Source of the DNA: an uncultured Candidatus Saccharibacteria bacterium
GTDB lineage: Bacteria; Patescibacteriota; Saccharimonadia; Saccharimonadales; UBA10212
Direction: 5' to 3'
DNA length: 64,000 nucleotides
Assembly (NCBI GenBank): GCA_964514575.1
Contig: CAZETJ010000002.1
Location: 1,391 to 65,390, forward strand
Numbering within the stretch: the first letter of the stretch is position 1; every line of letters starts with the position of its first letter. Below, one piece after another: positions 1 through 64,000 of this stretch. Under the pieces are notes generated by a model. It was not told where the DNA came from and ran no database searches. It saw only the letters and a list, made by a program, of their open reading frames with translations. The position numbers and the translations under genes are program-made.

Positions 1-75
1 AACGTCGCCGAATTTTATTTCGACAGGCTCTCGTGATACTTCAGGATTTGGCGGACCGGTTTCTTCATCACCCAT
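1..75 (-). CDS. First 25 codons of an ORF that runs off the left edge (MGDEETGPPNPEVSREPVEIKFGDV...)
   Basis: ATG at 75-73 on the minus strand. A TATACT box (87-82, minus sense) lies 6 nt upstream and there is no SD. Too short to name. Confidence 0.3.
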   Translation of the reverse strand, partial: MGDEETGPPNPEVSREPVEIKFGDV

Positions 76-108
76 ACCGAAAGTATACGCTTAGACACCT
101 AGACAGGG

Positions 109-130
109 AATACTTAACTAGTTAAGTATT
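109..130. repeat. Perfect 22-bp palindrome AATACTTAACTAGTTAAGTATT (motif family copy 1)
   Basis: Read directly and self-complementary. Intergenic, between the VIT gene stop and the next minus-strand start. Confidence 0.9.
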
Positions 131-140
131 TAATATGTTT

Positions 141-854
141 TTATATATTAGCGCCGACCAGGCGGCCAATACCATAGGTAATCAGCATAGCCAAAGCGCC
201 GCCTACGGCCACGCGTAGGACCGCGTGTTTAACGGGAGCTTTGCCGAACCGAGCGCTTATCGCGCCGGTTATCACCAGCGCTAGGATGACGCTGACGAAA
301 GTAATAGGAATACGACTGGCGGCAGGTGGAATCAAAATTGCCGCCATTGGTAAAACGGCGCCGCCCAGGTAGGCTGCCGCCGATGCAATGGCCGCTTGCC
401 AAGGGTTGGCCAAATCGTTCGGGTCGATGGCTAGCTCGGCATCCAGATGAGCGGCATAGGGATCTTTTTGAGACAGCTCTTTGGCAACTTCTTTCGCGGT
501 CTTGGCCGAAAGGCCTTTGGAGATATAAATCTGGGCCAGCTCGTCCAACTCCTCGTCAGGGTAATGGTCCAGCTCGAATTTTTCTTTTTTGATCATGGCC
601 CGCTCGGTATCGCGCTGACTGCTGACCGATACGTATTCGCCCGCGGCCATAGATAACATCCCGGCGACCAGACCGGCCAGCCCGGCGGTCAAAATCGGCG
701 TCCGGCTATTGGTAGCTCCGGCTACGCCAACAACCAACCCGGCAATAGAAACGATTCCGTCATCGGCGCCCAACACGGCGGCTCTCAGCCGGTTCAGTTG
801 CTTGGTCGAGTTTTTGTCGAGCGAATCGGTGTCTATGTTTTTAACATCTGTCAC
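141..854 (-). CDS. VIT1/CCC1-family Fe/Mn transporter
   Basis: 237 aa. Has LGADDGIVSIAGLVVGVAGA, a cytosolic helical insert (ELDHYPDEELDELAQIY) and C-terminal TM helices typical of the VIT family. Confidence 0.8.
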   Translation of the reverse strand: MTDVKNIDTDSLDKNSTKQLNRLRAAVLGADDGIVSIAGLVVGVAGATNSRTPILTAGLAGLVAGMLSMAAGEYVSVSSQRDTERAMIKKEKFELDHYPDEELDELAQIYISKGLSAKTAKEVAKELSQKDPYAAHLDAELAIDPNDLANPWQAAIASAAAYLGGAVLPMAAILIPPAASRIPITFVSVILALVITGAISARFGKAPVKHAVLRVAVGGALAMLITYGIGRLVGANI

Positions 855-896
855 ATCTGAATTATATCGCTTCGCGTCCAGAAAACCTTAAACGGC

Positions 897-1322
897 TTAG
901 TCTGGGTCCAGAAACTCTTCAAATTTCCGGACGGCGTTATCAAACTTCCGTTGATTGTAAACCACTGGCTTGGCAAACATATAGGCGTTAATAATTACGC
1001 CTTCGTGAGCGTCTGCCGGTCTCTTGACTATGTAGCCACCATTCTCTTTGACTATTTTTGAAAATTCCGACGGTCGAGGTTTCAAGGTATTCTCGTAAAG
1101 GGTCCAGTAGAAATGGGTGCCATCGACCTTTGCTTTAGGCGGCGCGGGTGCTTCTTCGCCGTCTAGCAAGAACAGTGGATGCGGCCAGACATCTCTTTCG
1201 TAGTGGTGGGTCGGGATGTCTGTAAAACCGGCGATTGAAACTCTGCCTAAATCAAGCGGTCGGGTATCGCCCGACTCTTCTAAGCGTAGTTCGGGGAACA
1301 GGCGAAAGGTCACCTCTTTCAT
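897..1322 (-). CDS. Hypothetical protein, 141 aa
   Basis: Clean ORF with the same compositional character as its neighbours. No motif recognised. Confidence 0.55.
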   Translation of the reverse strand: MKEVTFRLFPELRLEESGDTRPLDLGRVSIAGFTDIPTHHYERDVWPHPLFLLDGEEAPAPPKAKVDGTHFYWTLYENTLKPRPSEFSKIVKENGGYIVKRPADAHEGVIINAYMFAKPVVYNQRKFDNAVRKFEEFLDPD

Positions 1323-1406
1323 AAGCTAATCATGCGCTGGCTTATTCGGTCAGTGCAAGCATAAACGTTTCGGATTTGGGCGTACAATAAAAACAGGAGG
1401 ACACTA

Positions 1407-1586
1407 ATGAAAAAATGGAAAGAAAACAAAAGCCGCGGCGGCCCAATGCCCGGATACGGTCTAGGTATAATCGGCGCGGCCGTATATTACCTGCACACTA
1501 CGACAGGTCTATGGCCAAGCGTTACGGCTCTACTAAAAGCTTTGGTCTGGCCGGCATTCTTGGTCTATCATTTGCTCGGTTTGTAG
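1407..1586 (+). CDS. Small membrane protein, 59 aa (MKKWKENKSRGGPMPGYGLGIIGAAVYYLHTTTGLWPSVTALLKALVWPAFLVYHLLGL)
   Basis: AGGAGG at 1395-1400, 6 nt before the ATG at 1407. Two hydrophobic segments. Absent from the supplied track, where the out-of-frame arginine-rich ORF 1415..1606 is the likely artefact. Confidence 0.55.
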   Translation: MKKWKENKSRGGPMPGYGLGIIGAAVYYLHTTTGLWPSVTALLKALVWPAFLVYHLLGL

Positions 1587-1626
1587 TTTCAGCTTGCTTT
1601 CAGTAAGTAGGCTTAGAGTCTAGCTT

Positions 1627-3072
1627 ATGTCTGCCGTCAATCGCGGTATCCGCAACGCTTTCCGCAACCAAGTCCGCACGCTTTCGATTGTTTTAATTCT
1701 GGGTCTCTCCATTGGCCTGGCCTTGGTGATGTTGATAGCCCACCAAGCTGTCGGCCAAAAAATTAACCAGGTCAAAGCTAACGTTGGCAACACCATCAAT
1801 ATTTCTCCGGCCGGCTTTAACCCGCAGAGTTCGGCCAATAATGCCCTGACTACCGATCAGCTAGCCAAAGTCAAAAACGTTAACCATATTACTAGTCTGA
1901 CCGAAACTCTGACCGACAGGCTAACAACCATTGGCTCAAGCCAGCCATCGTTTTCTAATAACTCAAACGCCAGCAGCAATGCCCAAACCAGCCTGACGTC
2001 CCCAATCAAATTAAATAGTGATAGCGGCGGAGGTGGGCGATTCTTTATCTCGGGCGGTGACAGCAGTCTACCGACTAATTTTAGCCCGCCGATTACGATC
2101 CTGGGCACCAATAGCCCGACCCGGCTGAACTCTAGTATCGGTAACCCCGTAACCATAATCAGCGGTACGGTTATCGACGGATCGAAAGACACCAACGACG
2201 CTATGATTAGCAATGCTATGGCCGACAAAAACGGCCTTAAGGCGGGCTCAACTTTTACAGCCTACGGCCAAACGCTCACGGTAGCCGCTATTTATGGGAT
2301 TTCTGAAAACGGCACACAGGCCGGCAACGATACGGTTATTGTCAGTTTGCCGGCGCTACAGCGATTAAGCGGCCAGGGCAACGTGGTCAGTAGCGCTACA
2401 GCGGCAGTGGATTCAGCCGACAATTTAGCCACTGCCACCACTACCATAAAAACTGATCTGGGTTCGAGCGCCGACGTGCAAAGCGCGCAAGACGAAGCCA
2501 ACAATACTGTCCAGCCACTGAAGAACGTTCAGAGTATCTCGCTAATAAGTCTAATTGGCGCGCTGGTAGCTGCCGCTATAATCGTCTTTTTGACCATGGT
2601 CATGATTGTTCGTGAGCGCCGCCGCGAAATCGGCATCCTAAAAGCTATCGGCGCGTCAAATATGAAAGTCATGTTCCAGTTTATGAGCGAAGCGCTAACC
2701 TTGACGATTCTGGCGGCCGTCATCGGCCTGATTATCGGCGTGGTTGGCGGCAACCCAGTCACTAATACGTTGGTAACCAACAGCACCAATTCCTCATCAA
2801 CGACCGCATCAACTACCGCCGGCGGCGGCTTTGCGTCAAGATTCGCATCTGGCGGCAGTGGTTCAGTGACTTTCCGCCGGCCAACGGGCAGTCTGCTTAA
2901 CCGGACTGGCGGCGGCGTGAGTAACACTATCCGTAACATCCACGCCAATATCGGTTGGAGTCTCCTGGCTTACGGCTTAGGCGCGGCGCTTTTGGTGGCG
3001 ATCATCGGTAGTGCCGCCGCCTCGTGGCTGATTTCTAAAGTCCGCCCGGCGGAAGTAATGAGGGCTGAATAA
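1627..3072 (+). CDS. ABC transporter permease, FtsX/MacB-like
   Basis: 481 aa. N-terminal TM, large Ser/Thr/Asn-rich periplasmic domain and a C-terminal FtsX-type TM bundle (RERRREIGILKAIGAS). Coupled to the ATPase by an ATAATG overlap. Confidence 0.8.
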   Translation: MSAVNRGIRNAFRNQVRTLSIVLILGLSIGLALVMLIAHQAVGQKINQVKANVGNTINISPAGFNPQSSANNALTTDQLAKVKNVNHITSLTETLTDRLTTIGSSQPSFSNNSNASSNAQTSLTSPIKLNSDSGGGGRFFISGGDSSLPTNFSPPITILGTNSPTRLNSSIGNPVTIISGTVIDGSKDTNDAMISNAMADKNGLKAGSTFTAYGQTLTVAAIYGISENGTQAGNDTVIVSLPALQRLSGQGNVVSSATAAVDSADNLATATTTIKTDLGSSADVQSAQDEANNTVQPLKNVQSISLISLIGALVAAAIIVFLTMVMIVRERRREIGILKAIGASNMKVMFQFMSEALTLTILAAVIGLIIGVVGGNPVTNTLVTNSTNSSSTTASTTAGGGFASRFASGGSGSVTFRRPTGSLLNRTGGGVSNTIRNIHANIGWSLLAYGLGAALLVAIIGSAAASWLISKVRPAEVMRAE

Positions 3073-3740
3073 TGCTTAAAGTCAAAAACCTTTCTAAATC
3101 ATTTAAATCTGGCGACACCACCGTTCATGCCGTGGACGACGTATCATTCGAGGTTGGCGACGGAGCTTTTGCTTCAATTGTTGGCGCCAGCGGCAGTGGC
3201 AAGACGACCTTGCTGTCTCTACTCGGCGCGCTGGATAAACCGACCAGCGGTACCATTGAGGTCGCCGGCCAGAACATAACCGCTCTTTCCGACCATGACT
3301 TGATAAAATACCGAGCTCGTAGCATCGGCTTCGTTTTCCAAAGTTATAATCTAATTCCTAACTTATCAGCGATTGATAATGTCATGCTGTCCATGGAATT
3401 TGCCGGTACTCCAAAATCTGATCGTAGAACTCGGGCCGAGGAACTTCTAAATAAAGTCGGCCTAACTGATGACAAACAGCTACGCAAACCTGGCCGCCTG
3501 TCCGGTGGCGAGCAGCAGCGGGTGGCTATCGCGCGGGCTTTAGCTAATCAGCCCAAATTAATTTTGGCAGACGAGCCAACGGGGAATCTGGATTCCGAAA
3601 CCGGCAAGCTGATTTTCGACTTGCTGCACTATCTGGCCAAAAAAGAGAACACGACCATCATTGTCGTAACGCACGACTTATCAATTGCCGGCAAAACCGA
3701 CCGGCAATTCAAATTATCTGACGGAAAACTAACTAAATAG
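3072..3740 (+). CDS. ABC transporter ATP-binding protein (MacB/LolD-like)
   Basis: Walker A GASGSGKTT, signature LSGGEQQRV, Walker B LILADEPT. Confidence 0.95.
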   Translation: MLKVKNLSKSFKSGDTTVHAVDDVSFEVGDGAFASIVGASGSGKTTLLSLLGALDKPTSGTIEVAGQNITALSDHDLIKYRARSIGFVFQSYNLIPNLSAIDNVMLSMEFAGTPKSDRRTRAEELLNKVGLTDDKQLRKPGRLSGGEQQRVAIARALANQPKLILADEPTGNLDSETGKLIFDLLHYLAKKENTTIIVVTHDLSIAGKTDRQFKLSDGKLTK

Positions 3741-3742
3741 TT

Positions 3743-3862
3743 TTATTTGCTACGGCGAGCGTACCAGTTGCTGCCGGTGGCTCTTAAGAATTTGCCAAAG
3801 CCAAATAGAAAAACGCCAAGGCCGATGGGAGAGCCCCAGCCCAGTACTTGATTCCAATCCAT
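3743..3862 (-). CDS. Possible 39-aa membrane peptide (MDWNQVLGWGSPIGLGVFLFGFGKFLRATGSNWYARRSK)
   Basis: Read by hand on the minus strand. AAGGA lies 8 nt upstream. One hydrophobic helix. Below the track size cut-off. Confidence 0.3.
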   Translation of the reverse strand: MDWNQVLGWGSPIGLGVFLFGFGKFLRATGSNWYARRSK

Positions 3863-3931
3863 AGTGCTTATCCTTTCAACATAATTCTAACAGCCTGCGC
3901 GAGAGAAACTAGCGGACTTGGCGCAAAGTTA

Positions 3932-3937
3932 TATAAT
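3932..3937 (+). promoter_or_regulatory. -10 box TATAAT placed 7 nt before the ATG at 3945 (leaderless-type)
   Basis: TATAAT-tgaaagt-ATG with no SD. Confidence 0.4.
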
Positions 3938-3944
3938 TGAAAGT

Positions 3945-4475
3945 ATGAATAAAAAGTTCTGGTGGCTCACAGGTGCCGCTCTAGTCGGCATGTCCAGCAC
4001 GCTCTGGCAGATCATCGAGAAGGTCTCATTACTAAAAAATCCTAAGGTAGCACTTTCCTGCAATTTTAATAGCACCTTTAATTGCTCAGATGTACTTAAC
4101 GCCCATCAGTCTTCTATATTCGGCCCGCCCAATGCCGCGATTGGCTTGGCCGTCTTCAGCTTTTTCTTGGCGATAGGCATAGCTGGTTTGACCGGCTCTA
4201 AATTTGTTCGCAAATTTGCGCTAGCCATCCAAGGTTTGGCCTTATTTATGCTGGGATTCACATTGTGGTTTTTGTTCGAGAGTACCTACCGCATCCACGC
4301 CGTTTGTATCTTTTGCTTATTCATCGGCACATCGGTCTTGGTAATTAACGCCGTGATGCTGAGGCATAACTTTGGCGAACGAATAAAACGCTGGTCCATC
4401 CGCGGAGCTGATCTGTTTGGCTGGGCGCTGGTTTGGCTAATTGTAGCTTTTGCCATGCTCCTAAAATTTGCGTAG
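3945..4475 (+). CDS. Vitamin K epoxide reductase (VKOR)-family membrane protein
   Basis: Loop cysteine pair (SCNFNSTFNC) plus a CIFC redox motif in a TM helix, and 4-5 TM segments. I prefer the ATG at 3945 over the TTG at 3918. Confidence 0.7.
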   Translation: MNKKFWWLTGAALVGMSSTLWQIIEKVSLLKNPKVALSCNFNSTFNCSDVLNAHQSSIFGPPNAAIGLAVFSFFLAIGIAGLTGSKFVRKFALAIQGLALFMLGFTLWFLFESTYRIHAVCIFCLFIGTSVLVINAVMLRHNFGERIKRWSIRGADLFGWALVWLIVAFAMLLKFA

Positions 4476-4488
4476 ACTGAAGTCTAGT

Positions 4489-4830
4489 ATGGATTTTGAC
4501 GAGTATCAAAAAAAAGCCATTACGACTGATGTCTACGGTGGCAAGGGCGACATCCAATCAATCGCATTTTTAAATAAAGTTTTAGGCTTGGTCGGCGAGA
4601 CTGGCGAGGTGGCCGAGAAAGTCAAAAAGCTGCAGCGCAATCAGGCTGGTGAAATGAGTAAATCTGACAGGCAGGAGCTGCTCAAGGAGTTGGGCGATGT
4701 ACTTTGGTATTTGAGTGCATTAACTTTCTATCTCGGCGAATCGCTAGACAAGCTTGCTCAAAGCAACCTAAACAAACTTTTCGATCGTAAATCACGAGGC
4801 GTTATCAAATCCCAGGGCGACAACCGTTAA
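4489..4830 (+). CDS. MazG-like nucleotide pyrophosphohydrolase
   Basis: 113 aa. GLVGETGEVAEKVKK...ELGDVLWYL matches the EExxE/ExxD MazG helix motifs. Confidence 0.8.
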   Translation: MDFDEYQKKAITTDVYGGKGDIQSIAFLNKVLGLVGETGEVAEKVKKLQRNQAGEMSKSDRQELLKELGDVLWYLSALTFYLGESLDKLAQSNLNKLFDRKSRGVIKSQGDNR

Positions 4831-4850
4831 GTTTTATAAAAGTTGTGTGT

Positions 4851-4881
4851 GCCACCGGCCGGGAGTGTCCCGGCCGGTGGC
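4851..4881 (-). terminator. Perfect 14-bp GC-rich hairpin (GCCACCGGCCGGGA gtg TCCCGGCCGGTGGC)
   Basis: Lies 13 nt after the stop of the minus-strand high-GC ORF. Followed on that strand by ACACACAACTTTTATAAAAC. Confidence 0.8.
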
Positions 4882-4894
4882 TGTTGGCCGTCCG

Positions 4895-5473
4895 TCAGGT
4901 GAGCTTGATCGAGCTGAAGAACTTCGTGGCGAAGGCCGGCTTGGTCTTGCGTGGACCGGGGTAGTAGCCGGCGTGGATGTAGTAGACCTCGCCCCGGTGC
5001 CAGACCGTGTATCCGATGTAGCCGTACAGGTCGTTGAACTTCGCGGCCAGGTTGCCGTCGAACGTAGTTCGCGTCGGGTTCGTGACGCCGCCGTTGATGG
5101 CGGTTAGCGCCTGCCACGGATCCGAGTACTTGCTCTTGAACACGTCGATCGCATAGAACTCCTGCTGGCACCCGGAGGCGATTACTGCCTCGCACGGTTT
5201 GCCAGTCTTGACGTTGCGACCAACACCGGAGCTCCAGTCATCGGACTTCCTGGTCGCCGAAGTCGCGCCGTCGAAGACGCTGTGCCCGTAGCTGAACTTC
5301 ATTCCGGTGATGTACGGGAAGTCAGCGCAGAAGTGCGCCGTGCTGATGCAGTGGTGATGCCACGTCACTTGAGGTGACATGCTGTTCTTGAAGTTCGCGC
5401 TGGAGCTCGTCGCTGCGCTGATGAGCGCGATGACGGTCGCCAGGCAGGCAAACAAGCAGATGCGGCGGAGCAT
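4895..5473 (-). CDS. Secreted cysteine-containing protein, 192 aa, on high-GC island 1
   Basis: GGAGGGAG SD 5 nt before the ATG. Signal peptide MLRRICLFACLATVIALISAATSSSA. Strong G/C preference at third codon positions, unlike neighbouring genes. Family not recognised. Confidence 0.75.
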   Translation of the reverse strand: MLRRICLFACLATVIALISAATSSSANFKNSMSPQVTWHHHCISTAHFCADFPYITGMKFSYGHSVFDGATSATRKSDDWSSGVGRNVKTGKPCEAVIASGCQQEFYAIDVFKSKYSDPWQALTAINGGVTNPTRTTFDGNLAAKFNDLYGYIGYTVWHRGEVYYIHAGYYPGPRKTKPAFATKFFSSIKLT

Positions 5474-5581
5474 GTGACTCCCTCCCTCGGGGATAGTAGG
5501 TGCGAGTTTTCTGACGGAAAACCATTCCGAGCCGAAACTCGGTTGCGATATTATAACACTAAAGCTTATGTACGTCTATGC

Positions 5582-6268
5582 TCAAACGGTATGACGTGTC
5601 TCTTTGGTTGGAGAATTATCTAAAGATTGCCACAAGTACCAGCAGGCAACCGATTCGTAGGGATGCCACTTATTTTTATTAGCGATGGTGATGATCTGTT
5701 CAGGAGTCGGTAGCTTGCTTGTCCCGTTAGAAATTCCTTGACTAGTTAAGGAATTTTTTATGGGATAAAGTTTCTGGATGGCTTTGCGGATACCAAGATC
5801 GCCAACCGGCAAAACATCCAGCCGGCCGAGGCCGAACATCATAAACATGTGCGCGCTCCACTCGCCGATACCTTTGACGGCTGTCAATTGTTCTATTAAC
5901 TGGTCGTTAGGCATGGTGCTGATATGATCTAGGTCGAGTCGGCCGTCAATAATGTGCTGCGCCAAATCTTTCATGTAGCCGACTTTCGGCCAACTACAGC
6001 CGGCGTCGCGCAGTTTCTGACCGTCAATTCTGAGCAGCTGCTCAGGCGTGGGCATCTTGTCGTCAAACAGCGCCAAGACCCGGCGCCAAATGGTGCCGCC
6101 GGCTTTAGCCGACAACTGCTGGCCAACGATGGAACCGACCAGCTCGCCATAATAATCTTTGTGCGGTTTCAGGCGGCACGGTCCGCTGGATTTTATTACC
6201 GGCGCTAATTTTTTATCAACCTTAACTAAGTAAACTTCGGCGGCTCGCAGTTTTTGGGCAAATGTCAT
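5582..6268 (-). CDS. HhH-GPD DNA glycosylase (AlkA / 3-methyladenine glycosylase II-like)
   Basis: LTAVKGIGEWSAHMFMMFGLGRLDVLPVGDLGIRKA is the helix-hairpin-helix plus catalytic Asp region. Start trimmed to MTFAQKL (6268). Confidence 0.8.
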   Translation of the reverse strand: MTFAQKLRAAEVYLVKVDKKLAPVIKSSGPCRLKPHKDYYGELVGSIVGQQLSAKAGGTIWRRVLALFDDKMPTPEQLLRIDGQKLRDAGCSWPKVGYMKDLAQHIIDGRLDLDHISTMPNDQLIEQLTAVKGIGEWSAHMFMMFGLGRLDVLPVGDLGIRKAIQKLYPIKNSLTSQGISNGTSKLPTPEQIITIANKNKWHPYESVACWYLWQSLDNSPTKETRHTV

Positions 6269-6360
6269 GAATTTATTAAAACATCGCCCTTTGTTTTGTC
6301 TAAATGCTTGTGCTAAACTATGATCAAATCTAAGAGGTAAACAAAAAGGGGTAAACAAAG

Positions 6361-6870
6361 ATGAATCCAAATTCTGTCGCTGCGCCAAGGCCCGGTTTAA
6401 TGCATGACATCATGCCGCCGTATGCCAAGGCTTTTAATAAAACAATGACGGCTAAGGCTGACACACTGCCTCAGCAACCGGCTGCACCGAGCATACCGGT
6501 TACTGAACCAGAGCCAACTCCAAATCCCGTTCCGGCGCCTCCAGTCCCAGCTGAGCCGGTTGCGCCGCCCCAAGAGCCGACTACCTCGATGTCTGCTGAG
6601 TCTATTCCGGTCCAGCAGCAGTCTGCTAGCTCGCCAGCCGTTCAGCCAATGTTCCCAACCGAAACCGCTTCGGTCCCGATGCCAGCGGTTCAAAATGAAG
6701 CACCAGCGCAAGTTGCCGACAACCATGTTTCTCAACCAGCTGCTGCTAAGGCCGCGCATGCGCCGCGTGGGTCTAAAACCAACTGGCTGGTTATTAGTCT
6801 GGCCGTGATTGTCGCGCTAGGCCTGGCAGCCGCCGCTTATTTTGCTCTTAAATCTTCTAGCCAGCTCTAA
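6361..6870 (+). CDS. Pro/Ala-rich protein with a C-terminal TM anchor, 169 aa
   Basis: AAGGGG SD. Low-complexity PxP repeats followed by WLVISLAVIVALGLAAAAYFAL. Confidence 0.55.
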   Translation: MNPNSVAAPRPGLMHDIMPPYAKAFNKTMTAKADTLPQQPAAPSIPVTEPEPTPNPVPAPPVPAEPVAPPQEPTTSMSAESIPVQQQSASSPAVQPMFPTETASVPMPAVQNEAPAQVADNHVSQPAAAKAAHAPRGSKTNWLVISLAVIVALGLAAAAYFALKSSSQL

Positions 6871-7622
6871 TTGATATCAAATTCCAGGACCAAGGCTTTA
6901 TGGTCGGACACGAGCTCGTTTGAAGCGGTGAAGCTTTTGACTTCTATTTCTTTGCTAACAAAAATATAATCGCAAACCTCTATCTTCCGCGTCAGTTGGG
7001 TGCGCGTTGTCCTCAATTCGTACTTTATAGATAGATTCTCTAAGTGATTATTGATCTGCTCAAGAGATTTACTATCTGGCGTAAGGTTAAAATCACCAGT
7101 CAGAATAATTGGTCCACTGAGCCTCTTAATATATTCAGTGATTTGTTTCATCTGCCGCAGGGTACCAGCATCCCCGTTCTTATGTTCCGGGATGTGATGT
7201 CCGTGGTGGTTTAAAACATGCAGAGACTGCCCATTTAAAGACACCTGGACATGCTGAAGATTTCTGACATTATAATCATCGATATCAAAATCGAAGCCAC
7301 TTTTATGGGCTTTGTTGGTAAATATAGTTTCTTGTTTTTCGAAGGGTAGGGTTGAAATGATGGCATTCCCGAAATGAGCCTCCTTAGTCATAAATTTGAA
7401 AGAGAACATAGCCGAATGAAAAAGATAAGTTGGCTTTTGCCAGCAAGCCTGCAAGCCCTCTATTGACTTAAAAATTGCTCCGTTGCCATTGATACTAATC
7501 GCTTCTTGAAAGCAGGCAATGTCCGGTTGCTGATCGGAAAAAAAGAACATCAGTGGATTCTCTAGCCGGCCGCCATAGATATTTGCTTGAACTAGCTTCA
7601 CGCAAACCTTCCGCGTAGCCAC
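6867..7622 (-). CDS. Endonuclease/exonuclease/phosphatase (EEP) family protein
   Basis: CFQEA, LTGDFN and VSDHKALV motifs. Confidence 0.8.
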   Translation of the reverse strand: MATRKVCVKLVQANIYGGRLENPLMFFFSDQQPDIACFQEAISINGNGAIFKSIEGLQACWQKPTYLFHSAMFSFKFMTKEAHFGNAIISTLPFEKQETIFTNKAHKSGFDFDIDDYNVRNLQHVQVSLNGQSLHVLNHHGHHIPEHKNGDAGTLRQMKQITEYIKRLSGPIILTGDFNLTPDSKSLEQINNHLENLSIKYELRTTRTQLTRKIEVCDYIFVSKEIEVKSFTASNELVSDHKALVLEFDIN

Positions 7623-8890
7623 TCGTCGAGGGAACCAGAACCGCCGGCGGACAGGGCAATGACTAAATCGCCGGCCGCGGCGTGTTGTTTAATTTTTCGG
7701 GCAAGCGAATCGTCAAGTTCGGCAGCCTCGGCGTGCTGCTTTGACTCATTACTTAACATGTTAAGTAATTTGTCAGGGGTCAGGAGTTCCAAATCTTTAT
7801 TCTCACGCGCTAAGTAACTCGGCACTATATAAAACTGTTTTACGTTGTCAAACAATTTCTCTAACTCGTCTTTTATAAAATGCTGGCGGGTGTTATGCAG
7901 GCCTTCGTAGATTACGACGACATTATCACCAGCGACTTCATGTGCCGTGGCGAGAGCTCCGCGGATCTTAGGCGGCGTATGCGCATAATCGCTGTATATA
8001 TTGGGAGCGACTTGCTCGAAGCGGCGCGACAATCCAGGAAAATCGTTCAAAATTTCTAGATTCTTTTCCAAAGGAAAATTGGGCAATCGAGCGAAGGTTT
8101 GGGCGACTAACCAAGCATCCAGGCGGTTAACGCGCCCGACCAACCTCAACTTTTGGTCAATTGCCGGATCGCCATCGTCTAAGATCAAAAACTTGTCATC
8201 TTGCTCCAGGGCTAATGCCTCGGCGTCTGAGTGCCACAAAGTGGCTCGCTCGGATTGATCCAAAAATTCCCGGAAAGCGTCAAAGTAAGATTCGCGGGTC
8301 GGGTAAATATCGGGATGGTCCCAATCTAAACCCGAGATTAGAGCCATGTGGGGATAAAAACTTAGGAAATTGCGGTCGAACTCATCTGCCTCATAAATAA
8401 AATATTCGCTGTCTGCCTCCAGGTGGCCCATATCGCCAAAGCTGATTTTAGCCCCAACTGACCAGGCTGCCTTGACCCCAAGTTTTTGGGCTAACCAAAT
8501 GGCCATGGCAGTGGTTGTGGTCTTACCGTGAGTTCCGGATACCGCGATTAGCTTCAGACCCTTGTCGCTTATCAATTGGCTAAGAAATTCATCGCGACGG
8601 CTAGCTTTAATACCGTGTGTTTCACAAAATTTCAACTCCGGATGGTCAGGCTCAGTTTTTGGCAGGGCAGAACTGTAAACAAACCAGTCAATCGGCTTGG
8701 CGGCATATACTTTGGCGATAGCCTCGGCCGTTTGGCCGATGTGGATATCGCTAACACCCTGTTTTTTCAGGCTGTCGATATAGCTGCTGTCTTTGGCGTC
8801 CGAACCGCTGACCTCGTAGCCAGCCTGTTTAGCGATCAGCGCCAGCGGGCCGATACCAGTCCCGCCAATGCCAGAAAAGAAGATGTGCAT
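7598..8890 (-). CDS. Mur ligase family protein (MurC/Mpl-like)
   Basis: IFFSGIGGTGIGPLA Rossmann start and the VSGTHGKTTTTAM P-loop. Confidence 0.85.
   Translation of the reverse strand: MHIFFSGIGGTGIGPLALIAKQAGYEVSGSDAKDSSYIDSLKKQGVSDIHIGQTAEAIAKVYAAKPIDWFVYSSALPKTEPDHPELKFCETHGIKASRRDEFLSQLISDKGLKLIAVSGTHGKTTTTAMAIWLAQKLGVKAAWSVGAKISFGDMGHLEADSEYFIYEADEFDRNFLSFYPHMALISGLDWDHPDIYPTRESYFDAFREFLDQSERATLWHSDAEALALEQDDKFLILDDGDPAIDQKLRLVGRVNRLDAWLVAQTFARLPNFPLEKNLEILNDFPGLSRRFEQVAPNIYSDYAHTPPKIRGALATAHEVAGDNVVVIYEGLHNTRQHFIKDELEKLFDNVKQFYIVPSYLARENKDLELLTPDKLLNMLSNESKQHAEAAELDDSLARKIKQHAAAGDLVIALSAGGSGSLDEWLRGRFA
7748..7769. repeat. Perfect 22-bp palindrome ATTACTTAACATGTTAAGTAAT (motif family copy 2, inside the Mur ligase gene)
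   Basis: Read directly. Encodes LLNMLSN on the minus strand. Confidence 0.9.
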
Positions 8891-8962
8891 GAGCTTAGTT
8901 TATCTATTTAAGCGTTCGCTTTCCAGTTGCCAAGCGTGCCAACGCGTGCCAACATTAACGTT

Positions 8963-9571
8963 ATGAAGGCCTGGTCTAAAATTAAAAAAGCAATCGATCC
9001 GCGCTATGCCTCATATAAAGTATTCTTGGCGCTGTTTCTCGTAAGCGCCATAATTTGCGTTTTCGCGCTGCGTGGTAATAACGAAACCATGATCGGCTTA
9101 CGCAACCAGGTTTATGCTGCTGATAAATCAGGCCAAGGCGTTGAGCAGTCCTTAGATAAACTGCGAGCCTACGTTTACGCGCACATGAACACTAATCTGT
9201 CCAGCGGTGGTAATACCATCAAGCCGCCGATTCAGTTGAAATATACTTACGACCGATTAGCTACCGCTGCTGAGCAGCAAGCCAATAACACCGGCTTATA
9301 CACGGTCGCCGAGAATTATTGCCAGGCTCAGATTCCAGCTAGCGTTTCAATATCTGGCCGTGGACGGATCGGTTGCGTCCAAGATTATATCAGCAGTCAT
9401 GGCGGTCAGCAGCCGGTAGCTATCCCGGTGGCTGCCTATGAGTTTGATTTTTTGAGCCCCACCTGGAGTCCGGATTTGGCTGGTTGGAGTCTCGCGGCCA
9501 GCGCATCGTTCTTAATTGGCACCATCGGCTCGTATCTAATCCAACGGGTTAAAACAAAAATCCCGGTTTAA
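8963..9571 (+). CDS. Hypothetical membrane protein (N- and C-terminal TM)
   Basis: ORF 8927..9571. I prefer the ATG at 8963 (MKAWSKIKK). Family unknown. Confidence 0.55.
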   Translation: MKAWSKIKKAIDPRYASYKVFLALFLVSAIICVFALRGNNETMIGLRNQVYAADKSGQGVEQSLDKLRAYVYAHMNTNLSSGGNTIKPPIQLKYTYDRLATAAEQQANNTGLYTVAENYCQAQIPASVSISGRGRIGCVQDYISSHGGQQPVAIPVAAYEFDFLSPTWSPDLAGWSLAASASFLIGTIGSYLIQRVKTKIPV

Positions 9572-9586
9572 ATTAACCGGGATTTT
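9557..9586. terminator. Bidirectional hairpin AAAATCCCGGTT taaatt AACCGGGATTTT
   Basis: 12-bp stem with A/T runs on both sides, between convergent genes. Confidence 0.8.
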
Positions 9587-9607
9587 CTAAAGCCCTAAAT
9601 CCTGAAC

Positions 9608-10195
9608 CTAAGGGGTTGTAGCTGCGGCGTTAGAGCTGGTTGTGCTACTGGTCTGGCTACAGTTAGGTCCGTTTGGATTCTGCTGGATAAACTGTTTGAT
9701 AGCCGTAACAACCTTGCCATTGTCCTGCAGGTTCTCCCAGAAAGCGACCTGATTGCGGTTGATGACCATCTCGTCATATGGCGAGTGTAACTGCTGACAG
9801 CCGAGCTTGGTTAGCTGCGGATTAGCGGCAGTGCCGGTCGATGTTTGGTCGGTCGTCAGATAATAGACGTCTTTGAGGATCACATACTTGTCATTCAAGC
9901 GTGTGATGTGTCCAAAATAAGTAGTGTAAGCTACCGATCCGGAAGTACTACCGCCGTTAAGGAAAACAGCTTGATATTTATCCGTCTTGACTTGGCCGGC
10001 CTCGGAATAACCGATACTACCGTTAGACCAGATTGACCACCCAATTACTATTAAAAGCACTAGAGCCACCAGGAAAGTGAATATGAACCACTCAATCCTT
10101 ACAGCTCGGGCCTCCCAGTCGAAGTGCTTGCGGCGAGACTTTTGCTGGACAGGAGTCCCTGCGGACTGATCCTGACCACGTGACATAAACTCCAT
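9608..10195 (-). CDS. Hypothetical membrane-anchored protein, 195 aa
   Basis: AGGTGGA SD. Single TM (WFIFTFLVALVLLIVIGWSIW) followed by an extracytoplasmic domain. Confidence 0.6.
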   Translation of the reverse strand: MEFMSRGQDQSAGTPVQQKSRRKHFDWEARAVRIEWFIFTFLVALVLLIVIGWSIWSNGSIGYSEAGQVKTDKYQAVFLNGGSTSGSVAYTTYFGHITRLNDKYVILKDVYYLTTDQTSTGTAANPQLTKLGCQQLHSPYDEMVINRNQVAFWENLQDNGKVVTAIKQFIQQNPNGPNCSQTSSTTSSNAAATTP

Positions 10196-10460
10196 AAGAT
10201 TTATCCACCTAACTTTAAATTAACTACTCCCGTATATTAACGCATAAGCACTTTAGGGCGCAAGCCTGCTTCGCTAAGGTGTTGTTGTACTTAATACTCC
10301 TTAGACGGGCCTTGGCGCAAAAAGTTTATCTAACAGGGGTCATTCAGGCGATTCACCTCTGTAACTCCTTGGTTGAACGCTTGGCCGGGTTGACAAGTAA
10401 AATCTTAACAGAGTATGTTAGGGGTACATCAATTAATTAACGGAGAGAGGGAAATAAGCA

Positions 10461-10658
10461 ATGGCTTATAAGCACACTAACAGTAAAGGTGTTACCTATT
10501 ACCTAAACGCCAAGGCAGTTACGCTGCGCGGCGGCAAGACACAAACGATTTACTACTTTTCTAAGGACGAGCGAGCCGACACTGGCGTAGATTTGCCAGA
10601 CGACCGCGTTGTCAACGAAAATCCGCGCAACGGTTTCTTGACCCTCAAGCGCAAGTAA
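10461..10658 (+). CDS. Small basic hypothetical protein, 65 aa
   Basis: GGAGAGAGGG SD, followed by a terminator. Confidence 0.55.
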   Translation: MAYKHTNSKGVTYYLNAKAVTLRGGKTQTIYYFSKDERADTGVDLPDDRVVNENPRNGFLTLKRK

Positions 10659-10681
10659 TTTCGATTTAAGACAAATAAGAG

Positions 10682-10711
10682 TACCCGCTCAGCTTTTGGG
10701 CGGGTATTTTT
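10682..10711 (+). terminator. Rho-independent terminator TACCCGC ... GCGGGTA TTTTT
   Basis: 7-bp GC stem plus a T5 run directly after the 65-aa ORF. Confidence 0.7.
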
Positions 10712-10746
10712 ATGACCAAAAATGCCTAGTGTATAGTGGAAAGAGT

Positions 10747-11508
10747 ATGTCCGTAATCCTGGAGGTCGACAACCTGCAGAAGTCTTATGGAGGCCGCAAG
10801 GTCGTCAAGGGTATTAGCTTTGACGTCGCTCAAGGCGAGGTTTTCGGAATCCTCGGCCCCAACGGCGCTGGCAAAACCACTACCCTGGAAATGATTGAGA
10901 CCCTGCGCGAGATTGACGGCGGCCATGCTCGTATCAACGGTATCGACGTGGAAAAACAGCCTCAGAAAATTCGCTATATGATTGGCGTCCAGACCCAATC
11001 GACGGCGTTCATGGATAAGGTCAAGTTGACGGAACTGCTGGAGCAGCAGGCCGCCGCTTACGGCGAGCGGGTTGATACACACGAGCTTTTGAGGGACGTC
11101 AATCTGGACGATAAGGCCGATTCATATATAGAGAACTTAAGCGGCGGCCAAAAACAACGTTTCTCGATCGCCGCCGCGCTAGTCCACAACCCAACGGTAT
11201 TCTTCATGGATGAGCCCACGACCGGGCTTGACCCTAAGGCCCGGCGCAACTTGTGGGAGCTGGTTCAGAAAATTAACCAAAAAGGTAAGGGCACGACCAT
11301 CATTTTGACGACCCATTATATGGAAGAGGCCGAAGTGCTATGCGATCGCGTGGCAATCATGGACGAAGGCAAAATCGTAGCCATGGATACGCCGGCCGAC
11401 TTGGTCCAAAAGCTGCTCAAGAAGGGTTTCAAAAAGGCGCGCAAAGTTGAACAAGCCAATCTTGAGGATGTTTTCTTGAATCTGACAGGCAAGGAGCTCG
11501 GCCGATGA
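10747..11508 (+). CDS. ABC transporter ATP-binding protein (ABC-2/DrrA-like)
   Basis: GPNGAGKTT, LSGGQKQRF, FFMDEPTTGLD. Start trimmed to MSVILEV. Confidence 0.93.
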   Translation: MSVILEVDNLQKSYGGRKVVKGISFDVAQGEVFGILGPNGAGKTTTLEMIETLREIDGGHARINGIDVEKQPQKIRYMIGVQTQSTAFMDKVKLTELLEQQAAAYGERVDTHELLRDVNLDDKADSYIENLSGGQKQRFSIAAALVHNPTVFFMDEPTTGLDPKARRNLWELVQKINQKGKGTTIILTTHYMEEAEVLCDRVAIMDEGKIVAMDTPADLVQKLLKKGFKKARKVEQANLEDVFLNLTGKELGR

Positions 11509-12737
11509 AAATCTTCTGGGTTGTTGTACTGGTTTTGGTTATTGCGCGCATTGGCTGGCGTATCTCACGCCTGGTTCGCAAAAATCAGCCAAAGGCTCAA
11601 CCCGCCAGACCTAAGTCCAATAAAGATTTGAGCCAGCACCAACGCAATCTATTTACCATTTGGGTTTTTGCCAAAATTAGCGTTAAGCGCTACTTCCGCG
11701 ATCGGCTGGCCCTGTTCTTCACGGTAGCTTTTCCACTGATATTCCTCTTGGTCTTTGGCAGTCTTAGCAAAGGTAGCGGCGTAACTTTTCATGTCGGCTT
11801 AATCAATCAAGGGGGCAGCGCCTTCTCCCAGAAATTTATTAATGAAATTAACACTAACAAATCCTTCAATGTGGACAAGACCGTTACTAGCCTAGCAACC
11901 GCCAAGGATAAAATGAGCAAAAGTGAAATTGATGCGACTATTGTTTTGCCATCGGATTTCGGTGCTGTTAAAGACAATTTGCCGGCCGGCCAGGCACAGA
12001 TTTATTTCGACGAAAACAACGTCCAGGCCGCGCAGACTATTAGCTCGGTGGTTCAGGGGCAGCTTGATGGCGTCAACACTCAGCTGATAAAAGTTAAACC
12101 GCCGTTTAGCGTCAAAAATGTCTCGACCAATACCGGCGGATTATCTAAGTTAGACTACACTGTTTCGGGGTTGCTCGGCTTCTCAATAATTGGCCTCGGT
12201 ATCTTCGGCCCGGTTAATTATTTCCCGGAGATGAAAAAGCAGGGGGTCTTGCGGCGCCTGCACATCACGCCGCTGAGAGTCTGGCAGTTCTTTGTGTCCA
12301 GTGTTATATCTAACGCTATCATCGGATTGTTCTCGATCGGTATCATGATCGGCGTGGCCGCCGCGCTATTCCATTTCAAAATGGTGGGCAATTACTTTGA
12401 ATTAGCGACCTTTATCACATTGGGCATTTTATGTATTTTTGGCATAGGACTGGCGATCGGCGGCTGGGCTCGCAATGAGCGCCAAGCTGCGCCGCTGGCC
12501 AACGTAATTGTTTTTCCGATGATGTTTTTATCTGGTACTTTCTTTCCACGCTATGCGATGCCGGAATGGCTGCAGCACGTCAGTGCTTACTTACCCCTGA
12601 CTCCAGTAATCGACGGCATCAGAATGATCGCGACCGAGGGCAAGCATCTAACGCAGATTGGTCCACAGCTGGGCTGGGTGGCAATCTGGACAATTATTAT
12701 TTATGCCATCGCGTTCCGCGTTTTCCGCTGGGAATAA
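11505..12737 (+). CDS. ABC-2 type transporter permease
   Basis: ATGA overlap with the ATPase. N-terminal TM, large loop and six C-terminal TM segments. Confidence 0.8.
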   Translation: MKIFWVVVLVLVIARIGWRISRLVRKNQPKAQPARPKSNKDLSQHQRNLFTIWVFAKISVKRYFRDRLALFFTVAFPLIFLLVFGSLSKGSGVTFHVGLINQGGSAFSQKFINEINTNKSFNVDKTVTSLATAKDKMSKSEIDATIVLPSDFGAVKDNLPAGQAQIYFDENNVQAAQTISSVVQGQLDGVNTQLIKVKPPFSVKNVSTNTGGLSKLDYTVSGLLGFSIIGLGIFGPVNYFPEMKKQGVLRRLHITPLRVWQFFVSSVISNAIIGLFSIGIMIGVAAALFHFKMVGNYFELATFITLGILCIFGIGLAIGGWARNERQAAPLANVIVFPMMFLSGTFFPRYAMPEWLQHVSAYLPLTPVIDGIRMIATEGKHLTQIGPQLGWVAIWTIIIYAIAFRVFRWE

Positions 12738-12740
12738 AAC

Positions 12741-12772
12741 TTTTACCACTTTGTTCCGGCAAAGTGGTAAAA
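12741..12772. terminator. Hairpin TTTTACCACTTTG ttccgg CAAAGTGGTAAAA
   Basis: 13-bp stem directly after the permease stop. T/A runs make it usable in both directions. Confidence 0.7.
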
Positions 12773-12799
12773 ACCTCTCGAGCCGATTCAAACTCTAGA

Positions 12800-12935
12800 T
12801 GGTCGTTCGGTCTTCAGACAAAAGTGAACCTGCGGGACTTCTCGCTGACGCTCGTCGGAGAACACAAAAACCAATACTTAACTAGTCAAGTAATTTATAA
12901 GAGTATGAAAAAGCGCCTAGGCGCTGCGTAGGTTA
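12800..12935 (+). repeat. Segment X: decayed sequence paralogous to 52185-52355
   Basis: Colinear blocks: caaaa..gaacc..tgcgg..tcgct.gcgctc, then act.a.tagtcaag.a.t, then tgaaaag. The conceptual C-termini are also similar (YLTSQVIYKSMKKRLGAA versus GLISQALSSIEKKPRLC). Confidence 0.35.
12873..12895. repeat. Motif family copy 3, AATACTTAACTAGTCAAGTAATT (imperfect)
   Basis: Read directly. Intergenic, next to high-GC island 2. Confidence 0.8.
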
Positions 12936-12958
12936 AAAACCTCGCGCGCCTCAAGGCG
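12908..12958 (-). terminator. Two tandem GC hairpins with T-runs on the minus strand (AGCGCCTAGGCGCT-TTTTT and GCGCCTTGAGGCGC..GGTTTTT)
   Basis: Downstream of the minus-strand three-gene high-GC operon. Confidence 0.6.
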
Positions 12959-13013
12959 CTGTGCCTGGGTGAGAGCTAGGCTCAACCAATCCCAGGACTT
13001 CTGCTTTGTACAA

Positions 13014-13256
13014 CTAGTCGGCTTCACTCATCACGAACCCCACCTCGGCGAGCCAGATGACGAAAGCGACGAGACCGAAACAGAAAACGACGGAGTTGTT
13101 GGAGAGGAGCAAGAAAAAGCTGAGCCAGCCGATGAAGAAGTACAGAATCGGCAGCTCCTCGAGAACCTCACCCACCAGGCTTCGAAATGGGTGATCGTAC
13201 TTCCACCTCTCTTGTTCGTAGTCGGCCTTCCGTTGTTCGTACGAACGAATGATCAC
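13014..13256 (-). CDS. Small membrane protein, 80 aa (high-GC island 2, gene 3)
   Basis: GTG start preceded by GAAAGGGG. Hydrophobic core LPILYFFIGWLSFFLLL...FCFGLVAFVIWLA. Corresponds to the C-terminal part of track ORF 13014..13466. Confidence 0.6.
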   Translation of the reverse strand: MIIRSYEQRKADYEQERWKYDHPFRSLVGEVLEELPILYFFIGWLSFFLLLSNNSVVFCFGLVAFVIWLAEVGFVMSEAD

Positions 13257-13270
13257 GCTACCCCTTTCGG

Positions 13271-13471
13271 TCAGTACGGCTCGGGGAATATGAGGCGCTC
13301 GATCGCCCAGAAGAAAGCGGCGATCAACACGCCGACGATGAGTGTGCACCAGCCGACCCAGAAGGTTCCGGTCGAGTTGCTGACGTTGTAGGCCGAGCAC
13401 ACCATTGCTGCCAAAGCGCACCACACCATGGCGGCGCAGGCTCCAGCTGCGGCGGCTACGATCCACCTCAT
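13271..13471 (-). CDS. Small 2-TM membrane protein, 66 aa (island 2, gene 2)
   Basis: The ATG overlaps the upstream stop (ATGA). Sequence MRWIVAAAAGACAAMVWCALAAMVCSAY...WCTLIVGVLIAAFFWAI. Confidence 0.6.
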   Translation of the reverse strand: MRWIVAAAAGACAAMVWCALAAMVCSAYNVSNSTGTFWVGWCTLIVGVLIAAFFWAIERLIFPEPY

Positions 13472-13665
13472 GTCATGCTCCTTTTTCGGCCTTGGTTGCG
13501 GCCTGAGCGCCATACGGCGAAGATCATGCCCCAGATGGCGCCCGGTAAGCCCGCTTCGAATGCTGTCCACGCATCGTGGCCGTCGCCTAGAACGACTAGA
13601 ACTGCCGTTGGTATGAGCATCAATACCAACCACGTGTAGGCGAACCACTCCCATCTCTTGTCCAT
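13468..13665 (-). CDS. Small 2-TM membrane protein, 65 aa (island 2, gene 1)
   Basis: GGGAGA SD 5 nt before the ATG. Sequence MDKRWEWFAYTWLVLMLIPTAVLVVLG...AIWGMIFAVW. Confidence 0.6.
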   Translation of the reverse strand: MDKRWEWFAYTWLVLMLIPTAVLVVLGDGHDAWTAFEAGLPGAIWGMIFAVWRSGRNQGRKRSMT

Positions 13666-13824
13666 GTTTTCTCCCGGTCTAAAAGAACTAATGCTGACTG
13701 GAGCCGAAGCTCGACAGCCAAAATCATAAAGCAAATTCTACAATAAACAGGGGTAAATAGCAATCAAAAAATGACAAAAGCAGGGTTCTAAAAGCTGGGG
13801 CATGTCGCTTATACTATTTAGCAG

Positions 13825-15411
13825 ATGGAGAAGTGGTTAAGCAGGGCGAACCGGCGCATTTCACTGCCTAGCGCGGCGGCGCTCTTGATTGCCGCTTCGC
13901 TGATCGGTCTAATCCTTGGTTTTGTGCGGACCCAAATCATCAACGGTAGTTTTAATTACGGTACAAATGTCGCTACCGACCCGTATTTTGCCGCTTTTAA
14001 AATTCCGGATTTCTTCTTCTACACCATAGCTGCCGGTGCGCTTGGCGTGGCTTTCATGCCTTTTCTGATGGATCGTCTACAAAAAGGCGATCGTAAAACC
14101 GTCTGGCACCTAACATCCAGCCTGCTCAACCTGCTCAGCGCCCTAATGGTCATCGTTGGGTTCGCACTATTGTTATTTCCCGGCTTCTTTATCCGTATCG
14201 TAATTGGCCACAACCTAGGCCCGCACGAGACGCACCAAGCCATCGTGATTATGCGTTTGATCGCTTTTAACCCGCTGTTATTTACCATCTCCGGTATTTT
14301 AAGCGCGCTTCAGCAAACTTTCGGCCGATTCTTTTTCTATGCTCTGGCGCCAATCCTTTATAACGGCTCGATTATTGCCAGCGCCTATATATTTAGGGGA
14401 CACATAGGTCTGATTGGTTTGGGCATTGGTGCTCTTTGCGGCGCCATCTTGCAGCTACTATTCGTACTACTTGGCCTCGTGGGCATGGGCTATCGCTGGA
14501 CGCCGGTTATCGCGTGGCGTAGCACCGAATTCAAACAAATCCTACGCAACCTGCCGCCGCGATCAATCGACCAAGGCATTGACTCCATCAACTCGATTGT
14601 CGAGACTAATCGTGCTAGTACGCTGCCCAGCGGCTCGATTACCTTCTATGAGAACGCCTATACGTTGCACTTAGCGCCGATATTGCTGATCGGTACGACG
14701 ATTGCCACAGCGGCTTTTCCACGCCTTAACGAGCGGCTCAGCCAAGGCCGGCCGGATCTATTCCGGCGCGACTTTTTGAGGGTTTTTAGAGCAATTTTCT
14801 GGATTATCTTGCCGATGGCGGTCATTACATTCTTTGCCCGAGCGTATTTAGCACGTTTGATTTATAAATCGCCAGAACCAACAATTGCCTTAGTTTTGGG
14901 CTTCTTGGTCGGGGCGGTCATTTTCCGAACGCTCTATGCTATCATTAGCCGATATTTTTATGCCCAAAAAGATACCCGGACACCGCTTTACGTCTCGCTG
15001 TTCACAATCGCCCTAAACATTTATCTAGCGTTTACTTTGTCGCACATTTACGGAATTGTCGGCCTGGCGGTGGCTCAATCGATTGTAGCCACGGTCGAGG
15101 TATTTATACTGTTAGGCATCATGGTTTGGCGTGATCATAATCTATTTACTCCAGAATTCTGGAGTGACGTTACTCGCAGTATGTCTGTTACTGGCTTTAC
15201 GGTCGTAACCTGCTATACCATGGTCAAGCTAGTGCCGCTTTATGCCGCTGACAAAGGTTTTATAACCCTAGGCAGCAAACTGGTGTTTATCGTAATTCCA
15301 ACGCTGGCGGTGCATGTCGCGATATCATGGTTGTTCGCCCTGGAAGAAGTCCAGCCGGTAATAGAGAAACTTCGTAAATTGATCTTTCGCCCCGTCCGCG
15401 CTATAGAATAA
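13825..15411 (+). CDS. murJ: Lipid II flippase MurJ/MviN
   Basis: 528 aa, about 14 TM segments. N-terminal LILGFVRTQIINGSF..FKIPDFFF pattern of MviN. Confidence 0.8.
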   Translation: MEKWLSRANRRISLPSAAALLIAASLIGLILGFVRTQIINGSFNYGTNVATDPYFAAFKIPDFFFYTIAAGALGVAFMPFLMDRLQKGDRKTVWHLTSSLLNLLSALMVIVGFALLLFPGFFIRIVIGHNLGPHETHQAIVIMRLIAFNPLLFTISGILSALQQTFGRFFFYALAPILYNGSIIASAYIFRGHIGLIGLGIGALCGAILQLLFVLLGLVGMGYRWTPVIAWRSTEFKQILRNLPPRSIDQGIDSINSIVETNRASTLPSGSITFYENAYTLHLAPILLIGTTIATAAFPRLNERLSQGRPDLFRRDFLRVFRAIFWIILPMAVITFFARAYLARLIYKSPEPTIALVLGFLVGAVIFRTLYAIISRYFYAQKDTRTPLYVSLFTIALNIYLAFTLSHIYGIVGLAVAQSIVATVEVFILLGIMVWRDHNLFTPEFWSDVTRSMSVTGFTVVTCYTMVKLVPLYAADKGFITLGSKLVFIVIPTLAVHVAISWLFALEEVQPVIEKLRKLIFRPVRAIE

Positions 15412-15413
15412 AC

Positions 15414-16151
15414 ATGCCCACAATTTCAGTCATCATTCCTTGTTTAAACGAAGAAAAATATCTGGGCCTACTTTTGGAGGACTTAGCTAAGCAATCCGTT
15501 ATGCCCGATGAGGTCATAGTGGCGGACTGCGATTCTACTGATAACACGGTATCGGTTGCCAAAAGCTATCAGCGCAAATTGCCGATTAAAATTGCTCATT
15601 CACCAAAACAAAATCCAGGTTCCGCACGGAATGCGGGCGCCCAACAGGCATCGACAGACTATTTGATATTTATAGATGCTGACATGCGTATACCAAAAAA
15701 CACAATCGAGGTCATTGAAAACAGCCTAAACGAGAAGCAGGTAGACTTTTTGACTCCTAGCTATAAATCCGACGGCCTGCATCCGGCCGACCGTTTTTTA
15801 TTTTGGACAGTTAATCGTTGGATGCGCAAAAATATCAGTTCGGGAAAGCTAGCAGCAATCAGCGGATTCATGTGTGTCAAGCGGGTAGTGCATAACCGAC
15901 TTGGCGGCTTCAACACAAAAATGGCTGTCGGCGAAGACATAGATTACGTTGCAAAACTACGCAAGCATAAATTGAGCTATACCTATCTGGACAGCCTTGT
16001 AATTGTAAATTCCAGTCGTCGGTTTGAAGGCAGAAGTCTAATAACCGCTCTCCTGCAACAACTTATACAAAATTCTGATTTGGCGCGCTGGTTTTTTCAG
16101 CCACTGTTGCGCAAAGTTGGCTTACAAAAAAAGTACGGCCACTACCAATAG
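15414..16151 (+). CDS. Family 2 glycosyltransferase
   Basis: ISVIIPCLNEE ... VADCDSTD ... FIDADM (DxD). Confidence 0.85.
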   Translation: MPTISVIIPCLNEEKYLGLLLEDLAKQSVMPDEVIVADCDSTDNTVSVAKSYQRKLPIKIAHSPKQNPGSARNAGAQQASTDYLIFIDADMRIPKNTIEVIENSLNEKQVDFLTPSYKSDGLHPADRFLFWTVNRWMRKNISSGKLAAISGFMCVKRVVHNRLGGFNTKMAVGEDIDYVAKLRKHKLSYTYLDSLVIVNSSRRFEGRSLITALLQQLIQNSDLARWFFQPLLRKVGLQKKYGHYQ

Positions 16152-16176
16152 CTCCACCTCTGTTACAATAGGGGCA

Positions 16177-17958
16177 ATGACTCAGGACCATATTCGGAAT
16201 TTTTGCATAATTGCTCATATTGACCACGGCAAGAGTACGCTGGCCGATCGTTTGCTGGAATTGACTGGTACGGTCGAGAAAAGGCAAATGCACGAACAGT
16301 TGCTCGACAAAATGGAGCTTGAACGCGAGCGTGGCATAACCATCAAGCTGGCGCCAGTACGTATGAAATATAAGGACGTTGAACTTAACTTGATAGACAC
16401 GCCAGGCCATGTGGACTTTAGTTACGAAGTTAGCCGTTCGCTTGAGGCCGTCGAGGGAGCGATTTTGGTAGTCGACGCCACGCAGGGTATCCAAGCCCAG
16501 ACGCTAGCCAATGTTTACTTAGCTCTAGCTGCTGATTTAAAAATAATCCCAGTCCTCAACAAGATTGACTTGCCAGCTGCCGACGTCGATAAGGTCAGTG
16601 CCGAAGTTGTCGGGCTACTGGGCTGTAAGCCCGAAGAAATTTTGCATGTAAGCGCTAAGACCGGACAGGGGGTAGAAGAACTGCTGGAACGGCTTGTTCG
16701 AGAGGTTCCGCCACCCAGCGGCAGCGCCGAAGACCCAACTCGGGCCCTGATCTTCGATAGCTACTATGATGATTACCGCGGAGTAATTTTGTATATCCGG
16801 CTGGTTGACGGGCAGATCAACAAAGACTCGCATATCAAAATGTTTGGCACCAAGGCCGAGGGCTTAGCGCTAGAAGTCGGCTATTTGAATCCCGACATGA
16901 AATCCTCTGGCAAGTTAACAGCGGGAGAAATCGGCTACATTGTGACCAACCTTAAGACTACTCGATCGGGCCGGGTTGGCGATACCGTGACACTAACCGA
17001 CCGGCCATCTGAGACAGCTCTGCCGGGTTATCGCGATATCACGCCGTTTGTTTATGCCGGGTTTTTCCCTGATAGCAACGAAAATTACCAACTTTTAAAG
17101 GACGCTGTCGAAAAATTATCGCTTAGCGACTCGGCGCTTCAGTTTGCGCCGGAGAACTCGCCAGTTTTAGGTTTCGGAATACGCATTGGTTTCTTGGGCT
17201 TGCTCCATATGGACATAGTCCGCGAACGCCTGGAGCGCGAGTATAACCTAGAGCTGATCATTACTAACCCCTCGACCGACTACCAAGTGACTACTACAAA
17301 CGGACAAAAGCTAGACATAAAGTCAGCGGCAGAACTGCCGGATGCTAGTGAAGTCGTAGAAATTCGCGAGCCTTGGGTTAAGGGTGAGATTGTCGCGCCC
17401 AGCGAGTATGTCGGCGTGGTATTGCAGTTGATTGTCACGGCCCGTGGCGCCCATAAACACATCGGTTACGTCGAAGGCGGCTTGGCGGTGATTGATTTTG
17501 AGGCGCCATTAGCCAACCTGCTGACAGATTTTTACGACCAGCTTAAAAGCGTTACGTCCGGCTACGGATCGTTTAACTACGAGCTGGAAGACTATAGACC
17601 CGAAGATTTGGTCAGGTTAGATTTTTATATAGCCGGCGACCGAGTTGATGCTCTGTCCGTGGTGACGCACCGTTCGGAGGCCGAGCGGTTAGGCCGTCAA
17701 ACCGTCGAGAAATTGAAAGACGTCATACCGCGCCAGAACTTCAAAGTTAGCTTGCAAGCCGGCATTGGCGGTAAGTTTATTGCCCGCGAAGATATCTCGG
17801 CCTATCGCAAAGATGTAACCTCCGGTCTTTACGGCGGCGATGTGTCCCGCAAAAAGAAGGTGCTTGCCAAGCAGAAAAAGGGTAAAGAGCGGCTGAAGCG
17901 CTTCGGCCGTGTCGATATGCCTGCCGAGGCCTTTGCTGTTATGCTAAAACGAGATTGA
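16177..17958 (+). CDS. lepA: Elongation factor 4 (LepA)
   Basis: IRNFCIIAHIDHGKSTLADR, DTPGHVDF, NKIDL and the LepA C-terminal domain. Start trimmed to the ATG at 16177. Confidence 0.95.
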   Translation: MTQDHIRNFCIIAHIDHGKSTLADRLLELTGTVEKRQMHEQLLDKMELERERGITIKLAPVRMKYKDVELNLIDTPGHVDFSYEVSRSLEAVEGAILVVDATQGIQAQTLANVYLALAADLKIIPVLNKIDLPAADVDKVSAEVVGLLGCKPEEILHVSAKTGQGVEELLERLVREVPPPSGSAEDPTRALIFDSYYDDYRGVILYIRLVDGQINKDSHIKMFGTKAEGLALEVGYLNPDMKSSGKLTAGEIGYIVTNLKTTRSGRVGDTVTLTDRPSETALPGYRDITPFVYAGFFPDSNENYQLLKDAVEKLSLSDSALQFAPENSPVLGFGIRIGFLGLLHMDIVRERLEREYNLELIITNPSTDYQVTTTNGQKLDIKSAAELPDASEVVEIREPWVKGEIVAPSEYVGVVLQLIVTARGAHKHIGYVEGGLAVIDFEAPLANLLTDFYDQLKSVTSGYGSFNYELEDYRPEDLVRLDFYIAGDRVDALSVVTHRSEAERLGRQTVEKLKDVIPRQNFKVSLQAGIGGKFIAREDISAYRKDVTSGLYGGDVSRKKKVLAKQKKGKERLKRFGRVDMPAEAFAVMLKRD

Positions 17959-17959
17959 T

Positions 17960-18652
17960 ATGGACGCAGAGACAGTTGAACTAGTTGAAAAGTATAAGCC
18001 CAACCTTGATGTGCTCCGGGCAATGGGGCGGATTGAGCTTTTGGCGACGGTCGGGCCAACGGCCTCTGGCAAGACCACGCTTATGAACCGACTAGTGGCT
18101 AGCGACCCAAACTTCGCGATGGTTATAGACGAAACTACCCGCGCCGCCCGGCAAGGCGAAACTAACGGTGTTGATTTCTTGTTTCGCAGCCGCGAGGAGG
18201 TTCTGACCGAGATGGGTGACGGAGAACTTGTTCAGGTTGCGCTCGGTCCAAACGGCGACTTTTACTGCACCAGGGCAGATAGCTATCCAGAAAAAGGAGT
18301 CGGCCTATTGGCGCTAGTTCCGGCAGCCGTGCGGGGATTTCGACGCCTGCCAATTAAAAAATTCCACACAGCTTTTATTGTTCCAGCGAGCTACGAGCTA
18401 TGGCAGTCATGGCTTAAAAAACAAGCCGAAGCCAGCGGCTGGGATGAAGCCAAACTAGCTGGACGTCTGGCGGAGGCCGAGCAATCTTATAAGTTCGCTC
18501 TAGCTGACGAGCAGATGAGATTCGTTCTAAACGACGATGTCGGTAAAGCCGCCGAGCGTTTACGGCAAGTCGGGCTAGGCCAGACGCCAGACGATGAAGC
18601 AGAGGCTCGTCAAACAGCCGAAGAAAATTACCAGAAGTTGTTAGAGAGGTAG
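17960..18652 (+). CDS. Guanylate kinase-like P-loop protein (paralog 1, intact Walker A)
   Basis: GPTASGKTT, ETTRAARQGETNGVDFLFRSREEV, VLNDDVGKAAERL. Confidence 0.7.
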   Translation: MDAETVELVEKYKPNLDVLRAMGRIELLATVGPTASGKTTLMNRLVASDPNFAMVIDETTRAARQGETNGVDFLFRSREEVLTEMGDGELVQVALGPNGDFYCTRADSYPEKGVGLLALVPAAVRGFRRLPIKKFHTAFIVPASYELWQSWLKKQAEASGWDEAKLAGRLAEAEQSYKFALADEQMRFVLNDDVGKAAERLRQVGLGQTPDDEAEARQTAEENYQKLLER

Positions 18653-18658
18653 GCGGAT

Positions 18659-19387
18659 ATGCTCGATTTCGAACTGAAAAACCACGATGAGTTCACGAAA
18701 ATTCTAGCCAATTACCATATCTCGAAGCCGGCCAAAAAGTTACTGGCCGATTTAAAACTAGTTCTCATTTTGGCGCCGACTTCAACTGGCCGCAGCGTTT
18801 TAATCCGCCAGCTGGTTAAGACCGGCCACTATTTTTACATAGTCTCTGATACTACACGGCCACCACAAGTAAGAGACGGCAAACTCGAGAAAAATGGCCA
18901 CGCCTATTTCTTCAAAACCGAAGAAGAAGTGCTTAGCGGCCTAAGAGCCGGCCAATACCTAGAAGCCGAGATAGTGCACGACCAGCAAGTTTCAGGTATC
19001 AGTATAAGGGAGCTCGAAGCGGCCAAGCGGGCTCGAAAAATTGCGATAACAGAGGTGGAACATGGCGGGGTTGATCATATAAAGGCCATAAAACCCGATA
19101 CTGTCGCGATTCTACTATTGCCGCCAAGTTTCGAAGAATGGCAGTCGCGCATAGCTGGCCGTGGCGGACTTGGACCAGACGAAATTAACCGCAGACTGCT
19201 AGGCGCTGCCAAAATTCTGCAGGCAGGCCTCGAACATGATTATTTTGAATTTGTAATCGCCGGCGACGTCAGCCGCACTACTAAAATAATTGACAATCTA
19301 GCAGCTGGACAATCCAACCCAGAACAGGCACATGGGCGCCAACTCGCTCACAATCTCCTGAAAGAACTCGCAGAAGTTATCCACTAA
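18659..19387 (+). CDS. Guanylate kinase-like protein (paralog 2, degenerate Walker A)
   Basis: APTSTGRS in place of GxxGxGKS/T. Also SDTTRPPQVRDGKLEKNGHAYFFKTEEEV. Confidence 0.65.
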   Translation: MLDFELKNHDEFTKILANYHISKPAKKLLADLKLVLILAPTSTGRSVLIRQLVKTGHYFYIVSDTTRPPQVRDGKLEKNGHAYFFKTEEEVLSGLRAGQYLEAEIVHDQQVSGISIRELEAAKRARKIAITEVEHGGVDHIKAIKPDTVAILLLPPSFEEWQSRIAGRGGLGPDEINRRLLGAAKILQAGLEHDYFEFVIAGDVSRTTKIIDNLAAGQSNPEQAHGRQLAHNLLKELAEVIH

Positions 19388-19430
19388 TATGCCGCTTGTT
19401 CGGCAAGACGCTTACGACTATTGTTAATCT

Positions 19431-19898
19431 ATGGAAGCTGCTTTGCAGCCTCAGGTCGTCTTGCAAGCGTCTGAGGCATCAGACATCCAGCAGTTGGCCG
19501 ACGAGGCCGAGCATTTGCTCAACCTCTTTTATGACCAAGATTATTTGGGACGCACGCTATCTTCTGAAGATGGCGAATTCATGGCTCGCCGATTCGGGGA
19601 GAATGTAGTAGCCATCCGTCTTCGGCGGCTTGGCGGAAGTGTAACAATACTGGCTCAATTCGAGGAAGAAGAGTTTTATAAAGGCCGCCGGCTGACCAAA
19701 GCAGGCGATACTATTACGCAGCGACATGATTTTGATCTAAGTTCAGTTAGTCCAACCATCCTAGCAGAATTAAAAGATGCACGCTCCGCTCAACCACCTG
19801 TGCCACGTAGCGGACATCAATTCACTGTTCATGGTATGCGGGTTTCGCGCCCCAAAAGGGGTCCAGTGGCGCCATTCAGACACAATTGGCACTCTTGA
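19431..19898 (+). CDS. Hypothetical protein, 155 aa
   Basis: Clean ORF directly upstream of hrcA. No motif recognised. Confidence 0.5.
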   Translation: MEAALQPQVVLQASEASDIQQLADEAEHLLNLFYDQDYLGRTLSSEDGEFMARRFGENVVAIRLRRLGGSVTILAQFEEEEFYKGRRLTKAGDTITQRHDFDLSSVSPTILAELKDARSAQPPVPRSGHQFTVHGMRVSRPKRGPVAPFRHNWHS

Positions 19899-19922
19899 CT
19901 AAATGCTGCTAACTTCGATAAA

Positions 19923-19949
19923 CTAGCACTCAGAACAAGAGAGTGCTAA
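19923..19949. promoter_or_regulatory. CIRCE operator (CTAGCACTC-N9-GAGTGCTAA)
   Basis: One mismatch to the consensus TTAGCACTC-N9-GAGTGCTAA. Abuts the hrcA ATG. Confidence 0.85.
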
Positions 19950-20654
19950 ATGACTAAACGACAAGCCAAGATTCTACAAGCTATCGTCGAAGAATACGCC
20001 GAGGTGGCCAGCCCTGTCGGCTCTAATCTGTTGGCCAGGGTATTCGGTGTATCTAGCGCCACCGTTCGCGCCGAAATGGCTGAGCTGGAGCGCGAAGGAT
20101 ACATTATGCAACCTCATACTAGTGCTGGTCGCGTTCCAACAGACAGGGGCTATCGTTTTTATGTTAATGAATTAGCCCAGGAGACCGTGGCTGAACTGCC
20201 CAAAGGCCAGCGTGTAGAACGGGCTTTGTCCGCTCGAGTACACAGCGCCGGCCTGCCGGAGCAAACTATCCGTAGTGCCGTCGATACCCTGGTCGAGCTG
20301 ACCCATAACTTAGGTCTGGCCACTATCGGCCCCCAACTTTATATGAGCGGCCTATCCAATCTATTCGGCCAGCCGGAATTTATGCATCCTGGTCACGTTC
20401 AAGAAGTTGCTAGACTGTTGGATAATCTAGAGCCTTGGCTTTACGAAGCTGCGCCCAACGAGCCACTAAGCGTATTTATTGGCCGCGAGAACCCCATCGG
20501 CCGCAGCGCCGGCGCCAGTTTGATTATCAGCCGTTTCCGCAGTCCGTTCTCTGACCGTAGTTATATCGGCGTACTTGGGCCGACCCGCCAGAGTTATCGC
20601 GAAGTCATGAATTTGGTTAGCCGGGCCGGCCAAACTCTGGAGGCCAGTTTCTAA
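19950..20654 (+). CDS. hrcA: Heat-inducible repressor HrcA (short form, 234 aa)
   Basis: N-terminal winged helix ILQAIVEEY...PVGSNLLA...SSATVRAEMAELEREGYI.QPHTSAGRVPTDRGYRFYV. Confidence 0.9.
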   Translation: MTKRQAKILQAIVEEYAEVASPVGSNLLARVFGVSSATVRAEMAELEREGYIMQPHTSAGRVPTDRGYRFYVNELAQETVAELPKGQRVERALSARVHSAGLPEQTIRSAVDTLVELTHNLGLATIGPQLYMSGLSNLFGQPEFMHPGHVQEVARLLDNLEPWLYEAAPNEPLSVFIGRENPIGRSAGASLIISRFRSPFSDRSYIGVLGPTRQSYREVMNLVSRAGQTLEASF

Positions 20655-20714
20655 TGTTTTTCTATTGGCTACATGACTTATGGAAGTTAATAACCGGTAA
20701 ACTAAAAGGGACAG

Positions 20715-21188
20715 ATGATGAGTAAAAAACCAACCATAGCTGAATTAGAGCAAAAGATCAGCGAGCTGACCGAAGCCTTGCAGCGTGAACGGGCTGACGC
20801 CATCAACTTGCGCCGCCGCACTGAGGAAGAACGGTCGCAAATGGCTGATTTTTATAAAGCTATGGTCGTGCGAGAACTTCTGCCGGCATTGGATAATCTA
20901 GACCGTGCGCTTCAGCACATTCCAAAAGAACATGCCGACCACGACTATGTCAAAGGTATCCAAGGCGTGGCTAAACAATTCGAGCAGTGCCTGGCTCAGC
21001 TTGGGGCGGAACGGATTAAGACTGTTGGTGAAATCTTCGACCCTAAACTGCACGAGGCAGTTCATATGGAAGACGGCGCCGGCCATGTTGAAGTCGTTTG
21101 CGAGGAGCTTCAACCTGGCTACAAAATCGGTGATGAGGTTATAAGACACGCTATGGTTAAAGTAAGAATGGAGAAAAATAATGTTTAG
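20715..21188 (+). CDS. grpE: Nucleotide exchange factor GrpE
   Basis: RERADAINLRRRTEEE...LLPALDNLDRAL...FDPKLHEAV. Confidence 0.92.
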   Translation: MMSKKPTIAELEQKISELTEALQRERADAINLRRRTEEERSQMADFYKAMVVRELLPALDNLDRALQHIPKEHADHDYVKGIQGVAKQFEQCLAQLGAERIKTVGEIFDPKLHEAVHMEDGAGHVEVVCEELQPGYKIGDEVIRHAMVKVRMEKNNV

Positions 21189-21693
21189 GAAAAAAACTTT
21201 CTACCCTCCGAAAATAGCCGAGACAATACTAGGTCTATCTGGAAAAGATGTAATGTGGATGTTTCAGAATTTGCGACCTGGTATGGATATTGAAAATATG
21301 CCAACTGGCGAAACCGGTATTTTTGACGCCTGGTCTGAATACATGAAAGCTCTGTTTGGCATCCATCTATCTTATGTCGACCCGGGATTAAGGAAAGGTT
21401 TTGAACATCTTTTGCAAGATGCCACTGTCGTCAGACTGAAGAGCTCTGAGAACGTTGATGACCTAGAAAAATTAGTTTCCAACAAACAATGGTTTGAAGG
21501 AGCGGCAGAATACAGTCGCTTGTCCGATGGTGAAATTGTAAAAAAGCTTTTAAAAGAGCTTATAAAAGCTTTTCCGTGGGAACTATCATCCAATGAAGAA
21601 AGTGTTCTGGAGAACTACCTGACCAGACACTTGCCCCAAATACACGATGAGCTAAAGAAACATAAGTTTAGTATCCGTATAGAAGATAACTAA
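21181..21693 (+). CDS. Hypothetical protein, 170 aa, inserted between grpE and dnaK
   Basis: The start overlaps the grpE stop by 8 nt. No motif recognised. Confidence 0.55.
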
Positions 21694-21704
21694 GGAGGTA
21701 TAAA

Positions 21705-23618
21705 ATGGCAAAGATTATCGGAATCGATTTAGGAACAACTAACAGTGCGATGGCAGTGATGCAGTCTGGCAAGCCGGAGATTATCGCCAACAGCGAAGGC
21801 AATCGCACTACGCCAAGCGTAGTAGCGATTAATAAAAACGGCGAACGGCTGGTCGGCCAAGTGGCTAACCGCCAACGGGTCACTAACCCAACTAACACTA
21901 TTTTTGGTATCAAGCGTTTAATTGGCCGCAAATTCGAGGATAAAGAAATCCAGCGCGACATGGAGTTAATGCCCTATAAGATTGTTAAGGCCGGTACCGG
22001 CGTTAAGGTCGAGATGGCTGGCAAAGAATATAGCCCCGAAGAAGTTAGCGGCATGATTTTATCCAAGCTTAAGGCTGACGCCGAGACTTTTCTGGGCGAG
22101 CCGGTCACCGAAGCCGTCATTACCGTGCCGGCTTATTTTGACGACTCGCAGCGCCAAGCGACTAAAGACGCCGGTAAAATTGCCGGACTGGAAGTCAAGC
22201 GCATCATTAACGAACCAACGGCGGCCGCTTTGGCCTATGGCCTGGACAAAGGCAAAGAAGAAAAAATTGCCGTCTTCGACCTAGGTGGCGGTACGTTCGA
22301 CGTATCGATCATGCAGCTAGGCGAGGGCGTTTTCGAAGTCCTTTCTACCAACGGCGACACGCACCTCGGTGGCGAAGATTTCGACATGCGCATCGTTAAC
22401 CATTTTGTGGAGCAGTTCAAGAAAGAATCTGGCATTGATGTTAAGGACGACAAGGCCGCGATGCAGCGTCTTAAAGAAGAGGCCGAGAAGGCCAAGAAAG
22501 AACTGTCCACGACCGAAGTGGCCGACATCAACCTGCCATTCCTGACAGCCGACTCCGAGGGTCCAAAGCACTTTGAGTACAAACTGACCCGCGCCAAACT
22601 TATCGAGCTGGTGCAAGAGCTCATCGACAAAGTCGAGGATCCGTGCCAAAAAGCACTCAAAGACGCCAAACTTACCAATAGCGACATCAATGAAGTCATT
22701 TTGGTCGGCGGCATGACTCGCATGCCGGCCGTGGTCGAAAAAGTTAAGCAAATTTTTGGCAAAGATCCATTGCAAGGTGTTAATCCTGACGAAGTTGTGG
22801 CCGTCGGTGCCGCTATCCAGGCCGGCGTTCTACAAGGCGACGTTAAAGATGTTCTGCTCCTGGATGTTACACCGCTGTCTCTTGGTATCGAGACTTTGGG
22901 TGGTGTATCTACCAAATTGATTGAGCGTAACACTACTATTCCAACCAGCAAGAACGAAACGTTTTCTACAGCTGCCGATAACCAAAACAGCGTGGAGATC
23001 CACGTTTTGCAGGGCGAGCGCGGGATGGCTGGCGATAACAAGTCGCTGGGCCGTTTTGTGCTAGATGGTATCCCGCCAGCGCCGCGCGGTACGCCCCAGA
23101 TCGAAGTGACCTTTAATATCGATGCTAACGGTATTTTGAACGTCTCGGCTAAGGACAAAGGTACCGGCAAGGAACAAAGCATCACGATTCAAAACAGCGG
23201 CAATCTGGACAAAGCTGAAGTCGAAAAAGCTGCTAAAGAGGCCGAAGCCCATGCCGAAGAAGATAAGAAAAAGCGCGAGGCTATAGAGGTTAAAAACCAG
23301 TTGGACAACTCCGTCTACCAGGCCGAAAAAATGAAGACTGACTACAAAGACAAGCTATCCGAAGAAGACCTCAAGACTTTGCAGAGCGCGATTGACGAAG
23401 CAAAAACTCACCTAGAGGCCACAGACAAAGATGAGCTAGAAAAAGCCGCCAAAGATTTGACAGACGCTATCATGCCCATTGGCGCCAAAATGTACGAGTC
23501 GGCCCAAGCCGAAGAAAAACCAGCCGAAGACTCCGAAAAATCTGACGACAAGAAATCGGATAAGAAAAAATCCGACAAAGACGAACCAGTCGAGGGCGAG
23601 GTGGTAGATGAGAAATAA
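21705..23618 (+). CDS. dnaK: Chaperone DnaK (Hsp70)
   Basis: [38 protein letters not shown] and an EEVD-like acidic tail. Confidence 0.98.
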
Positions 23619-23790
23619 ATATTTCTCTGCCGAAGGATTACTGTGGTTGGTGGTGTTTGTTGGCGCCGTTACGATCACCAACTGGTTAGCGCCCCACAAC
23701 TTTTGGCTGGGTCTTGTTGTGGCCACCATTGTAGGCGCGGTTGTATGGTTACTTTGGAAAAAAGTCGTCGACGATAAGAAAGGGGAGTGA
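23608..23790 (+). CDS. 2-TM membrane protein, 60 aa
   Basis: The ATG overlaps the last dnaK codons. Sequence [16 protein letters not shown] ... [17 protein letters not shown]. Confidence 0.5.
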
Positions 23791-24467
23791 GCATGCTTGA
23801 GCTAGTACCCGATGATCCAGAGAAGCTTACCGAAGATAAAGTAATCGAAGCCCTTCATGAGATAGACGAGATCCTTGATTACGAAGAAAGCCACACACAA
23901 CCCGGCAGGATAGGATTTCATCCTAACGATCCTTGTTTTGAGGAGCCATTGCTTAAAGGCGATAGTCCATTACTGAGATTCTTGAGTACTACAAAGTACG
24001 ATGTTTTGATCCGAAAGCGTGAAGGAAAGATTGGCCGAGCCAAGGCGCAACCGTACAGAGAAAGCCACGAAGAAATACAGGCAGAATTTCCTCGTATTTC
24101 CGTAAAGGACCTGGAGTACACTCAGCTAAGAGAGCGAAGAGGCGCAAGTTTATCCGGTAACAAGTTCAGAAAATCGATAGTTACTCTTTCCTTGGGCCAG
24201 CAACTCGAAATGGAAGATCTATCCGGTGGAGAATACGGAATCGTGTTTAATATCATTGATGCTAAAAACACTGAAGGGCGGAGACTGACCATATCCGCTT
24301 TTCCATACGCCGGCGGGAGGAGAGAATTGCCTAGGGATGAAATTAATAAGTTTGACCCCGCTCACTTATTGACCAGACATAACCATGAAACCGCTGAGCT
24401 TTTGATTCAGGGCATCAAAGCTGCCAAAGAAAATGAGGATCGGAGAATAGGGCGGAGAAGTCGTTAG
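23787..24467 (+). CDS. Hypothetical protein, 226 aa
   Basis: GTGA overlap with the preceding ORF. Soluble and charged. No motif recognised. Confidence 0.55.
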   Translation: MSMLELVPDDPEKLTEDKVIEALHEIDEILDYEESHTQPGRIGFHPNDPCFEEPLLKGDSPLLRFLSTTKYDVLIRKREGKIGRAKAQPYRESHEEIQAEFPRISVKDLEYTQLRERRGASLSGNKFRKSIVTLSLGQQLEMEDLSGGEYGIVFNIIDAKNTEGRRLTISAFPYAGGRRELPRDEINKFDPAHLLTRHNHETAELLIQGIKAAKENEDRRIGRRSR

Positions 24468-24616
24468 TGAAACCAACCAACTTCCTGCGCTACGTGCTTT
24501 TACCCGCAGTGGCCGTAGCCGCAGGAGTTAAGCTTGGCATAAAGTATGCTCAAGACCATTATGTCTCTAAAGATCGCAGGTTCATTGATGCCGAAATCGC
24601 GAAAGGCAAAAAATAA
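24467..24616 (+). CDS. Small membrane protein, 49 aa (VKPTNFLRYVLLPAVAVAAGVKLGIKYAQDHYVSKDRRFIDAEIAKGKK)
   Basis: The GTG overlaps the upstream TAG (TAGTG) and its TAA overlaps the next ATG (TAATG). Not in the supplied track. Confidence 0.45.
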   Translation: MKPTNFLRYVLLPAVAVAAGVKLGIKYAQDHYVSKDRRFIDAEIAKGKK

Positions 24617-24990
24617 TGCTTAGCCCAGAAGGGTATCAGTCGCCAGACGAACTTATAGAACCTCATCCATTGGACGAGATCGGAATGGATATTAACGTCC
24701 TGCTTGAGCAAGGGGGCTATATAAATCCAACGATGACAGGGTTCTCAACCACTCGGAACATTCAGCACGGAGATGTGTCTTTTTTTCTCTGTCGGATCGA
24801 TAGCCCCGAAAGCCGGAAGTTTACGGTCGGAATAGACCTAGTCCATGACGATGAGCTGGTGGCAGTTTGTAGCTATCAATGGGATATTTATGATCCGGCC
24901 AGTAGCAGTTTGAACGAGCGAGATTTTAAAAAACTTAGGACAGTTTTGAACGTTGCCGGCATGATCGTGAGGAACGATGCCGAAGCGTGA
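24616..24990 (+). CDS. Hypothetical protein, 124 aa
   Basis: Translationally coupled to the upstream ORF. No motif recognised. Confidence 0.55.
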   Translation: MLSPEGYQSPDELIEPHPLDEIGMDINVLLEQGGYINPTMTGFSTTRNIQHGDVSFFLCRIDSPESRKFTVGIDLVHDDELVAVCSYQWDIYDPASSSLNERDFKKLRTVLNVAGMIVRNDAEA

Positions 24991-25060
24991 TTATTACGAA
25001 GTTTTAGGTGTTGGTAAAAGAGCCAGCGTCGGCGAGGCACAGGAAGTAGTATTTATATGA
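24977..25060 (+). pseudogene. Fragment of a diverged dnaJ 5' end ([27 protein letters not shown])
   Basis: Matches codons 1-25 of the resident dnaJ ([24 protein letters not shown]). Lacks the HPD motif. Ends in an ATGA overlap with the next ORF. Confidence 0.8.
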
Positions 25061-25602
25061 TTAACAGGTATGAATTTTTAACATTCAGGATCGATAACGC
25101 GTTAGCTGAGAAAAAAGCTAGACCCCACTCTGTGGCGGTAGACGGCCTTGGTAAAATTGCGGTGAGCGAGGTCAATCTAGGCGAGGTAACAATAGGGAAG
25201 TTTGCGACCTCTCGGCGGCAACTTGTAAGACATAATGTCATGGCTCGTTTTATCGAATCAGCGTTTGACCCAGGAGACGTAGCCAGACAATTATGGCTTC
25301 CATATGAACCGGATCCATCTAAACGAAAAAGAGCTATTATTGCAACATCGGCTGAATCCGCCCGGAGATTCAACATATGGCAAGACGTGGCTTCCCTTGC
25401 AGATAATCTCAACGATTACGACCCATATGATGAACAGACTAATGCGCTTTATGAAGAAGCTAAACTATTGCTACATCTGGCCGATGCCAGGGACGAGAGC
25501 TTCGGCTTTGAAGTTTCAGGAGTGGATACCTTTGATAAATTATTAACCTTGGCCGCTAACTTACAATCCGTAGATACCGGGTCGGAGGACAATCTTGGCT
25601 AA
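25057..25602 (+). CDS. Hypothetical protein, 181 aa
   Basis: Clean ORF, acidic C-terminus. No motif recognised. Confidence 0.55.
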   Translation: MINRYEFLTFRIDNALAEKKARPHSVAVDGLGKIAVSEVNLGEVTIGKFATSRRQLVRHNVMARFIESAFDPGDVARQLWLPYEPDPSKRKRAIIATSAESARRFNIWQDVASLADNLNDYDPYDEQTNALYEEAKLLLHLADARDESFGFEVSGVDTFDKLLTLAANLQSVDTGSEDNLG

Positions 25603-25714
25603 ACGTGATTATTACCCCAGCACCAAAAACTTGATGCTCCATAATCTGATTACAGACTATTCTGCTCAGGTTTTGGTACGGGGCAGGCGAAGTTTCGGAG
25701 GCTATCGTGGCTAA
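25595..25714 (+). pseudogene. Second dnaJ 5' fragment (LAKRDYY then unrelated sequence), ending over the true dnaJ start
   Basis: TTGGCTAAACGTGATTATTAC repeats the real start GTGGCTAAAAGGGATTACTAC. Confidence 0.65.
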
Positions 25715-26816
25715 AAGGGATTACTACGAAGTACTTGGTGTTTCTAAGAACGCCAGCCCGGACGAGATTAAAAAGGCTTATCGGCAGCTAGCTGTCCAAC
25801 ACCACCCAGACCGCGGTGGCGATGAAGCTAAGTTCAAAGAAGTCAGCGAAGCCTACGAAGTCTTAAACGACCCCAGCAAGCGCCAACGCTACGACCAGTT
25901 CGGCCATGCCGGCGTTGGCACCAGTGCCGCCAGCGGCGGCAACCCATTTAGCGGCTTCGGTGGTTTCTCTGGCGCCGAGAACATCAACTTTGACTTCGGC
26001 GACCTGGGCCTGGGCGATATTTTTGGCAGTTTCTTTGGCGGTGATATGGGCGGGGCGCGTAACCGGCGCGGCAACCGCGGCCGAGACGTCGAAACCGATA
26101 TAGAAATTTCATTTGAACAAGCAGTTTTTGGCACTGAAGTCGAGCTTAAGCTCAACATGGAAGACGTTTGTGAGCACTGCAAAGGAACGACCGCCGAGCC
26201 TGGCTACGAGCTCAAAACCTGTCCGAACTGTAATGGCTCCGGCCAAGTAACCAACGAAATGCGGACCGTTTTTGGCAATATTCGCCAGAGCGCTACTTGT
26301 CCGCAGTGCAAAGGCCGGGGCAAGATTGCCGAAAAACCATGCAGCGTCTGCCATGGAAAGGGCACTCATCGTAAGGATCGCATGGTAACGCTTAAAATCC
26401 CGGCCGGCATTGACGATGGCGCGACTATCCGCTTGCGTGAGCATGGCGAAGCCACAGCCGGCGGCCATCAGGGTGATCTCTATGTAAACATCCGAGTCCG
26501 GCCGCACAAAAAATTCACTCGTGAGGGAGAGCTGATTTTATCAACCGAGCATATCAGTATGGTCGAAGCTGCCCTTGGCACCGAAATTGACGTCGAAACC
26601 GTCGACGGTAAGGTTCGCATGAAAATACCTGCCGGTACCCAGAGCGGAACCGACTTTAAATTATCCGGCCACGGCGTGACACACCTTAATAAATCTAGCC
26701 GCGGCGCGCATATTGTTACAGTAGTTGTCGACACGCCAATCAAACTGTCGACTAGTCAAAAGGGACTACTCGAAGAACTGCGCCATAGCGAAGGCCGTCG
26801 CGGAATTTTCAACTAA
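25707..26816 (+). CDS. dnaJ: Co-chaperone DnaJ
   Basis: GTG start with a GGAGG SD. J domain with HPD, a G/F-rich region and four CxxCxGxG zinc motifs. Confidence 0.97.
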
Positions 26817-26829
26817 ACTCCAAAGAGCT

Positions 26830-28722
26830 CTATTCTAGCCCTTGTCTGGCCAAGCCGCCCCACTCCACGACCGTAAAACCTGTGCGCTTGGGAGCTTTGA
26901 ATTGTTGAGCGGGTAAGTTGTACGGTTGGCCCAGGCCTTCGAAATCCAAGAAGACACGGATGACCGTTTTAGGGGCAGGGTTAATGTTTAGCGGAGCCAA
27001 TTCGTTCATCTGTTGTGTGTTTAGCCAACTCAAACGTACATAAGGCTTTTTAATAGCCAGGAGTTTTTGCCCCCAAAAGTTTATAAAATCGTTTACTTCA
27101 CCAGGCTTTAGGCCTTGCTGGGCAAGTTGAGACCGTACAGTTTGGACAGAATCTGCAGTCGGGACAATTACGCCATCCGTTATGTCAGGATAGACTCCCC
27201 AGCCATAGCCTTCCCAGAATAAGCTGGAGTAAGAATGGCCGTCATATGATAATTGGCCGTCGGGATGCGCCAGAACTTTTTGCCAGCCGCTGTTGGTGTA
27301 GAACGGATCCGATTTAGTTATCGTAGCGCCGACCTTGACTGATACATTTGTGTCTGTCTGAGGGTAAAGATAAATAACTGGCTTGGCACAGCCGCCGCGT
27401 ATAAACATATCCTCTCTTTGGTATAGAACGTATTCTCCAAACCCGTTTTTCGCCAGGAAGTAAGCATGTTTGTCGGTTATCTGTTGGACGGTTAGATTTT
27501 TTAGCGAATTATTGTCCAGGTTGCTGCCACCATCGTAGTCTTTGGTAAAAATTTCTTGAACCAGCGGTGAGCTAGTAGATAGCTGGTAGACAGCCTGGCC
27601 GGCACCAGTAGTGCCGACACTGCTTAAATCGGAAACTGAAATACTCTTGCCAATTACATAGCCGAGCGAACCGCAGCCCTGGCCGCCGCTAAAGTAGCTG
27701 CTTGAATTAGAGTCGCCGCTTGTCCAGTTAATCGATAAATTATCAGCAGAGACTAAAGTACCCGAAGGCTTATAGGAGATTGCGAATAGCGTCTTGAAGG
27801 TAGCATAAACTTCAATAACCTGAAAAGTATCTTGGTCGTTAGTCACCACTCCGTAGTAGCTAAGGCCGTCCTTGTCAGCTATTTTGTGTATTGATGCAGG
27901 ATCAGTTACAGCTCCGAATACACTGGCTCTCATCGATGCAAGCCCATTTACCAAAAGTGTCGCTGAGCTCATCGGTTCATTGCGCGTTAAATCTTGCCCG
28001 ACTACATTAACTGTGTCCGGGAAAGTTATACCACTGAGCTTATTGGTCAAATCGAAATTCACACTAGCCGCAGTAGAGCCTTGATAGGTCGCCTTGAAGG
28101 TATCTGGCGAATAGTCCATTTGAGCCAGCAAACTATAAGTACCGTCAGAGTGGTTGATCGCGTAAATGGTACCTACGGACCGTTCACCTGTTAGCCCTGG
28201 GGTGTTGATGGTGATAATTTTAGAACCGTCACTGGTGCTGCCTATCTGATAGTATTGTAGGTCGGTAAGATTTATAGAGTTGGTACAGCCAGTAGCTTGA
28301 TTAGTCTGAGTATCGTAACCGGTGCAGTCTTGACCGAAAGCATCGGTGTTTTTGAAAAGCTGAAGGCCAGATAAGCTTTTTGGAGTATCCAAGTAATTTA
28401 TATCGCTGAGATCAGTAGGTGCCGGCAAAACAGAGTTTGATGTCACCTTCTTTTTAACGAATGTTGTAACTTGCTTAACGGGGGCCTTATCGCCGTGCCT
28501 AATGACAAGGTAGGTTGTCCCGGCAGCAAGTAAAATTGTAGCCATAGCCAGGGGTATGAATATTTTTTTGTGGGAAGAGATTGTCCTCCAGATTCTAGGA
28601 TGCAGTTTAGGCGTTTTTGGTACGGCTGACGACGGGTCAGTAGATGGTGCTGGACTTTCTATAGGAGGGGATAGTGGCGGTTCCGGCGGAATAGCTGGAA
28701 CAGGATTCTCGTTATCTTGCAT
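26830..28722 (-). CDS. Large membrane-anchored surface protein, 630 aa, unknown function
   Basis: Pro-rich N-terminus, one TM (IFIPLAMATILLAAGTTYLVI) and a long extracytoplasmic region. Confidence 0.65.
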   Translation of the reverse strand: MQDNENPVPAIPPEPPLSPPIESPAPSTDPSSAVPKTPKLHPRIWRTISSHKKIFIPLAMATILLAAGTTYLVIRHGDKAPVKQVTTFVKKKVTSNSVLPAPTDLSDINYLDTPKSLSGLQLFKNTDAFGQDCTGYDTQTNQATGCTNSINLTDLQYYQIGSTSDGSKIITINTPGLTGERSVGTIYAINHSDGTYSLLAQMDYSPDTFKATYQGSTAASVNFDLTNKLSGITFPDTVNVVGQDLTRNEPMSSATLLVNGLASMRASVFGAVTDPASIHKIADKDGLSYYGVVTNDQDTFQVIEVYATFKTLFAISYKPSGTLVSADNLSINWTSGDSNSSSYFSGGQGCGSLGYVIGKSISVSDLSSVGTTGAGQAVYQLSTSSPLVQEIFTKDYDGGSNLDNNSLKNLTVQQITDKHAYFLAKNGFGEYVLYQREDMFIRGGCAKPVIYLYPQTDTNVSVKVGATITKSDPFYTNSGWQKVLAHPDGQLSYDGHSYSSLFWEGYGWGVYPDITDGVIVPTADSVQTVRSQLAQQGLKPGEVNDFINFWGQKLLAIKKPYVRLSWLNTQQMNELAPLNINPAPKTVIRVFLDFEGLGQPYNLPAQQFKAPKRTGFTVVEWGGLARQGLE

Positions 28723-28830
28723 ATGTTTAGTCTTTGGCCTAACTCTATCTCGCGCTACCTATTCTGTAAAGTATCAATTTTGCATAGACAACCTCTTCAA
28801 AAACTCGTCTGCCCAGTACATAATAAGCAT

Positions 28831-28992
28831 ATGCTTAAAAATAAAGACCAGGCTGGTTTTGTGCCGATGCTTGTCATGATAATTATTGTCCTTGGCGTAG
28901 TGGTTTGGCTTGGTTATAAGCACGTATCCGACGCTCACCAGAAAAAGATTCTGCAAAAGGCCAACCAGGTGGAGAGCTCTCTTAGTCAGTAA
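28831..28992 (+). CDS. Small single-TM protein, 53 aa
   Basis: MLKNKDQAGFVPMLVMIIIVLGVVVWLGY... This is the internal ATG of track ORF 28717..28992. Confidence 0.4.
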   Translation: MLKNKDQAGFVPMLVMIIIVLGVVVWLGYKHVSDAHQKKILQKANQVESSLSQ

Positions 28993-29062
28993 CGGGCTTT
29001 ATTAGACGGCTGACGCATGCTTAGTATTGATAAAAATGTAAAAAGGTGTTAGAATAACCGCC

Positions 29063-29572
29063 GTGTTACCAGATAAAACAATCATAGGGCGAGGGGAGAG
29101 CGTAAACTTCCCATCCATTGGTCTAAAGAATATCCCCGCCAAAATAGATACCGGCGCGGACTCTTCTTCTATTTGGTGCAGTAAAGTTAAGATGAGAGAC
29201 GGCAGTTTAAGTTGCGTACTATTCGCTCCCGGCAGTAAGTACTATACCGGCGACGAGATAGTTTTTGGGGCCAGCGAACTTGAAGTCACAAGAGTGGCCA
29301 GTTCATTTGGACATAAGCAATTGCGCTACAAAGTTAAACTACCCGTAGAGATAAAAGGCAGGACGATTAGAGCCAGCTTTACTCTTACCGACCGGTCCAC
29401 AAAGCTCTACCCAATTCTGATTGGACGTAGTACTCTACAAGGGAAATTTGTAGTCGATGTTACGAAAGATAGCCCGCTGGGAAAACAAGAGACTGCCCGC
29501 AAAAAACGATTACAAAGTGAAATGAAACGAATCAAGGAAGAACTCGATAGTGAAAATAGCAATCTTATCTAA
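29063..29572 (+). CDS. Retropepsin-like / ATP-dependent zinc protease-family protein (RimK-associated)
   Basis: AKIDTGADSSSIW (D-T-G). Overlaps the rimK start. Confidence 0.7.
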   Translation: MLPDKTIIGRGESVNFPSIGLKNIPAKIDTGADSSSIWCSKVKMRDGSLSCVLFAPGSKYYTGDEIVFGASELEVTRVASSFGHKQLRYKVKLPVEIKGRTIRASFTLTDRSTKLYPILIGRSTLQGKFVVDVTKDSPLGKQETARKKRLQSEMKRIKEELDSENSNLI

Positions 29573-30476
29573 AGGACCAGGTAACTACTCGACCAAGCGG
29601 CTGAAAGAAGAGGCCCTCAAGCACGGCCATGAAGTCGAGGTTATAAACTATGCCCGCTGCGAAGCAAAAATCCAAGAAAATAACCAAGTTATTACTTACG
29701 ACGGTGAAGAACTCAAAGGCTACGACGTCATTATTCCGCGAATTGCTTCGTCTTTTACACGCTATGGTTCGGCCATCGTCCGCCAGTTCGAGATGCAAGG
29801 CGTCTTTACGACAGCCAGCTCGATCGCTATTGTCCGCTCGCGCGACAAGCTAAGAGCCACCCAATTATTGGCGCGCGCTGGCATCGGTATTCCCAAAACG
29901 ATTTTTTCTAGAGGCATGTTAAACCCCGAAGAGATTGATAAGCTTGTCGAAGAGCTAGGCGGCCCGCCAATAATTATCAAGCTGGCTCGTGGTACGCATG
30001 GCCGTGGTGTTGTCTTGGCCGAAACCCGCAAAGCTGCCCGCTCAGTTTTGCAGGGCTTTTACCTTATGGAAGAAGAAGGCACCAACATTTTATTGCAAGA
30101 GTATATCGAAGAGGCCTCCGGAACTGATATTCGTGCTTTCGTGGTTGGCGGTAAAGTTGTTGCCTCCATGAGACGCCAAAGTGTCAATTCCGAGGATGAA
30201 TTCCGCTCTAACCTCCATCAGGGCGGCACCGGTTCGGTTGTTAAGCTAACTGACGAGGAAAAACGAATCGCCACTAAGGCCGCCCGGGCAATGGGGTTGT
30301 CGATTTGCGGTGTGGACATGGTCCGCTCCAAGCGTGGACCGCTAGTTCTGGAAGTTAATTCCAGCCCTGGTTTCGCGATCGAAAAAGTTACCGGCCGCAA
30401 TGTCGGCGAAAAAATTATCGAATATATCGAACAAAACGCCAAAGCTCGCCGCCGCAAAGACCGCGTCGGCGCCTAA
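29550..30476 (+). CDS. rimK: ATP-grasp ribosomal protein S6 glutamate ligase RimK
   Basis: MKIAILSK... PPIIIKLARGTHGRGVVL ... CGVDMVRSKRGPLVLEVNSSPG. Confidence 0.9.
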   Translation: MKIAILSKGPGNYSTKRLKEEALKHGHEVEVINYARCEAKIQENNQVITYDGEELKGYDVIIPRIASSFTRYGSAIVRQFEMQGVFTTASSIAIVRSRDKLRATQLLARAGIGIPKTIFSRGMLNPEEIDKLVEELGGPPIIIKLARGTHGRGVVLAETRKAARSVLQGFYLMEEEGTNILLQEYIEEASGTDIRAFVVGGKVVASMRRQSVNSEDEFRSNLHQGGTGSVVKLTDEEKRIATKAARAMGLSICGVDMVRSKRGPLVLEVNSSPGFAIEKVTGRNVGEKIIEYIEQNAKARRRKDRVGA

Positions 30477-30511
30477 CCCCGGTTAACTAGATATAAAATT
30501 GCTGTTAGAAT

Positions 30512-30988
30512 GTGCTTATGCCTGACATCCTGTTGGCCGTAATGGTTTTTGGCCCTTTAGTTATTACTTATTTTTTAAAAAGCAACGCGGCGCTTAGCTT
30601 CTTAGCACTCTGTGTAGGTTTTGTCCTGAGCACCTCAGTAATAGGCGACTTGAAGCACCTACTGAGCGAGACCCATCTTTCGATTGCCAACGACACGCTC
30701 GGAGCAGTTCTTGTGCTGGTGCCGTTTTTGCTGACGCTACTACTTAGCCGGCACGGGCATAGCCGCGGGCCAATGTTCTTCTTCCAACTTCTGGCGGCGT
30801 TAGCCGGCGGCGGCTTGCTTGCATTGTCGCTCGGGCCGCTGCTGACTTCCAGCTCAAGCTTTGATATTACCAACTCTAGTGCTTGGAACGAGCTGACCAA
30901 AGTCCAGGCCGGTGTCATTGGCTTTGGTAGCCTGCTCAGTTTACTGTTAGTCTGGACGCACAGTTACAAGCACACCAAGAAGCACTGA
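30512..30988 (+). CDS. Hypothetical polytopic membrane protein, 158 aa
   Basis: Four or five hydrophobic helices. Confidence 0.55.
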   Translation: MLMPDILLAVMVFGPLVITYFLKSNAALSFLALCVGFVLSTSVIGDLKHLLSETHLSIANDTLGAVLVLVPFLLTLLLSRHGHSRGPMFFFQLLAALAGGGLLALSLGPLLTSSSSFDITNSSAWNELTKVQAGVIGFGSLLSLLLVWTHSYKHTKKH

Positions 30989-31044
30989 TTGATTTTTCGG
31001 GTTAAAAAACAGATAATGTAAGGTGTTAAATTTCCCTATAGTTT

Positions 31045-31163
31045 AACCCAATTTTGCAAATCGGGGGTCTAGTAACCGTTTACAAAATTGAGAGGAGCGA
31101 CATAGCGCTAAGCCGAAGCTTTTACGAAACAGTAAAACGAGGAAAGCGCGTAAGTCGCGACGA
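31045..31163 (+). ncRNA. Structured tRNA 5' leader, copy A
   Basis: P0 31052-60/31079-87; box GAGAGGAG 31090-97; P1 GCGAC 31097-101 / GTCGC 31154-58; TAAGCCGAAGC; P2 31120-25/31132-37; GACGA 31159-63. Confidence 0.6.
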
Positions 31164-31241
31164 GGGCCCATAGCTCAGCCTGGTTAGAGCAGCGGCCTTT
31201 TAAGCCGCGTGTCGTGGGTTCAAATCCCACTGGGCCCTCCA
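31164..31241 (+). tRNA. tRNA-Lys (UUU)
   Basis: Cloverleaf folded by hand. Anticodon loop CUUUUAA. CCA encoded. Confidence 0.9.
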
Positions 31242-31290
31242 CAATAAAATCCAGTCGAGAGGCCGTTTTTAATCGTAAGCGATTAATTTA

Positions 31291-32739
31291 TTGCTCGCTT
31301 TCTGGCATGATGGATTTATGCGCAGGCTTCGGCGGACAACCTTAATTACCGCTGGCTGTTTATCGATCTTGGCTGGTTTGGGCTTAGCCCGCATAGTATC
31401 TTTTTCACCAAGCGACTGGCTGATATTTCTCTGGCCGATAGTATTATTACTTAAACGAAAAAATCTGACAGCCTTATTTCTGGTTGTATTACTCGGCATT
31501 GGCGTGGGTCTATGGCGGGGCACGCTATATATGCAAAAGCTGGGGCAACTCAGGCAGCTGACGGGACAACAGGTGATTGTCCAAGCTATGGCTACTAGCG
31601 ACTCGGTTTATTCGTCGGGCAACCAAATGGAATTCACTGCTAATAAGTCAGTGCTAATACCGCAACAACAACCGTTGGCAGGCTCTTTCAAAATCAGCGG
31701 CTTCGGCGTCCACATGGTTTATCGTGGCGATACAGTAAGAGTCGCCGGTAAACTTTATGCGATGCGCGGCTCAAACCAGGCCCGGATCTCTTACGCGCAG
31801 CTAGCCGTCGTTCAGGCTGGGCACAGTTGGTCTAGTGATTTATCGCGCCGATTCTCAGCGGGCATGCAGAATGCTCTGCCGGAGCCGCAGTCCAGTTTTG
31901 GTATGGGGCTATTGATCGGCCAGCGCATTAATTTGCCAGAACTAATTACGGCCGAACTAACTGCCGTTGGCCTAGTGCATATTGTGGCGGTCAGCGGTTA
32001 CAACCTGACGATCTTGATCCGCGGTGTTCAACGGCTACGACTAAGATCCAAGTACCAACAGTTAGCTGTTTCACTGGTTCTGATCGCTACCTTCATTACG
32101 ATCACTGGTTTTAGTGCTTCAATTGTCCGGGCGGCTTTGGTCAGTTCTCTCAGCCTATGGGCATGGTATTATGGCCGGCGTATCAAGCCGGCTGTACTCA
32201 TTGGTTTCGCGGCAGCTTTGACGGGAATGATTAACCCGTTTTATGTCTGGGGCGATATGAGCTGGTACCTATCTTTTCTGGCGTTTTTTGGCGTTATGAT
32301 TATCGCACCGATCATACAAGCCCGCCTGTTTAAAAAATCTCCCAAAATTCTGACCAGCGTTTTAATTGAAACGCTAAGCGCCGAGCTGATGACTCTGCCG
32401 ATAATTATGTTGAGCTTCAATCAACTATCAATGGTGGCCTTACTGGCCAATGTGATGATAGTACCGCTAGTGCCGGTCGCTATGTTGCTGGCCGCAATAG
32501 CCGGCACGGCCGGTATGCTTATCCCTCAGGTTGCCGGCTGGTTCGCTTTGCCGGCTCGGTTACTTTTGACGTATATGTTAGATATCATTCACCTGCTGGC
32601 TTCGATTCCGTCGGTTCTGATGCATCTATCAATCAGCGTGACCTATATGCTCGCCTTTTATATAGCTGTATTGATGGTTCTTTTAGTTGCTCACAAACAC
32701 ATCAAAAATAAAAAACCGGCTGACTTCGCACGAATTTAA
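31291..32739 (+). CDS. comEC: DNA internalisation competence protein ComEC/Rec2 (membrane channel part)
   Basis: Polytopic, with the GLVHIVAVSGYNLTIL competence-domain motif. Start uncertain (TTG 31291 or ATG 31318). Confidence 0.8.
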   Translation: MLAFWHDGFMRRLRRTTLITAGCLSILAGLGLARIVSFSPSDWLIFLWPIVLLLKRKNLTALFLVVLLGIGVGLWRGTLYMQKLGQLRQLTGQQVIVQAMATSDSVYSSGNQMEFTANKSVLIPQQQPLAGSFKISGFGVHMVYRGDTVRVAGKLYAMRGSNQARISYAQLAVVQAGHSWSSDLSRRFSAGMQNALPEPQSSFGMGLLIGQRINLPELITAELTAVGLVHIVAVSGYNLTILIRGVQRLRLRSKYQQLAVSLVLIATFITITGFSASIVRAALVSSLSLWAWYYGRRIKPAVLIGFAAALTGMINPFYVWGDMSWYLSFLAFFGVMIIAPIIQARLFKKSPKILTSVLIETLSAELMTLPIIMLSFNQLSMVALLANVMIVPLVPVAMLLAAIAGTAGMLIPQVAGWFALPARLLLTYMLDIIHLLASIPSVLMHLSISVTYMLAFYIAVLMVLLVAHKHIKNKKPADFARI

Positions 32740-32747
32740 TAAAAGAA

Positions 32748-32773
32748 AATGGGCGGTCCGGAGACCGCCCATT
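32748..32773 (-). terminator. Perfect hairpin AATGGGCGGTC cgga GACCGCCCATT
   Basis: Lies 2 nt after the minus-strand high-GC ORF stop. Followed on the minus strand by TTTCTTTTATT. Confidence 0.8.
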
Positions 32774-32775
32774 CC

Positions 32776-33264
32776 TCACTTGCCCCGGTCGAGATAGCTG
32801 TAGGTGCTGATCGTGTTGGAGGGGTATCCCTCCACGAAGGCCTCGGCCTGGACCTCGAAGATCCACGAGTCATCGACCCCGGAAGAAGGACCCGGGGGCG
32901 TCAGGACGTCGTAACGAATCTTCGGGATCGTCTGCCATGCCTGGAGCGTGTAGTGCAACGTGCGCACATTCCACGGTCCGTTCGACGAGCTCGAATCCCA
33001 GGACGTGAACTCCACGGTGACGTGCTGGACCTGCGCAGAGCGTGAGCTCAGTGAGAACAGATAGGTCATGTGGCCGTTCCAGACGTAGTACGACGCCGGC
33101 GAGAAGTTCGCATTCCAGCCAAGGACGGCTGGCTGCGGGTAGTGCGCGTCCGCTGGTGCGGCCTTGGCAATCGCTGCGAGAGCGAGTGCTCCGAGGCAGA
33201 AGACGAAGATCACGCAGCCCAGCGCAAAGATACGCTTGGGCCCTTGCGGGATAATCCTAGACAC
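32776..33264 (-). CDS. Secreted protein, about 162 aa, on high-GC island 3
   Basis: GTG start with AAAGGA 7 nt upstream. Signal peptide ...FALGCVIFVFCLGALALAAIAKAAPADA. Strong G/C third positions. Family not recognised. Confidence 0.7.
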   Translation of the reverse strand: MSRIIPQGPKRIFALGCVIFVFCLGALALAAIAKAAPADAHYPQPAVLGWNANFSPASYYVWNGHMTYLFSLSSRSAQVQHVTVEFTSWDSSSSNGPWNVRTLHYTLQAWQTIPKIRYDVLTPPGPSSGVDDSWIFEVQAEAFVEGYPSNTISTYSYLDRGK

Positions 33265-33403
33265 GGAAGTGTCCTTTCGACGGGGGAATGATAGCAAATG
33301 AGGTGCTCCGGCGAGGGAGCGGGCCACAAAAGTGGCGCATCACCCCACAGGATTCGAATATTTTAGCATAAACGTTATAAAAAAGCAACTCCCAGGCTGT
33401 GTT

Positions 33404-33425
33404 AACACCTTAAAAGTGTTAAAAT
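33404..33425 (+). promoter_or_regulatory. AACACCTTAAAA box plus an extended -10 (TGtTAAAAT), 6 nt before the yebC ATG
   Basis: The same 12-mer recurs at 38414-38425 in front of another -10 box. Confidence 0.45.
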
Positions 33426-33431
33426 AGGGGT

Positions 33432-34163
33432 ATGAGTGGTCATAGCAAGTGGTCAACAATCAAGCGCCAAAAAGGTGTTAACGATGCCAAGCGCGGCGCT
33501 TTGTTTACTAAATTGGGCAACCAGATCGCCATAGCGGCTAGGTCAGGCACTGACCCCGCCACTAATTCTTCCTTAGCTATGGTGATCGAGAAAGCCAAAA
33601 AAGCCAGCATGCCAAATGTAAATATCGAGCGTTCTATTGCCCGGGCAGCTGATAAATCTGCAGTCGCCTTAGAAGAGAACATGTATGAGGGCTATGGCTC
33701 GGGCGGCGTCGCGGTCTTGGTCGAAGTAGCCACTGATAATAAAAACCGTACTTACCCCGAAGTCCGTGCGGCCTTTTCCAAACATGGCGGCAGTCTGGCC
33801 GGCGCTGGCAGCGTGGCTTTCCAGTTTAGCCGCAAGGGCGTGATTCGTCTAAAAGGTCTTGGGGAAGATTTGGAGTTGGCAGCTATTGAAGCCGGCGCCG
33901 AAGATGTTTATGAAGAACCAGAAACCAGTGAAACCGTTGTTCACACGGCTCCAACCGAATTGGCCAAAGTCCGAGACGCCCTGATTGCCGCGGGGCTAGA
34001 AGTTGAGGACGCCGAGCTGACCTACGTGCCCAACGATGTTATTAAAGTTTCCGATAGCGAGACTGCCCGTAAAGTTATGAACCTTATGAATGCCCTGGAA
34101 GACATCGATGAAGTCGTGGCTACGCACACCAATTTTGATATAGACGAAGGCGTGCAGGTTTAG
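33432..34163 (+). CDS. yebC: YebC/PmpR family DNA-binding regulator
   Basis: MSGHSKWSTIKRQKG..DAKRG..F.KL is a hallmark N-terminus. Confidence 0.95.
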   Translation: MSGHSKWSTIKRQKGVNDAKRGALFTKLGNQIAIAARSGTDPATNSSLAMVIEKAKKASMPNVNIERSIARAADKSAVALEENMYEGYGSGGVAVLVEVATDNKNRTYPEVRAAFSKHGGSLAGAGSVAFQFSRKGVIRLKGLGEDLELAAIEAGAEDVYEEPETSETVVHTAPTELAKVRDALIAAGLEVEDAELTYVPNDVIKVSDSETARKVMNLMNALEDIDEVVATHTNFDIDEGVQV

Positions 34164-34165
34164 CC

Positions 34166-34804
34166 ATGAGATTATTTTTATCAAGCGAGAACCTGGGCGA
34201 ATACCCAGAAGCATTTATTGAGCTGGTCGGCGACAACAACAAGCTGGCCTTTATCGAAAATGCTAAAGACGACTGGACGCTTGATGATCGTACCGCTAAA
34301 CTCCAAGAGCACAAGCATCAGTTCAGACAGCTTGGCTTTGACGTTCATGAGCTAGACCTTAGAGATTTCTTTGGTAAAGCCGATAAGCTAGACAATTGGC
34401 TAAAAGATTTTGGTGGCGTGTTCGCTGCCGGTGGAAATTCATTTATACTACGTCGCGCCATGGCCCAAAGCGGTCTAGACAAGATCCTGATAAAACGGAC
34501 GAAAGATGACTCCGTAGCTTACGGCGGTTCAAGCGCTGGGAGCATAGTCGTTACGCCAAGCTTAAGGGGTAGCGAACATGGTGATTATCCTGATGTTGTG
34601 CCCAAAGGCTACGATAAAAAAATAATTTGGAAAGGGCTAAGCCTGGTCCCGTTTTATGTCGTGCCGCACTACAAGTCGAGTTGGTGGGGCGAGGAGGCTG
34701 ACATTATGGTCCGGAAACTCAAGGCCAAGGACTCACGCCATTACAAATTGCGAGACGGACAAGTCATAGTCGTTGAGGCTGGTAAAATCGAGTATCTAAA
34801 ATGA
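34166..34804 (+). CDS. Peptidase S51 (dipeptidase E-like)
   Basis: GGNSFILRRAM and GGSSAGSIV (Ser nucleophile context). Confidence 0.7.
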   Translation: MRLFLSSENLGEYPEAFIELVGDNNKLAFIENAKDDWTLDDRTAKLQEHKHQFRQLGFDVHELDLRDFFGKADKLDNWLKDFGGVFAAGGNSFILRRAMAQSGLDKILIKRTKDDSVAYGGSSAGSIVVTPSLRGSEHGDYPDVVPKGYDKKIIWKGLSLVPFYVVPHYKSSWWGEEADIMVRKLKAKDSRHYKLRDGQVIVVEAGKIEYLK

Positions 34805-34805
34805 G

Positions 34806-34874
34806 TCCCGTTAAAGCTAAGTATTTTTATAAAATCTGCCGGTTCGCTTGGCAGCGAGCCGGAGCTCTAACGGG
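34806..34874. mobile_element. MITE-like element, copy 1 (13-bp terminal inverted repeats, flanked by ATGAG/ATGAG)
   Basis: TCCCGTTAAAGCT ... AGCTCTAACGGG(A). Inner hairpin CTGCC/GGCAG. About 80% identical to 50887-50964. Confidence 0.6.
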
Positions 34875-35351
34875 ATGAGAATTATCGGCATCGATCCAGG
34901 CACGGGTATTCTGGGGTTTGGGATTATCGAGGCCGAAGGCGACAAATTCCACTTGGTGGATGGTGGAGTTATCCGAACGCCGGTTAAAGAAGACGATGCT
35001 GTGCGTCTGCAGACTATCTTCGAAGAACTGACCGATATCATTGCCGAGACTAAGCCCGAAGAAATGGCCGTCGAGAAATTGTTTTTTGCCCAAAATGTTA
35101 CTACCGCCATGACGGTCGCCCAGGCCCGCGGCGTAGTTTTGCTAGCAGCCAAGCAAGCCGGCCTAAAAATTTCGGAGTACACACCTCTCCAAATTAAGCA
35201 GGCGCTGACCGGCTACGGCCGGGCCGAAAAAAAGCAGGTCCAGGAGATGGTGCGGGTGATGTTGGGACTAAAAGAGATTCCAAAGCCAGACGATTGCGCC
35301 GATGCTCTGGCCGCTGCCATCTGTCATTCGCAGTCGGTTAAGGTAAAATAA
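34875..35351 (+). CDS. ruvC: Holliday junction resolvase RuvC
   Basis: MRIIGIDPGTGILGFGIIE ... EKLFFAQN ... DCADALAAAICH. Confidence 0.93.
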   Translation: MRIIGIDPGTGILGFGIIEAEGDKFHLVDGGVIRTPVKEDDAVRLQTIFEELTDIIAETKPEEMAVEKLFFAQNVTTAMTVAQARGVVLLAAKQAGLKISEYTPLQIKQALTGYGRAEKKQVQEMVRVMLGLKEIPKPDDCADALAAAICHSQSVKVK

Positions 35352-35355
35352 AGCC

Positions 35356-35928
35356 ATGATAGCCTCATTAAATGGCAAGGTTGCCGAAAAACAAGGCGAC
35401 TTGATAATCTTAGAGATCGGCGGACTCGGCTACGGAGTTTACGTTACGTTTGAAGATTTTGGCGCGTCAACGGTCGGCTCCAATGCCAAGCTTTATATCT
35501 ACGAGCACATTCGGGAAAACAGCCATGATTTATTTGGCTTTAGGCGCCCGGAAACAAAATTTTTGTTCGAGCAGCTACTGAGCGTCAATGGCGTTGGCCC
35601 TAAGATGGCTATGGCGATTATGAGTCTGGCAAATTCGGAGCAAGTTCGTTCGGCCATCGCCGGCGGTGATACCAAATTTATCACTGGCGCCAACGGTGTT
35701 GGCAAGCGCGTTGCCGAGCGGGTGATTGTTGACCTTAAAGACAAAGTCGGCCTGGCCGCCTCTGATACAGCCACGGATTTTTTGACGGCTAGCGCCAATC
35801 CTAACGACGAAGCTCTACAAGGACTGGTGGCTCTGGGATATTCCGTGCAAGACGCTGCTGAAGCTCTGAAAGGCGTTGACGATAAACTGCCATCTCCAGA
35901 ACGCATAAAGCAGGCCCTTAAGGCCTAG
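35356..35928 (+). CDS. ruvA: Holliday junction helicase subunit RuvA
   Basis: MIASLNGKV...GLGYGVYV... LLSVNGVGPKMAMAI (HhH). Confidence 0.93.
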   Translation: MIASLNGKVAEKQGDLIILEIGGLGYGVYVTFEDFGASTVGSNAKLYIYEHIRENSHDLFGFRRPETKFLFEQLLSVNGVGPKMAMAIMSLANSEQVRSAIAGGDTKFITGANGVGKRVAERVIVDLKDKVGLAASDTATDFLTASANPNDEALQGLVALGYSVQDAAEALKGVDDKLPSPERIKQALKA

Positions 35929-35944
35929 CTGGTAAAATATAAGT

Positions 35945-36412
35945 ATGTCTTCAAGTCCGGAAGCACAACCACCACAAGCTCAAGGTGATGAGATAGATTC
36001 AGCTCTGCGATCCGCAGAGCGCCTGCTGCAACTCGCTAGGGACCGCAGACCACAGGGTGTGGATGAACCTGTTGTGTTTGAGGCTCCAGAGACCATGCCG
36101 GACGCTGGTGATGAATATAGTAAGGCGTGGGACATAGAAGCAGCCAAATCTATACCACAGACCGACGCAGACATTAGAGCAAAATTAGCCAAACGCGGTT
36201 TGTATCCTCCGCGTACTGAGGAAGAGGTTGAAGCAGCTGAGCAGCAAAGATTGGCCGATTTACGGGCTGCAGCACCTCCGACTATCAGGAAACATCAAAA
36301 ACCGCCGGCTGAGCGGGTATCATCCAGAACTCATGCAGAATTAAGTCCTAGGGTTCGCGCTAGGCCCGGCAACCAAAGGCCAGGTCCTTCTTATCCCAAG
36401 CTATTCGAGTAG
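35945..36412 (+). CDS. Hypothetical low-complexity protein, 155 aa
   Basis: Rich in charged residues, Pro and Ala. No motif recognised. Confidence 0.45.
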   Translation: MSSSPEAQPPQAQGDEIDSALRSAERLLQLARDRRPQGVDEPVVFEAPETMPDAGDEYSKAWDIEAAKSIPQTDADIRAKLAKRGLYPPRTEEEVEAAEQQRLADLRAAAPPTIRKHQKPPAERVSSRTHAELSPRVRARPGNQRPGPSYPKLFE

Positions 36413-36421
36413 AATAAGATT

Positions 36422-37390
36422 ATGAGTTTTTTGCAAGGGCTGCCTAGGCTGTTTTTTGTTTTGGCGCCGATGGACGATGTCACAGATACCGTTTTTAGAC
36501 AGATCGTGGCGGACTGCGCCAGGCCGGATTTATTCTTTACTGAATTTGTGAACGTCGATGGCTTAGCTAGCCCTGGTCGGAAAAAACTCTTGCCAAAATT
36601 GTGGTTCGATAAAAAGGAACAGCCCATCGTCGCCCAACTATGGGGGCTTAAACCGGACAATTTTTATAAAGCCACCAAAGACCTAAAAAAAATGGGTTTC
36701 GCCGGAGTGGATCTAAATATGGGCTGTCCGGTCAAAACCGTCATCAAAAACGGCGCCTGCGCCGCGCTCATTGATAATCGGGAGCTCGCGGGTGAGATTA
36801 TCCAGGCGACACAAAAAGCGGCCGGCAAGGATTTTCCGGTCAGCGTCAAAACCAGAGTTGGCTTTAAAGAGATCGACATGAGCTGGATAGAATTCCTGTT
36901 ATCAAAAAAACTTAACATGTTAAGTATTCATGGACGGACGGCTAAACAACTATCCAAAGTTCCGGCTGATTGGGGGCTCATAGGTCAATCCCGCGAGCTG
37001 CGCGACAAGCTGTCGCCCAGCACTCTGCTGGTTGGCAACGGCGATGTCAGCAGTCGTTCTGAGGGGCTAGCTCTGGCAAAGAAACATAAACTTGACGGTA
37101 TAATGCTCGGCCGGGGCATTTTTCATGACCCGTTTATTTTTGCCAATTCGCCGGATGGCGAAAGTCCGTGGCAAGCATGGACCAAGCAGCAAAAACTGGA
37201 GCTATTTTCACGCCACATTAAACTTTATCTGCAGACCTACAAGAACAATGAGCGTAAATTTGAGGCTCTGCGAAAATTTTGCAAAGTTTATATCAACGGC
37301 TTTGATGGAGCCAGCGAGCTGCGTGCCAAATTTATGGAAACACATACCCCAGACCAAGCACTAGCATTGTTGGCAAAGGACTTAATTTAA
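36422..37390 (+). CDS. dus: tRNA-dihydrouridine synthase
   Basis: LAPMDDVTDTVFR ... GVDLNMGCP ... TIM-barrel Dus motifs. Confidence 0.9.
   Translation: MSFLQGLPRLFFVLAPMDDVTDTVFRQIVADCARPDLFFTEFVNVDGLASPGRKKLLPKLWFDKKEQPIVAQLWGLKPDNFYKATKDLKKMGFAGVDLNMGCPVKTVIKNGACAALIDNRELAGEIIQATQKAAGKDFPVSVKTRVGFKEIDMSWIEFLLSKKLNMLSIHGRTAKQLSKVPADWGLIGQSRELRDKLSPSTLLVGNGDVSSRSEGLALAKKHKLDGIMLGRGIFHDPFIFANSPDGESPWQAWTKQQKLELFSRHIKLYLQTYKNNERKFEALRKFCKVYINGFDGASELRAKFMETHTPDQALALLAKDLI
36910..36925. repeat. Motif family copy 4, ACTTAACATGTTAAGT (16-bp palindrome inside dus)
   Basis: Read directly. Encodes LNMLS. Confidence 0.8.
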
Positions 37391-37404
37391 GCTAGAGTAC
37401 GGTT

Positions 37405-37617
37405 GTGGGTGAATCAAAACAAAAACCCGAGGGAACACCAGTCGATCCTGAGGCCGGCCCTGAATATGAGTCAGTCATTGATGTAGTCGCTAGGTCCATC
37501 AGATCTGCCAGAGAAATTATGAGTCCAAAGCCACCGGGCATTGATCGATTGCCGCCTGAGAAACAGGCTGAAATCATGAGGCGCAATCTCAGCCGGCGAG
37601 AAGAACGGGGCTGGTGA
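37405..37617 (+). CDS. Hypothetical 70-aa charged protein
   Basis: ORF only. Confidence 0.35.
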   Translation: MGESKQKPEGTPVDPEAGPEYESVIDVVARSIRSAREIMSPKPPGIDRLPPEKQAEIMRRNLSRREERGW

Positions 37618-37663
37618 ATACTAGCCAGCTAGTGGTCTTTCCATCTGTTATACTGACATCTAA

Positions 37664-37740
<77 letters not shown>

Positions 37741-37765
37741 GCTTAGGCCGTGACTCCAGCTTCCG

Positions 37766-37788
37766 TAAAACAGCGGGAGCTGTTTTAG
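37766..37788 (+). terminator. Hairpin TAAAACAGC ggga GCTGTTTTA
   Basis: 9-bp stem with a T-run, 25 nt after the tRNA. Confidence 0.6.
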
Positions 37789-37963
37789 TTTCAGCTTCCA
37801 CACGTCCTTACGCTTAACAAAACTGGAAGAATCTGCAAGCAGGATCTTCCAGTTTTGTGCAGAACCAGTAGGATGTATCGTTGCTGCTTTTCCATCCGGC
37901 TTATCCTCAAGCCGGATAGGCAGGGAGTTAGGACCACCTGCGGTATCCAGGTGAGGCGCAAGG

Positions 37964-37969
37964 TATAAT
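37964..37969 (+). promoter_or_regulatory. -10 TATAAT, 7 nt before the ATG at 37977 (leaderless-type)
   Basis: TATAAT-tattctt-ATG with no SD. Confidence 0.45.
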
Positions 37970-37976
37970 TATTCTT

Positions 37977-38411
37977 ATGAGGCTGCAGCCGATAAAAATC
38001 AAAAAACACTTTACGACCAGCAATGTGGCGCTTTATATCTTCGCGCTAATCGTGCTGGCTATAACCTGGAGTGGTGTAAAAACCATCCAAAGCAACTATG
38101 AGCTGCAAAAACAGGTATCTGTTCTAAAGCAACAAAATGACGTGACGAGCCTACAGAACCAAACTATCCAGCTCAAAAATCAATATTACGCCACCGACCA
38201 ATACTTGGATTTAGCGGCTCGCCAAGATCTTGGACTGGCAGCACCCGGCGAACAAGTTCTGTTGATCTCTAAAGCTACCGCACTCAAGTATGTTAATACT
38301 TCGATTGCTTCCCAAGTTCAAATTTCAAAAAGTGACACTCGACCGCAATTTATAAAAAATATGGAAGCTTGGCGAGACTTTTTGCTTGGACGAAACGTCA
38401 GTGGCAATTGA
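37977..38411 (+). CDS. Septum formation initiator (FtsB/DivIC-like)
   Basis: N-terminal TM followed by a coiled coil (YELQKQVSVLKQQNDVTSLQNQTIQLKNQ) and YLDLAARQDLGL. Confidence 0.7.
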   Translation: MRLQPIKIKKHFTTSNVALYIFALIVLAITWSGVKTIQSNYELQKQVSVLKQQNDVTSLQNQTIQLKNQYYATDQYLDLAARQDLGLAAPGEQVLLISKATALKYVNTSIASQVQISKSDTRPQFIKNMEAWRDFLLGRNVSGN

Positions 38412-38459
38412 CCAACACCTTAAAACGGGTTAGAATACGAAGCTAGTGCCCTTTGGGGC

Positions 38460-38571
38460 CCCCGCAAAATTTATTTTGTGGGGAGAGGAGAAGCAGCGAT
38501 AAGCTGAAGGAGCGAACAACTGAGACAAGGGTTGGTCGCCTCCGCAAGCTGACAGCTTGCTTCGACGACGA
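38460..38571 (+). ncRNA. Structured tRNA 5' leader, copy E
   Basis: P0 CCCCGCAAAA 38460-69 / TTTTGTGGGG 38474-83; GAGAGGAG 38483-90; P1 GAAGCA 38490-95 / TGCTTC 38558-63; GACGA 38567-71. A TAGAAT -10 lies at 38431-36. Confidence 0.6.
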
Positions 38572-38646
38572 CGCGGGGTGGAGCAGTAGTAGCTCGCATG
38601 GCTCATAACCATGAGGTCGCAGGTGCAAATCCTGCCCCCGCTACCA
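38572..38646 (+). tRNA. Initiator tRNA-fMet (CAU)
   Basis: CGCGGGGTGGAGCAG start with an unpaired 1:72 position (C:U). CCA encoded. Confidence 0.88.
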
Positions 38647-38653
38647 CGAAAAG

Positions 38654-38679
38654 CGCCCGACGCAAGGTCGGGTGTTTTT
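38654..38679 (+). terminator. Rho-independent terminator CGCCCGAC gcaag GTCGGGTG TTTTT
   Basis: 8-bp stem with one G:U pair, plus a T5 run. Confidence 0.75.
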
Positions 38680-38797
38680 CGTGGAGGGGCAGTCTGCACC
38701 TAACCGACAGAGAATTTTAAAATCTTAGTGATTAAGTCAGCGATAAATTCACAGACGCTTTTCTAGCGTGAACTCAGAGTGCCCCCGGCACTCTTCG

Positions 38798-38822
38798 GGT
38801 GCAAATCCTGCCCCCGCTACCA
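38798..38822 (+). repeat. 25-nt exact direct repeat of the tRNA-fMet 3' end (GGTGCAAATCCTGCCCCCGCTACCA)
   Basis: Identical to 38622-38646. Confidence 0.9.
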
Positions 38823-38924
38823 AGCATAAGCATTTTGACCTCTGAGAATAGAGGTCTTTTTGTTTGGCTTATGCTTGCGTAGAAATAATAACTTAATATA
38901 GGATTTAATTAATCGGAGCAAATT

Positions 38925-39356
38925 ATGTTGAGAGAAGATGATAAAAGAGGTTTTGTTTGGGAGTACGAAAGCTGGGCGTTTGGCGGTAATAGGCAGTGGG
39001 CAGAACCAGAGGAAGCAATTTCTGTTGGTGAACGAGTTGGTGAAGAGCTTTTTGATAGATTTGTAGGCGAAGATAGGGACTATGGTGATAGCCCCGAAGT
39101 CCGTGATAGTGCTCATAGGGTATTAGACACAGCACTTGAAGTTGTTGATTATGCAGCCCTTCCAACTGAACGAAGAGCCAATATTTTGCGTGGAGTAATA
39201 AACACACTCGAAAGCACTGGTGCATTAGGGGGCAGACCTGAGTGGGCAAAGGTCCAACCACGAGAGCGAATGTTCGGCAACAATCTTCGTCATGCTATAT
39301 CAACAATACGAAACCTAAGAAATCGACGCCTGAGAAGTGCAAACCCTACCGCCTAG
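38925..39356 (+). CDS. Hypothetical protein, 143 aa
   Basis: ORF in a visibly AT-richer stretch just after the tRNA-end repeat. No motif recognised. Confidence 0.5.
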   Translation: MLREDDKRGFVWEYESWAFGGNRQWAEPEEAISVGERVGEELFDRFVGEDRDYGDSPEVRDSAHRVLDTALEVVDYAALPTERRANILRGVINTLESTGALGGRPEWAKVQPRERMFGNNLRHAISTIRNLRNRRLRSANPTA

Positions 39357-39597
39357 ACACTGACAGGGCTATCTCTCCTAATCTCGTTCACTATCTTCCA
39401 CATAGTTATCAGTTCTCGTTTAACCTGGTTCCATTTCGGCTCTATCACGCCTACCAAGTTTGATTGCAGATAGAGATTGGTTCCAAAACCAGTCTCTATT
39501 TGATTTACCCTCTGTTATGGAAGTTTGAGTTCCGGTCGATTTGATCACATACTCATGCGGACAATGAGCGTATACTAAAGTCACCAAGGAGATTCGC

Positions 39598-39984
39598 ATG
39601 AATAAAGCATTGATGGTAATTATCGCAGTAGTGGTTCTGGCAGTGGGAGGTTGGGTTATTTATGATCGCCATAAGACAAATAGCAATACGAATAATTCAT
39701 CGTCCAATTCGAGCCAATCTGTGACATCGACGGGCGCAATAACTATTAAGAATATGATGTTCACACCCTCTCAAATATCAATTCAAAAAGGCGGGACAGT
39801 TACTTGGACAAACAACGATAGCACTACGCACACGGTAGTCGACGACTTAAGCAATGTCGGCGGACCATCCAGCGGAGATATCCAGCCTGGTTCAACCTAT
39901 AGTTTTACCTTTAATAAAACGGGTTCATTCCAGTACCACTGTAGTATTCACCCGTCTATGCGCGGAACAATAGTCGTTAAATAG
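39598..39984 (+). CDS. Cupredoxin (plastocyanin/azurin-like) with an N-terminal anchor
   Basis: AAGGAG SD. HTV...YHCSIHPSMRG type-1 copper ligand pattern (H, C, H, M). Confidence 0.8.
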   Translation: MNKALMVIIAVVVLAVGGWVIYDRHKTNSNTNNSSSNSSQSVTSTGAITIKNMMFTPSQISIQKGGTVTWTNNDSTTHTVVDDLSNVGGPSSGDIQPGSTYSFTFNKTGSFQYHCSIHPSMRGTIVVK

Positions 39985-40071
39985 GCTCTAGTCTTTCAGC
40001 TCAAATATGCTATCAGATTGAATCAAAAACTCCCTCGAACGAGGGAGTTTTCTGTTAGAAAACGACTAAAC

Positions 40072-40326
40072 TTAGCGATTTTCTTTAGGACGAGCCACGT
40101 CGACCGAGATGGTCCGGCCGCCAAGATCGGCGCCGTTCATGGCTGCTTGGGCAGCTTTGCCTTCTTCTTCGTTTTCGAACTCAACGAAGCCGAAGCCTTT
40201 GCTGCGGCCACTTTCGCGGTCACGGACAACAGTAGCGCTGGCTACAGTACCATGAGCGGCAAAAGCGTCACGAAGCTCTTCATCGGTGGTTGCGAAAGGC
40301 AATCCGCCTACAAATAGTTTGTACAT
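40072..40326 (-). CDS. RRM-type RNA-binding protein, 84 aa
   Basis: RNP2 KLFVGGL and RNP1 KGFGFVEF. Confidence 0.9.
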   Translation of the reverse strand: MYKLFVGGLPFATTDEELRDAFAAHGTVASATVVRDRESGRSKGFGFVEFENEEEGKAAQAAMNGADLGGRTISVDVARPKENR

Positions 40327-40569
40327 TCAATTTTTCCTTAATCTTATTTACTTAGGAACGACCACTTATAGTCTGATTCAGATTCGGCCGGTCCTAACAG
40401 ATCTTCAGGCGCCAATGCTTTATCGAACAGAACAGATAAGATCCTAACTAGCAAGAGTTAACCATAAATCGTTTAATAAAACAACGACCCTATAAAAGAT
40501 TATTGTTGACAAGCATTAGAACTATATATAATCTGAGCTTAGTTCACAAAAAACAAAAAGGAAAAAGTA

Positions 40570-40647
40570 ATGTCAGCGCCACAATTCATAATGCCGCAGA
40601 CCAGTCCTGAGTTTAGCGAGATTGATAAAATCTTGATGAACAGCTAA
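40570..40647 (+). CDS. Possible 25-aa peptide (MSAPQFIMPQTSPEFSEIDKILMNS)
   Basis: A TTGACA...TATAAT promoter about 50 nt upstream and AAGGA 8 nt before the ATG. Confidence 0.3.
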   Translation: MSAPQFIMPQTSPEFSEIDKILMNS

Positions 40648-40663
40648 CGGCTGGCGGTCACGA

Positions 40664-40695
40664 AATAACAGATGCTATACTACATCTGTTATTTT
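40664..40695 (+). terminator. Hairpin AATAACAGATG ctatacta CATCTGTTATT + TT
   Basis: 11-bp stem, 9 nt upstream of tRNA-Met. Confidence 0.5.
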
Positions 40696-40704
40696 AGTTT
40701 GCGA

Positions 40705-40781
40705 GGCAGGGTAGCTCAGTTGGTTAGAGCACAGGACTCATAAGCCTGCGGTCGCGAGTTCGAATCTCGCCCCTGCTACCA
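40705..40781 (+). tRNA. Elongator tRNA-Met (CAU)
   Basis: Cloverleaf folded by hand. Has a G1:U72 wobble and an A31:G39 mismatch. Confidence 0.8.
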
Positions 40782-40913
40782 CGCAAAATTCCGGCTTATT
40801 GAGACAGAATTTTTACGCCAGAAGATTCTTACGTAAAAATTCATGTCTTGACGGCCGGTTTTTGCTTTTCTGCTCGCTTTATCCCCAAAGCTCGCAGGAG
40901 ACCAGGACAGAAA

Positions 40914-42119
40914 TTACTTTGTCAGGTTCTTGATGGCGTTGATGAAGGCAGCTTCTTTTAAGCTGACAGCTTTTGACTCGGAAGTTTTTAAGAGCAAGTC
41001 GGTAGCTTTGACCATGTAATTTTCCAACTCGCGGTTTACCTTATCCTCTGGCCAGTGCTCGCCGGCCTTGTTTTGGACCCATTCCAGGTAACTGACGATC
41101 ACACCCCCGGCATTAGCGATAATATCCGGCAGAACGGTCACTCCTTGTGAGTTTAAGACATCCAGCGCGGCTTCATTGATTGGGCCATTAGCGAGCTCGA
41201 CAATGATTTCAGACTTAAGACTTTCTACGTTCGCTTCCGTTACGGCATCGCCCAGAGCTGCCAGCACCAAAATATCAACATCAAGGTCTAACATCTCCTC
41301 GTTACTCATCTTTTGGATGCCTTCGCTCTCGAAGTCGGCAAAGCGCTTGCCGGCCTGCTTGAATTTGTCCAGGGCTTTGGCATCCAGGCCATTTGGATTA
41401 AAAAGTGCTGTCCGTGAATCACTAGCGGCTACTAATTTCCAATTAGGGTGATCGTTTGCCGCGACGACCGAGAAGAACGAGCCGACATTGCCAAAACCCT
41501 GGACGGCATAGGTTAGCTGCTTATCCGCTTGGCCCATGTGCTTGAGCAATTCCCTTAGAGCAATAACGCCGCCGCGTCCAGTGGCTGCGTCGCGGCCAAG
41601 GCTGCCGCCGCGCTCGATGCTCTTGCCGGTAAAGCTCGCCCGGCTGGAATCACCGGTCAGTTTCTGATACTCATCGACCATCCAGTCGATGATTTCAGCG
41701 TTGGTATTAACGTCTGGAGCCGGCACATCTTTGTCTGGTCCGATGTGCGGCACTAAATGCTGAACGTATTTACGGCTAAGCTCTTCGAGTTCGTTTTTGT
41801 CGAGGCTCCTAGGATCGACCACTACGCCGCCTTTACCACCACCAAGCGGTAAACCGACGGCAGCTGTTTTGTAACTCATCAACGTTGCCAAAGCTCTGAC
41901 TTCGTCCAAGTCAACTTCGGGGTGGAACCGTATACCACCTTTGTATGGCCCGAGCTTGCTACTATGTTGAACGCGGTAAGCCGGGAAGGTCTTGCCGTTT
42001 TTGAGCTTTATATCAAACGTGTGTTCAGCGTCGATCTTTATAAGTTTTTTAATTTCCTCGTCGCTTAAGCCGAGTGTCTTTCCGGCGCGGGTTATAAAGG
42101 CATGGGCGGTACTTAGCAT
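40914..42119 (-). CDS. Glu/Leu/Phe/Val dehydrogenase (glutamate dehydrogenase-like)
   Basis: KGGIRFHP ... GLPLGGGKGGV ... GFGNVG Rossmann motif. Confidence 0.9.
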   Translation of the reverse strand: MLSTAHAFITRAGKTLGLSDEEIKKLIKIDAEHTFDIKLKNGKTFPAYRVQHSSKLGPYKGGIRFHPEVDLDEVRALATLMSYKTAAVGLPLGGGKGGVVVDPRSLDKNELEELSRKYVQHLVPHIGPDKDVPAPDVNTNAEIIDWMVDEYQKLTGDSSRASFTGKSIERGGSLGRDAATGRGGVIALRELLKHMGQADKQLTYAVQGFGNVGSFFSVVAANDHPNWKLVAASDSRTALFNPNGLDAKALDKFKQAGKRFADFESEGIQKMSNEEMLDLDVDILVLAALGDAVTEANVESLKSEIIVELANGPINEAALDVLNSQGVTVLPDIIANAGGVIVSYLEWVQNKAGEHWPEDKVNRELENYMVKATDLLLKTSESKAVSLKEAAFINAIKNLTK

Positions 42120-42210
42120 CTGTTTCTGACTCCTATAATCTTAAATGGCTCCTGGGTTACTATAGCCTACTGCTTTGCAATTTTCACCCGCCGAACCTAA
42201 TATTAACCTA

Positions 42211-42747
42211 ATGGCTGACCAGAAGAAAAAACAGGAGCTCGATAAAAAGCTTGAACGGATGAATCCGGTCGAGCATCCAAAAGACCTCACTGACCGAGCA
42301 TTTCGAATCGGCTTGCTGCTAAAAGCTTTGGATGGGTTGATCGAGACTCTTGGCGGGATCCTACTTTTAATTATTAGCCCGGCTCAGATTAACCACTGGG
42401 CGGAAAGGCTGACCAACGGCGAGCTCAGCCAAGACCCCCACGACTTTATAGCCAATCACGTCTTAAGAACGGCCCACAATCTGACGGGCTCAGCTTTGAT
42501 ATTCGGAGCTATTTATTTGCTGAGCCACGGGATCGTTAAATTAGTTCTGGTCTTTGAGGTCTGGCGTGATCATCTTTGGGCTTATTTGGCGCTAATTGGT
42601 GTTACGGCGCTGTTTGTGATTTATCAGCTCTATAGGATTGTCGATAAGTTCTCGCTCGGGCTGACCCTATTAACGATCCTCGACCTAATAATCATTTACT
42701 TGACGACTGTTGAATACCGGCGCCAAAAAGTCCGTCTGGCCAGCTAA
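42211..42747 (+). CDS. DUF2127-like membrane protein
   Basis: RAFRIGLLLKALDGLIETLGGILLL pattern. Start trimmed to MADQKKK. Confidence 0.6.
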   Translation: MADQKKKQELDKKLERMNPVEHPKDLTDRAFRIGLLLKALDGLIETLGGILLLIISPAQINHWAERLTNGELSQDPHDFIANHVLRTAHNLTGSALIFGAIYLLSHGIVKLVLVFEVWRDHLWAYLALIGVTALFVIYQLYRIVDKFSLGLTLLTILDLIIIYLTTVEYRRQKVRLAS

Positions 42748-43271
42748 AGCCAACGTATAATTTGGGCATTAGGAAGCTCCTCTTCGATAGGAACTTCAAC
42801 CTGGCTGGTTTGCTTTAAAATTTGATCCCGCAGAACTCGGCCAAAAGTCCCGTGGCCTACAATCAATAAATTATTAGCTTCTAAATTTTTGAGGAACTCG
42901 GCAGCCTTAACGCCTCGAGCTAATAGTGCCTCAGTTGTTTCTATGCCGGGAACTTGCTCAAATTCTATTCCGTCGGCCGCCTCGTAAGGTTTTTGCTGTA
43001 GCTCGCCGTAATTTCTTTCAATTAATAATTCAGATTTAATAATTCTGTCTTTCGAATAGTCTATAACCGCAGCGATAATTTCAGCCGTTTCCGATGCCCT
43101 CGATAGCGTTGAGCAAACTATCCTATCTACCCCGAGGCTTTTAGCTTGTTCGCCCTCCAGCTTGGCCTGCTTGCGACCGTGGCTGGTTAAAGGGGTATCC
43201 CACGTTCCTGCAAATATCCTGTCTTTATTAGCCTGGCTCTCACCGTGACGGGCAAAGTATAGTTTTTTCAT
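42744..43271 (-). CDS. Histidine phosphatase (phosphoglycerate mutase-like) family protein
   Basis: LYFARHGESQAN (RHG motif). Confidence 0.85.
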   Translation of the reverse strand: MKKLYFARHGESQANKDRIFAGTWDTPLTSHGRKQAKLEGEQAKSLGVDRIVCSTLSRASETAEIIAAVIDYSKDRIIKSELLIERNYGELQQKPYEAADGIEFEQVPGIETTEALLARGVKAAEFLKNLEANNLLIVGHGTFGRVLRDQILKQTSQVEVPIEEELPNAQIIRWL

Positions 43272-43831
43272 TCTTGGTCCGAATACCACTTGGCAAAATC
43301 GTGCCAGACTTTTGAGGCGTTGTGGTCAGCCCCGAGATCCTGCTTTTCGTAAACTTCGGCAATACTTTTGCCCTCGTCTCCATCTAGCGAGACTACGGTG
43401 TGGTTGGCGTATTTGGATTCACCGCGTGCCTCTTTCAGAATTTTGCCAGAGAGGTTGGCTTGAAAAATCTTCTGTTCAACGTCGTTGTTATAAACCAGTC
43501 TCATGGTCAGCGTCACGCGTCTGTCTTTTAGCGACAGAGTAAGGTTCAGGAAATCCTGCGGAGTAAGCCATTTGTTAATGGAGTGCATATAAACTCCGGG
43601 AAACCCGCGCAGGCCAGAAAATGCCCACGAGTCGTCGGTTATCACGAGCGGTTCTTTTAGTGCCACATACATTTTGTCGGCTTTATCAATTGCGACCTTT
43701 TCCGCGTCCTCGCCCTGGACTTCTTCTATATCAGCGTTTTTTCTGACCAATTGGATGCCATGGCTCCGGCAAACCACATCCGCCATCATAAACTTCATCT
43801 CATTGCTGGTGGCAAAAACCAAACTCTTCAT
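43268..43831 (-). CDS. Ham1/RdgB-like non-canonical NTP pyrophosphatase
   Basis: VFATSNEMKF ... ITDDSWAFSGLRGFPGVY. ATGA overlap with the downstream gene. Confidence 0.7.
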   Translation of the reverse strand: MKSLVFATSNEMKFMMADVVCRSHGIQLVRKNADIEEVQGEDAEKVAIDKADKMYVALKEPLVITDDSWAFSGLRGFPGVYMHSINKWLTPQDFLNLTLSLKDRRVTLTMRLVYNNDVEQKIFQANLSGKILKEARGESKYANHTVVSLDGDEGKSIAEVYEKQDLGADHNASKVWHDFAKWYSDQE

Positions 43832-43848
43832 TACTGATAAGATTATAA

Positions 43849-44733
43849 GTGATGGAAGTAGAATTGGCACCGGGCAAATACGTCTTGGCTGTTTCTGGCG
43901 GCGTAGACTCCATGGTGTTGCTGGACCTTCTGGCGAGGAAGCCAAGAGTTGAAATTGTTGTAGCTCATTTTGACCATGGCATTCGGCCGGACTCTGGCAA
44001 GGATACGCTTTTTGTCGAGAAGGCGGCTAAAGATTATAATTTTCCATTCGAGACGGGAGAGGGAAGACTGGGCAGCGAGGCTAGCGAAGCCCAAGCCAGA
44101 GCAGCCCGCTATAAATTCCTGGAATCCGTGAGACGCAAGCATAAGGCTCAAGCAATCATTACCGCTCATCATCAAGACGACCTTTTAGAAACCGCTCTAA
44201 TTAATATTCTTCGGGGCACTGGGCCGAGAGGTCTGGTTGCCATTCAAAACAATAGCCAGATCATAAGGCCGCTGCTGGGATTCACAAAGGCAGAGATTTC
44301 TATGTATGCCAAAAAACAGCATCTAAAATGGCGCGAAGATAGCACCAACGCGGAAGATAATTATCTACGCAACTATCTACGGCACAAAATTATCCCCAAA
44401 ATTGACGAAAAGCAACGCGAGCAAATTCTGGGCAACATCGACAAAGTGGCAAAAGTCGGCATAGACCAAGATAGAATATTTGCGATCTTGTCTCGGCAAC
44501 TCCTAAAAAACCAACAGATCAATCGGCTAGGCTACATTTCTCTGCCCGGCGTTGTCGGCAAGGAGACGCTTGTCCAGTTGTTAAGGCAGCTGGACATCGG
44601 CGACTTTGATAGAAAAACTATTGAACGTTTAGACATGGCATTAAGGACCGCAAAAGCTGGCACGGTAGTCAACGTCGTGGGATCCACCAATTTAAACATC
44701 GGTAAAGATGTTGCCTCTTTTAGCCTCGCCTGA
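43849..44733 (+). CDS. tilS: tRNA(Ile)-lysidine synthase TilS
   Basis: VLAVSGGVDSMVLLDLL PP-loop. Confidence 0.9.
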   Translation: MMEVELAPGKYVLAVSGGVDSMVLLDLLARKPRVEIVVAHFDHGIRPDSGKDTLFVEKAAKDYNFPFETGEGRLGSEASEAQARAARYKFLESVRRKHKAQAIITAHHQDDLLETALINILRGTGPRGLVAIQNNSQIIRPLLGFTKAEISMYAKKQHLKWREDSTNAEDNYLRNYLRHKIIPKIDEKQREQILGNIDKVAKVGIDQDRIFAILSRQLLKNQQINRLGYISLPGVVGKETLVQLLRQLDIGDFDRKTIERLDMALRTAKAGTVVNVVGSTNLNIGKDVASFSLA

Positions 44734-44742
44734 CTAGCGGAC

Positions 44743-44751
44743 TGATATAAT
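44743..44751 (+). promoter_or_regulatory. Extended -10 TGATATAAT, 8 nt before the ftsH ATG (leaderless-type)
   Basis: TGATATAAT-atcctcgt-ATG with no SD. Confidence 0.5.
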
Positions 44752-44759
44752 ATCCTCGT

Positions 44760-46628
44760 ATGGATAGAAAACAGTTTAAGCTGGGAGGTCCTAGCGGTGG
44801 TAGGCGAGGCGTTTTCAAAAACGCTGGCTTTATAGCGCTTTTGATACTTATTGGACTGGTTATCTATTCTGCGATGGGGCAGCCAACCAAACTACAATCG
44901 ATACCTTTTTCACAAGCCATCCAACAAGCTAATAGCGGCCAGATAAAACAAATCGTCATCAATGGCGATGAACTTGATATTACTCCAGCGGGCCAGAACC
45001 AAGCTACCGAGAAATCATTTAAAGAGCCCGGTTCTAGTATTTACGAGCAAGGCTTGCAGCAGGGCAAGGTTCAGCTAGTAAATAAGCCTCAATCTAATAG
45101 CGGCAACAGTGTTTGGGGCCAGCTACTCATCGGCATTTTGCCGGTGATACTGATCGCCTTTATTTTGATCATAATGTTTCGTAGTGCGCAGGGGCAGGGC
45201 AACCAAGCGCTCAGCTTCGGCAAAAGCAAGGCCCGCCTCTATGGCAACGAAAAGGATCGTATTACATTCTCCGATGTAGCTGGTAACGACGAATCCAAGC
45301 AAGATCTGCAGGAAGTCGTAGAGTTTTTGAAGTATCCCAAAAAGTTCGAAGGAGTCGGCGCTAAAATTCCTAAGGGCGTACTCTTGGTTGGTCCTCCGGG
45401 TACTGGTAAAACCATGCTCGCTCGAGCGGTAGCCGGCGAAGCTAATGCGCCGTTCTTCTCTATCTCTGGTTCGGAATTCGTCGAGATGTTCGTTGGTGTA
45501 GGAGCTAGCCGGGTAAGAGATCTTTTTAACAAGGCCAAGAAAAACGCGCCATGCATCATTTTTATAGACGAAATTGATGCTGTCGGTCGCCGCCGCGGCT
45601 CTGGTATGGGCGGCGGGCACGATGAGCGCGAGCAGACCCTCAACCAAATCCTGGTAGAAATGGACGGCTTTGAACAGGGCCAGAACGTGATTGTACTAGC
45701 CGCTACCAACCGTTCCGATGTGTTGGACCCGGCGCTGCTTCGCCCCGGACGTTTTGACCGCCGCGTCAATATTGACCTACCGGATCGGCGCGATCGCAAA
45801 CTTATACTAGAGACCCACTTTAAAGACAAGCCAGTTGGCAAGGATGTTGACCTGGACAGCTTAGCCGCAAAAACGGCCGGTTCGTCTGGCGCCGACTTGG
45901 CTAACATCGCCAACGAGGCGGCAATTCTAGCGGCTCGCCACAATCGCAAAGTTATCGAGAACGAAGATGTCGTAGCGGCTTTTGAAAAAGTAGCTATCGG
46001 ACCGGAGCGCAAGAGTAAGGTCATGAGCGAGAAGGAAAAAGAGCTGACGGCCTACCACGAAGCTGGGCACGCCGTTGTCGGGCATGTATTGCCGGATAGC
46101 GATATGGTTCATAAAGTTACTATCATCCCGCGCGGCCCGACCGGCGGCGTTACTTGGTTTATTCCGCCCGAAGATAAAAGTTACCACAGCATCGTTGAAT
46201 TCAAGGATGTACTGGCTCGCATGCTTGGCGGCCGGGTGGCCGAAGAGCTGATCTATGGTGCCGACCACGTTACTACCGGTGCCGGCAGCGATCTGCAAAA
46301 AGCCGCCGAGCTGGCTCGCGATATGGTCATGAACCAAGGCATGGGCAAAAAACTGCGAGACCAAGTCTTCCAGGTGGACGAAGGTATGATGATAGAAAGG
46401 CTAGTCCACGAACGTACCTATTCCGACGAAACCGCCAAGGTGATTGACGATGAAGTCGAGGCTTTGATCACCGAGGCTGGCTCTCGTGCTCGCATCGTGC
46501 TCAAAGCCAATATGGACAAACTCGAAGATCTCAAAAAAGCTTTACTCGAGAAAGAAACTGTTGAAGCGGACAATGTTCTAAAAATCCTGAAGGGCTCGCA
46601 CATGCCCAAAGCCGCAGCCCTTTATTAG
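44760..46628 (+). CDS. ftsH: ATP-dependent zinc metalloprotease FtsH
   Basis: GPPGTGKT, the AAA second region of homology and the HEAGH zinc site. Confidence 0.97.
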
Positions 46629-47041
46629 TTGAAGTAGACCTTACCAGTTTTATAGCTTTCCAGCGAAAGCTTGCAGGCTTCAAACATTTTAGGAGGCAGC
46701 TTATCTAAGCTGTACCAATCCCACGAACCGGCTTTTTCCGGTTCAAGGACCTTGGGCTCGCCGCTAGCCCAGTCGGCTATCATTCCTATGTGAGCGTAGT
46801 GCTTACCCGGGTAGTGTGTCAGATTAGTTACATATAAAAAACGAATATTCTTAATTCTTATGCCGCATTCTTCACTGGTTTCTCTACGGCAACATTCTTC
46901 AAACGACTCCCCAAACTCAAGATGCCCTCCAGGGAAAGCGTACTCGCCGGCGCCATGAGCTCCTTTGCGTTCAGAAAGAAGAACTCGACCGTTCTTCATA
47001 ATCATCACCCCGACTCCAACCTTTGGCATATTTACCATCAA
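46625..47041 (-). CDS. NUDIX hydrolase
   Basis: GGHLEFGESFEECCRRETSEECGI Nudix box. Confidence 0.85.
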   Translation of the reverse strand: MMVNMPKVGVGVMIMKNGRVLLSERKGAHGAGEYAFPGGHLEFGESFEECCRRETSEECGIRIKNIRFLYVTNLTHYPGKHYAHIGMIADWASGEPKVLEPEKAGSWDWYSLDKLPPKMFEACKLSLESYKTGKVYFN

Positions 47042-47075
47042 TATAATAATAACGCTAAAATGTTAAACTGTTGGT

Positions 47076-48122
47076 ATGGCAGTTGAGAGGATTATAAACA
47101 CTACGGCTAGTCCGCTGGACAGCGGAGATCCGGTCGAGGAAGAGCTGCAAGAAACCCTGCGGCCCAGGGACTTTATAAATTATGTGGGCCAGGAGCGATT
47201 AAAGAAAAATTTAAAACTATCAATCAGTGCCGCCAAAAAACGCGGCGAACCGATTGACCACGTCTTACTTTATGGCCCGCCAGGTTTGGGAAAAACCACT
47301 CTGGCTGGCGTCATCGCCAATGAAATGGGCGCTCAAATTCGGGTAACTTCCGGTCCCGCGATTGAGCGGGCAGGGGACTTGGCTAGCCTGCTGACCAACC
47401 TCTCCGACGGCGATATCTTATTCATCGACGAGATCCATCGCCTGCACCGAATTATCGAAGAGGTCCTTTATTCGGCTATGGAAGACTTTAAGTTAGATAT
47501 CATGCTAGGCAAAGGCCCGAGCGCCAAAAGTCTGCGCCTGGATTTACCGCGTTTCACTATTATCGGTGCCACTACCCGAACTGGCGAATTGGCTGCCCCG
47601 CTGCGCGATCGTTTTGGTATGATCCATCGCTTGGAGTTTTACACGCCCGAGGAAATTGCCCGGATTATAAAACGCTCCGCCAGAATCTTGGATGTAAAAA
47701 TTGACGACAAGGCAGCTAAGCTGCTGGCCGGTCGAGCTCGGCTGACGCCCCGCATTGCTAACCGGCTACTGCGCCGGGTACGTGACTACGCTGACATTAA
47801 TGCTGACGGCATCATCGACGAACCGCTGGCTACTAAAGCTTTGGAGCTGCTCGAAATTGACGATCTCGGCCTCGACCCGGCCGATCGCCAACTGCTAGGC
47901 GCAATCATGGATTTTCACGCCGGCGGCCCGGTCGGCCTGCAAACCCTGGCTGCTTTAACCTCCGAAGAGCAGACCACTATCGAAGATTTCCACGAGCCAT
48001 ATTTAATGCAAATCGGCCTATTGGAGCGTACTCCCCGCGGCCGTAAAGTTACGCCCAAAGCCTGGCAACACCTTGGCAAGAAACCTAAAGCTGGCACTAA
48101 GAACCAGCCTACGCTACTGTAG
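47076..48122 (+). CDS. ruvB: Holliday junction helicase RuvB
   Basis: [19 protein letters not shown] and TTR sensor motifs. Confidence 0.97.
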
Positions 48123-48130
48123 GAGTTAAC

Positions 48131-48775
48131 ATGCCAGAAGACCAAAAAGAAAAATTCGAAATTGGAGCTATAGCTGTGACTAATGCCGGAGACACGGGCA
48201 AAAAAACGATCCTAAACAAAATTGGCGGCTTCGCTATTACCAAGGTCGACCAAAAAGTTTTGGAACCTGGCGAGACTTTGGTGACGGTGGTTCGTCGCCA
48301 CCCGATCGGCATTATTGGCATCTACGTCGAGATGCTGACTGGTATTTTGCTAGTCATCGGACTCGTCATTCTGGCGATGGTCGGATTTTTCTTTAGCATT
48401 TCTTCTCAGACAAAGGGACTAGTAGCAGCTATGGGGCTATTCGTGGTCGGGTTCTTGATCGCGATCTTACTTATTTCTACATATGTATACAGGCAATGCC
48501 GACTGGTAGTGACAGATAAAAGCGTCGTCCAAATTTTGCAAAGAGCGCTATTCAATCGCAAAATCTCCCGCCTTAGTATGAGTAACGTCGAAGACGTCAA
48601 TGTCGAGCAACAAGGTGTTTTGCCAAGTATGTTTAATTACGGTACGTTGGTAATTCAAACTGCCGGTGAAGTCGACAATTTTGTTTTTAAGTTTTGCCCA
48701 ACACCCGACCAGTACGCGAACCGGATTTTGGAGGCTCGCCAAAGCTACGTCCGAAATTATTCCGAAGACCACTAA
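48131..48775 (+). CDS. Bacterial PH-domain (YdbS/YdbT-like) membrane protein
   Basis: Two TM segments followed by a PH-like domain (LVVTDKSVVQILQRALFNRKISRLSM). Confidence 0.65.
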   Translation: MPEDQKEKFEIGAIAVTNAGDTGKKTILNKIGGFAITKVDQKVLEPGETLVTVVRRHPIGIIGIYVEMLTGILLVIGLVILAMVGFFFSISSQTKGLVAAMGLFVVGFLIAILLISTYVYRQCRLVVTDKSVVQILQRALFNRKISRLSMSNVEDVNVEQQGVLPSMFNYGTLVIQTAGEVDNFVFKFCPTPDQYANRILEARQSYVRNYSEDH

Positions 48776-48777
48776 AA

Positions 48778-49275
48778 CTAGTCCAAAGATTGCTTGGTGT
48801 AGATTCCGCCCGATTCCAAATTGGCGCTAAGAGTGTAGCTGGTGCAAGCAACATCCAGGTCGTCGCATTCGGCCGGGCTGACGGCGTAGCCGTAACAGCC
48901 TTTGTCTGGAGCGGTTGTCGCTTCTAGCTGCGGTTGGCCGTTAACATTACAGAATTTATTCCTGCTGGCCCATGAAGGGTCTTTCAGGATCTGAGAATCA
49001 AAATTTTTGAAGTTAACGCTTATAAATTTTGGATCATTTAGCTGTCCGGCGGTTGGGTATTTATCATTCTCGGCTTGATAGGTATTAATTTGTTCTTGCA
49101 GGCTCAAAAGGTCATTTTTCCTCTGGCTGTCTCGAGATTTCTGAGCCACGGCACTATAGTTAACCGCGACTAGCACACTCAAGACACAAATGATCACTAG
49201 CAGGATCAAAAGCTCAAGGTTAGAAAAGCCGCCGCTACTACGGCGCCCAGGCCGTTTCAAGTTAAGTTTGAACAT
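48778..49275 (-). CDS. Type IV pilin / pseudopilin
   Basis: Prepilin motif GG|FSNLELLILLVIICVLSVL with Glu at +5. Confidence 0.8.
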   Translation of the reverse strand: MFKLNLKRPGRRSSGGFSNLELLILLVIICVLSVLVAVNYSAVAQKSRDSQRKNDLLSLQEQINTYQAENDKYPTAGQLNDPKFISVNFKNFDSQILKDPSWASRNKFCNVNGQPQLEATTAPDKGCYGYAVSPAECDDLDVACTSYTLSANLESGGIYTKQSLD

Positions 49276-49409
49276 AGTGCACTATTTAATATAGGGTCAA
49301 AGCCGCGGGTCCGCAAGGAAACAGTTTAAAAACACCAAGGTTACAACATTATTTTTGGAGCGCAAGCTAAGTTGATATACTGAGGTTAATATCGTTAAGG
49401 AGGCAAAAA

Positions 49410-50426
49410 GTGGCAGACAAAACTAAAGACGCAGCCGCTCGGTCGAGCGGTAAAGTCCAAGCTCTTAAGCTGGCAGTTGATCAGATTGAAAAGCAGTTTG
49501 GCAAAGGTTCGATCATGCGGCTTGGTGAAGCTCATGCCGCTGACGTCGAAACAATTTCAACCGGCAGCCTTAGTCTCGACTTGGCTCTAGGCGGAGGAAT
49601 TCCTCGCGGCCGGGTTGTTGAAATCTACGGCCCAGAGAGCTCTGGCAAAACAACGGTTTGTTTGCACGCCGTGGCGGAGGTTCAGAAAAATGGCGGCACT
49701 GCGGCCTTTATTGACGCCGAGCATGCCCTAGATCCGGCTTACGCCAAGCGCCTGGGCGTTAATACTGATAGTCTGCTAATCTCTCAGCCAGATAGCGGCG
49801 AACAAGCTTTGGAAATTTTGGAAACCCTTGTACGCTCCAACGCCGTTGACATTGTCGTGATTGACTCGGTTGCTGCTCTAGTTCCCCAGGCCGAAATCGA
49901 GGGCGACATGGGCGATGCCCACATGGGCCTGCAAGCTCGGCTGATGAGCCAAGCTTTACGTAAACTAACCGGCATAATTTCCCGCACCAAGTGCACGGTA
50001 ATTTTTGTTAACCAGCTGCGTATGAAGATCGGTATCATGTTCGGTAACCCAGAGACCACGACTGGCGGCAACGCTCTAAAGTTCTATGCTTCAGTGCGTA
50101 TGGATATTCGCCGTCTCAGCCAGATCAAACAGGGCGATCAGGCCATTGGCAACCACTGCCGGGTCAAAGTCGTTAAGAACAAAATCGCGCCGCCTTTCCG
50201 CGAGGCCGAATTCGACATCATGTACAACGAGGGTATTAGCAAATCTGGCGATGTAATTGACTTGGCTGTGGCTAAGGGCGTGGTCGACAAGACCGGCGCT
50301 TGGTACGAATATAGCGGCGAAAAAATCGGCCAGGGCCGTGAAGCTACCAAGAAATTCCTAAAAGAAAATCCCAAAATTTTGGATAAAATCTCCAAAGAAA
50401 CTATAGTCGCCGCCAACAAGGAGTAG
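49410..50426 (+). CDS. recA: Recombinase RecA
   Basis: GTG start with an [18 protein letters not shown] and the loop L1/L2 regions. Confidence 0.98.
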
Positions 50427-50429
50427 ATA

Positions 50430-50885
50430 GTGACCGCAACAAACCATGCCATAACCGGCGCAGTGATCGCTGTTACTTTTAGTTCGCCGTGGTTGGCGCT
50501 GCCGGCGGCTTTGCTGTCACATTTTGTACTAGACGCTGTTCCGCATTGGGACTATCAACTGAAGCTTGCCGCGAAGCGAGCCGTAATGGCGGGTGATCTT
50601 TTACTAGCGGCCATAATTATTTTGGCGGTCGCTTTCTTTGCCGGTACGTTCAACGCGCCGGTTTGGGTGATTGTAGCCTGCGGCGCGCTGGCTGTGGTGC
50701 CCGATGCTATGTGGCTGCCGCATATCTTACGCGGCCGGCCAATTCCCATGGGTGACGACAGGCCGCTTTACTACGCTAGGCGATTTCACCGCTGGATTCA
50801 GTGGAGCGAGACAAAGCGATTGGGTATTTTAACTGAGTCTGTTTGGCTGGCGGCCATGGTTATAATTCTGTTTCAGTCGAAATGA
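50430..50885 (+). CDS. Membrane protein resembling YdjM/DUF457 metal-dependent hydrolases
   Basis: MTATNHAITGAVIA...LSHFVLDAVPHWDY and four TM segments. Confidence 0.5.
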   Translation: MTATNHAITGAVIAVTFSSPWLALPAALLSHFVLDAVPHWDYQLKLAAKRAVMAGDLLLAAIIILAVAFFAGTFNAPVWVIVACGALAVVPDAMWLPHILRGRPIPMGDDRPLYYARRFHRWIQWSETKRLGILTESVWLAAMVIILFQSK

Positions 50886-50886
50886 A

Positions 50887-50964
50887 TCCCGTTAGAGCTA
50901 AGTATTTTATCAAAGATAAAATCTGCCGCATATCTAGCCGGCAGTTATGCGGAGCTCTAACGGG
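50887..50964. mobile_element. MITE-like element, copy 2 (perfect 13-bp terminal inverted repeats, flanked by ATGAA/ATGAA)
   Basis: TCCCGTTAGAGCT ... AGCTCTAACGGG(A). Inner hairpin CTGCCG/CGGCAG. Confidence 0.6.
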
Positions 50965-51561
50965 ATGAAAATTACGGCCCTCAAGCAGCAGGTTAAAAAT
51001 CCGGGACGGGTTAGTATTTTTGTCAATGAGAAATACAGTTTTTCACTGACCATTAACCAGGTGGCTGACTACGGGGTCAAAAAAGATCTAGAAATATCCG
51101 AGGCCGAGCTTAAGAACTTCAAAAAAATGTCCGAAGACGGCAAGCTGGCAGCGCGGGCTCTCGAGTGGGTGCTCAACCGGCCGCATTCAGTCCGTGAGTT
51201 CAAGGATTACATGTACCGCAAAAAGGCCGAGCCGGAACTGGCCGGAAAGTTGATCGAGGAGTTCGGGGCAAAGGGTTACCTAAACGACGAAGCCTACGGC
51301 CGATGGTTGATCGAGCTAAGGGCTAGGACCGGCAAAAGTAACCGGGCGATGAGCGCCGAGCTTTTTGCCAAAGGATTGGATAGGGAAGTCATTGGTCAGA
51401 TTCTAGAAGAGCAGGAGGCCAGCGAGGCGGAACGACTACGGGTACTAGTAGCCAAGAAACGACCACTCTCCCGATATAAAAATGATGACCCAAAGCTTAT
51501 AAAATACTTAACTAGTCAAGGATTCTCTTACGACCTAGTTAAGCAAGAGTTAAATACTTAA
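50965..51561 (+). CDS. recX: RecA regulator RecX
   Basis: Three-repeat helical protein following recA. Start trimmed to MKITALKQQ. Confidence 0.8.
   Translation: MKITALKQQVKNPGRVSIFVNEKYSFSLTINQVADYGVKKDLEISEAELKNFKKMSEDGKLAARALEWVLNRPHSVREFKDYMYRKKAEPELAGKLIEEFGAKGYLNDEAYGRWLIELRARTGKSNRAMSAELFAKGLDREVIGQILEEQEASEAERLRVLVAKKRPLSRYKNDDPKLIKYLTSQGFSYDLVKQELNT
51502..51524. repeat. Motif family copy 5, AAATACTTAACTAGTCAAGGATT (inside recX)
   Basis: Read directly. Confidence 0.8.
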
Positions 51562-51576
51562 CTAGTTAAGTATTTA
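51551..51576. repeat. Perfect 26-bp palindrome TAAATACTTAACTAGTTAAGTATTTA (motif family copy 6)
   Basis: Read directly. Contains the recX stop codon. Lies between convergent genes. Confidence 0.9.
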
Positions 51577-51601
51577 CTAAAGGGAAAAGAGCAGCGATTT
51601 T

Positions 51602-52123
51602 TTACGTTGCCGGAGCCGCAGCGAATTCTGGCGCGTCGGCCGTCACTTCCGTGTCTCGTACCAGTATGTAGCTGTCCGTTACTTCCAGTATCTGCGTTCT
51701 GTCTATAATCAGAGTGCTTTGGGTGGCTAGAATTTTGGTTACCGGCCGGGCGACATAAAGTTTTTGAACAAACATGCCTTCGTTATAACTGTAGTCATTG
51801 ATCTTGCCGAGTTTACTGCGCTTGGTCCTGACGGTTTTGCCAAGTAAGTCAAATTTAATATCTAAAATTTCGCGATGGCGGACAAGGTCCGAGGGCGAAC
51901 TTAGTACGTCTTCATCGTTGACGGCTAGGCCTTCGCTGGAAGCTTGGCGGATATCTTCAATCAGCAGGATTTTTGGTTCCGGGTGGCCGGACTCTTTGCA
52001 CCACCAGCCTAAAATCTTAAGATTGTGCGGGTTAATCACCGGAGTTTTGGCAATGGCTATCGCCCCGCCCAAACGCAGGCTGACAACCGGCTGGTTCATC
52101 AATGTGGCGCTTAATCTAAGCAT
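51602..52123 (-). CDS. PRC-barrel domain protein (two repeats)
   Basis: The LMNQPVVSLRLGGAIAIAKTPVINPHNLKILGWW pattern is repeated. Confidence 0.5.
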   Translation of the reverse strand: MLRLSATLMNQPVVSLRLGGAIAIAKTPVINPHNLKILGWWCKESGHPEPKILLIEDIRQASSEGLAVNDEDVLSSPSDLVRHREILDIKFDLLGKTVRTKRSKLGKINDYSYNEGMFVQKLYVARPVTKILATQSTLIIDRTQILEVTDSYILVRDTEVTADAPEFAAAPAT

Positions 52124-52184
52124 AAGTACAGTTTATTACTTTTGATGGCAAAAGTAATGCAAAACCACCGGGCGGCTAGCTCGC

Positions 52185-52355
52185 TTGACGCAAGCTCAAA
52201 GTCAAAAATACGAACCGCCTGCGGAACTCGCTAGCGCTCAAACAGTCCTCGGCTTTATGGTTGATATTTTTGACGATCTTGCTCGGGCTCGTCAGATGCC
52301 CGGACTCATTAGTCAAGCATTGAGCTCGATTGAAAAGAAACCACGATTATGTTAA
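52185..52355 (+). repeat. Segment Y: paralog of 12800-12935, possibly a decayed gene end
   Basis: See the feature at 12800. Conceptual peptide ...MVDIFDDLARARQMPGLISQALSSIEKKPRLC. Confidence 0.35.
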
Positions 52356-52435
52356 AGTATTAATCTATTCACAAGGCTTTAAACAGTTTTGGAATCGTAC
52401 ATGGAGCTCAAAGCTCCCCGAACTAGGAAAGGTGG

Positions 52436-52930
52436 ATGTTTGCAATGGTCGACTATGACGCGTTGCAGAGAATCGTGCGCTTAACGCACGCCGACCCGCT
52501 GACACAGGCGATCGCCATGTTCATCCTCGGCGGAAAGACCGGCGATCGTCGAGATGCCGTGCTCGATGCAGCTATGACGGGGCTCACCTCAGACGACGTA
52601 CGCACCATGTTCGGCGACAGGGTCAGGATGGAGCTCCTGCTCAACAAGGATCTTGATCGCCTAGAGGACGACGACCCATGCCAATGGGCTCGCCTGATCA
52701 AGGCCGATGGGCGCGGAAACCCGCATGACAGCGCGTTCTACCAGCTGTCGCCGTTCAGGGGGAAGCGCATTGCCTTCTTCACCTACGGAGACCAGGTCGA
52801 CGTGCTTCTTCGTGGCTCGGTGTACAACGGGGACCTCCCTGGCACGGATTTCCTCCTGGTCATCGACGCGAACGCGCCCTTCAAGGACGCGGAGGTGCAC
52901 TCCCTGAGCCAGCTTTCCGCCGTCGAGTAG
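52436..52930 (+). CDS. Cytoplasmic protein, 164 aa, on high-GC island 4
   Basis: GGAAAGGTGG SD. No signal peptide. Strong G/C third positions. Family not recognised. Confidence 0.7.
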   Translation: MFAMVDYDALQRIVRLTHADPLTQAIAMFILGGKTGDRRDAVLDAAMTGLTSDDVRTMFGDRVRMELLLNKDLDRLEDDDPCQWARLIKADGRGNPHDSAFYQLSPFRGKRIAFFTYGDQVDVLLRGSVYNGDLPGTDFLLVIDANAPFKDAEVHSLSQLSAVE

Positions 52931-52956
52931 TACACGGATCCACTAGTTCGCACATT

Positions 52957-52987
52957 GCGGGAGCGACGACAACTTCGTCGCTCCCGC
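52957..52987 (+). terminator. Perfect hairpin GCGGGAGCGACGA caact TCGTCGCTCCCGC
   Basis: 13-bp stem followed by CTCAACACTTTATAAAC. Confidence 0.75.
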
Positions 52988-53049
52988 CTCAACACTTTAT
53001 AAACGTAAGCACTTGCTTTAGCGATTTATCAGGATAATAATTCAGAAAA

Positions 53050-54411
53050 ATGAGGCAAACCCTGGCGAAGCTGTCGGTGGTGTTATTAATCCTGGGTTTT
53101 GCTCTTATTCCGACCGTCGTAAAGGCCACTTTCGCGGCTGCCGACCTAACTATCATAAGCTTCAAAATGACCGGCTCGGAGTCGATTGTGCTAGAGAATA
53201 CCAGCGGCGCCAGTCTTAATCTGCAGAACTATATACTTGAGTATTTCAACAAATCTTCCGGTATCAATTTCAACGTACCCACAGACAGCCAACAGTTGCC
53301 AAATTTTATACTGCAGCCACAACAATCCTTCTTGCTTAGCGGCGATACGGTAGCAACATGCGGGGCTACCGGAGAGTCTAATCTTTCAATAAGCCTAAGC
53401 GACACGAATGGCTACTTTGAGGTAATAAAGGTCGGCGGCAGTGGCCCGACCGTGACCTATACGCCGCAGGATCATGTGAGTTGGACTTCGTCCTCAGCTC
53501 CGACACCGCCGACTACAGACGGCATAGACCTCCATTCTGTCGGCTCGACATCAGGTAGCATAAATAGCGCGAACTCAATCTATTACAGACAGCTTTCCGA
53601 CGGCAGCTGGCAGAGAGCGGCTATAGACGCTACGCCCTGCAACCTTTTTGTGAGTATGATCGCCGGCGGCGGGACAACCTATGTGGATTGGGCGGAGGGT
53701 TCTGCTGCTCCAGCTATGATACTGGCTGCTAGCGCCGATACTGGCATACCAACCAGCGACTTAGGACTGGCCGCACCGCAGATTACAGAACTTTTGCCAA
53801 ACCCGGCCAGCCCACAGAGCGATGATGAGGATGAGTTTATCGAACTTTATAACTCAAACGCCGTAGCATTTGATCTCTCTGGTTTTAAATTGCAGGTTGG
53901 GTCGACCACTAAACATACCTATACGATCTCGGACGGTACAATAATTGAGCCTAAAGCATTTAAAGCCTTCTTCTCGGTAGATACCAATTTGGCGATGAGC
54001 AATACCAGTGGCCAAGCCGCACTGTTGGATCCTCTTGGCAATGTTATGAGTCAATCGGATCCTTACGGCAGCGCTAAAGACGGGCAGTCGTGGGCTTTGG
54101 CTAATGGCAAATGGTATTGGACTACCACCCCAACACCAAACGCCGCCAATCAAGTGAGCGGCGCGACAACTGCTAGTAGCTCGTCTAGCAAAACCAGCGG
54201 TACAACCAAAAGTGTTTCGACCCAAAGCTCTACTGGCGCCACTAATGCCGCCAATAATTCTTTACCTGCAACACCTCTGCACGCATGGACGCTTGCCGGG
54301 GTCGGTGGAGCCGCGCTACTATATGCTGGCTATGAGTACAGAACTGACTTGGCAAACAATATCTACCGGCTCCGGCGATACTACGAGGCTAGGCGAGCTC
54401 CTCGGAAGTAA
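53050..54411 (+). CDS. Secreted lamin-tail-domain (LTD) protein with a C-terminal TM anchor
   Basis: Signal peptide. ITELLPNPASPQSDDEDEFIELYN LTD motif. Ser/Thr-rich linker and WTLAGVGGAALLYAGY. Confidence 0.7.
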   Translation: MRQTLAKLSVVLLILGFALIPTVVKATFAAADLTIISFKMTGSESIVLENTSGASLNLQNYILEYFNKSSGINFNVPTDSQQLPNFILQPQQSFLLSGDTVATCGATGESNLSISLSDTNGYFEVIKVGGSGPTVTYTPQDHVSWTSSSAPTPPTTDGIDLHSVGSTSGSINSANSIYYRQLSDGSWQRAAIDATPCNLFVSMIAGGGTTYVDWAEGSAAPAMILAASADTGIPTSDLGLAAPQITELLPNPASPQSDDEDEFIELYNSNAVAFDLSGFKLQVGSTTKHTYTISDGTIIEPKAFKAFFSVDTNLAMSNTSGQAALLDPLGNVMSQSDPYGSAKDGQSWALANGKWYWTTTPTPNAANQVSGATTASSSSSKTSGTTKSVSTQSSTGATNAANNSLPATPLHAWTLAGVGGAALLYAGYEYRTDLANNIYRLRRYYEARRAPRK

Positions 54412-54829
54412 ATTAGCCGGCGGCGAAGTTATAGAACTGCGCTCCGATTTGGGAGGCGGCAAAACAACTTTCGTAAAAGGCCTGGCTAAAGGCGCCGGCA
54501 GTTACGACCAAGTCGCTAGCCCAACCTTCACGCTCAAGCGGATTTATAAAACTCCAAAACTTCAAATTTTTCACTACGATTTTTATCGGCTGAGCGAGCC
54601 GGGCATTTTACACGAAGAATTGGCTGAATCTATCAGCGACCCAAAGGCCGTGACCGTGATTGAGTGGTCCGATATCGTCAAAGATGTTCTGCCCACGGAT
54701 CACTTAGCAGTTGAATTTATACCGACGGCTAGTAATTCCGAAGAGCGCCAGATAACTATTAGCTACCCGGAAAATTGGCAAGGAATTATGCGCGAGATAG
54801 AAACACAGTGGCAGGAGAGTCAGCCATGA
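54332..54829 (+). CDS. tsaE: tRNA t6A biosynthesis ATPase TsaE
   Basis: LRSDLGGGKTTFVKGL ... VASPTFTL. The only in-frame ATG gives an 80-nt overlap with the LTD gene. Confidence 0.8.
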   Translation: MSTELTWQTISTGSGDTTRLGELLGSKLAGGEVIELRSDLGGGKTTFVKGLAKGAGSYDQVASPTFTLKRIYKTPKLQIFHYDFYRLSEPGILHEELAESISDPKAVTVIEWSDIVKDVLPTDHLAVEFIPTASNSEERQITISYPENWQGIMREIETQWQESQP

Positions 54830-55215
54830 AAATACTAACGATCAGAACAGACAAACCAAAGGCAGAGCTAGGGGTATATGACGGCCAAAAGAAATTAGCT
54901 TATATAAAGTGGCTGGCCGACCGGCAGCTGGCCGAAACCATTCATACTAAAATCTCAGAAATACTTAACAAGTCAAGTATTTTGCAAGATGACCTGCGGG
55001 GAATAGCTGTATTCAAAGGTCCGGGCAGTTTTACGGGTTTGCGGATCGGTTTATCCGTCGCCAATGCCCTGGCCTACTCGCTGAGCATCCCTATCGTTGC
55101 CGCTGACGGCAAGAATTGGGCTTCCCAGGCCATAAAAAAATTAGAAACAGGTAAGAACGATAAAATTGCTTTGCCTGAGTACGGCGCGCCGGCCAGAACC
55201 ACGCTCCAACGCTAA
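54826..55215 (+). CDS. tsaB: tRNA t6A biosynthesis protein TsaB (short form)
   Basis: ATGA overlap with tsaE. GPGSFTGLRIGLSVANALAYSL. Confidence 0.85.
   Translation: MKILTIRTDKPKAELGVYDGQKKLAYIKWLADRQLAETIHTKISEILNKSSILQDDLRGIAVFKGPGSFTGLRIGLSVANALAYSLSIPIVAADGKNWASQAIKKLETGKNDKIALPEYGAPARTTLQR
54959..54982. repeat. Motif family copy 7, AAATACTTAACAAGTCAAGTATTT (inside tsaB)
   Basis: Read directly. Encodes ILNKSSI. Confidence 0.8.
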
Positions 55216-55396
55216 ATAATTTGACCAACCAGCCAAACCGGACGTATAGTAGGTTTAGGATTTTTCTGGATTTTGGGGAAACATCCATCCGAACGATTAA
55301 CTTAAATACTGATACCTGCTGTTAAGAGTTGGCGCTAAAGAAGTGATAGTGATCGCAAAAACTAGATAACAGCTACGGTCCTAGTAGGAGGACGAT

Positions 55397-56851
55397 ATGG
55401 CAATACTGGATTTTTTCACCGGTAGGGCTGCCGCTGAGGCTAAAAAAGAACTGGCTCAGGCTAAAAAAGAAGCAGCTGAAACAGTTCGAAAAGCTGAAGA
55501 AGATGCAGCACGGCGCATTGAAGAAATGCGCAAGGACGAACAAAAGCGCCGAGGCGAGCTGAAGGATATTGAAGCCCGTTTGCTTGGTCGCGAGGAATCG
55601 CTCGACAAGAAACTAGACGAGCTGGATAAGCGCAGCGAGAACCTTCGCAAGTCCGAGGGCGAAGTCGAGGATCTAAAAAACGAAATTCGCGACATTCGCG
55701 GAAAACAGCAGGAGAAGCTGGAAAAGATCGCTAAGCTGTCTAAGACCGACGCGACTGACAAGCTCATGCAAATGACTGAGCGTGACATTAAGAACGACTT
55801 ACTCGGTCTGGTCAATAAACTACAGAACGAAGCTCGCGAAAATGCCGAGGAACTTTCGGCCACGATTTTGGCTACGACTATGGAACGCATGGCTTCCGAA
55901 GTTACATCGGAGCGTACCGTCACGGCCGTTAAGCTGGAAGACGAAGAAATGAAAGGCCGGATCATTGGCAAGGAAGGCCGCAACATCCAGGCCTTGCAAA
56001 GAGCTACTGGCGTCGACATCTTGGTGGATGAAACCCCAGGAATGATTGTGCTGTCTAGCTTTGATCCTGTCCGCCGCGAGATTGCTCGCCAGGCCATGGA
56101 GATGCTACTAAAAGACGGTCGGGTTCACCCAGGCCGGATTGAGGAAGTTGTCGAGAAGGCGCAGAAACAAGTTCAAAAAGACGTCATCCGAGCCGGCGAA
56201 GATGCCGCACGTGAAGTCGGACTGGTGGGAATACCACCAGAAATTCTGCAATTGATGGGCGAGTTAAAGTACCGTACCAGCTATGGGCAGAACGTTCTTA
56301 AGCACTCAGTCGAGATGGCTCAATTGGCTGGAGTACTAGCCGAAGAACTTGGCGCCAATGTCAAAACTGCCAAATATGCTGCCTTTACTCACGACATGGG
56401 CAAGGCTCTATCGCACAAAGTCGAGGGTAAGCACCACCACATCACTGGCGAGATGCTGCGCAAATACGGCGCCCCGGAAGAAGTTGCTGAGGCAGCCGAA
56501 CAGCACCACGACGATATGGAATCAACAAGTATCGAGGGCCTAGTAGTTCGTGTTGTAGACGCCATCAGCGGCGCCCGGCCAGGCGCCCGCAACGTCAGCG
56601 CCGAGAACTTTGCCGAGAGAATGAAAGACTTGGAAAATACCGCGCTTGGATTCGACGGCATCGAAAAGGCCTATGCAATTAGTGCTGGCCGTGAAGTTCG
56701 AGTTTTTGTGCAGCCGAAATCCATCGACGATTTACAGGCTATCAAACTGGCTCGAGACATTGCCAATAAGATTGAATCGACAATGCAGTACCCAGGGACC
56801 ATTAAGGTCAACGTTATCCGCGAGACTCGTGCTATCGAATTCGCTAAATAG
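55397..56851 (+). CDS. rny: Ribonuclease Y
   Basis: AGGAGG SD. Coiled coil, KH domain (GRIIGKEGRNIQ) and HD domain (HDMGKA). Confidence 0.95.
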   Translation: MAILDFFTGRAAAEAKKELAQAKKEAAETVRKAEEDAARRIEEMRKDEQKRRGELKDIEARLLGREESLDKKLDELDKRSENLRKSEGEVEDLKNEIRDIRGKQQEKLEKIAKLSKTDATDKLMQMTERDIKNDLLGLVNKLQNEARENAEELSATILATTMERMASEVTSERTVTAVKLEDEEMKGRIIGKEGRNIQALQRATGVDILVDETPGMIVLSSFDPVRREIARQAMEMLLKDGRVHPGRIEEVVEKAQKQVQKDVIRAGEDAAREVGLVGIPPEILQLMGELKYRTSYGQNVLKHSVEMAQLAGVLAEELGANVKTAKYAAFTHDMGKALSHKVEGKHHHITGEMLRKYGAPEEVAEAAEQHHDDMESTSIEGLVVRVVDAISGARPGARNVSAENFAERMKDLENTALGFDGIEKAYAISAGREVRVFVQPKSIDDLQAIKLARDIANKIESTMQYPGTIKVNVIRETRAIEFAK

Positions 56852-56881
56852 TTCGCTCGCGTTCGTAGTACACTGGACTAA

Positions 56882-57298
56882 ATGATCAAGGTTGTCCTAT
56901 TTGATTATGGTGGAGTGTTGTCGCGGCTGTTGGTGCCGCAATACAAAGTCCGGCGGCTGGCCAAAGCCCTGCACAACCAGGGCATCAGCGTGGCGGTTCT
57001 GTCCAACATGAACTCACTTGGCGGCTGGGGTATCCGAATGCTGGGTCTGTACCACGGATTCGCGCCAGTGATTCTGTCCTATCAGGAGGGCGTCCGCAAG
57101 CCCGACCCGCGCATCTACCAAATAGCGATTAAAAAACTTGGGGTTAAGCCCAACGAAATTCTGTTCGTAGATAATTTGGTCGAAAATGTAAGGGCGGCGC
57201 GGGCAGGAGGGATACAAACGCTGCACGCTGATGGCACCAAAAGACTAATCTCTCGGCTCAAGACAATCTTAGCTAAAGAAAACAACCTAGTGCTATAA
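56882..57298 (+). CDS. HAD-superfamily hydrolase (short)
   Basis: VVLFDYGGVL ... KPDPRIYQ ... LFVDN. Confidence 0.7.
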   Translation: MIKVVLFDYGGVLSRLLVPQYKVRRLAKALHNQGISVAVLSNMNSLGGWGIRMLGLYHGFAPVILSYQEGVRKPDPRIYQIAIKKLGVKPNEILFVDNLVENVRAARAGGIQTLHADGTKRLISRLKTILAKENNLVL

Positions 57299-57316
57299 TT
57301 ACCCCTGTTCTGGCAA

Positions 57317-57392
57317 CGGGGTGTGGCGCAGTTGGTAGCGCGCAGCGTTCGGGACGCTGAGGCCGCCGGTTCAAGTCCGGCCACCCCGACCA
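57317..57392 (+). tRNA. tRNA-Pro (CGG)
   Basis: CGGGGTG acceptor stem, loop UUCGGGA, CCA encoded. No structured leader; a TATAAT box lies at 57293-98. Confidence 0.9.
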
Positions 57393-58189
57393 CTTTTGGC
57401 TTGGTGATAGAGCACAGTCGTGAAGATGCTATTTATAAGTTTGAAGATTACCAAGCCCGAGGTGGCTAACTCTAAGCTGACTAACCAGCCGACGTTTTCG
57501 GCAGTACGTCCATGAAAAATACCGTGCTGAATTAGTTTCGGCAAAGCGACTACCAAAAAGACCGCCACGTACATCCAGATTTTCAAAACTAAGCCCTCGC
57601 GCCAGGTCTTGCTGAATGTATTAATCGTGCCGCGAATTGTTGCGCCGACGCCTTTATGCTCGGTTAAAACTTCTGGAGCCACTTGGGCCATGTGCAAGGT
57701 TAGCGAATTTCCCATAACGCCAACGAAACCTTTTGGCAGTTTACGGCGTTGGGCGTAAACTGCCATCGGAAAAAAGAAGACTGCCGCCACTGCGAATTTG
57801 GTAATTCTAAAAAAATGACTCAAGACTTGGCGTAGAGCGTAGAACGGCGGGACTGGCTGTCTCTCTAGCCTGGCTAGAACTCCGGCAGAAATCGCGCAAC
57901 TGAAATAGGCGGTGACTAAAGCGGCATAAAAAAATGAAAATCCGACCAGCCCTAGGATTATCCGGGTGTGGTGTGGTGCTAGATCACCAGCCCCTGTGAA
58001 AATGCGATTATACCAATGAGCGAAGATCGAAGCGCCGACTATCGGGTAGGTTAACGATATAAAAAGACCGGCACTGTAAATATAGGCAATGATCTGTGGG
58101 TAGCGGGCAGTGACTTTAAGACCATCTTTGACGACGGCTGCCGCACCGCGAGTAGCGGTCTTGGTACCATGAAAGAATTCTGCCGGCAT
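57371..58189 (-). CDS. Hypothetical polytopic membrane protein, 272 aa
   Basis: Six or more TM segments. The last 22 nt overlap tRNA-Pro on the opposite strand. Confidence 0.6.
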   Translation of the reverse strand: MPAEFFHGTKTATRGAAAVVKDGLKVTARYPQIIAYIYSAGLFISLTYPIVGASIFAHWYNRIFTGAGDLAPHHTRIILGLVGFSFFYAALVTAYFSCAISAGVLARLERQPVPPFYALRQVLSHFFRITKFAVAAVFFFPMAVYAQRRKLPKGFVGVMGNSLTLHMAQVAPEVLTEHKGVGATIRGTINTFSKTWREGLVLKIWMYVAVFLVVALPKLIQHGIFHGRTAENVGWLVSLELATSGLVIFKLINSIFTTVLYHQAKSGRGGRT

Positions 58190-58340
58190 GACTAGAGTTT
58201 ATACTACCTCAGCGGTTAAAAGGTAAACTTTTGATATATAGCTTTGCGCCGAGAAAACTATTTTTCTACAATGACTGTACTTTCTCGGGCTCTGCATATA
58301 ATTCTCACTTATCGCTCGAATTATAATTACCTCCTAAATA

Positions 58341-58456
58341 AAACCAATTTTGCAAGCTAGGCACCGATGCTTGTAAAATTGAGAGGAGTAACTTAGCACT
58401 AAGCCGAAGCTTTTGATTCACTAACCAAAACGAGGCAAATGCGCAAGTTATGACGA
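58341..58456 (+). ncRNA. Structured tRNA 5' leader, copy B
   Basis: P0 58348-57/58369-78; GAGAGGAG 58381-88; P1 TAACTT 58389-94 / AAGTTA 58445-50; TAAGCCGAAGC 58400-10; P2 58411-30; GACGA 58452-56. Confidence 0.65.
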
Positions 58457-58533
58457 CGGGGTGTGGCGCAGTTGGCTAGCGCGCCGCGTTTGGGACGCGG
58501 AGGCCGGAGGTTCGAGTCCTCTCACCCCGACCA
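58457..58533 (+). tRNA. tRNA-Pro (UGG)
   Basis: Cloverleaf folded by hand. Loop UUUGGGA. CCA encoded. Confidence 0.9.
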
Positions 58534-58546
58534 GAACTAAGCTACA

Positions 58547-59194
58547 ATGTTTATAATGCTTGCGTTATTTGCTTGTTTGGTGGGGGTGCTGTCAATCCTA
58601 TTGGTGGCCGAAGCGCTCTGGCGCGGCGGCCACTTGAGGTATGAAGACCATCGAAAATTTGTGCACATTGGTGTCGGCATTTTTGTAGCATTTTGGCCAT
58701 GGATCATCGGCTGGCATTGGATTGAGCTGCTAGGCCTGGCGATGGCCTTTGTAGTTTTGGTCGATCGACAGATTCGAGTTTTTCACTTTTCAGTCAGACT
58801 CAATCGCCAGACATATGGTGATATTTTGTTCGCACTAGCTATTACAGCTTGCGCCCTGCTAGCTAACAACAAGATAATTTTCGCGCTCGCTATATTAAAT
58901 CTATCCGTAGCCGACGGTGTGGCCGCCATTATTGGCAATCATTTTGGCCGGCACTTTCGGTACAAAGTTTTTGGCCAAACCAAATCGGTGATCGGCAGTA
59001 TGGCTTTTTGGCTTGGCTCTATGTTGATACTGGGCATCGGACTACTTTTCTTCCAAGTTAATCCGCACCACTACCTGTGGATGCTGTTATTCTTACCGCC
59101 AACTCTAACCTGGCTAGAGAACTTCGCGGTTTACGGAACGGACAACCTGGCTGTCTCGCTGGCTGTAGTTGCCACCCTCCGACTCATAAATTAG
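58547..59194 (+). CDS. Polyprenol/dolichol/phytol kinase-like membrane protein (CTP-transferase 1 superfamily)
   Basis: SVADGVAAIIGNHFGRH...GQTKSVIGSMAFW. The ATG lies 13 nt after the tRNA CCA. Confidence 0.55.
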   Translation: MFIMLALFACLVGVLSILLVAEALWRGGHLRYEDHRKFVHIGVGIFVAFWPWIIGWHWIELLGLAMAFVVLVDRQIRVFHFSVRLNRQTYGDILFALAITACALLANNKIIFALAILNLSVADGVAAIIGNHFGRHFRYKVFGQTKSVIGSMAFWLGSMLILGIGLLFFQVNPHHYLWMLLFLPPTLTWLENFAVYGTDNLAVSLAVVATLRLIN

Positions 59195-59723
59195 ATGAAC
59201 CAATAAGGACGCCGGCGAGAAAAACTAGCCCTCCGCCGACAATGACCTGCAACGCGGAGATCCAGGCTTTCATTTCAAAGAAGCGGTAGCGAATGTAGGC
59301 AATGACTAGGAGTTCTATGCCCACGACCAAGTAGGCTAGGGTTAGGGCGGTGTGAATGTTGCCGCTCAAGAAGGGCAGGGTATGAAATATGCCACCCAGA
59401 AAAGTCATGGCGCCGATTATCATGCCGCGGCGTACAGGCCGTCCGCGACCGGTAAGTTCGCCAGTGTCGCTTAAGCCTTCGGCAAAAGCCATTGAGATTC
59501 CAGCACCGACGGCAGCCGACAGGCCGATGACAAAAGCAAAGTGCGGTTTATGGGATGCGAAAGCAGCGGCAAAGATTGGCGCCAAAGTTGAGATCGAGCC
59601 GTCAATCAAACCAGCCAGACCCGGTTGAACAGTTTGCAGAACGAAGCGATTGTATTCTGCTTCAGTCCGCGGTGTTTTACCGCCAAGCTTAATCGGCCAA
59701 GAAAATGGGTTAATATCTGTCAT
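59184..59723 (-). CDS. VIT-family membrane protein (no N-terminal cytosolic domain)
   Basis: GLIDGSISTLAPIF ... GISMAFAEGLSD ... Start trimmed to MTDINPF, 9 nt after the tRNA-His CCA. Confidence 0.7.
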   Translation of the reverse strand: MTDINPFSWPIKLGGKTPRTEAEYNRFVLQTVQPGLAGLIDGSISTLAPIFAAAFASHKPHFAFVIGLSAAVGAGISMAFAEGLSDTGELTGRGRPVRRGMIIGAMTFLGGIFHTLPFLSGNIHTALTLAYLVVGIELLVIAYIRYRFFEMKAWISALQVIVGGGLVFLAGVLIGSSNL

Positions 59724-59732
59724 AAAAATTGC

Positions 59733-59810
59733 TGGGGCGAACGATGGGTCTTGAACCCACGACCTCCGGGACCACAACCCGGCGCTCTAACCAACTGAGC
59801 TACGTTCGCC
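59733..59810 (-). tRNA. tRNA-His (GUG) with an encoded G-1
   Basis: Cloverleaf folded by hand. Loop UUGUGGU. An extra 5' G opposite C73. CCA encoded. Confidence 0.9.
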
Positions 59811-59925
59811 TCGTCGGAACTTGCGGTTTTGTCTCGTTTTGCCAAATTGGCAAAAGCTTCGACCTGAACCTATGTTCCTCCTCTCAATTTTACAAGCAGC
59901 AATGCTTGGCTTGCAAAATTGGTTT
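59811..59925 (-). ncRNA. Structured tRNA 5' leader, copy C
   Basis: GAGAGGAG within 59878-88; P1 GGAAC (59878-74) / GTTCC (59820-16); P2 palindrome 59837-55; GACGA 59815-11. Confidence 0.65.
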
Positions 59926-59964
59926 AGACCAAAGACGCCGTAATTGTATCACCAACAGAGGTGA

Positions 59965-60207
59965 TTACCTAGCTATTCTTAATTTCTTTATTACTCTAGC
60001 GAGACCCGAGAGCCCAATCTCAGGCGGTACGTCGGTTTCCTCAACACGTTCACCAAATCTGTCATATCTTTTTATAGCCGGAACAACTTCTTCAGCAACT
60101 CGGCCATTACTGTAAACTAGCATCCCATCGATGTGGGCGGGCGCAAAACTCTCGGCACGCGGTAGAAGTGTGCCCTCGAGTCTAAGTTGTTCTCCAACTC
60201 CAGCCAT
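59965..60207 (-). CDS. Hypothetical protein, 80 aa
   Basis: ORF only, no SD. Lies 52 nt downstream of tRNA-Arg. Confidence 0.35.
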   Translation of the reverse strand: MAGVGEQLRLEGTLLPRAESFAPAHIDGMLVYSNGRVAEEVVPAIKRYDRFGERVEETDVPPEIGLSGLARVIKKLRIAR

Positions 60208-60259
60208 TTAAGTTAATGATAACTATAATCTGTTTATATAAAAAGTGCGGAATTAACAA

Positions 60260-60336
60260 TGGTACCCCGGGCAGGACTTGAACCTGCGACCTTGAGCTTA
60301 GAAGTCTCCTGCTCTATCCAACTGAGCTACCGGGGC
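60260..60336 (-). tRNA. tRNA-Arg (UCU)
   Basis: Loop CUUCUAA. Has a G1:U72 wobble and a weak anticodon stem (G27:A43, A31:G39). Confidence 0.8.
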
Positions 60337-60337
60337 T

Positions 60338-60412
60338 TGGTGCGGGTGGAGGGAATCGAACCCTCATCCTGAGTTTGGAAAACTCATATACTAGCCGCTG
60401 TACGACACCCGC
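60338..60412 (-). tRNA. tRNA-Gly (UCC)
   Basis: Loop UUUCCAA. CCA encoded. Lies 1 nt from tRNA-Arg. Confidence 0.88.
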
Positions 60413-60460
60413 TCGTCAAAGCACGGCTTAAGCCTATACCGCTCCTCTTAATTCTACAAG
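60413..60460 (-). ncRNA. Minimal tRNA 5' leader, copy D
   Basis: TTGTAGAATTAAGAGGAGCGGTATAGGCTTAAGCCGTGCTTTGACGA followed directly by the tRNA. Confidence 0.5.
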
Positions 60461-60495
60461 GTAGAGAGTACACTGAGAATAGAAAGGGGAGAATT

Positions 60496-60834
60496 ATGGA
60501 TAAAGATTTTTTGGTGGTTACAACCACCACAAACGACATACCAGGCTACAAAATAACCAAAGTCTACGGCGAGGTTTTTGGCCTGATAGTCAGGAGCCGC
60601 AACCTATTTAGTAATATCGGAGCGGGCTTCCGCACGGTTTTTGGAGGAGAAGTTCGTGGCTACACCAAGCTTTTGAGTGACAGCCGCGAGCAGGCCATTG
60701 AGCGAATGTGCGAAGAGGCTAAGTCGAGAGGCGCCAACGCTGTTGTCGCTATGAACTTCGATTCTGGCGGCATGGGCAATATCATGAACGAGGTCGCCGC
60801 TTACGGCACGGCCGTCAAAGTCGAAAAAATCTAA
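60496..60834 (+). CDS. YbjQ/UPF0145 family protein
   Basis: GGGGAG SD. GYKITKVYGEVFG...GGEVRGYTKLL...ANAVVAM. Confidence 0.88.
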   Translation: MDKDFLVVTTTTNDIPGYKITKVYGEVFGLIVRSRNLFSNIGAGFRTVFGGEVRGYTKLLSDSREQAIERMCEEAKSRGANAVVAMNFDSGGMGNIMNEVAAYGTAVKVEKI

Positions 60835-62357
60835 GCTTCGTGAGCAATAGTGATGTGGGCACCGAGCGAATTAAGCCGCTCGGCCAAATCTTCATACCCG
60901 CGGTTGATCGTATAAATATTACGCAACATCGATGTGCCTTCGGCAGCCATCATGCCTATTAAAAGAATCACTGCTGGTCGTAAGCCACTCGGTGCCACCA
61001 CCTCGCCGGCCCGCCATTTAGTTGGACCATTAATAAAAACGCGGTGCGGATCAGCCAGCTCAAGATCGACGCCGATCTTCTTCATCTCGGTATACATCAG
61101 TGCCCGGTCTTCGTAAACCCAGTCATGAATCAAGGTGCGGCCCTTGGCTACCGCGGCAATTGGCACAAAGTAGGGCAGGTTATCGATATTGATTCCTGAA
61201 CCTCCCGCCAGAGGGTGTAGTTTTTCCTCTGGCGCCTTAAGCTCGCCGTTATGTTTATAGATTGTAATATCCGCTAGGTCAGCATAGCCATTGTCAGATT
61301 TGTATGGCTCGCTGAGTTTTATGCGCAGCCCCATCATCTTAAGTTTGAGCAGTTCCAAATCAAGAAAATCAATCGGCGCTCGCTTGATGGTGATCTGCGA
61401 GTTGGTTGTAACGGCTGCTGAAATAAATGTCATGGCTTCCACTGGATCTTCGGTTGGCGTATAGCTTACATTTCGTTTAATGGTTTTGGTGCCGCGGATT
61501 TTCAGCGTTGGTGTGCCAATGCCCTCGATTTTAACGCCCAGTTTCTGCAGGAAGAAACAGACATCCTGGACCTGGTAGTTGGCGCTGGCCTGTTTAATAA
61601 TGGTCTGGCCTTCGATTCGCGCGGCAGCCAGTATGGCATTCTCGGTCGCCACGTCGCTCATTTCATACATGACTACTGGCGAAGTCGGTAACTTGCGGCG
61701 GACAGAGATTTGGTAATGGCCATTATGGGCTTCGATCTGGGCGCCAAATTCAGCTAGGGCATAAATATGCGGGATGATTGTCCGCCGGCCCAGTTCGCAG
61801 CCGCCGGCATAGGGAATTTTAAATTCGGAATGTTCATGCATTAGCGCTCCGGTCAGCAAAATAACGATGCGAGTTTTACGGGCAGATTCTTTATTCATTT
61901 GATCGAGCCTGAGCGTAGTTGGTGGTTTGATTTCCAGCTCATTGCCAGGCAGCCACCGGATATGGACTCCGATGCTAGTTAAGACTTCGATGATCCGGTT
62001 CACTTCTTCAATTCTTGGCACGCGTTTAAGCCGGGTGGTGCCGTGGTTCAAAAGGCTGGCGCAGAGCAGGGCGACTGCGGCGTTTTTGGAAGTTTTAACT
62101 TCGATCTCGCCGGATAGCGAATGGCCGCCTTCAATCTGAAGGTTAATGCCGCTGCTACCCAAAGAGATAATCTGCTTATTAAGTACTCTGCTAATACGAC
62201 CGATTGTCTCCAGGCTGAGGTTTTGTTTGCCGTGCTCCATACGGTTGACGGCCGACTGGCTAGTGCCGAGCTGCCTGGAGAATTCTGCCTGAGTTAGGCC
62301 CTTCTCTTGTCTAATCTGTGCAATCAATTGGCCTATTTGCTGGTTTGTTTCCTGCAT
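60831..62357 (-). CDS. murA: Fusion of an XRE-type HTH domain and UDP-GlcNAc 1-carboxyvinyltransferase (MurA)
   Basis: N-terminus IRQEKGLTQAEFSRQLGTSQSAVNRMEHG. Then the MurA fold: KTSKNAAVALLCASLL and the AGGCELGRR active-site Cys loop. Confidence 0.8.
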   Translation of the reverse strand: MQETNQQIGQLIAQIRQEKGLTQAEFSRQLGTSQSAVNRMEHGKQNLSLETIGRISRVLNKQIISLGSSGINLQIEGGHSLSGEIEVKTSKNAAVALLCASLLNHGTTRLKRVPRIEEVNRIIEVLTSIGVHIRWLPGNELEIKPPTTLRLDQMNKESARKTRIVILLTGALMHEHSEFKIPYAGGCELGRRTIIPHIYALAEFGAQIEAHNGHYQISVRRKLPTSPVVMYEMSDVATENAILAAARIEGQTIIKQASANYQVQDVCFFLQKLGVKIEGIGTPTLKIRGTKTIKRNVSYTPTEDPVEAMTFISAAVTTNSQITIKRAPIDFLDLELLKLKMMGLRIKLSEPYKSDNGYADLADITIYKHNGELKAPEEKLHPLAGGSGINIDNLPYFVPIAAVAKGRTLIHDWVYEDRALMYTEMKKIGVDLELADPHRVFINGPTKWRAGEVVAPSGLRPAVILLIGMMAAEGTSMLRNIYTINRGYEDLAERLNSLGAHITIAHEA

Positions 62358-62507
62358 TTGCCTCAATAGCTTACCACATATGGTAAGCCCCCTCAATCTC
62401 TCTTAATCCTTACCGAGTGGCTTTAGGTGAGTAGTGATACAATAATTTAATGATCTAGCTACCTCAACTTCACGAAATATATAAAGTGAAATAGAGGAGT
62501 TATTAAA

Positions 62508-63785
62508 ATGGACGATAAACAAGTAGCGGCGCTAATCGCCGGCGAGGAAAAAAGGCAACGTGAGGGCTTAGAGCTAATCCCCTCTGAGAACTATGTCAGC
62601 CGGGACGTGCTCAATGCTTTGGGCAGTGTTTTTACTAATAAATACTCCGAGGGTTATCCAGGCAGGCGTTATTACGGCGGCCAAGACTTTACGGATAAGG
62701 TCGAGACGCTGGCTATCGAGCGGGCAAAAAAACTGTTCGGTGCCGACCACGCCAATGTCCAGCCACATTCCGGGGCGCCAGCTAACATCGCGGTGTATTT
62801 TGCTTGGCTGGAGCCAGGCGACACAGTTTTAGGGATGAGGCTCGACCATGGCGGACACCTGACCCATGGGCATCCGGTTACTACTATGGCCAAACTTTAC
62901 AACTTCGTACGCTACGGTATCAAGGACGTAGAAACTGGCGAGATTGATTACGACGAGATGCGTCGCGTTGCCCTCAAAGAAAAACCTAAAATAATCCTGG
63001 CCGGCTTCTCTGGCTATCCACGCAACTTGGACTACGCTAAGTTCGCTGAAATCGGCAACGAGGTTGGTGCTCTGCTGATGGCTGACATGGCTCACATAGC
63101 TGGCTTGATTGCCGGCAAAGCCCTGCCGAACCCGTTCGATTTTGGGTTCCAAGTGATCACGACTACTACGCACAAAACTCTGCGCGGTCCGCGCGGGGGT
63201 ATGATCTTGACGAAGGGCACGGTTGGCAACCCGCTTAAACCGGTCGAGAAAACGCTAGAAAATCTGCCCACGTTGATTGACCGTGAAGTTTTCCCAGGCT
63301 TCCAGGGCGGCCCGCACATGAACAACACAGCTGCCAAAGCCATAACTTTTGGAGAAGCTCTTAAGCCAGAGTTCAAAACTTACGCTAAGCAAATACTCGT
63401 TAACGCTAAAACACTTGCCGACGAAATGATGAGCCGCGGCTTTAAACTGGTGACTAACGGTACCGACAATCACTTGATCATGGCCGATGTCCACACTAGC
63501 TTTGGGGTAGATGGCAGGGAAGTGCAGGATATTCTTGATAAGATCGGCTTATCCGCAAACTGCAACTCTATACCCAACGATGTTCTGCCGCCGTTTCGAC
63601 CTAGCGGACTGAGGCTCGGCACTCCAGCCATGACTACTCGTGGTTTAAAAGAAAAAGACATGGCCCAAATTGCGCAGTGGATGGCCCAAGCTATCAAGAA
63701 TCGTAAAGACGATAAAATACTTAACAAGTTAAGTAATGAAGTCCGGGAGTTCAGCCTAAAATTCCCATTACCCAGCGACCAGTAA
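62508..63785 (+). CDS. glyA: Serine hydroxymethyltransferase
   Basis: AGAGGAG SD. LIPSENYVS ... TTTTHKTLRGPRGG (PLP lysine). Confidence 0.97.
   Translation: MDDKQVAALIAGEEKRQREGLELIPSENYVSRDVLNALGSVFTNKYSEGYPGRRYYGGQDFTDKVETLAIERAKKLFGADHANVQPHSGAPANIAVYFAWLEPGDTVLGMRLDHGGHLTHGHPVTTMAKLYNFVRYGIKDVETGEIDYDEMRRVALKEKPKIILAGFSGYPRNLDYAKFAEIGNEVGALLMADMAHIAGLIAGKALPNPFDFGFQVITTTTHKTLRGPRGGMILTKGTVGNPLKPVEKTLENLPTLIDREVFPGFQGGPHMNNTAAKAITFGEALKPEFKTYAKQILVNAKTLADEMMSRGFKLVTNGTDNHLIMADVHTSFGVDGREVQDILDKIGLSANCNSIPNDVLPPFRPSGLRLGTPAMTTRGLKEKDMAQIAQWMAQAIKNRKDDKILNKLSNEVREFSLKFPLPSDQ
63715..63737. repeat. Motif family copy 8, AAATACTTAACAAGTTAAGTAAT (inside glyA)
   Basis: Read directly. Encodes ILNKLSN. 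Confidence 0.8.
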
Positions 63786-63887
63786 GCAGACTCATTCTCC
63801 GATAGGGCGTGTTTTGTTTGAAGAACTTCTTTACAATGTCAAGCTTATGCTTGCAAAATCTTTTAACAAGAGAATAATTGTCGATAT

Positions 63888-64000
63888 ATGACAAGAGTCG
63901 AGACCAGTCCCGAAATTCTTGAAGCGAAAAAGAAGCTCGAAGCTATCTTTGCCATAGGACAAATAGCCTTGAATTTGGAGAACGAAGCCTCGCAGTTACG
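63888..64000 (+). CDS. Start of an ORF leaving the window (MTRVETSPEILEAKKKLEAIFAIGQ...)
   Basis: TTGCAA-N17-ATAATT promoter (63851-63879) with the ATG 8 nt after the -10. No SD. Confidence 0.3.
   Translation, partial: MTRVETSPEILEAKKKLEAIFAIGQIALNLENEASQL

What the first reader, a model, noticed from the sequence alone, without database searches (positions are those of the whole stretch)
51502..51576. Over-represented palindromic motif ACTTAAC-N2-GTTAAGT (at least 8 copies in 64 kb), two of them 27 nt apart at the end of recX
The copies are:
- 109-130 (perfect 22 bp);
- 7748-7769 (perfect 22 bp);
- 12873-12895;
- 36910-36925 (perfect 16 bp);
- 51502-51524;
- 51551-51576 (perfect 26 bp, containing the recX stop);
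- 54959-54982;
- 63715-63737.

The consensus is roughly AATACTTAAC(T/A)(A/T)GT(T/C)AAGTA(T/A)T. A specific motif of 16 nt or more is not expected even once by chance in 128 kb of two-strand sequence.

Five of the eight copies lie at or within about 170 nt of a gene's 3' end. The stems are too AT-rich to be ordinary terminators.

Possible roles, all inference:
- a DNA uptake signal (comEC and a type IV pilin are in this window, and known uptake sequences cluster at gene ends as inverted repeats);
- an operator for a dimeric regulator or nucleoid-associated protein;
- the ends of a small mobile element.

The MITE-like elements contain a related GCTAAGTATTT.
Basis: partly seen in the sequence, partly recalled or inferred. 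Interest (0 to 1): 0.6.

Follow-up and report, generated by a model that had tools for sequence, protein, structure and literature searches.

The report
Binding site of a MarR-family regulator
The repeated 22-bp palindrome is real and is most likely the DNA recognition site of a MarR-family regulator conserved across Saccharibacteria; unusually, most copies lie inside protein-coding genes, where they force the peptide (I/L)-L-N-x-L-S.

Summary
There are 5 exact and 8 near-exact copies of ACTTAAC-NN-GTTAAGT in 64 kb, against 0 and 0.19 expected.

The window comes from a Saccharimonadales (Saccharibacteria/TM7) genome. The full motif is AAWT-ACTTRAC-WW-GTYAAGT-AWTT. A scan of 185,579 species genomes returned it overwhelmingly from Saccharibacteria.

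The decisive clue is a ~140-aa MarR-family gene downstream of ksgA. I found five lineages of this gene by protein search alone, one of them the window's own genome 18 kb to the right. In all five the motif sits 7-38 nt upstream of the gene's start. The same palindrome also lies next to MarR genes in Bacteroidota, Bacillota and another Patescibacterium. Its core matches the published AdcR (MarR-family) box TTAACNRGTTAA.

So it is a MarR-type operator, not a DNA-uptake signal, terminator or MITE end.

The unusual part is the distribution:
- About 60% of Saccharibacteria copies are intragenic, always in the single open frame.
- They occur in at least 35 protein families.
- recX is a hot spot, and the site's position within recX differs between lineages.

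What the intragenic copies do is unresolved; a transcription roadblock or a nucleoid-type role are both possible.

The parts
109..130 (.). Motif copy 1, AATACTTAACTAGTTAAGTATT, a perfect 22-bp palindrome. It lies 14 nt after the stop of the VIT1 gene (141-854, minus strand). It is 36 nt upstream of the next minus-strand gene (129 aa), which lies just outside the window.
5733..5754 (.). Weak related palindrome ATTCCTTGACTAGTTAAGGAAT, 3 mismatches to the core. Doubtful member.
7748..7769 (.). Motif copy 2, ATTACTTAACATGTTAAGTAAT. It lies inside the C-terminal domain of a Mur ligase (7598-8890, minus strand) and encodes LLNMLSN. It is 129 nt upstream of the start of the exonuclease III-like gene (6867-7622, minus strand).
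12873..12894 (.). Motif copy 3, AATACTTAACTAGTCAAGTAAT (T-to-C variant). Intergenic, 139 nt after the ABC-2 permease gene (11505-12737).
36907..36928 (.). Motif copy 4, AAAACTTAACATGTTAAGTATT. It lies mid-gene in dihydrouridine synthase (36422-37390, plus strand) and encodes KLNMLSI just before the HGRT motif. The same site is present in the orthologue of locus L092.
51503..51524 (.). Motif copy 5, AATACTTAACTAGTCAAGGATT (2 mismatches). It lies in the recX C-terminus, read in the other frame as KYLTSQGF. The T-to-C change removes the TAA stop. The same variant occurs in the RecX of L110.
51551..51576 (.). Motif copy 6, a perfect 26-bp palindrome TAAATACTTAACTAGTTAAGTATTTA. It supplies the recX stop codon (51559-51561) and sits at the convergent junction with gene 51602-52123. 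L129 has the same stop-spanning arrangement.
54960..54981 (.). Motif copy 7, AATACTTAACAAGTCAAGTATT. It lies inside tsaB (about 54826-55215, plus strand) and encodes ILNKSS. The orthologous site is present in L073, L110 and L121.
63716..63737 (.). Motif copy 8, AATACTTAACAAGTTAAGTAAT. It lies in the C-terminal tail of serine hydroxymethyltransferase (62508-63785, plus strand) and encodes ILNKLSN. It is about 150 nt upstream of the next gene (165 aa).
50947..51561 (+). recX, the gene that most often carries the motif across Saccharibacteria. Synteny is recA, then a 151-aa gene, then recX, followed by a conserved convergent gene of about 173 aa.
51602..52123 (-). Conserved convergent neighbour of recX (173 aa, no Pfam match). 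Its 3' end faces the paired sites.

Best explanation
The palindrome AAWT-ACTTRAC-WW-GTYAAGT-AWTT is the recognition site of a homodimeric MarR-family winged-helix regulator of about 140 aa. This regulator is conserved in Saccharimonadales.

In the window's own genome the gene lies about 18 kb to the right of the window. The local order is PGK, TIM, x, UvrD, G5, ksgA, [site], marR. The site there overlaps the regulator's own promoter or leader, 22 nt before the start codon. The protein therefore most likely represses itself and releases DNA when it binds a ligand that is still unknown. This is inferred from how the MarR family behaves.

The eight copies in the window are further high-affinity sites for the same protein.
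- Three lie 36-155 nt upstream of a gene start (109-130, 7748-7769 and 63716-63737) and could act as ordinary operators.
- The others, including the pair at the recX stop, lie inside genes or at a convergent junction. Bound protein there can only act as a block to elongating or read-through RNA polymerase, or as a structural or nucleoid site.

What is shown:
- the motif is real, and in the genome scan it came mostly from Saccharibacteria;
- it is linked to marR;
- DNA-level selection overrides codon and amino-acid choice.

What is inferred:
- that this MarR protein binds the motif;
- the mode of action at the intragenic sites.
For: 1. Enrichment. There are 5 exact and 8 near-exact copies against 0 and 0.19 expected. 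In the species-genome scan, 87 of 118 stretches came from MAGs labelled Saccharibacteria or Saccharimonadales (my tally). Loci from other phyla sit at chance level.

2. Neighbour clustering. Among the genes flanking the non-coding copies, the top recurrent neighbour is a MarR-family gene. The site lies 17-46 nt upstream of it in 5 species.

3. Unbiased test. I found MarR homologues by protein search only and then fetched their DNA. All 4 lineages carry the motif 7-38 nt upstream of marR, with 0, 0, 1 and 2 mismatches. It is the only site with up to 2 mismatches in each ~20-kb locus.

4. A fifth lineage is the window's own genome. Locus L218 is 100% identical to the window's right flank over 9.77 kb. 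It carries AATACTTGACTAGTTAAGTATC 22 nt before a 142-aa MarR_2 gene.

5. The site follows marR, not ksgA. In L215 a NUDIX gene lies between ksgA and marR, and the site still sits next to marR.

6. Other phyla. Exact copies outside Saccharibacteria also lie next to MarR-family genes. In Cyclobacteriaceae and Fulvivirga two sites sit 23 nt upstream of marR. In Saprospiraceae there are two sites with a MarR gene about 1 kb away. In Bacillota and Sporomusa the site precedes an MFS-marR operon. In another Patescibacterium it lies 48 nt upstream of marR.

7. Core match. TTAAC-NN-GTTAA equals the published box of AdcR (TTAACNRGTTAA; PMC7012047). That AdcR belongs to the MarR family is from my own knowledge.

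8. Dimer-site features. The flanks are symmetric and were not part of the search pattern: A at -2 in 83% and T at +19 in 87%. The commonest variants are the symmetric transitions ACTTGAC and GTCAAGT.

9. DNA-level selection. Every perfect intragenic copy uses the one open frame, giving [IL]LNxLS, across at least 35 protein families. The window has 4 LNxLS peptides against 0.5 expected, and 3 of them use exactly CTT-AAC-NNG-TTA-AGT.
Against: - No binding experiment exists. The link to MarR rests on conserved adjacency.
- About 60% of copies are intragenic, and 8 intergenic copies lie between convergent genes. Classical promoter repression does not explain these.
- Only 25 of 109 sites have a gene start within 150 nt downstream, and those genes form no coherent regulon apart from marR.
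- A few intergenic copies have long palindromic extensions of non-conserved sequence (L030, L049, L108, L114). A double-stranded DNA-binding site does not predict this.
- Site density differs about five-fold between this lineage and its relatives, and I cannot explain why.
Confidence: 0.8

Rival explanations
1. The sites are bound by the same MarR-family protein, but their main role is chromosomal rather than gene-specific. They would form a dispersed set of anchor sites for nucleoid organisation, division-site control or segregation. SlmA SBS, Noc NBS, RefZ RBM and MatP matS sites are the model: ordinary regulator families co-opted for such roles.
For: - Most sites are intragenic or at convergent junctions and show no promoter bias.
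- There are tens of sites per genome, each a 16-22 bp palindrome.
- Orthologous intragenic positions are conserved across species: recX 13 species, folD 6, a class-I tRNA synthetase 5, tsaB 4.
- Sites were gained repeatedly at different positions within recX.
- DNA-level selection overrides the protein sequence.
Against: - No regional clustering could be shown. Leaving recX aside, only about 7% of sampled sites fall in gene families of this 64-kb window, which is about what a uniform spread would give (my tally).
- No whole genome could be scanned.
- No partner protein is known.
- In other phyla the same palindrome is a plain local operator.
Confidence: 0.15
2. It is a DNA uptake signal, like the Neisseria DUS or the Haemophilus USS. 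A competence pilus or receptor would recognise it, and it would spread through biased uptake plus recombination.
For: - The distribution looks superficially like DUS/USS. Copies sit in coding regions in the tolerated frame, overlap stop codons, lie just after 3' ends and sit in a recombination gene (recX).
Against: - Density is 1 per 8 kb here and about 1 per 45 kb in relatives. Known uptake signals occur about once per kb (from my own knowledge).
- There are no extra copies in four ~20-kb marR loci, nor in the 10 kb to the right of the window.
- The motif is a 7-2-7 palindrome tied to a cytoplasmic MarR gene in 5 of 5 lineages, and in unrelated phyla as well.
- I found no literature on uptake sequences in Saccharibacteria.
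Confidence: 0.03
3. It acts at the RNA level. The palindrome would form a hairpin serving as an unusual terminator, an mRNA 3'-end stabiliser or an RNase site.
For: - About 40% of copies lie at or within roughly 20 nt of stop codons.
- A subset of intergenic copies has long extra palindromic arms of variable sequence, and some have T runs.
Against: - The hairpins are weak: -3.5 to -8 kcal/mol, and 0 for the 51506 copy.
- There is no T tract at the window copies, and the terminator scan does not call them.
- 60% of copies are mid-gene, where a terminator would do harm.
- The stem sequence itself is conserved, rather than only its pairing.
- There is no Rfam match.
Confidence: 0.04
4. The copies are the ends or remnants of a small mobile element (MITE).
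For: The sequence is repeated, palindromic and dispersed.
Against: - The copies share nothing beyond the 22-27 bp motif.
- Intragenic copies replace, rather than interrupt, normal protein sequence. Examples are FolD LLNKLSNDxxVHG and the tRNA-synthetase DHWILNKLSI.
- I saw no target-site duplications in the flanks listed.
Confidence: 0.01

Closest known systems
AdcR/ZitR operators (zinc-responsive MarR-family repressors of Streptococcus and Lactococcus; box TTAACNRGTTAA)
   Same: The 12-bp core TTAAC-NN-GTTAA is identical (PMC7012047). It is bound by a MarR-family dimer and lies in the regulator's own promoter region.
   Different: - The Saccharibacteria protein is closer to generic MarR and MepR structures (E 1e-17 to 1e-14) than to ZitR (5e-7).
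- It has no invariant His, Cys or Glu positions.
- No zinc-uptake genes were seen next to sites.
- The motif here extends to 22 bp.
- The sites are mostly intragenic.
Classical MarR-family autoregulation (E. coli MarR/marO, S. aureus MepR)
   Same: The gene is a ~140-aa winged-helix gene. A palindromic site, sometimes duplicated, lies immediately upstream of its start. Half-site spacing suits a dimer. In Bacillota the same palindrome precedes an MFS-marR operon.
   Different: In Saccharimonadales there are tens of extra sites, mostly inside unrelated housekeeping genes, conserved across species and imposed on the protein sequence.
Dispersed chromosomal palindromes bound by co-opted regulators (SlmA SBS, Noc NBS, RefZ RBM, MatP matS, RacA ram)
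   Same: They are 12-20 bp palindromes, with tens of copies. They are often intragenic, conserved in position among relatives and unrelated to promoters.
   Different: No regional restriction or cell-biological role has been shown here. The binding protein belongs to a different family (MarR) and clearly has an autoregulatory operator.
DNA uptake sequences (Neisseria DUS, Pasteurellaceae USS)
   Same: A DNA motif is imposed on coding regions in tolerated frames, is enriched at gene ends, and is present in a recombination gene.
   Different: This motif is 10 to 50 times rarer. It is palindromic and is linked to a cytoplasmic regulator gene.

Membership tests
MarR-family operator | A MarR-family winged-helix gene lies immediately next to a copy of the site | tested here: met
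   Pfam MarR/MarR_2 scores are above the curated cut-off. The site lies 7-46 nt upstream of the gene in 10 Saccharibacteria lineages.
MarR-family operator | The site-gene linkage holds when loci are chosen without reference to the motif | tested here: met
   5 of 5 lineages found by protein search carry it (L209, L211, L213, L215, L218). It is the only site with up to 2 mismatches in ~20 kb for four of them.
MarR-family operator | A (pseudo)palindrome of 16-22 bp with half-sites about 9-10 bp apart, fitting a homodimer | tested here: met
   The architecture is 7-2-7, with symmetric conserved flanks and symmetric tolerated transitions.
MarR-family operator | The protein binds the sequence directly, and a ligand relieves binding | not testable with these tools
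   This needs EMSA, DAP-seq or ChIP.
AdcR/ZitR zinc-sensing subfamily | Box with the core TTAAC-NN-GTTAA | tested here: met
   The motif core is identical to the published AdcR box.
AdcR/ZitR zinc-sensing subfamily | Conserved His/Glu/Cys zinc ligands, with AdcR/ZitR as the closest relatives | tested here: not met
   The 5-sequence alignment has no invariant His, Cys, Glu or Asp. ZitR ranks well below generic MarR and MepR structures. The identity of the ligand residues is recalled from memory.
DNA uptake sequence (DUS/USS) | Hundreds to thousands of copies, about one per kb | tested here: not met
   There are 10 copies in ~84 kb in this lineage. Relatives show 14 extra in 634 kb, and four marR loci totalling 80 kb show none.
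DNA uptake sequence (DUS/USS) | Preferential uptake of motif-bearing DNA through a surface receptor | not testable with these tools
   This needs uptake or transformation assays.
Intrinsic terminator | A stable G+C-rich stem followed by a T tract | tested here: not met
   Folding energy is 0 to -8 kcal/mol. The terminator scan does not call the recX-end copies.
parS/ParB centromere | A ParB-type 16-bp palindrome related to TGTTNCACGTGAAACA, clustered near the origin | tested here: inconclusive
   The window has no canonical parS at up to 3 mismatches. The motif is unrelated in sequence and is linked to marR, not parB. The position of the origin is unknown.
MITE / mobile element ends | Shared internal sequence, terminal inverted repeats and target-site duplication | tested here: not met
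   Only the palindrome itself is shared. Intragenic copies are in-frame substitutions.

The most novel reading that the evidence does not exclude
In Saccharimonadales a MarR-family regulator has acquired a genome-wide set of very high-information binding sites, tens per genome and perhaps about 100 in this lineage. Most are deliberately embedded in housekeeping coding sequences at the cost of the amino-acid sequence. They would serve a function that is not promoter control: either protein-roadblock termination in a genome poor in terminators, or nucleoid or division-site organisation of the SlmA/Noc/RefZ type. recX would be the conserved primary target.
Probability: 0.25. Interest if true: 0.7.

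Novelty: new member of a known kind. Interest (0 to 1): 0.45.

Why it matters
- Almost nothing is known about transcriptional regulation in Saccharibacteria and other CPR bacteria. This result gives a concrete, testable pair of regulator and operator that is conserved across an order.
- It also yields a list of conserved target positions: marR itself, recX, folD, tsaB, glyA, dus, uvrD and a class-I tRNA synthetase.
- It is a clear example of a DNA-binding site shaping protein sequence, giving ILNxLS in at least 35 unrelated families.
- A 22-bp operator with a small ligand-responsive repressor could become a genetic switch for the Saccharibacteria that can now be transformed.
- It removes a tempting but wrong reading, namely a first uptake sequence outside the Proteobacteria.

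Tried and rejected
- **DNA uptake signal.** Rejected on density and on the link to MarR.
- **Canonical parS.** None in the window.
- **LexA/SOS box.** Considered because of recA-recX. No copy lies upstream of recA, and I did not pursue it.
- **Terminator or RNA hairpin.** The folds are weak, there is no T tract and no Rfam hit.
- **MITE.** No shared flanks.
- **Protein-level explanation** (a conserved ILNKLS peptide). Rejected. LNxLS is 8-fold over-represented in the window, and 3 of 4 occurrences use one specific codon set with a joint probability of about 5e-4.
- **AdcR orthology.** The core motif matches, but the protein does not.
- **A homologue of the MarR gene inside the window.** None found.
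- **Regional clustering.** Leaving recX aside, about 7% of sampled sites fall in gene families of this window, which is what a uniform spread would give.
- **Walking the genome.** This was limited to +10 kb, then +18 kb through a PGK homologue. The left side gave only 1.9 kb.
- **Literature.** I found nothing on this motif or on a Saccharibacteria MarR regulon.

Full report
**1. The observation**

The pattern ACTTAACNNGTTAAGT occurs 5 times exactly in the window, at 112, 7751, 36910, 51556 and 63719. It occurs 8 times with up to 2 mismatches, adding 12876, 51506 and 54963. Dinucleotide-preserving shuffles give 0.00 and 0.19.

That one supplies the recX stop codon TAA at 51559-51561. A ninth, weak relative lies at 5733-5754. 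Orphan half-sites occur at chance frequency.

**2. Whose genome, and how widespread**

The window has 49% G+C. I scanned one genome for each of 185,579 species with TACTTAACNNGTTAAGTA. By my tally, 87 of these came from MAGs labelled Candidatus Saccharibacteria or Saccharimonadales, with G+C from 37% to 56%.

As a control I fetched recA-anchored metagenome loci. About 840 kb from other phyla held only four 2-mismatch hits, which is chance level. Three of the six Saccharibacteria-like loci each had a good site in recX. So in these scans the motif is concentrated in Saccharibacteria, and it is not a local duplication.

In 93 exact Saccharibacteria copies the flanks are also conserved and symmetric, even though they were not part of the search pattern. 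Position -2 is A in 83% and -1 is A or T; position +19 is T in 87%. The centre is AA/TT in 53%, AT in 19% and AC/GT in 15%. The commonest departures are the symmetric transitions ACTTGAC and GTCAAGT. The full site is therefore AAWT-ACTTRAC-WW-GTYAAGT-AWTT. That is the signature of a dimeric DNA-binding protein.

**3. Where the copies sit**

I examined 109 sites with up to 2 mismatches, in 87 Saccharibacteria loci plus the window.
- 65 are inside ORFs.
- 13 overlap a stop codon, with the motif supplying the TAA.
- 31 are intergenic. Most of these lie 3-20 nt after a stop. Eight sit between convergent genes and four between divergent genes.

Every perfect intragenic copy is in the only frame without a stop, A|CTT|AAC|NNG|TTA|AGT. 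This gives [I/L]-L-N-x-L-S-[I/N].

The intragenic copies fall in at least 35 unrelated protein families, with recurrent orthologous positions:
- RecX around residue 95, in 13 species;
- FolD (LLNKLSNDxxVHG), in 6;
- a class-I tRNA synthetase (DHWILNKLSI), in 5;
- TsaB, in 4;
- Dus and SHMT.

These are substitutions within normal helices, not insertions. In the window, LNxLS occurs 4 times against 0.5 expected. Three of the four use exactly CTT-AAC-NNG-TTA-AGT, a codon set with a joint usage probability near 5e-4. Selection therefore acts on the DNA, and the protein follows.

**4. The decisive link**

I clustered the genes that flank the non-coding copies. The top recurrent neighbour was a gene of about 140 aa, with the site 17-46 nt upstream of its start. 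It appeared in five species, just after ksgA. Pfam places all five in the MarR family, above the curated cut-offs.

To remove the ascertainment bias, I searched for homologues by protein alone; 2,166 scored E <= 1e-8. I then fetched the DNA for four diverse homologues. In all four the motif lies 7-38 nt upstream of marR, and it is the only site with up to 2 mismatches in each ~20-kb locus:
- L209: AATACTTAACACGTTAAGTATC, 0 mismatches;
- L211: AACACTTAACTTGTTAAGTGTT, 0 mismatches;
- L215: GATACTTGACTTGTTAAGTATC, 1 mismatch;
- L213: AATGCTTAACACGTAAAGTTTT, 2 mismatches, and overlapped by a second core-type palindrome, CATTGACGCGTTAATG, read from the upstream sequence.

In L215 a NUDIX gene separates ksgA from marR, yet the site stays next to marR.

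I then reached the same region in the window's own genome. Locus L218 is 100% identical to the window's right flank over 9.77 kb. It continues through PGK, TIM and UvrD (which has an intragenic 1-mismatch site), then G5 and ksgA, to a 142-aa MarR_2 gene. That gene has AATACTTGACTAGTTAAGTATC 22 nt before its start, about 18 kb right of the window's end. That makes five of five lineages. The chance of one such hit in a 150-nt region is about 5e-4.

**5. Independent corroboration from other phyla**

The few exact hits outside Saccharibacteria are also MarR-associated, and all six neighbouring genes score as MarR/MarR_2 in Pfam:
- Cyclobacteriaceae (L021) and Fulvivirga (L076): two copies 30 nt apart, 23 nt upstream of a 159- or 163-aa MarR gene;
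- Saprospiraceae (L105): two copies, with a MarR gene about 1 kb away;
- a Bacillota MAG (L112) and Sporomusa (L025): one copy 9-29 nt upstream of an MFS-MarR operon;
- another Patescibacterium (L016): one copy 48 nt upstream of a MarR gene.

The 12-bp core TTAAC-NN-GTTAA equals the published box of AdcR, TTAACNRGTTAA (PMC7012047); AdcR's MarR-family membership is from my own knowledge.

The Saccharibacteria protein is not an AdcR orthologue. Its best PDB relatives are generic MarR and MepR structures (E 4e-17 to 1e-14), while ZitR scores only 5e-7. No His, Cys or Glu column is invariant. Many of the ~154-aa homologues do carry a Cys/His-rich C-terminal tail.

**6. What it is and how it works**

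The best-supported reading is that the palindrome is the operator of this MarR-family dimer. The protein represses its own gene from the ksgA-marR spacer. This step is inferred from family behaviour and from position.

The window's eight copies are further sites for the same protein. Three lie upstream of gene starts:
- 109-130: 36 nt upstream;
- 7748-7769: 129 nt upstream of the exonuclease III-like gene;
- 63716-63737: about 150 nt upstream.

These may be ordinary operators embedded in the preceding gene, as is usual in a compact genome.

The others cannot act on initiation. These are the copies in dus and tsaB and the pair at the recX stop facing a convergent gene. There, bound protein could block elongating or read-through polymerase, or serve a structural role.

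The position within recX differs between lineages:
- residue ~95 in many species, plus L124 and L126;
- residues ~64 and ~95 in L071;
- the C-terminus and the stop in the window;
- the C-terminal copy in L110;
- the stop in L129;
- no site in L125, L127, L128 and L133.

Repeated gains at different positions argue for selection for a site somewhere in or near recX.

**7. Rivals**

*DNA uptake signal.* Density is 10 copies in ~84 kb here and about 1 per 45 kb elsewhere. There are no extra copies around four marR loci or in the 10 kb right of the window. The motif is palindromic and linked to a cytoplasmic regulator.

*Terminator or RNA element.* Hairpins fold at only 0 to -8 kcal/mol. There is no T tract, no terminator call and no Rfam match. 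A handful of intergenic copies have long, variable palindromic extensions, and I cannot fully explain these.

*MITE.* Nothing beyond the motif is shared.

*parS.* No canonical parS is present.

*Nucleoid-type role for the same protein.* This remains open, and I give it as the novel case.

**8. Novelty and limits**

I found no description of this motif, of uptake sequences in Saccharibacteria, or of a Saccharibacteria MarR regulon. The pair of regulator and operator is a new member of a well-known kind. Its mostly intragenic spread and the imprint it leaves on proteins are unusual.

The limits are these:
- there are no binding data;
- my gene calls are simple greedy ORFs;
- I cannot explain why this lineage has about five times more copies than its relatives.

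Noticed in passing
window 34799-34884 and 50880-50974: A repeated, strongly structured intergenic element of about 85-95 nt. A 13-14-bp outer stem (TCCCGTTAGAGCT ... AGCTCTAACGGGA) encloses inner hairpins that differ in sequence between the two copies but still pair. Folding gives -34 and -43 kcal/mol (z -3.6 and -7.2). Each copy starts at the stop codon of the upstream gene and runs over the start of the next gene (recX for the second copy). There is no Rfam match. It contains GCTAAGTATTTT, which resembles one half-site of the palindrome.
   Followed up: partly
window 31029-31123 and 58325-58414: Two conserved stretches (74-90% identical) lie upstream of tRNA-Lys (31164) and tRNA-Pro (58457). 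They are probably a shared promoter or leader for tRNA genes.
   Followed up: no
window 38622-38646 and 38798-38822: An exact 25-nt duplicate of the 3' end of tRNA-Met (38572-38646) lies 176 nt downstream. It may be the scar of an integration or excision event.
   Followed up: no
L218 17263-18541 (same genome, about 18 kb right of the window end): This is the ksgA-[operator]-marR locus of the window's own genome. A further 1-mismatch copy lies inside uvrD/pcrA at L218 13857 and is conserved in the related contig L217.
   Followed up: yes
proteins P0001, P0012, P0023, P0048, P0049 and others: The ~150-160-aa subgroup of the Saccharibacteria MarR family carries a Cys/His-rich C-terminal tail (for example MHxxxCxxxKxGACDHPF). 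This suggests metal or redox sensing. The window lineage's 142-aa protein lacks it.
   Followed up: no
L021 3131-3177, L076 3537-3582, L112 5315, L025 6723, L016 4122: The same palindrome occurs as single or double operators next to MarR-family genes in Bacteroidota, Bacillota and another Patescibacterium. In Bacteroidota a cysteine-synthase-like gene follows marR; in Bacillota an MFS transporter precedes it.
   Followed up: partly
L204 20231 onward versus L218 9770 onward: Two contigs from the same study are 100% identical for 9.77 kb and then diverge; the PGK proteins are only 78% identical. This is either a strain-level recombination boundary or an assembly chimera.
   Followed up: no
window 60831-62396 (minus strand): A gene of about 508-521 aa has an N-terminal HTH_3/XRE domain fused to an EPSP-synthase (MurA-like) domain, according to the precomputed Pfam hits on the matching contigs.
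   Followed up: no
window 51602-52123 (minus strand) and 50430-50885 (plus strand): Two genes are conserved in synteny with recA and recX but have no Pfam match. One is the 151-aa gene between recA and recX. The other is the ~173-aa gene convergent with recX, present in 12 of 15 recX loci examined.
   Followed up: partly

Follow-up and report, generated by a model that had tools for sequence, protein, structure and literature searches.

Gene content of the locus

The window, a 64-kb stretch of DNA, comes from a small, rhizosphere-type genome of the Saccharimonadales (CPR/TM7). Saccharibacteria spend their lives attached to other bacterial cells, and their genomes measure about 1 Mb. The genes of interest are, in order, recA, a gene for a 151-aa membrane protein, recX, a gene on the minus strand for a protein of 173 aa (p173), a G+C-rich island, a gene for a lamin-tail-domain (LTD) surface protein, tsaE, tsaB and the gene for RNase Y (rny). 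Within ~6 kb on each side of the island, the families recognized by Pfam are RuvB, bPH_2, RecA, RecX, LTD, TsaE, TsaD-like, RNase Y and HAD. p173 has no Pfam match; it has 591 homologues at E ≤ 1e-40, and those that are named belong to Saccharimonadales. The features of the island and its surroundings are collected in Table 1.

Table 1. Features between the two core genes that enclose the island (A, B and C are the lineages compared below)
Feature	Coordinates	Strand	Description
p173	51602..52123	-	Conserved Saccharimonadales hypothetical protein, 173 aa; left core gene, transcribed away from the slot
Module U	52124..52346		Spacer of strain A, 223 nt; stands in for an unrelated 67-nt spacer of B and C
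Promoter-like site for the cargo	52330..52358	+	TTGAAA, 17 nt, extended -10 TGtTAAAGT; from a consensus scan
Module P (conserved 5' flank)	52347..52428	+	-10 region, ~70-nt leader, small hairpin at 52403-52417, Shine-Dalgarno AGGA at 52425-52428
Cargo CDS	52436..52930	+	ATG to TAG, 164 aa; soluble, acidic, Asp-rich orphan
Module T (conserved 3' flank)	52942..52995	+	Starts ACTAGT (GGATCCACTAGT for A versus B alone); holds the hairpin 52957-52987
Probable native spacer and LTD promoter	52996..53049	+	TTTATAAAC, GTAAGCACTTGC (-35 region), GATAAT/TAATAA (-10 region)
LTD surface protein	53050..54411	+	453 aa; right core gene; Pfam LTD, E = 9e-20

The initial annotation had described a compositionally foreign, G+C-rich island with a single plus-strand gene, equipped with its own Shine-Dalgarno sequence and terminator and encoding a cytoplasmic, acidic, Asp-rich protein of 164 aa. 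This description is borne out, and comparison with relatives (see below) identifies the island as an insertion. The product has no transmembrane segment or signal peptide (the highest Kyte-Doolittle mean over 19 residues is 1.13), its pI is 4.78 and 22 of its 164 residues are Asp. Gene calls on public contigs give either the 164-aa protein or one of 161 aa starting at the ATG at 52445. Single-sequence AlphaFold2 models reach a pLDDT of 37 for the full length and of 50 for residues 1-82, too low for a fold search; as far as these low-confidence models can be read, four helices at the N terminus are followed by an acidic linker and a C-terminal half rich in beta structure.

The 290 nt upstream of the gene had been called non-coding, and indeed the region 52124-52435 contains no convincing ORF, the only one being of 56 aa with a TTG start and a third-position G+C of 0.37. 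Module U is structured on both strands (fold z = -3.05 on the plus and -3.35 on the minus strand). Rfam finds no family in 52050-53100 and only tRNAs across the window. In a self-comparison, the regions upstream and downstream of the gene are not repeated elsewhere in the window, the flanks being specific to this locus, and nothing was found that would correspond to the 'segment Y' placed upstream of the gene in the initial annotation. A candidate promoter motif shared upstream of islands 3 and 4 (the present island), TATGNTAAARTAT, was rejected, as its two matches against 0.49 expected are equalled in 13% of shuffles.

An insertion between two core genes

A scan for p173 through one genome per GTDB species returned five Saccharimonadales/Saccharibacteria MAGs, and metagenomes added 15 more loci. 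The order recA, membrane protein, recX, p173 on one side and LTD, tsaE, tsaB, rny on the other is kept in every relative locus long enough to show it. In at least nine of the relatives, with p173 proteins of 45-73% aa identity, the spacer between the start codons of p173 and LTD measures 65-250 nt, against 926 nt here. The difference in spacer length within a conserved gene order shows that the island was inserted between two core genes that are transcribed divergently.

The right edge of the insert can be placed at ~52988-52995 because the sequence following the hairpin has its counterpart in the relatives with an empty spacer. The stretch TTTATAAAC-GTAAGCACTTGC matches the AT-rich run and the 'aagcacttgc' -35 region upstream of LTD in these relatives, which show TTTAATTAAC or TTTAAAC where the window has TTTATAAAC. 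The initial annotation had joined this trailing sequence to a perfect 13-bp terminator hairpin; the hairpin stands, but the trailing TTTATAAAC, judged by the relatives, most likely belongs to the native sequence that precedes the LTD promoter.

Three kinds of cargo in co-occurring lineages

Closer relatives were found in a set of metagenome samples (JGI Ga02653xx and ENA ERZ272453xx-456xx) in which the strain of the window itself also occurs. Three loci have a p173 ~89% identical in aa to that of the window, and there too the spacer is ~1 kb long. In lineage A, comprising the window and its own contigs, the cargo is one soluble acidic protein of 164 aa. Lineage B (contigs L016/L017, L045-47 and L060-61) has two small ORFs for multi-TM proteins of 135 and 120 aa, and lineage C (L018 and L050-59) has two other small membrane proteins of 128 and 102 aa. 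All three cargos have a G+C of 61-63% and a third-position G+C of 0.79-0.88. Between B and C, the first proteins share 31% identity (E = 2e-14), and no relationship is detectable for the other pairs of cargo proteins, among them those involving the 164-aa protein and the second proteins of B and C. The alternative cargo of the sister strains at this position had been missed in the initial annotation.

The junctions coincide across the three lineages to within 2 nt at the 5' side and within 8 nt at the 3' side, where A and B have in common an additional GGATCC, which lies within the coding sequence in B but outside it in A. Each type of junction is reproduced exactly in independently assembled contigs, numbering 22, 11 and 8 for the three types, which rules out an assembly artefact. 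A further contig, L037, stops at 52431, 3 nt past the 5' junction. The best reading of these alignments is that the p173-LTD locus is a strain-variable hotspot of gene swapping, in which different cargos would be placed between the same promoter, leader and Shine-Dalgarno sequence on one side and the same terminator on the other.

A common frame around the cargo

The flanks are marked by the sequences TTGGAATCGTACATGGAGC...CCCCGAACTAGGA on the 5' side and ACTAGTYCGCACATTGCGGGAGCGACG on the 3' side. Module P terminates in GAACTAGGA, the first base of the cargo being 52429, and includes 60 consecutive bases that are identical between A and B. Near its left end lies the promoter-like site, presumably the cargo promoter, of a native-style extended -10 type; both B (TTGATA..TAAAGT) and C (TTGATA..TAAAAT) retain its hexamers and the distance between them. 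All three lineages have the leader hairpin (GGAGC...GCTCC), and in all three CCCCGAACTAGGA(G) puts a Shine-Dalgarno sequence 5-7 nt ahead of every start codon. The ribosome-binding sequence proposed at first, GGAAAGGTGG, is present as claimed, but the conservation of the flank suggests that the working Shine-Dalgarno is AGGA(G) at 52425-52428.

At the other end, the terminator hairpin has the form GCGGGAGCGACGA-caact-TCGTCGCTCCCGC, in which 52957-52969 pairs with 52975-52987, followed by CTCAACACTTTATAAAC. Its 13 pairs are perfect (-27.4 kcal/mol, z = -6.8). The top pair of the stem is A-U in A and C-G in B and C, so that both sides have changed and the pairing is kept. Island 1 has a comparable hairpin of 14 bp, followed, as had been claimed, by CACACACAACTTTTATAAAAC at the same position.

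Identity between the lineages varies strongly along the locus (Table 2). B and C have LTD genes that are 96% identical beyond the first 77 nt, yet their cargos cannot be aligned at the DNA level. Between A and either of the others, the flanks that touch the cargo are 80-95% identical, compared with 76-81% in p173 and most of LTD. Exchange through the flanks would explain why the lineages resemble each other more in these than in the neighbouring genes, although the similarity could partly reflect functional constraint on the p173 and LTD promoters and the LTD signal peptide.

Table 2. Nucleotide identity between lineages along the locus
Segment	A-B	A-C	B-C
p173	81%	81%	91%
5' flank	91%	80%	89%
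Cargo (values amount to no alignable similarity)	49%	48%	57%
Terminator to first 77 nt of LTD	90%	95%	95%
Rest of LTD	77%	76%	96%

The sharing of variants is mosaic, with A grouping with B in the 5' flank and with C in the spacer after the terminator, and B grouping with C in the loop of the hairpin. Two contigs combine types: L005 is identical to A as far as 53066 and then continues into an LTD of the B/C type, and L010 joins the p173-proximal spacer of the B type to the A cargo. Both look recombinant, although they could be assembly chimeras formed over identical stretches of 60-76 nt. Together with L037, they show a pattern that fits recombination in the flanks and the co-existence of variants in one sample.

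A genuine coding sequence

The 164-aa ORF has a G+C of 0.61 (61%) against a mean of 0.494 for the window, and with a sliding frame of 300 nt the region 52401-53025 is one of about a dozen stretches in the 64 kb that attain at least 58% G+C, with a peak of 62%. By codon position, the G+C of the ORF is 0.648/0.388/0.794. The third position was correctly described as biased to G/C at the outset, the value of 0.794 standing against about 0.55 in the neighbours (0.53-0.57 in recA, recX, p173, LTD and rny). The spread between positions is 0.406, compared with 0.066 +/- 0.035 and a maximum of 0.212 in 1000 dinucleotide shuffles. An intermediate first, a low second and a high third position are typical of genes in GC-rich genomes when read in the sense frame, and this pattern is strong evidence that the ORF is a genuine coding sequence read in the sense frame.

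That the ORF might instead be non-functional, either a chance ORF in inert foreign GC-rich DNA or the product of an assembly chimera, is very improbable. Length alone is not significant at this G+C, 57 of the 1000 shuffles reaching that of the ORF, but the codon-position values (0.65/0.39/0.79) lie ~10 sd beyond the same shuffles. The absence of a homologue in all searches and the uniformity of the A copies, all 100% identical across contigs and hence without variation from which selection could be measured, would suit an inert sequence; they have to be set against a conserved Shine-Dalgarno sequence 7 nt before the start, a stop codon 26 nt before the terminator hairpin and the presence of that hairpin behind the cargo in all three lineages. 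As many independent assemblies yield identical junctions, in more than 20 contigs altogether, a chimeric origin of the island is ruled out.

Relatives and origin of the cargo

The 164-aa protein is an orphan. A word-indexed search of 5.8 billion clusters returned only the protein itself, and an exhaustive phmmer search of 1.84 billion cluster representatives gave no credible homologue; two phmmer matches (P0002 and P0003) are long tandem-repeat proteins whose E-values sum six to eight weak repeat matches, and were put down to chance. There was no match in GTDB genomes, IMG/VR or tblastn searches of phages and plasmids, nor in NCBIfam, PHROGs or PADLOC. In the PDB, an isolated match of 30 residues (E = 8e-4) to protein A domain constructs was disregarded, and Pfam yields only a sub-threshold match to CdiI_3 (E = 0.003). 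Of the cargo proteins of lineage B, the one of 135 aa is likewise an orphan, and the one of 120 aa has a weak match (E = 2.4e-5) to phrog_1298 ('minor tail protein'). Among the other islands of the window, the first ORF of island 2 weakly matches DUF6611 (E = 0.0017), and the island 1 protein is found on strain-A contigs only. Phage tblastn found nothing for the proteins of islands 1 and 3 or for the 120-aa protein of B, and plasmid tblastn found nothing for the island 1 protein.

In codon usage (RSCU), the 164-aa gene correlates at 0.71-0.84 with islands 1 and 3 and with the cargos of B and C, but at no more than 0.20-0.30 with three native gene sets, whose correlations with each other are 0.74-0.79. 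Taken over all the cargo genes, with islands 1 and 3 included, the correlations are 0.71-0.89 among themselves and 0.20-0.50 with native genes. High agreement within the group and low agreement with the native genes make the cargos and islands one foreign compositional class. The best reading of this composition, together with the empty sites in relatives, is that the 164-aa gene was probably acquired horizontally from a source of high G+C. The known hosts of cultivated Saccharibacteria are Actinobacteria (PMC10633639). As these are also GC-rich, we infer that they, or their mobile elements, would be the natural suspects as donors.

Competing explanations

Could the slot be a site of integron-like cassette capture that works without a nearby integrase, ORFs being inserted at a short palindromic core? 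The end of the 5' flank, GAACTAG, and the start of the 3' flank, ACTAGTTC, merge on their shared ACTAG into the palindrome GAACTAGTTC. This is the core of a 16-22-bp palindrome abundant in the window, ACTTAACTAGTTAAGT occurring nine times against 0.2 expected, and the last ORF of island 2 also finishes in GACTAGTT. With ACTAG at both junctions and three unrelated cargos joined within 2-8 nt of the same points, this locus could be a dedicated expression slot of an episymbiotic bacterium, as might the three remaining high-GC islands. Foreign ORFs, for example from a high-GC host or its mobile elements, would then be captured precisely at the GAACTAG|ACTAGTTC core, between the resident promoter, leader and Shine-Dalgarno sequence and the resident terminator, by no recognizable integrase. 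We regard this as distinctly unlikely. No tyrosine or serine recombinase and no transposase lies within ~6 kb on each side, and the hairpin is a perfect stem lacking attC-like RYYYAAC/GTTRRRY cores. The motif itself was matched post hoc and may be due to chance, ACTAGT occurring 16 times against 15.6 expected and ACTAG once every 1.3 kb; CTAG or ACTAGT as a special junction signal was dropped on account of these ordinary frequencies. The 3' junction, moreover, differs among the types, A and B having the six extra bases GGATCC, islands 1 and 3 are without the motif, and no empty slot (…CCCCGAACTAGTTCGCACATTGCGGG… / …CCCCGAACTAGTTCGCAC…) occurs among the loci fetched. Were capture site-specific nonetheless, the locus would represent a novel type of device for gene capture, an integron-like one that gives a tiny genome a rotating supply of host-derived genes.

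A different question is what the cargo does. The initial annotation had speculated on an immunity or antitoxin role, and the 164-aa protein might be an orphan immunity protein or antitoxin against a toxin of the host or of a competitor, the membrane cargos of B and C then giving immunity to membrane-acting toxins. Small multi-TM proteins such as those in the B and C slots often serve as immunity factors against pore-forming toxins, and the 164-aa protein is small, soluble and acidic. Its match to CdiI_3 (PF18616) points in the same direction, but its score of 17.9 bits falls short of the cut-off of 28 and it aligns only 38 residues (42-79) with profile positions 24-61 of 95, so that the gathering threshold over most of the family, by which a CDI immunity protein would be recognized, is not attained. 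The strain-variable, G+C-skewed locus recalls arrays of orphan immunity genes such as rAID-1 (10.1101/471110). Yet no toxin, CdiA, Rhs or secretion-system gene adjoins the ORF or lies within ~6 kb on each side, and the gene neither directly follows cdiA-CT or another gene for a polymorphic toxin nor forms part of an orphan toxin/immunity array. Type II antitoxins are encoded in an operon with their cognate toxin and usually have a recognizable DNA-binding fold; here the unit is monocistronic, with its own promoter-like site and terminator, instead of a two-gene operon with a toxin, and no antitoxin match was obtained in Pfam, NCBIfam or PADLOC. PADLOC, PHROGs, NCBIfam and PDB gave nothing in favour of such a role, the lack of homologues precludes a profile, and structure models of such low pLDDT are unusable. 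An immunity or antitoxin function is in our view doubtful, and the early speculation has found little to sustain it. The only functional argument comes from context, in that factors of immunity, exclusion or surface interaction are found at sites of this sort, strain-variable and alternating between a small acidic soluble protein and pairs of small membrane proteins.

Proposed explanation

We consider it probable that the 164-aa gene is the orphan, foreign cargo of a strain-variable expression slot whose alleles are exchanged through conserved flanks. The slot would supply an extended -10 promoter, a leader of ~70 nt with a hairpin and Shine-Dalgarno sequence and, downstream, a strong GC-rich hairpin terminator, and the predicted transcript would extend from ~52365 to ~52990. 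Between these flanks, co-occurring lineages would hold A, B or C cargo. DNA uptake by ComEC could bring in cargo alleles from other lineages, and homologous recombination by RecA via the conserved flanks could then swap them. As a best guess, the 164-aa protein itself might serve in strain-specific interaction or protection, for instance as an orphan protein of the immunity type.

Cultivated Saccharibacteria are known to take up DNA via ComEC and to integrate promoter-gene-terminator cassettes between genes by homologous recombination (PMC10633639). As the window encodes both ComEC (Pfam Competence, E = 2e-39) and RecA, and as uptake and integration are known in these organisms, exchange of alleles by transformation is a plausible inference. 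Homologous exchange accounts for the movement of alleles but not for the way in which unrelated ORFs first reached near-identical junctions.

Comparison with known systems

By definition, the locus is a hotspot of horizontal gene transfer (HGT) or a replacement islet, with the anatomy of a phage moron. Three types of cargo lie between the same core genes in close genomes, and in at least nine others there is nothing. As in other hotspots and flexible genomic islets, genes of atypical composition vary between two core genes and differ among close strains, and the turnover, attributed there to homologous recombination in the flanks, may have the same cause here. The locus departs from such islets in holding only one or two genes, in flanks that reach as far as the Shine-Dalgarno sequence and stop codon, the resident locus thus providing promoter, leader, Shine-Dalgarno and terminator, in cargos that are orphans with one shared foreign codon usage, and in belonging to the very small genome of a CPR episymbiont.

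Phage 'morons' are independent promoter-gene-terminator units inserted between two genes (PMC3594210). The island resembles them as a single transcription unit of atypical composition that is present or absent between the same two unrelated genes, with its own promoter, ORF and terminator, the promoter being a consensus match only. Unlike a moron, it does not lie in a prophage: its neighbours are recA, recX, tsaE, tsaB and rny, and PHROGs, phage tblastn and IMG/VR were negative. The promoter and terminator, furthermore, stay in place here while the ORF changes.

Integron cassettes and the rAID-1 arrays, which are recombinase-associated arrays of orphan immunity genes with skewed G+C in Bacteroidales (10.1101/471110), offer a further parallel, in that small, unrelated ORFs with a skewed G+C are captured close to a promoter and that short conserved sequences including a hairpin form the cassette boundaries. 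An integron cassette is defined by an attC site, an imperfect inverted repeat R''/L''/L'/R' with RYYYAAC ... GTTRRRY, and by adjacent intI and attI, usually with an array. In the present locus the 13-bp stem is unbulged, neither core consensus flanks the hairpin and no integrase or XerD-like recombinase is found within ~6 kb on each side; there is a single slot and no array, and its flanks are locus-specific instead of recurring in the window.

A parallel within the Saccharibacteria is the insertion of cassettes at neutral sites by natural transformation in the laboratory (PMC10633639), which likewise places a promoter-ORF-terminator unit in an intergenic spacer by ComEC uptake and homologous flanks. 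That insertion was engineered, whereas the natural equivalent proposed here is deduced from population data. No description of such islands in Saccharibacteria was found in the literature.

Significance

The slot is a naturally tolerated site in which foreign genes are apparently expressed, and it may be of use for genetic tools in Saccharibacteria, where insertion between genes is already practised (PMC10633639). Its cargo points to a flow of genes from high-GC organisms into these epibionts. Since co-occurring lineages differ there in one or two orphan genes, which have a foreign codon usage in common and lie behind the same promoter and leader and before the same terminator, the slot is an experimentally approachable candidate for functions of strain-specific interaction or protection.

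High-GC islands elsewhere in the window

Three more high-GC islands of the window (Table) have the same foreign codon usage as island 4, the high-GC cargo gene for a 164-aa orphan protein between p173 (a conserved hypothetical protein) and LTD (a lamin-tail-domain surface protein). Each of the three has an AT-rich extended -10-like promoter and a long leader containing a small hairpin of the GAGC/GCUC type; a strong hairpin terminator was found in islands 1 and 3, the two that were folded.

Table. Coordinates of the additional features
Feature	Position	Strand	Description
Island 1	window 4895-5473	(-)	192-aa secreted protein
Island 2	window 13271-13665	(-)	two or three small TM ORFs
Island 3	window 32776-33327	(-)	protein of ~170-183 aa, hydrophobic segment N-terminal
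Palindrome, 16-bp cores	window 112, 5736, 7751, 12876, 36910, 51506, 51556, 54963, 63719		
GGTGCAAATCCTGCCCCCGCTACCA	window 38622-38646 and 38798-38822		exact 25-nt direct repeat
Strain A spacer	window 52124-52346		p173 to cargo promoter, 223 nt
GGATCCACTAGT	window 52936-52947		3' junction of cargo, strains A and B
GC-rich insert	L011, about 9750-9998; identical sequence in L019		p173-LTD spacer, ~170 nt

Repeated elements

The palindrome (AAT)ACTTAAC[T/A]AGTTAAGT(ATT) occurs nine times in the window against 0.2 copies expected, and it is also found in relatives (contigs L016-18, L022, L026 and L030). Stop codons lie within it in all six frames. Some copies are situated at convergent gene ends, including two in the gap between recX and p173, and at least one (5736) falls within a coding region. 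Candidate roles for the palindrome are a terminator working in both directions, an operator and a DNA-uptake-type sequence.

The direct repeat GGTGCAAATCCTGCCCCCGCTACCA is a tRNA 3' end, its second copy lying 176 nt downstream of tRNA-Met (38572-38646). Integration at tRNA genes leaves duplicated 3' fragments of this type, and the repeat could be one of them.

The p173-LTD spacer

In strain A (the lineage of the window), p173 is separated from the cargo promoter by a spacer in place of which strains B and C, relatives with different cargo at the same position, have an unrelated 67 nt. Folding gives a long imperfect hairpin on each strand of the strain A spacer (z ~ -3.0 and -3.4). An AT hairpin of 10 perfect base pairs (52135-52158) also lies in this spacer, at a distance of 11 nt from the start of p173. 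The spacer has no match in Rfam; it may be a p173 leader or a small inserted element. The GC-rich sequence in L011, a 66%-identity relative, is an independent insertion into the same p173-LTD spacer. Its edges form a perfect 13-nt inverted repeat, GCGACTCACACGC...GCGTGTGAGTCGC, and it is possibly MITE-like.

The 12-mer GGATCCACTAGT at the 3' cargo junction consists of a BamHI and a SpeI site, and is identical to one found in common cloning polylinkers. It is natural, as it recurs in many independent environmental assemblies, and it could set off vector-contamination filters.

What the first reader, a model, noticed from the sequence alone, without database searches (positions are those of the whole stretch)
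58341..58533. Conserved 5' leader with covarying base pairs shared by five tRNA transcription units (reference copy B, tRNA-Pro-UGG)
Five tRNA units are preceded by the same modular leader: Lys-UUU at 31045-31163, fMet at 38460-38571, Pro-UGG at 58341-58456, His at 59925-59811 (minus) and Gly+Arg at 60460-60413 (minus).

The modules, read 5' to 3', are:
- a P0 hairpin built around GCAA...TTGT;
- a purine box GAGAGGAG (AAGAGGAG in the minimal copy);
- the 5' strand of a long-range helix P1;
- a conserved (T)AAGCYGAAGC box;
- a variable hairpin P2;
- CGAGG-AAA;
- the 3' strand of P1;
- GACGA occupying positions -5 to -1 of every one of the five tRNAs.

The helices keep their pairing while the sequence changes.
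- P1: GCGAC/GTCGC (A), TAACTT/AAGTTA (B), GGAAC/GTTCC (C), GAAGCA/TGCTTC (E).
- P2: TTTTAC/GTAAAA (A), TTTTGaTT/AAcCAAAA (B), TTTTGCCAA/TTGGCAAAA (C).
- P0: TTTTGCAAGC/GCTTGTAAAA (B, C) versus CCCCGCAAAA/TTTTGTGGGG (E), with a G:U pair at the same position.

There is no ATG/GTG/TTG-initiated ORF. Three other tRNAs in the window (Pro-CGG, Ile2-CAU, Met-CAU) lack the full motif.

Conserved primary boxes combined with compensatory changes across different tRNA identities argue for a functional RNA. It could act in processing, regulation or protein binding. I do not recognise it as any described leader class; it is not a T-box, which precedes aminoacyl-tRNA synthetase genes.
Basis: seen in the sequence. 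Interest (0 to 1): 0.8.

Follow-up and report, generated by a model that had tools for sequence, protein, structure and literature searches.

The report
Structured leader RNA before tRNA genes
Five tRNA units in this Saccharibacteria (TM7) window, and more than 130 tRNA and tmRNA genes in related genomes and metagenomes, are directly preceded by the same two-hairpin RNA of about 115 nt, which matches no described RNA family and ends exactly where RNase P is expected to cut.

Summary

**What is there**
- All five leaders sit at the stated coordinates.
- A covariance model built from 15 copies finds over 130 more in Saccharibacteria genomes and metagenomes.
- The fold has two parts. P0 is a 12-15 bp hairpin with a CAA...UUG base. 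A long irregular hairpin (P1-P1b-P1c-P2) follows, with three conserved purine-rich internal loops.
- 92-95% of pair cells form standard pairs, against 27-49% when partners are slid. 21-27 of 32 pairs show compensatory changes.
- G·U outnumbers A·C about 6:1, so the fold is read on the tRNA-sense strand.

**What it is not**
- P0 is not the promoter. The clade's tRNA promoter, TATAAT-yACCyCTGTT, lies further upstream at variable distance.
- The leader also sits between co-transcribed tRNAs.

**Context**
- The last five bases, GACGN, abut position +1 of tRNAs of about 30 anticodon classes. For tRNA-His they abut G-1.
- They also abut tmRNA. All of these are RNase P substrates.
- GAGGAG and CGACGN can zip into a G·A-rich helix that ends at the cleavage site.

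**Known families**
- There is no Rfam 15 match, and I found no description in the literature.
- It is not a T-box, k-turn, terminator, open reading frame or known ribozyme.

**Function**
Function is inferred, not shown. I favour a cis-acting processing and insulation cassette released by RNase P. A trans-acting released RNA is the close rival.

The parts
58322..58335 (+). Candidate promoter of the Pro-UGG unit: TATAAT followed by TACCTCCT, the clade's tRNA promoter type (TATAAT-yACCyCTGTT). It lies 17 nt upstream of P0.
   Evidence: Sequence. The same promoter type lies 20-65 nt upstream of P0 in many family members and directly before leaderless tRNAs. The transcription start is inferred, not mapped.
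58345..58381 (+). P0 hairpin of reference copy B: 13-bp stem CAAUUUUGCAAGC/GCUUGUAAAAUUG (one G·U pair) with an 11-nt loop.
   Evidence: In A5, 9 of the 12 P0 pairs show changes on both sides and 96.7% of cells are paired. The stem also matches a sigma-70 consensus, but that feature is not conserved in the family.
58382..58388 (+). Linker A, then the purine box GAGGAG. This is the proposed 5' strand of a G·A-rich helix formed with CGACGN.
   Evidence: Nearly invariant in the unbiased genome set A4. Changes at the last base are matched on the other strand: C-G in L063, A-U in L080, G·U in this copy.
58389..58450 (+). Long irregular hairpin. P1 is UAACUU/AAGUUA, P1b is GCA/UGC, P1c is GCC/GGC and P2 is UUUUG/CAAAA. 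Conserved internal loops are J1 (RUA / GUAN), J2 (AR / A) and J3 (GAA / GA).
   Evidence: RNAfold, RNAalifold, pair counts, mutual information.
58451..58456 (+). UGACGA, positions -6 to -1. This is the 3' strand of the G·A-rich helix and ends at the expected RNase P cleavage site.
   Evidence: GACGN abuts tRNA +1 in 100 of 125 model hits, and G-1 in all 11 His cases.
58457..58533 (+). tRNA-Pro (UGG), with CCA encoded.
31049..31163 (+). Leader copy A (full type 1), directly before tRNA-Lys (UUU) at 31164-31241.
   Evidence: R1 105.5 bits, E 4e-23; module coordinates.
38460..38571 (+). Leader copy E before the initiator-type tRNA-Met (CAU) at 38572-38646. It has a GC-rich P0 (CCCCGCAAAAU/AUUUUGUGGGG), the same core, and a different, longer apical domain.
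   Evidence: R1 24.3 bits, E 7e-4; fold z-score -4.1.
59811..59921 (-). Leader copy C (full type 1) before tRNA-His. GACGA ends at 59811, G-1 is 59810, and the tRNA is 59809-59733.
   Evidence: R1 123 bits, E 3e-27.
60413..60496 (-). Minimal leader before tRNA-Gly (UCC) and tRNA-Arg (UCU). It keeps P0 (UAAUUCU/AGAAUUA), AAGAGGAG, P1, AUAG...CGU and UGACGA. The apical P1c/J3/P2 part is replaced by the hairpin GGCUUAAGCC.
   Evidence: R1 22.1 bits, E 2e-3, with the alignment shown.

Best explanation
**What it is (shown).** This is a transcribed, structured RNA module of about 115-125 nt. It forms the immediate 5' flank of RNase P substrates in Saccharibacteria, namely tRNAs of any identity and tmRNA.

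It folds into two hairpins joined by a single A. The first is P0. The second is a long irregular hairpin with three conserved purine-rich internal loops.

**Proposed closing helix (inferred from sequence patterns).** The conserved purine box GAGGAG and the last six leader bases CGACGN zip into a helix of G-C and G·A pairs. The folded leader would then end in a closed platform exactly at the bond to be cut.

**Proposed mechanism (inferred, not shown).**
- RNase P, which the clade possesses, cuts after GACGN. This gives the mature 5' end, with G-1 kept on tRNA-His, and releases the leader as a compact RNA.
- I favour a cis-acting role as a processing and insulation cassette.
- In polycistronic and operon-embedded precursors, the cassette would lock the 5' flank into its own fold, so that it cannot mispair with the acceptor strand or CCA end.
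- It would also present a uniform, optimised -6 to -1 sequence, and so a uniform cleavage rate, to RNase P for a chosen subset of stable RNAs.
For: **Structure**
- In the MAFFT alignment A3, 92.5% of cells are paired against 34-49% when partners are slid, and 21 of 32 pairs show compensatory changes.
- In A5 (96 distinct sequences, fitted to the model), 94.5% are paired against 27-48%. There are 552 double-change cells against 46-124 in the slid controls, and 0 of 500 shuffles reach the observed values.
- G·U outnumbers A·C 148 to 26 in A5 and 46 to 8 in A4.

**Transcribed, and not the promoter**
- The canonical promoter lies 20-65 nt upstream of P0 at variable distance.
- Alternatively an upstream tRNA ends 8-27 nt before P0.
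- The leader lies between tRNA-Ile and tRNA-Ala downstream of 16S rRNA in L122.

**Exact junction**
- GACGN abuts +1 in 100 of 125 hits, and abuts G-1 in all 11 His cases.
- About 30 anticodon classes are represented.
- tmRNA follows in at least 8 distinct loci, two of them confirmed by Rfam.

**The core matters most**
- The minimal Gly copy keeps only P0, the purine box, P1 and GACGA.
- Apical domains come in at least three alternative forms.

**Closing helix**
- The pair between the last G of the purine box and the base before GACGN changes to C-G, A-U or G·U.
- The -1 base is A, U or C opposite G. The two copies with A in the box both have C at -1.

**The module is generic**
- There is no codon or specifier enrichment and no complementarity to its own tRNA.
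- There is no leader-trailer helix and no terminator before the tRNA.

**RNase P in the clade**
- RNase P RNA was found in all circularised candidate phyla radiation (CPR) genomes in one study, including two Saccharimonadia (PMC8172020).
Against: - No cleavage, transcript-end or abundance data exist. The mechanism is inference only.
- In the same genome, 7 of 13 tRNAs have short ordinary leaders. The cassette is therefore not needed for RNase P cleavage as such.
- The three apical internal loops are strongly conserved in sequence, which a pure insulation role does not explain.
- Intact leaders exist without a recognisable downstream RNase P substrate. L092 and L109 are one case. L189 and L193 are another, with conserved synteny and compensatory changes.
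- Leader-like elements abut the CCA end of tRNA genes on the opposite strand in L123, L125, L110 and L121.
- A helix closed up to -1 would be expected to slow RNase P rather than help it. This rests on general knowledge of RNase P substrates, not on a test here.
Confidence: 0.45

Rival explanations
1. The leader is itself the product. It would be a multi-copy small RNA, or the scaffold of an RNA-protein particle. It rides on tRNA and tmRNA genes for its promoter, and uses RNase P cleavage of the downstream tRNA-shaped RNA to make its exact 3' end. It would then act in trans, for example by binding a protein through its conserved G·A-rich loops.
For: - J1, J2, J3 and the apex of P0 are strongly conserved in sequence across paralogues and genomes.
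- The GGAG/CGAC tandem-G·A module recurs in one P0 apex subtype.
- Orphan leaders have their own promoter and no tRNA. The orthologous pair L189 and L193 keeps the fold through compensatory changes.
- Copies abut antisense tRNAs, which could still fold into a cloverleaf-like shape.
- The exact 3' boundary is what this model predicts.
- Copy number is high in a genome of about 1 Mb: 5 copies in 64 kb.
Against: - The apical domain is replaceable or absent, as in type 2, the fMet type and the minimal Gly copy. That is odd for a single trans-acting partner.
- The most invariant part is the junction at the cleavage site.
- Many Saccharibacteria show no copy near the same tRNAs. Only 17 of 80 genomes have one within 4 kb of the marker gene.
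- Gene conversion among paralogues could keep orphan copies intact without selection.
Confidence: 0.3
2. The cleavage is directed by the leader and does not depend on RNase P. The leader would be either a new self-cleaving ribozyme or the recognition hairpin of a dedicated endonuclease, comparable to Cas6 cutting at the base of a hairpin. Either would cut after GACGN and so set the 5' end of whatever follows.
For: - The conserved element always ends at the same point whatever lies downstream. That includes tRNA, G-1 of tRNA-His, tmRNA, orphan contexts and antisense tRNA.
- The purine-rich conserved core lies at the cut site.
Against: - More than 85% of true copies precede known RNase P substrates. 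No copy was seen in front of 16S, 23S or other stable RNAs.
- There is no match to any ribozyme family in Rfam at E <= 10.
- The hammerhead-like reading fails at essential core positions (my reading of the sequence against the recalled hammerhead core).
- The -1 base varies between A, U and C.
- The clade has RNase P RNA (PMC8172020).
- A 5'-OH tRNA product would be unusual.
Confidence: 0.08
3. The element acts at the level of transcription. It could be promoter DNA, an attenuator or riboswitch, or a put-like or boxA-like antitermination or pausing RNA for stable-RNA operons.
For: - P0 in the Pro, His and Gly copies matches TTGCAA-N18-TAAAAT.
- Two hairpins joined by one base recall the HK022 put RNA. 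This comparison is from memory.
- The element is specific to stable-RNA genes.
Against: - Half of the family has AAUUUUG in place of AAAAUUG in the 3' arm, and the loop length varies from 11 to 22 nt. The -35/-10 reading is therefore not conserved.
- A canonical promoter lies upstream.
- One leader precedes each tRNA inside polycistronic units.
- There is no terminator or alternative fold before the tRNA.
- A transcription element would not need an exact junction with +1.
- No boxA-like sequence is present (my reading against the recalled boxA consensus).
Confidence: 0.05
4. The element is a selfish or relic repeat, such as a miniature transposable element or an IS200/IS605-derived hairpin element. 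It would have spread next to tRNA gene ends and would have no host function.
For: - Its distribution among lineages and among tRNAs is patchy.
- Copies occur at either end of tRNA genes, always with the GACGN end facing the gene.
- Orphan copies exist.
- A remnant of the P0 5' arm lies before tRNA-Lys (CUU) in L222.
- Single-stranded DNA hairpins would also tolerate G·T pairs.
Against: - Paralogues in one genome differ mainly by compensatory changes in stems.
- Orthologous tRNA-His leaders keep the same P1 across distant genomes, which points to old vertical inheritance.
- The sequences at the junction differ completely between tRNAs, so no DNA target site exists.
- No copies were found in viral contigs.
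- No transposase is associated in the window (and the gene table).
Confidence: 0.05

Closest known systems
Ordinary bacterial pre-tRNA and pre-tmRNA 5' leaders removed by RNase P
   Same: The position is the same: directly 5' of the mature end of tRNA and tmRNA, with the end point shifted by one base for tRNA-His, which keeps G-1.
   Different: Ordinary leaders are short, unconserved and mostly unstructured. This one is about 115 nt, conserved across a phylum-level group, has 32 or more covarying pairs, and has an invariant -5 to -2 sequence.
Non-coding RNAs matured by tRNA-processing enzymes (from memory): MALAT1-mascRNA, dicistronic tRNA-snoRNA genes in plants, tRNA-linked C/D box RNAs in Nanoarchaeum, and the E. 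coli 3' external transcribed spacer of leuZ
   Same: A second RNA shares a transcript with a tRNA-shaped RNA, and cleavage at the tRNA boundary defines its end. The small-genome setting resembles Nanoarchaeum.
   Different: Here the companion RNA lies 5' of the tRNA, occurs in many paralogous copies before many different tRNAs and tmRNA, and has no known activity.
T-box leader RNA (Rfam RF00230)
   Same: Both are structured 5' leader RNAs connected with tRNA biology.
   Different: T-boxes precede aminoacyl-tRNA synthetase and amino-acid genes, read a specific tRNA through a specifier codon, and switch between a terminator and an antiterminator. This leader has none of these.
rRNA operon leader and spacer elements (boxB-boxA-boxC, RNase III processing stems)
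   Same: Both are conserved non-coding elements flanking stable RNAs within precursor transcripts. One copy lies in the stretch after 16S rRNA, between tRNA-Ile and tRNA-Ala.
   Different: There is no boxA-like sequence, no pairing between 5' and 3' flanks, and no long perfect duplex for RNase III.
Kink-turn and C/D-type tandem G·A motifs
   Same: GGAG opposite CGAC gives G-C, G·A, A·G, G-C, like the tandem sheared pairs of kink-turns. J3 (GCC-GAA-GC / CGA-GGC) resembles Kt-7.
   Different: At the base there is no canonical stem plus 3-nt bulge arrangement. The base that would be the essential A (2b) varies between A, U and C. In J3 the second position is C-G, not A·G.

Membership tests
T-box riboswitch | Match to the T-box covariance model (Stem I plus the conserved T-box sequence) | tested here: not met
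   There is no RF00230 hit in 58280-60480, even at E <= 10.
T-box riboswitch | A specifier codon matching the cognate tRNA, and a terminator/antiterminator switch upstream of an aminoacyl-tRNA synthetase or amino-acid gene | tested here: not met
   The codon of the downstream tRNA is not enriched in the leader: 66 observed against 70.6 expected. There is no terminator before the tRNA. The downstream gene is a tRNA or tmRNA.
RNase P substrate 5' leader | Ends exactly at the mature 5' end of a tRNA-shaped RNA, with G-1 retained for tRNA-His | tested here: met
   100 of 125 hits abut tRNA +1, all 11 His cases abut G-1, and tmRNA follows in at least 8 loci.
RNase P substrate 5' leader | Actually cleaved by RNase P at that bond | not testable with these tools
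   This needs an in vitro cleavage assay or RNA-end mapping. RNase P RNA is reported for candidate phyla radiation (CPR) genomes, including Saccharimonadia (PMC8172020).
Sigma-70 promoter (P0 read as -35 and -10) | Conserved hexamers at a fixed 16-18 bp spacing across homologues | tested here: not met
   Three window copies match. Across the family, however, the 3' arm alternates between AAAAUUG and AAUUUUG, the loop is 11-22 nt, the arms covary with G·U pairs, and a canonical promoter lies upstream.
Kink-turn | Canonical stem, 3-nt bulge, then G·A and A·G pairs with an invariant A at position 2b | tested here: not met
   In the only register that fits, position 2b is the -1 base, which is A, U or C. 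In J3 the 2b/2n pair is C-G.
Known self-cleaving ribozymes (hammerhead, twister, pistol, hatchet, HDV-like) | Match to the family covariance model or core | tested here: not met
   No Rfam hit at E <= 10. By my own reading against the recalled hammerhead core, the equivalents of C3, U4 and A14 are wrong.
rRNA-type antitermination leader (boxA) | boxA consensus, and leader-trailer pairing | tested here: not met
   No boxA-like sequence is present in the alignments, judged by my reading against the recalled consensus. The duplex energy between the 5' flank and the 3' trailer is no better than for shuffled pairings (-8.1 against -8.9 kcal/mol).
Hairpin-ended mobile element (IS200/IS605-derived or other miniature element) | Near-identical copies, a DNA target site, and an associated transposase | tested here: inconclusive
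   Copies in the window diverge by compensatory changes, and the sequences at the junction share nothing. No transposase lies nearby. Whole genomes were not available.
Any Rfam 15 family | Score at or near the gathering threshold | tested here: not met
   Only tRNA hits were found in the window. Nothing overlaps the leaders at E <= 10.

The most novel reading that the evidence does not exclude
The leader may be a self-contained cassette that defines a 5' end. It would be either a new ribozyme or the handle of a dedicated nuclease. It would cut after GACGN whatever follows, providing maturation of tRNA, tmRNA and some antisense RNAs in Saccharibacteria without RNase P.

A less radical reading is also not excluded. 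The leader could be an abundant, previously unseen small RNA that rides on tRNA genes and works in trans; I put that at about 0.3.
Probability: 0.08. Interest if true: 0.95.

Novelty: categorically new. Interest (0 to 1): 0.8.

Why it matters
tRNA 5' leaders are normally treated as disposable, unconserved spacers. Here an organism with a genome of about 1 Mb spends about 115 nt of conserved, intricately folded RNA in front of about half of its tRNA units in this region and, in relatives, in front of tmRNA.

Two possibilities follow, and both are new.
- RNase P substrate presentation and stable-RNA maturation may be organised differently in Saccharibacteria. Candidate phyla radiation (CPR) bacteria are already known for divergent RNase P RNAs.
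- Alternatively, a new abundant non-coding RNA may have been hiding in precursor leaders.

The family is large, with more than 130 examples, and is well defined by covariation. It ends at a biochemically testable bond, so it can go straight to in vitro RNase P assays and to end-mapping in existing soil and peat metatranscriptomes.

It also has a practical use. A covariance model of the leader flags tRNA genes that standard tools miss, such as those interrupted by introns.

Tried and rejected
- **Promoter reading of P0.** This was my own first impression and it matches. I rejected it on comparative grounds.
- **Shine-Dalgarno plus short ORF.** There is no conserved start codon or reading frame after GAGAGGAG.
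- **Kink-turn at the base and in J3.** Rejected.
- **Hammerhead-like core.** Essential positions are wrong by my reading of the sequence, and Rfam has no hit.
- **T-box-like specifier, or pairing with the downstream tRNA.** No enrichment.
- **Leader-trailer processing helix as in rRNA.** None.
- **Pseudoknot or loop-loop contacts.** The top mutual-information pairs are all within the helices, plus the J1 pair 86/184.
- **Phage origin.** The 24 pattern matches in viral contigs are chance; none scores as a leader.
- **Inverted-repeat operator around the tRNA promoter -10.** Not supported: 0 of 86 promoters have both halves.
- **Resemblance of the Lys copy to the L11-binding region of 23S rRNA.** By my own reading it is not conserved in the other copies, so I dropped it.
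- **Window hit at 37747-37857 (-).** It has only a P0-like perfect palindrome and lacks the purine box. I did not count it.
- **Literature.** Six searches found no description.
- **Walking further along this genome.** This was limited to about 10 kb past the right end. The left-end look-up returned only a 3.7-kb contig.

Full report
**1. The observation**

The window has 49% G+C and carries nine tRNA genes. Its proteins place it in Candidatus Saccharibacteria (TM7, Patescibacteria). The gene between tRNA-Pro and tRNA-His has its nearest relatives in Saccharibacteria and Saccharimonadales genomes.

It lies before:
- Lys-UUU (31049-31163)
- an initiator-type Met (38460-38571)
- Pro-UGG (58345-58456)
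- His (59921-59811, minus strand)
- Gly+Arg (60496-60413, minus strand)

Three other tRNAs have a TATAAT-type promoter and only a few leader bases. RNAfold gives the same long hairpin for four copies. The neighbouring genes are unrelated housekeeping genes: VIT1, YbjQ, a MurA-like gene, ComEC and DivIC.

**2. Relatives**

- Using the gene between the Pro and His tRNAs, I fetched 80 Saccharibacteria genome loci. Seventeen of them carry the same leader before His, Pro, Arg or Gly tRNAs.
- A covariance model (R1) built from 15 copies then found about 26 true leaders in the window and genome loci, 99 in 100 metagenome loci, and 16 more in the remaining loci.
- Pattern hits in viral contigs are chance.

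**3. Structure**

- The unfitted MAFFT alignment A3 gives 92.5% standard pairs, against 34-49% when partners are slid. Twenty-one of 32 pairs have changes on both sides.
- The larger model-fitted alignment A5 gives 94.5% against 27-48%. It has 552 double-change cells against 46-124, and no shuffle reaches the observed values.
- Mutual information ranks the helix pairs at the top and shows no pseudoknot.
- G·U pairs outnumber A·C by 148 to 26 and by 46 to 8. The fold therefore belongs to the tRNA-sense strand.

The architecture, from 5' to 3', is:
- P0, 12-15 bp, with a nearly invariant CAA...UUG base
- one A
- GAGGAG
- P1
- J1 (RUA opposite GUAN, where R86 and N184 covary)
- P1b
- J2
- P1c
- J3 (GAA opposite GA)
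- P2
- and then back down the 3' strand to CGACGN

Apical domains come in at least three forms: type 1, type 2 and an fMet type. The Gly copy lacks the apical domain altogether. The constant core is therefore the junction.

**4. P0 is RNA, not the promoter**

In three window copies P0 happens to match TTGCAA-N18-TAAAAT. Across the family this reading does not hold:
- The 3' arm alternates between AAAAUUG and AAUUUUG by paired flips.
- The loop length varies.
- The clade's own tRNA promoter, TATAAT-yACCyCTGTT, lies 20-65 nt further upstream. It occurs 86 times in 1.37 Mb of the sequence held and sits directly before leaderless tRNAs.
- In other cases an upstream tRNA ends 8-27 nt before P0.
- In L122 the leader lies between tRNA-Ile and tRNA-Ala downstream of 16S rRNA.

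**5. Context**

- The last bases, GACGN, abut +1 of the tRNA in 100 of 125 hits. In all 11 tRNA-His cases they abut the encoded G-1.
- About 30 anticodon classes are represented.
- In at least eight distinct loci the next base starts tmRNA, confirmed by Rfam in L126 and L169.
- Some apparent exceptions look like intron-bearing or decayed tRNAs, namely L103, L132, L178, L186 and L168. This is my own reading. Group I introns in Patescibacteria tRNAs are documented (PMC13011429).

What unites the downstream genes is that they are RNase P substrates. All circularised candidate phyla radiation (CPR) genomes in one study, including two Saccharimonadia, have an RNase P RNA, although it is often divergent (PMC8172020).

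**6. The closing helix**

GAGGAG and CGACGN can pair as G-C, A·G, G·A, G-C, A·G and G·N. The evidence is limited but consistent.
- The innermost pair changes to C-G (L063), A-U (L080) or G·U.
- The -1 base opposite G is A, U or C.
- The only two copies with A in the box at that position both have C at -1.
- In 14 of 96 metagenome copies the innermost pair is G·G, so this helix is weaker than the others.

The variation at -1 rules out a kink-turn in the only register that fits.

**7. What it does**

Nothing here measures function.

*Facts that favour a role tied to the cleavage site*
- The junction with the mature end is exact.
- The core is invariant while the apex is variable.
- The leader is indifferent to tRNA identity.
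- There is no terminator and no leader-trailer helix.

*Facts that favour a role for the released RNA*
- The internal loops are conserved in sequence.
- Orphan copies have their own promoter. The orthologous pair L189 and L193 (prmC, then leader, then convergent htrA) keeps the fold through compensatory changes.
- Leader-like elements abut the CCA end of tRNA genes on the other strand.

*A fact that bears on both*
- Seven of 13 tRNAs in this genome region do without the leader. RNase P therefore does not need it.

I commit, at about 45%, to a cis-acting processing and insulation cassette released by RNase P. I put about 30% on a trans-acting released RNA. Leader-directed cleavage, a transcriptional role and a selfish repeat share the rest.

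**8. Comparison with known systems, and novelty**

- Rfam 15 has no match, even at E <= 10.
- Six literature searches found no description.
- T-box, kink-turn, boxA leader, known ribozymes and the promoter reading each fail a defining feature.
- The nearest analogies are functional only: ordinary RNase P leaders, and non-coding RNAs that borrow tRNA processing to form their ends.

I rate it as a new RNA family in a new genomic role. The caveat is that the literature library is incomplete and the function is unproven.

Noticed in passing
L122:2590-2660. Also L066, L171, L089, L147, L004, L006, L014, L017 and L018 (upstream of tRNAs).: There is a second conserved structured leader class, GGGAAA(A)G..CAGC ... 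hairpin ... GAGAAAAACCGYAGGUUUGUCUC. It lies directly before some tRNAs, upstream of the P0-type leader in L089 and L147, and just before the 23S rRNA 5' end in L122. It is absent from the window.
   Followed up: partly
L110:322-450(-) and 580-710(-); L121:5802-5930(+); L125:2897-3025(-); L123:1338-1456(-): Leader-like elements whose GACG end abuts, or overlaps by a few bases, the CCA end of a tRNA gene on the opposite strand. In L125 the reverse complement of the apical hairpin also looks like an intrinsic terminator for the tRNA operon. Unexplained.
   Followed up: partly
L092:2717-2839 (identical to L109); L189:585-707; L193:3548-3672(-); L162:607-727: These are orphan leaders with no recognisable tRNA after them. 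In L092, L189 and L193 a convergent protein gene (trigger factor, or an HtrA-like protease) reads into the leader and ends ...Ser-Ser-stop, using the reverse complement of UUACGACGA.
   Followed up: partly
window:37818-37857, next to the tRNA at 37664-37740: A perfect 14-bp palindrome, CAAAACUGGAAGAU...AUUCUUCCAGUUUUG, resembles P0 but is followed by no purine box. It may be a two-way terminator or a decayed leader facing the 3' end of the tRNA.
   Followed up: partly
window:57294-57308, and 86 sites in the loci: The tRNA promoters of this clade share an extended motif, TATAAT-(T/C)ACC(C/T)CTGT(T), with the tRNA starting 1-6 nt after it. The region between the -10 element and the start is therefore unusually conserved.
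   Followed up: partly
L222:13840-13861, about 2.3 kb past the right end of the window: tRNA-Lys (CUU) is preceded by ccaattttgtaag, which looks like the 5' arm of a P0 hairpin left after loss of the rest of a leader.
   Followed up: no
L132:4599-4846; L178:2485-2591; L103; L186: These leaders are followed by sequences that begin like a tRNA but are interrupted. L132 and L178 share GGGAGCCAACUCUUG. They are probably intron-containing tRNA genes missed by ARAGORN and Rfam, in line with PMC13011429.
   Followed up: no
window:55397-56851 (+): An RNase Y gene (RNase_Y_N, KH and HD domains) lies just upstream of tRNA-Pro (CGG). The organism therefore has the Gram-positive type endonuclease that could cut the single-stranded spacers 5' of P0 (gene table).
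   Followed up: no
window:60831-62396 (-): This is a MurA-like enolpyruvyl transferase (EPSP_synthase family) with an N-terminal Xre-type helix-turn-helix domain, which is an unusual fusion.
   Followed up: no
L012 and L072 record titles: Two loci that carry typical Saccharibacteria leaders and the same gene order are deposited as Candidatus Binatia and Verrucomicrobiia genomes. They are probably mis-binned contigs.
   Followed up: no
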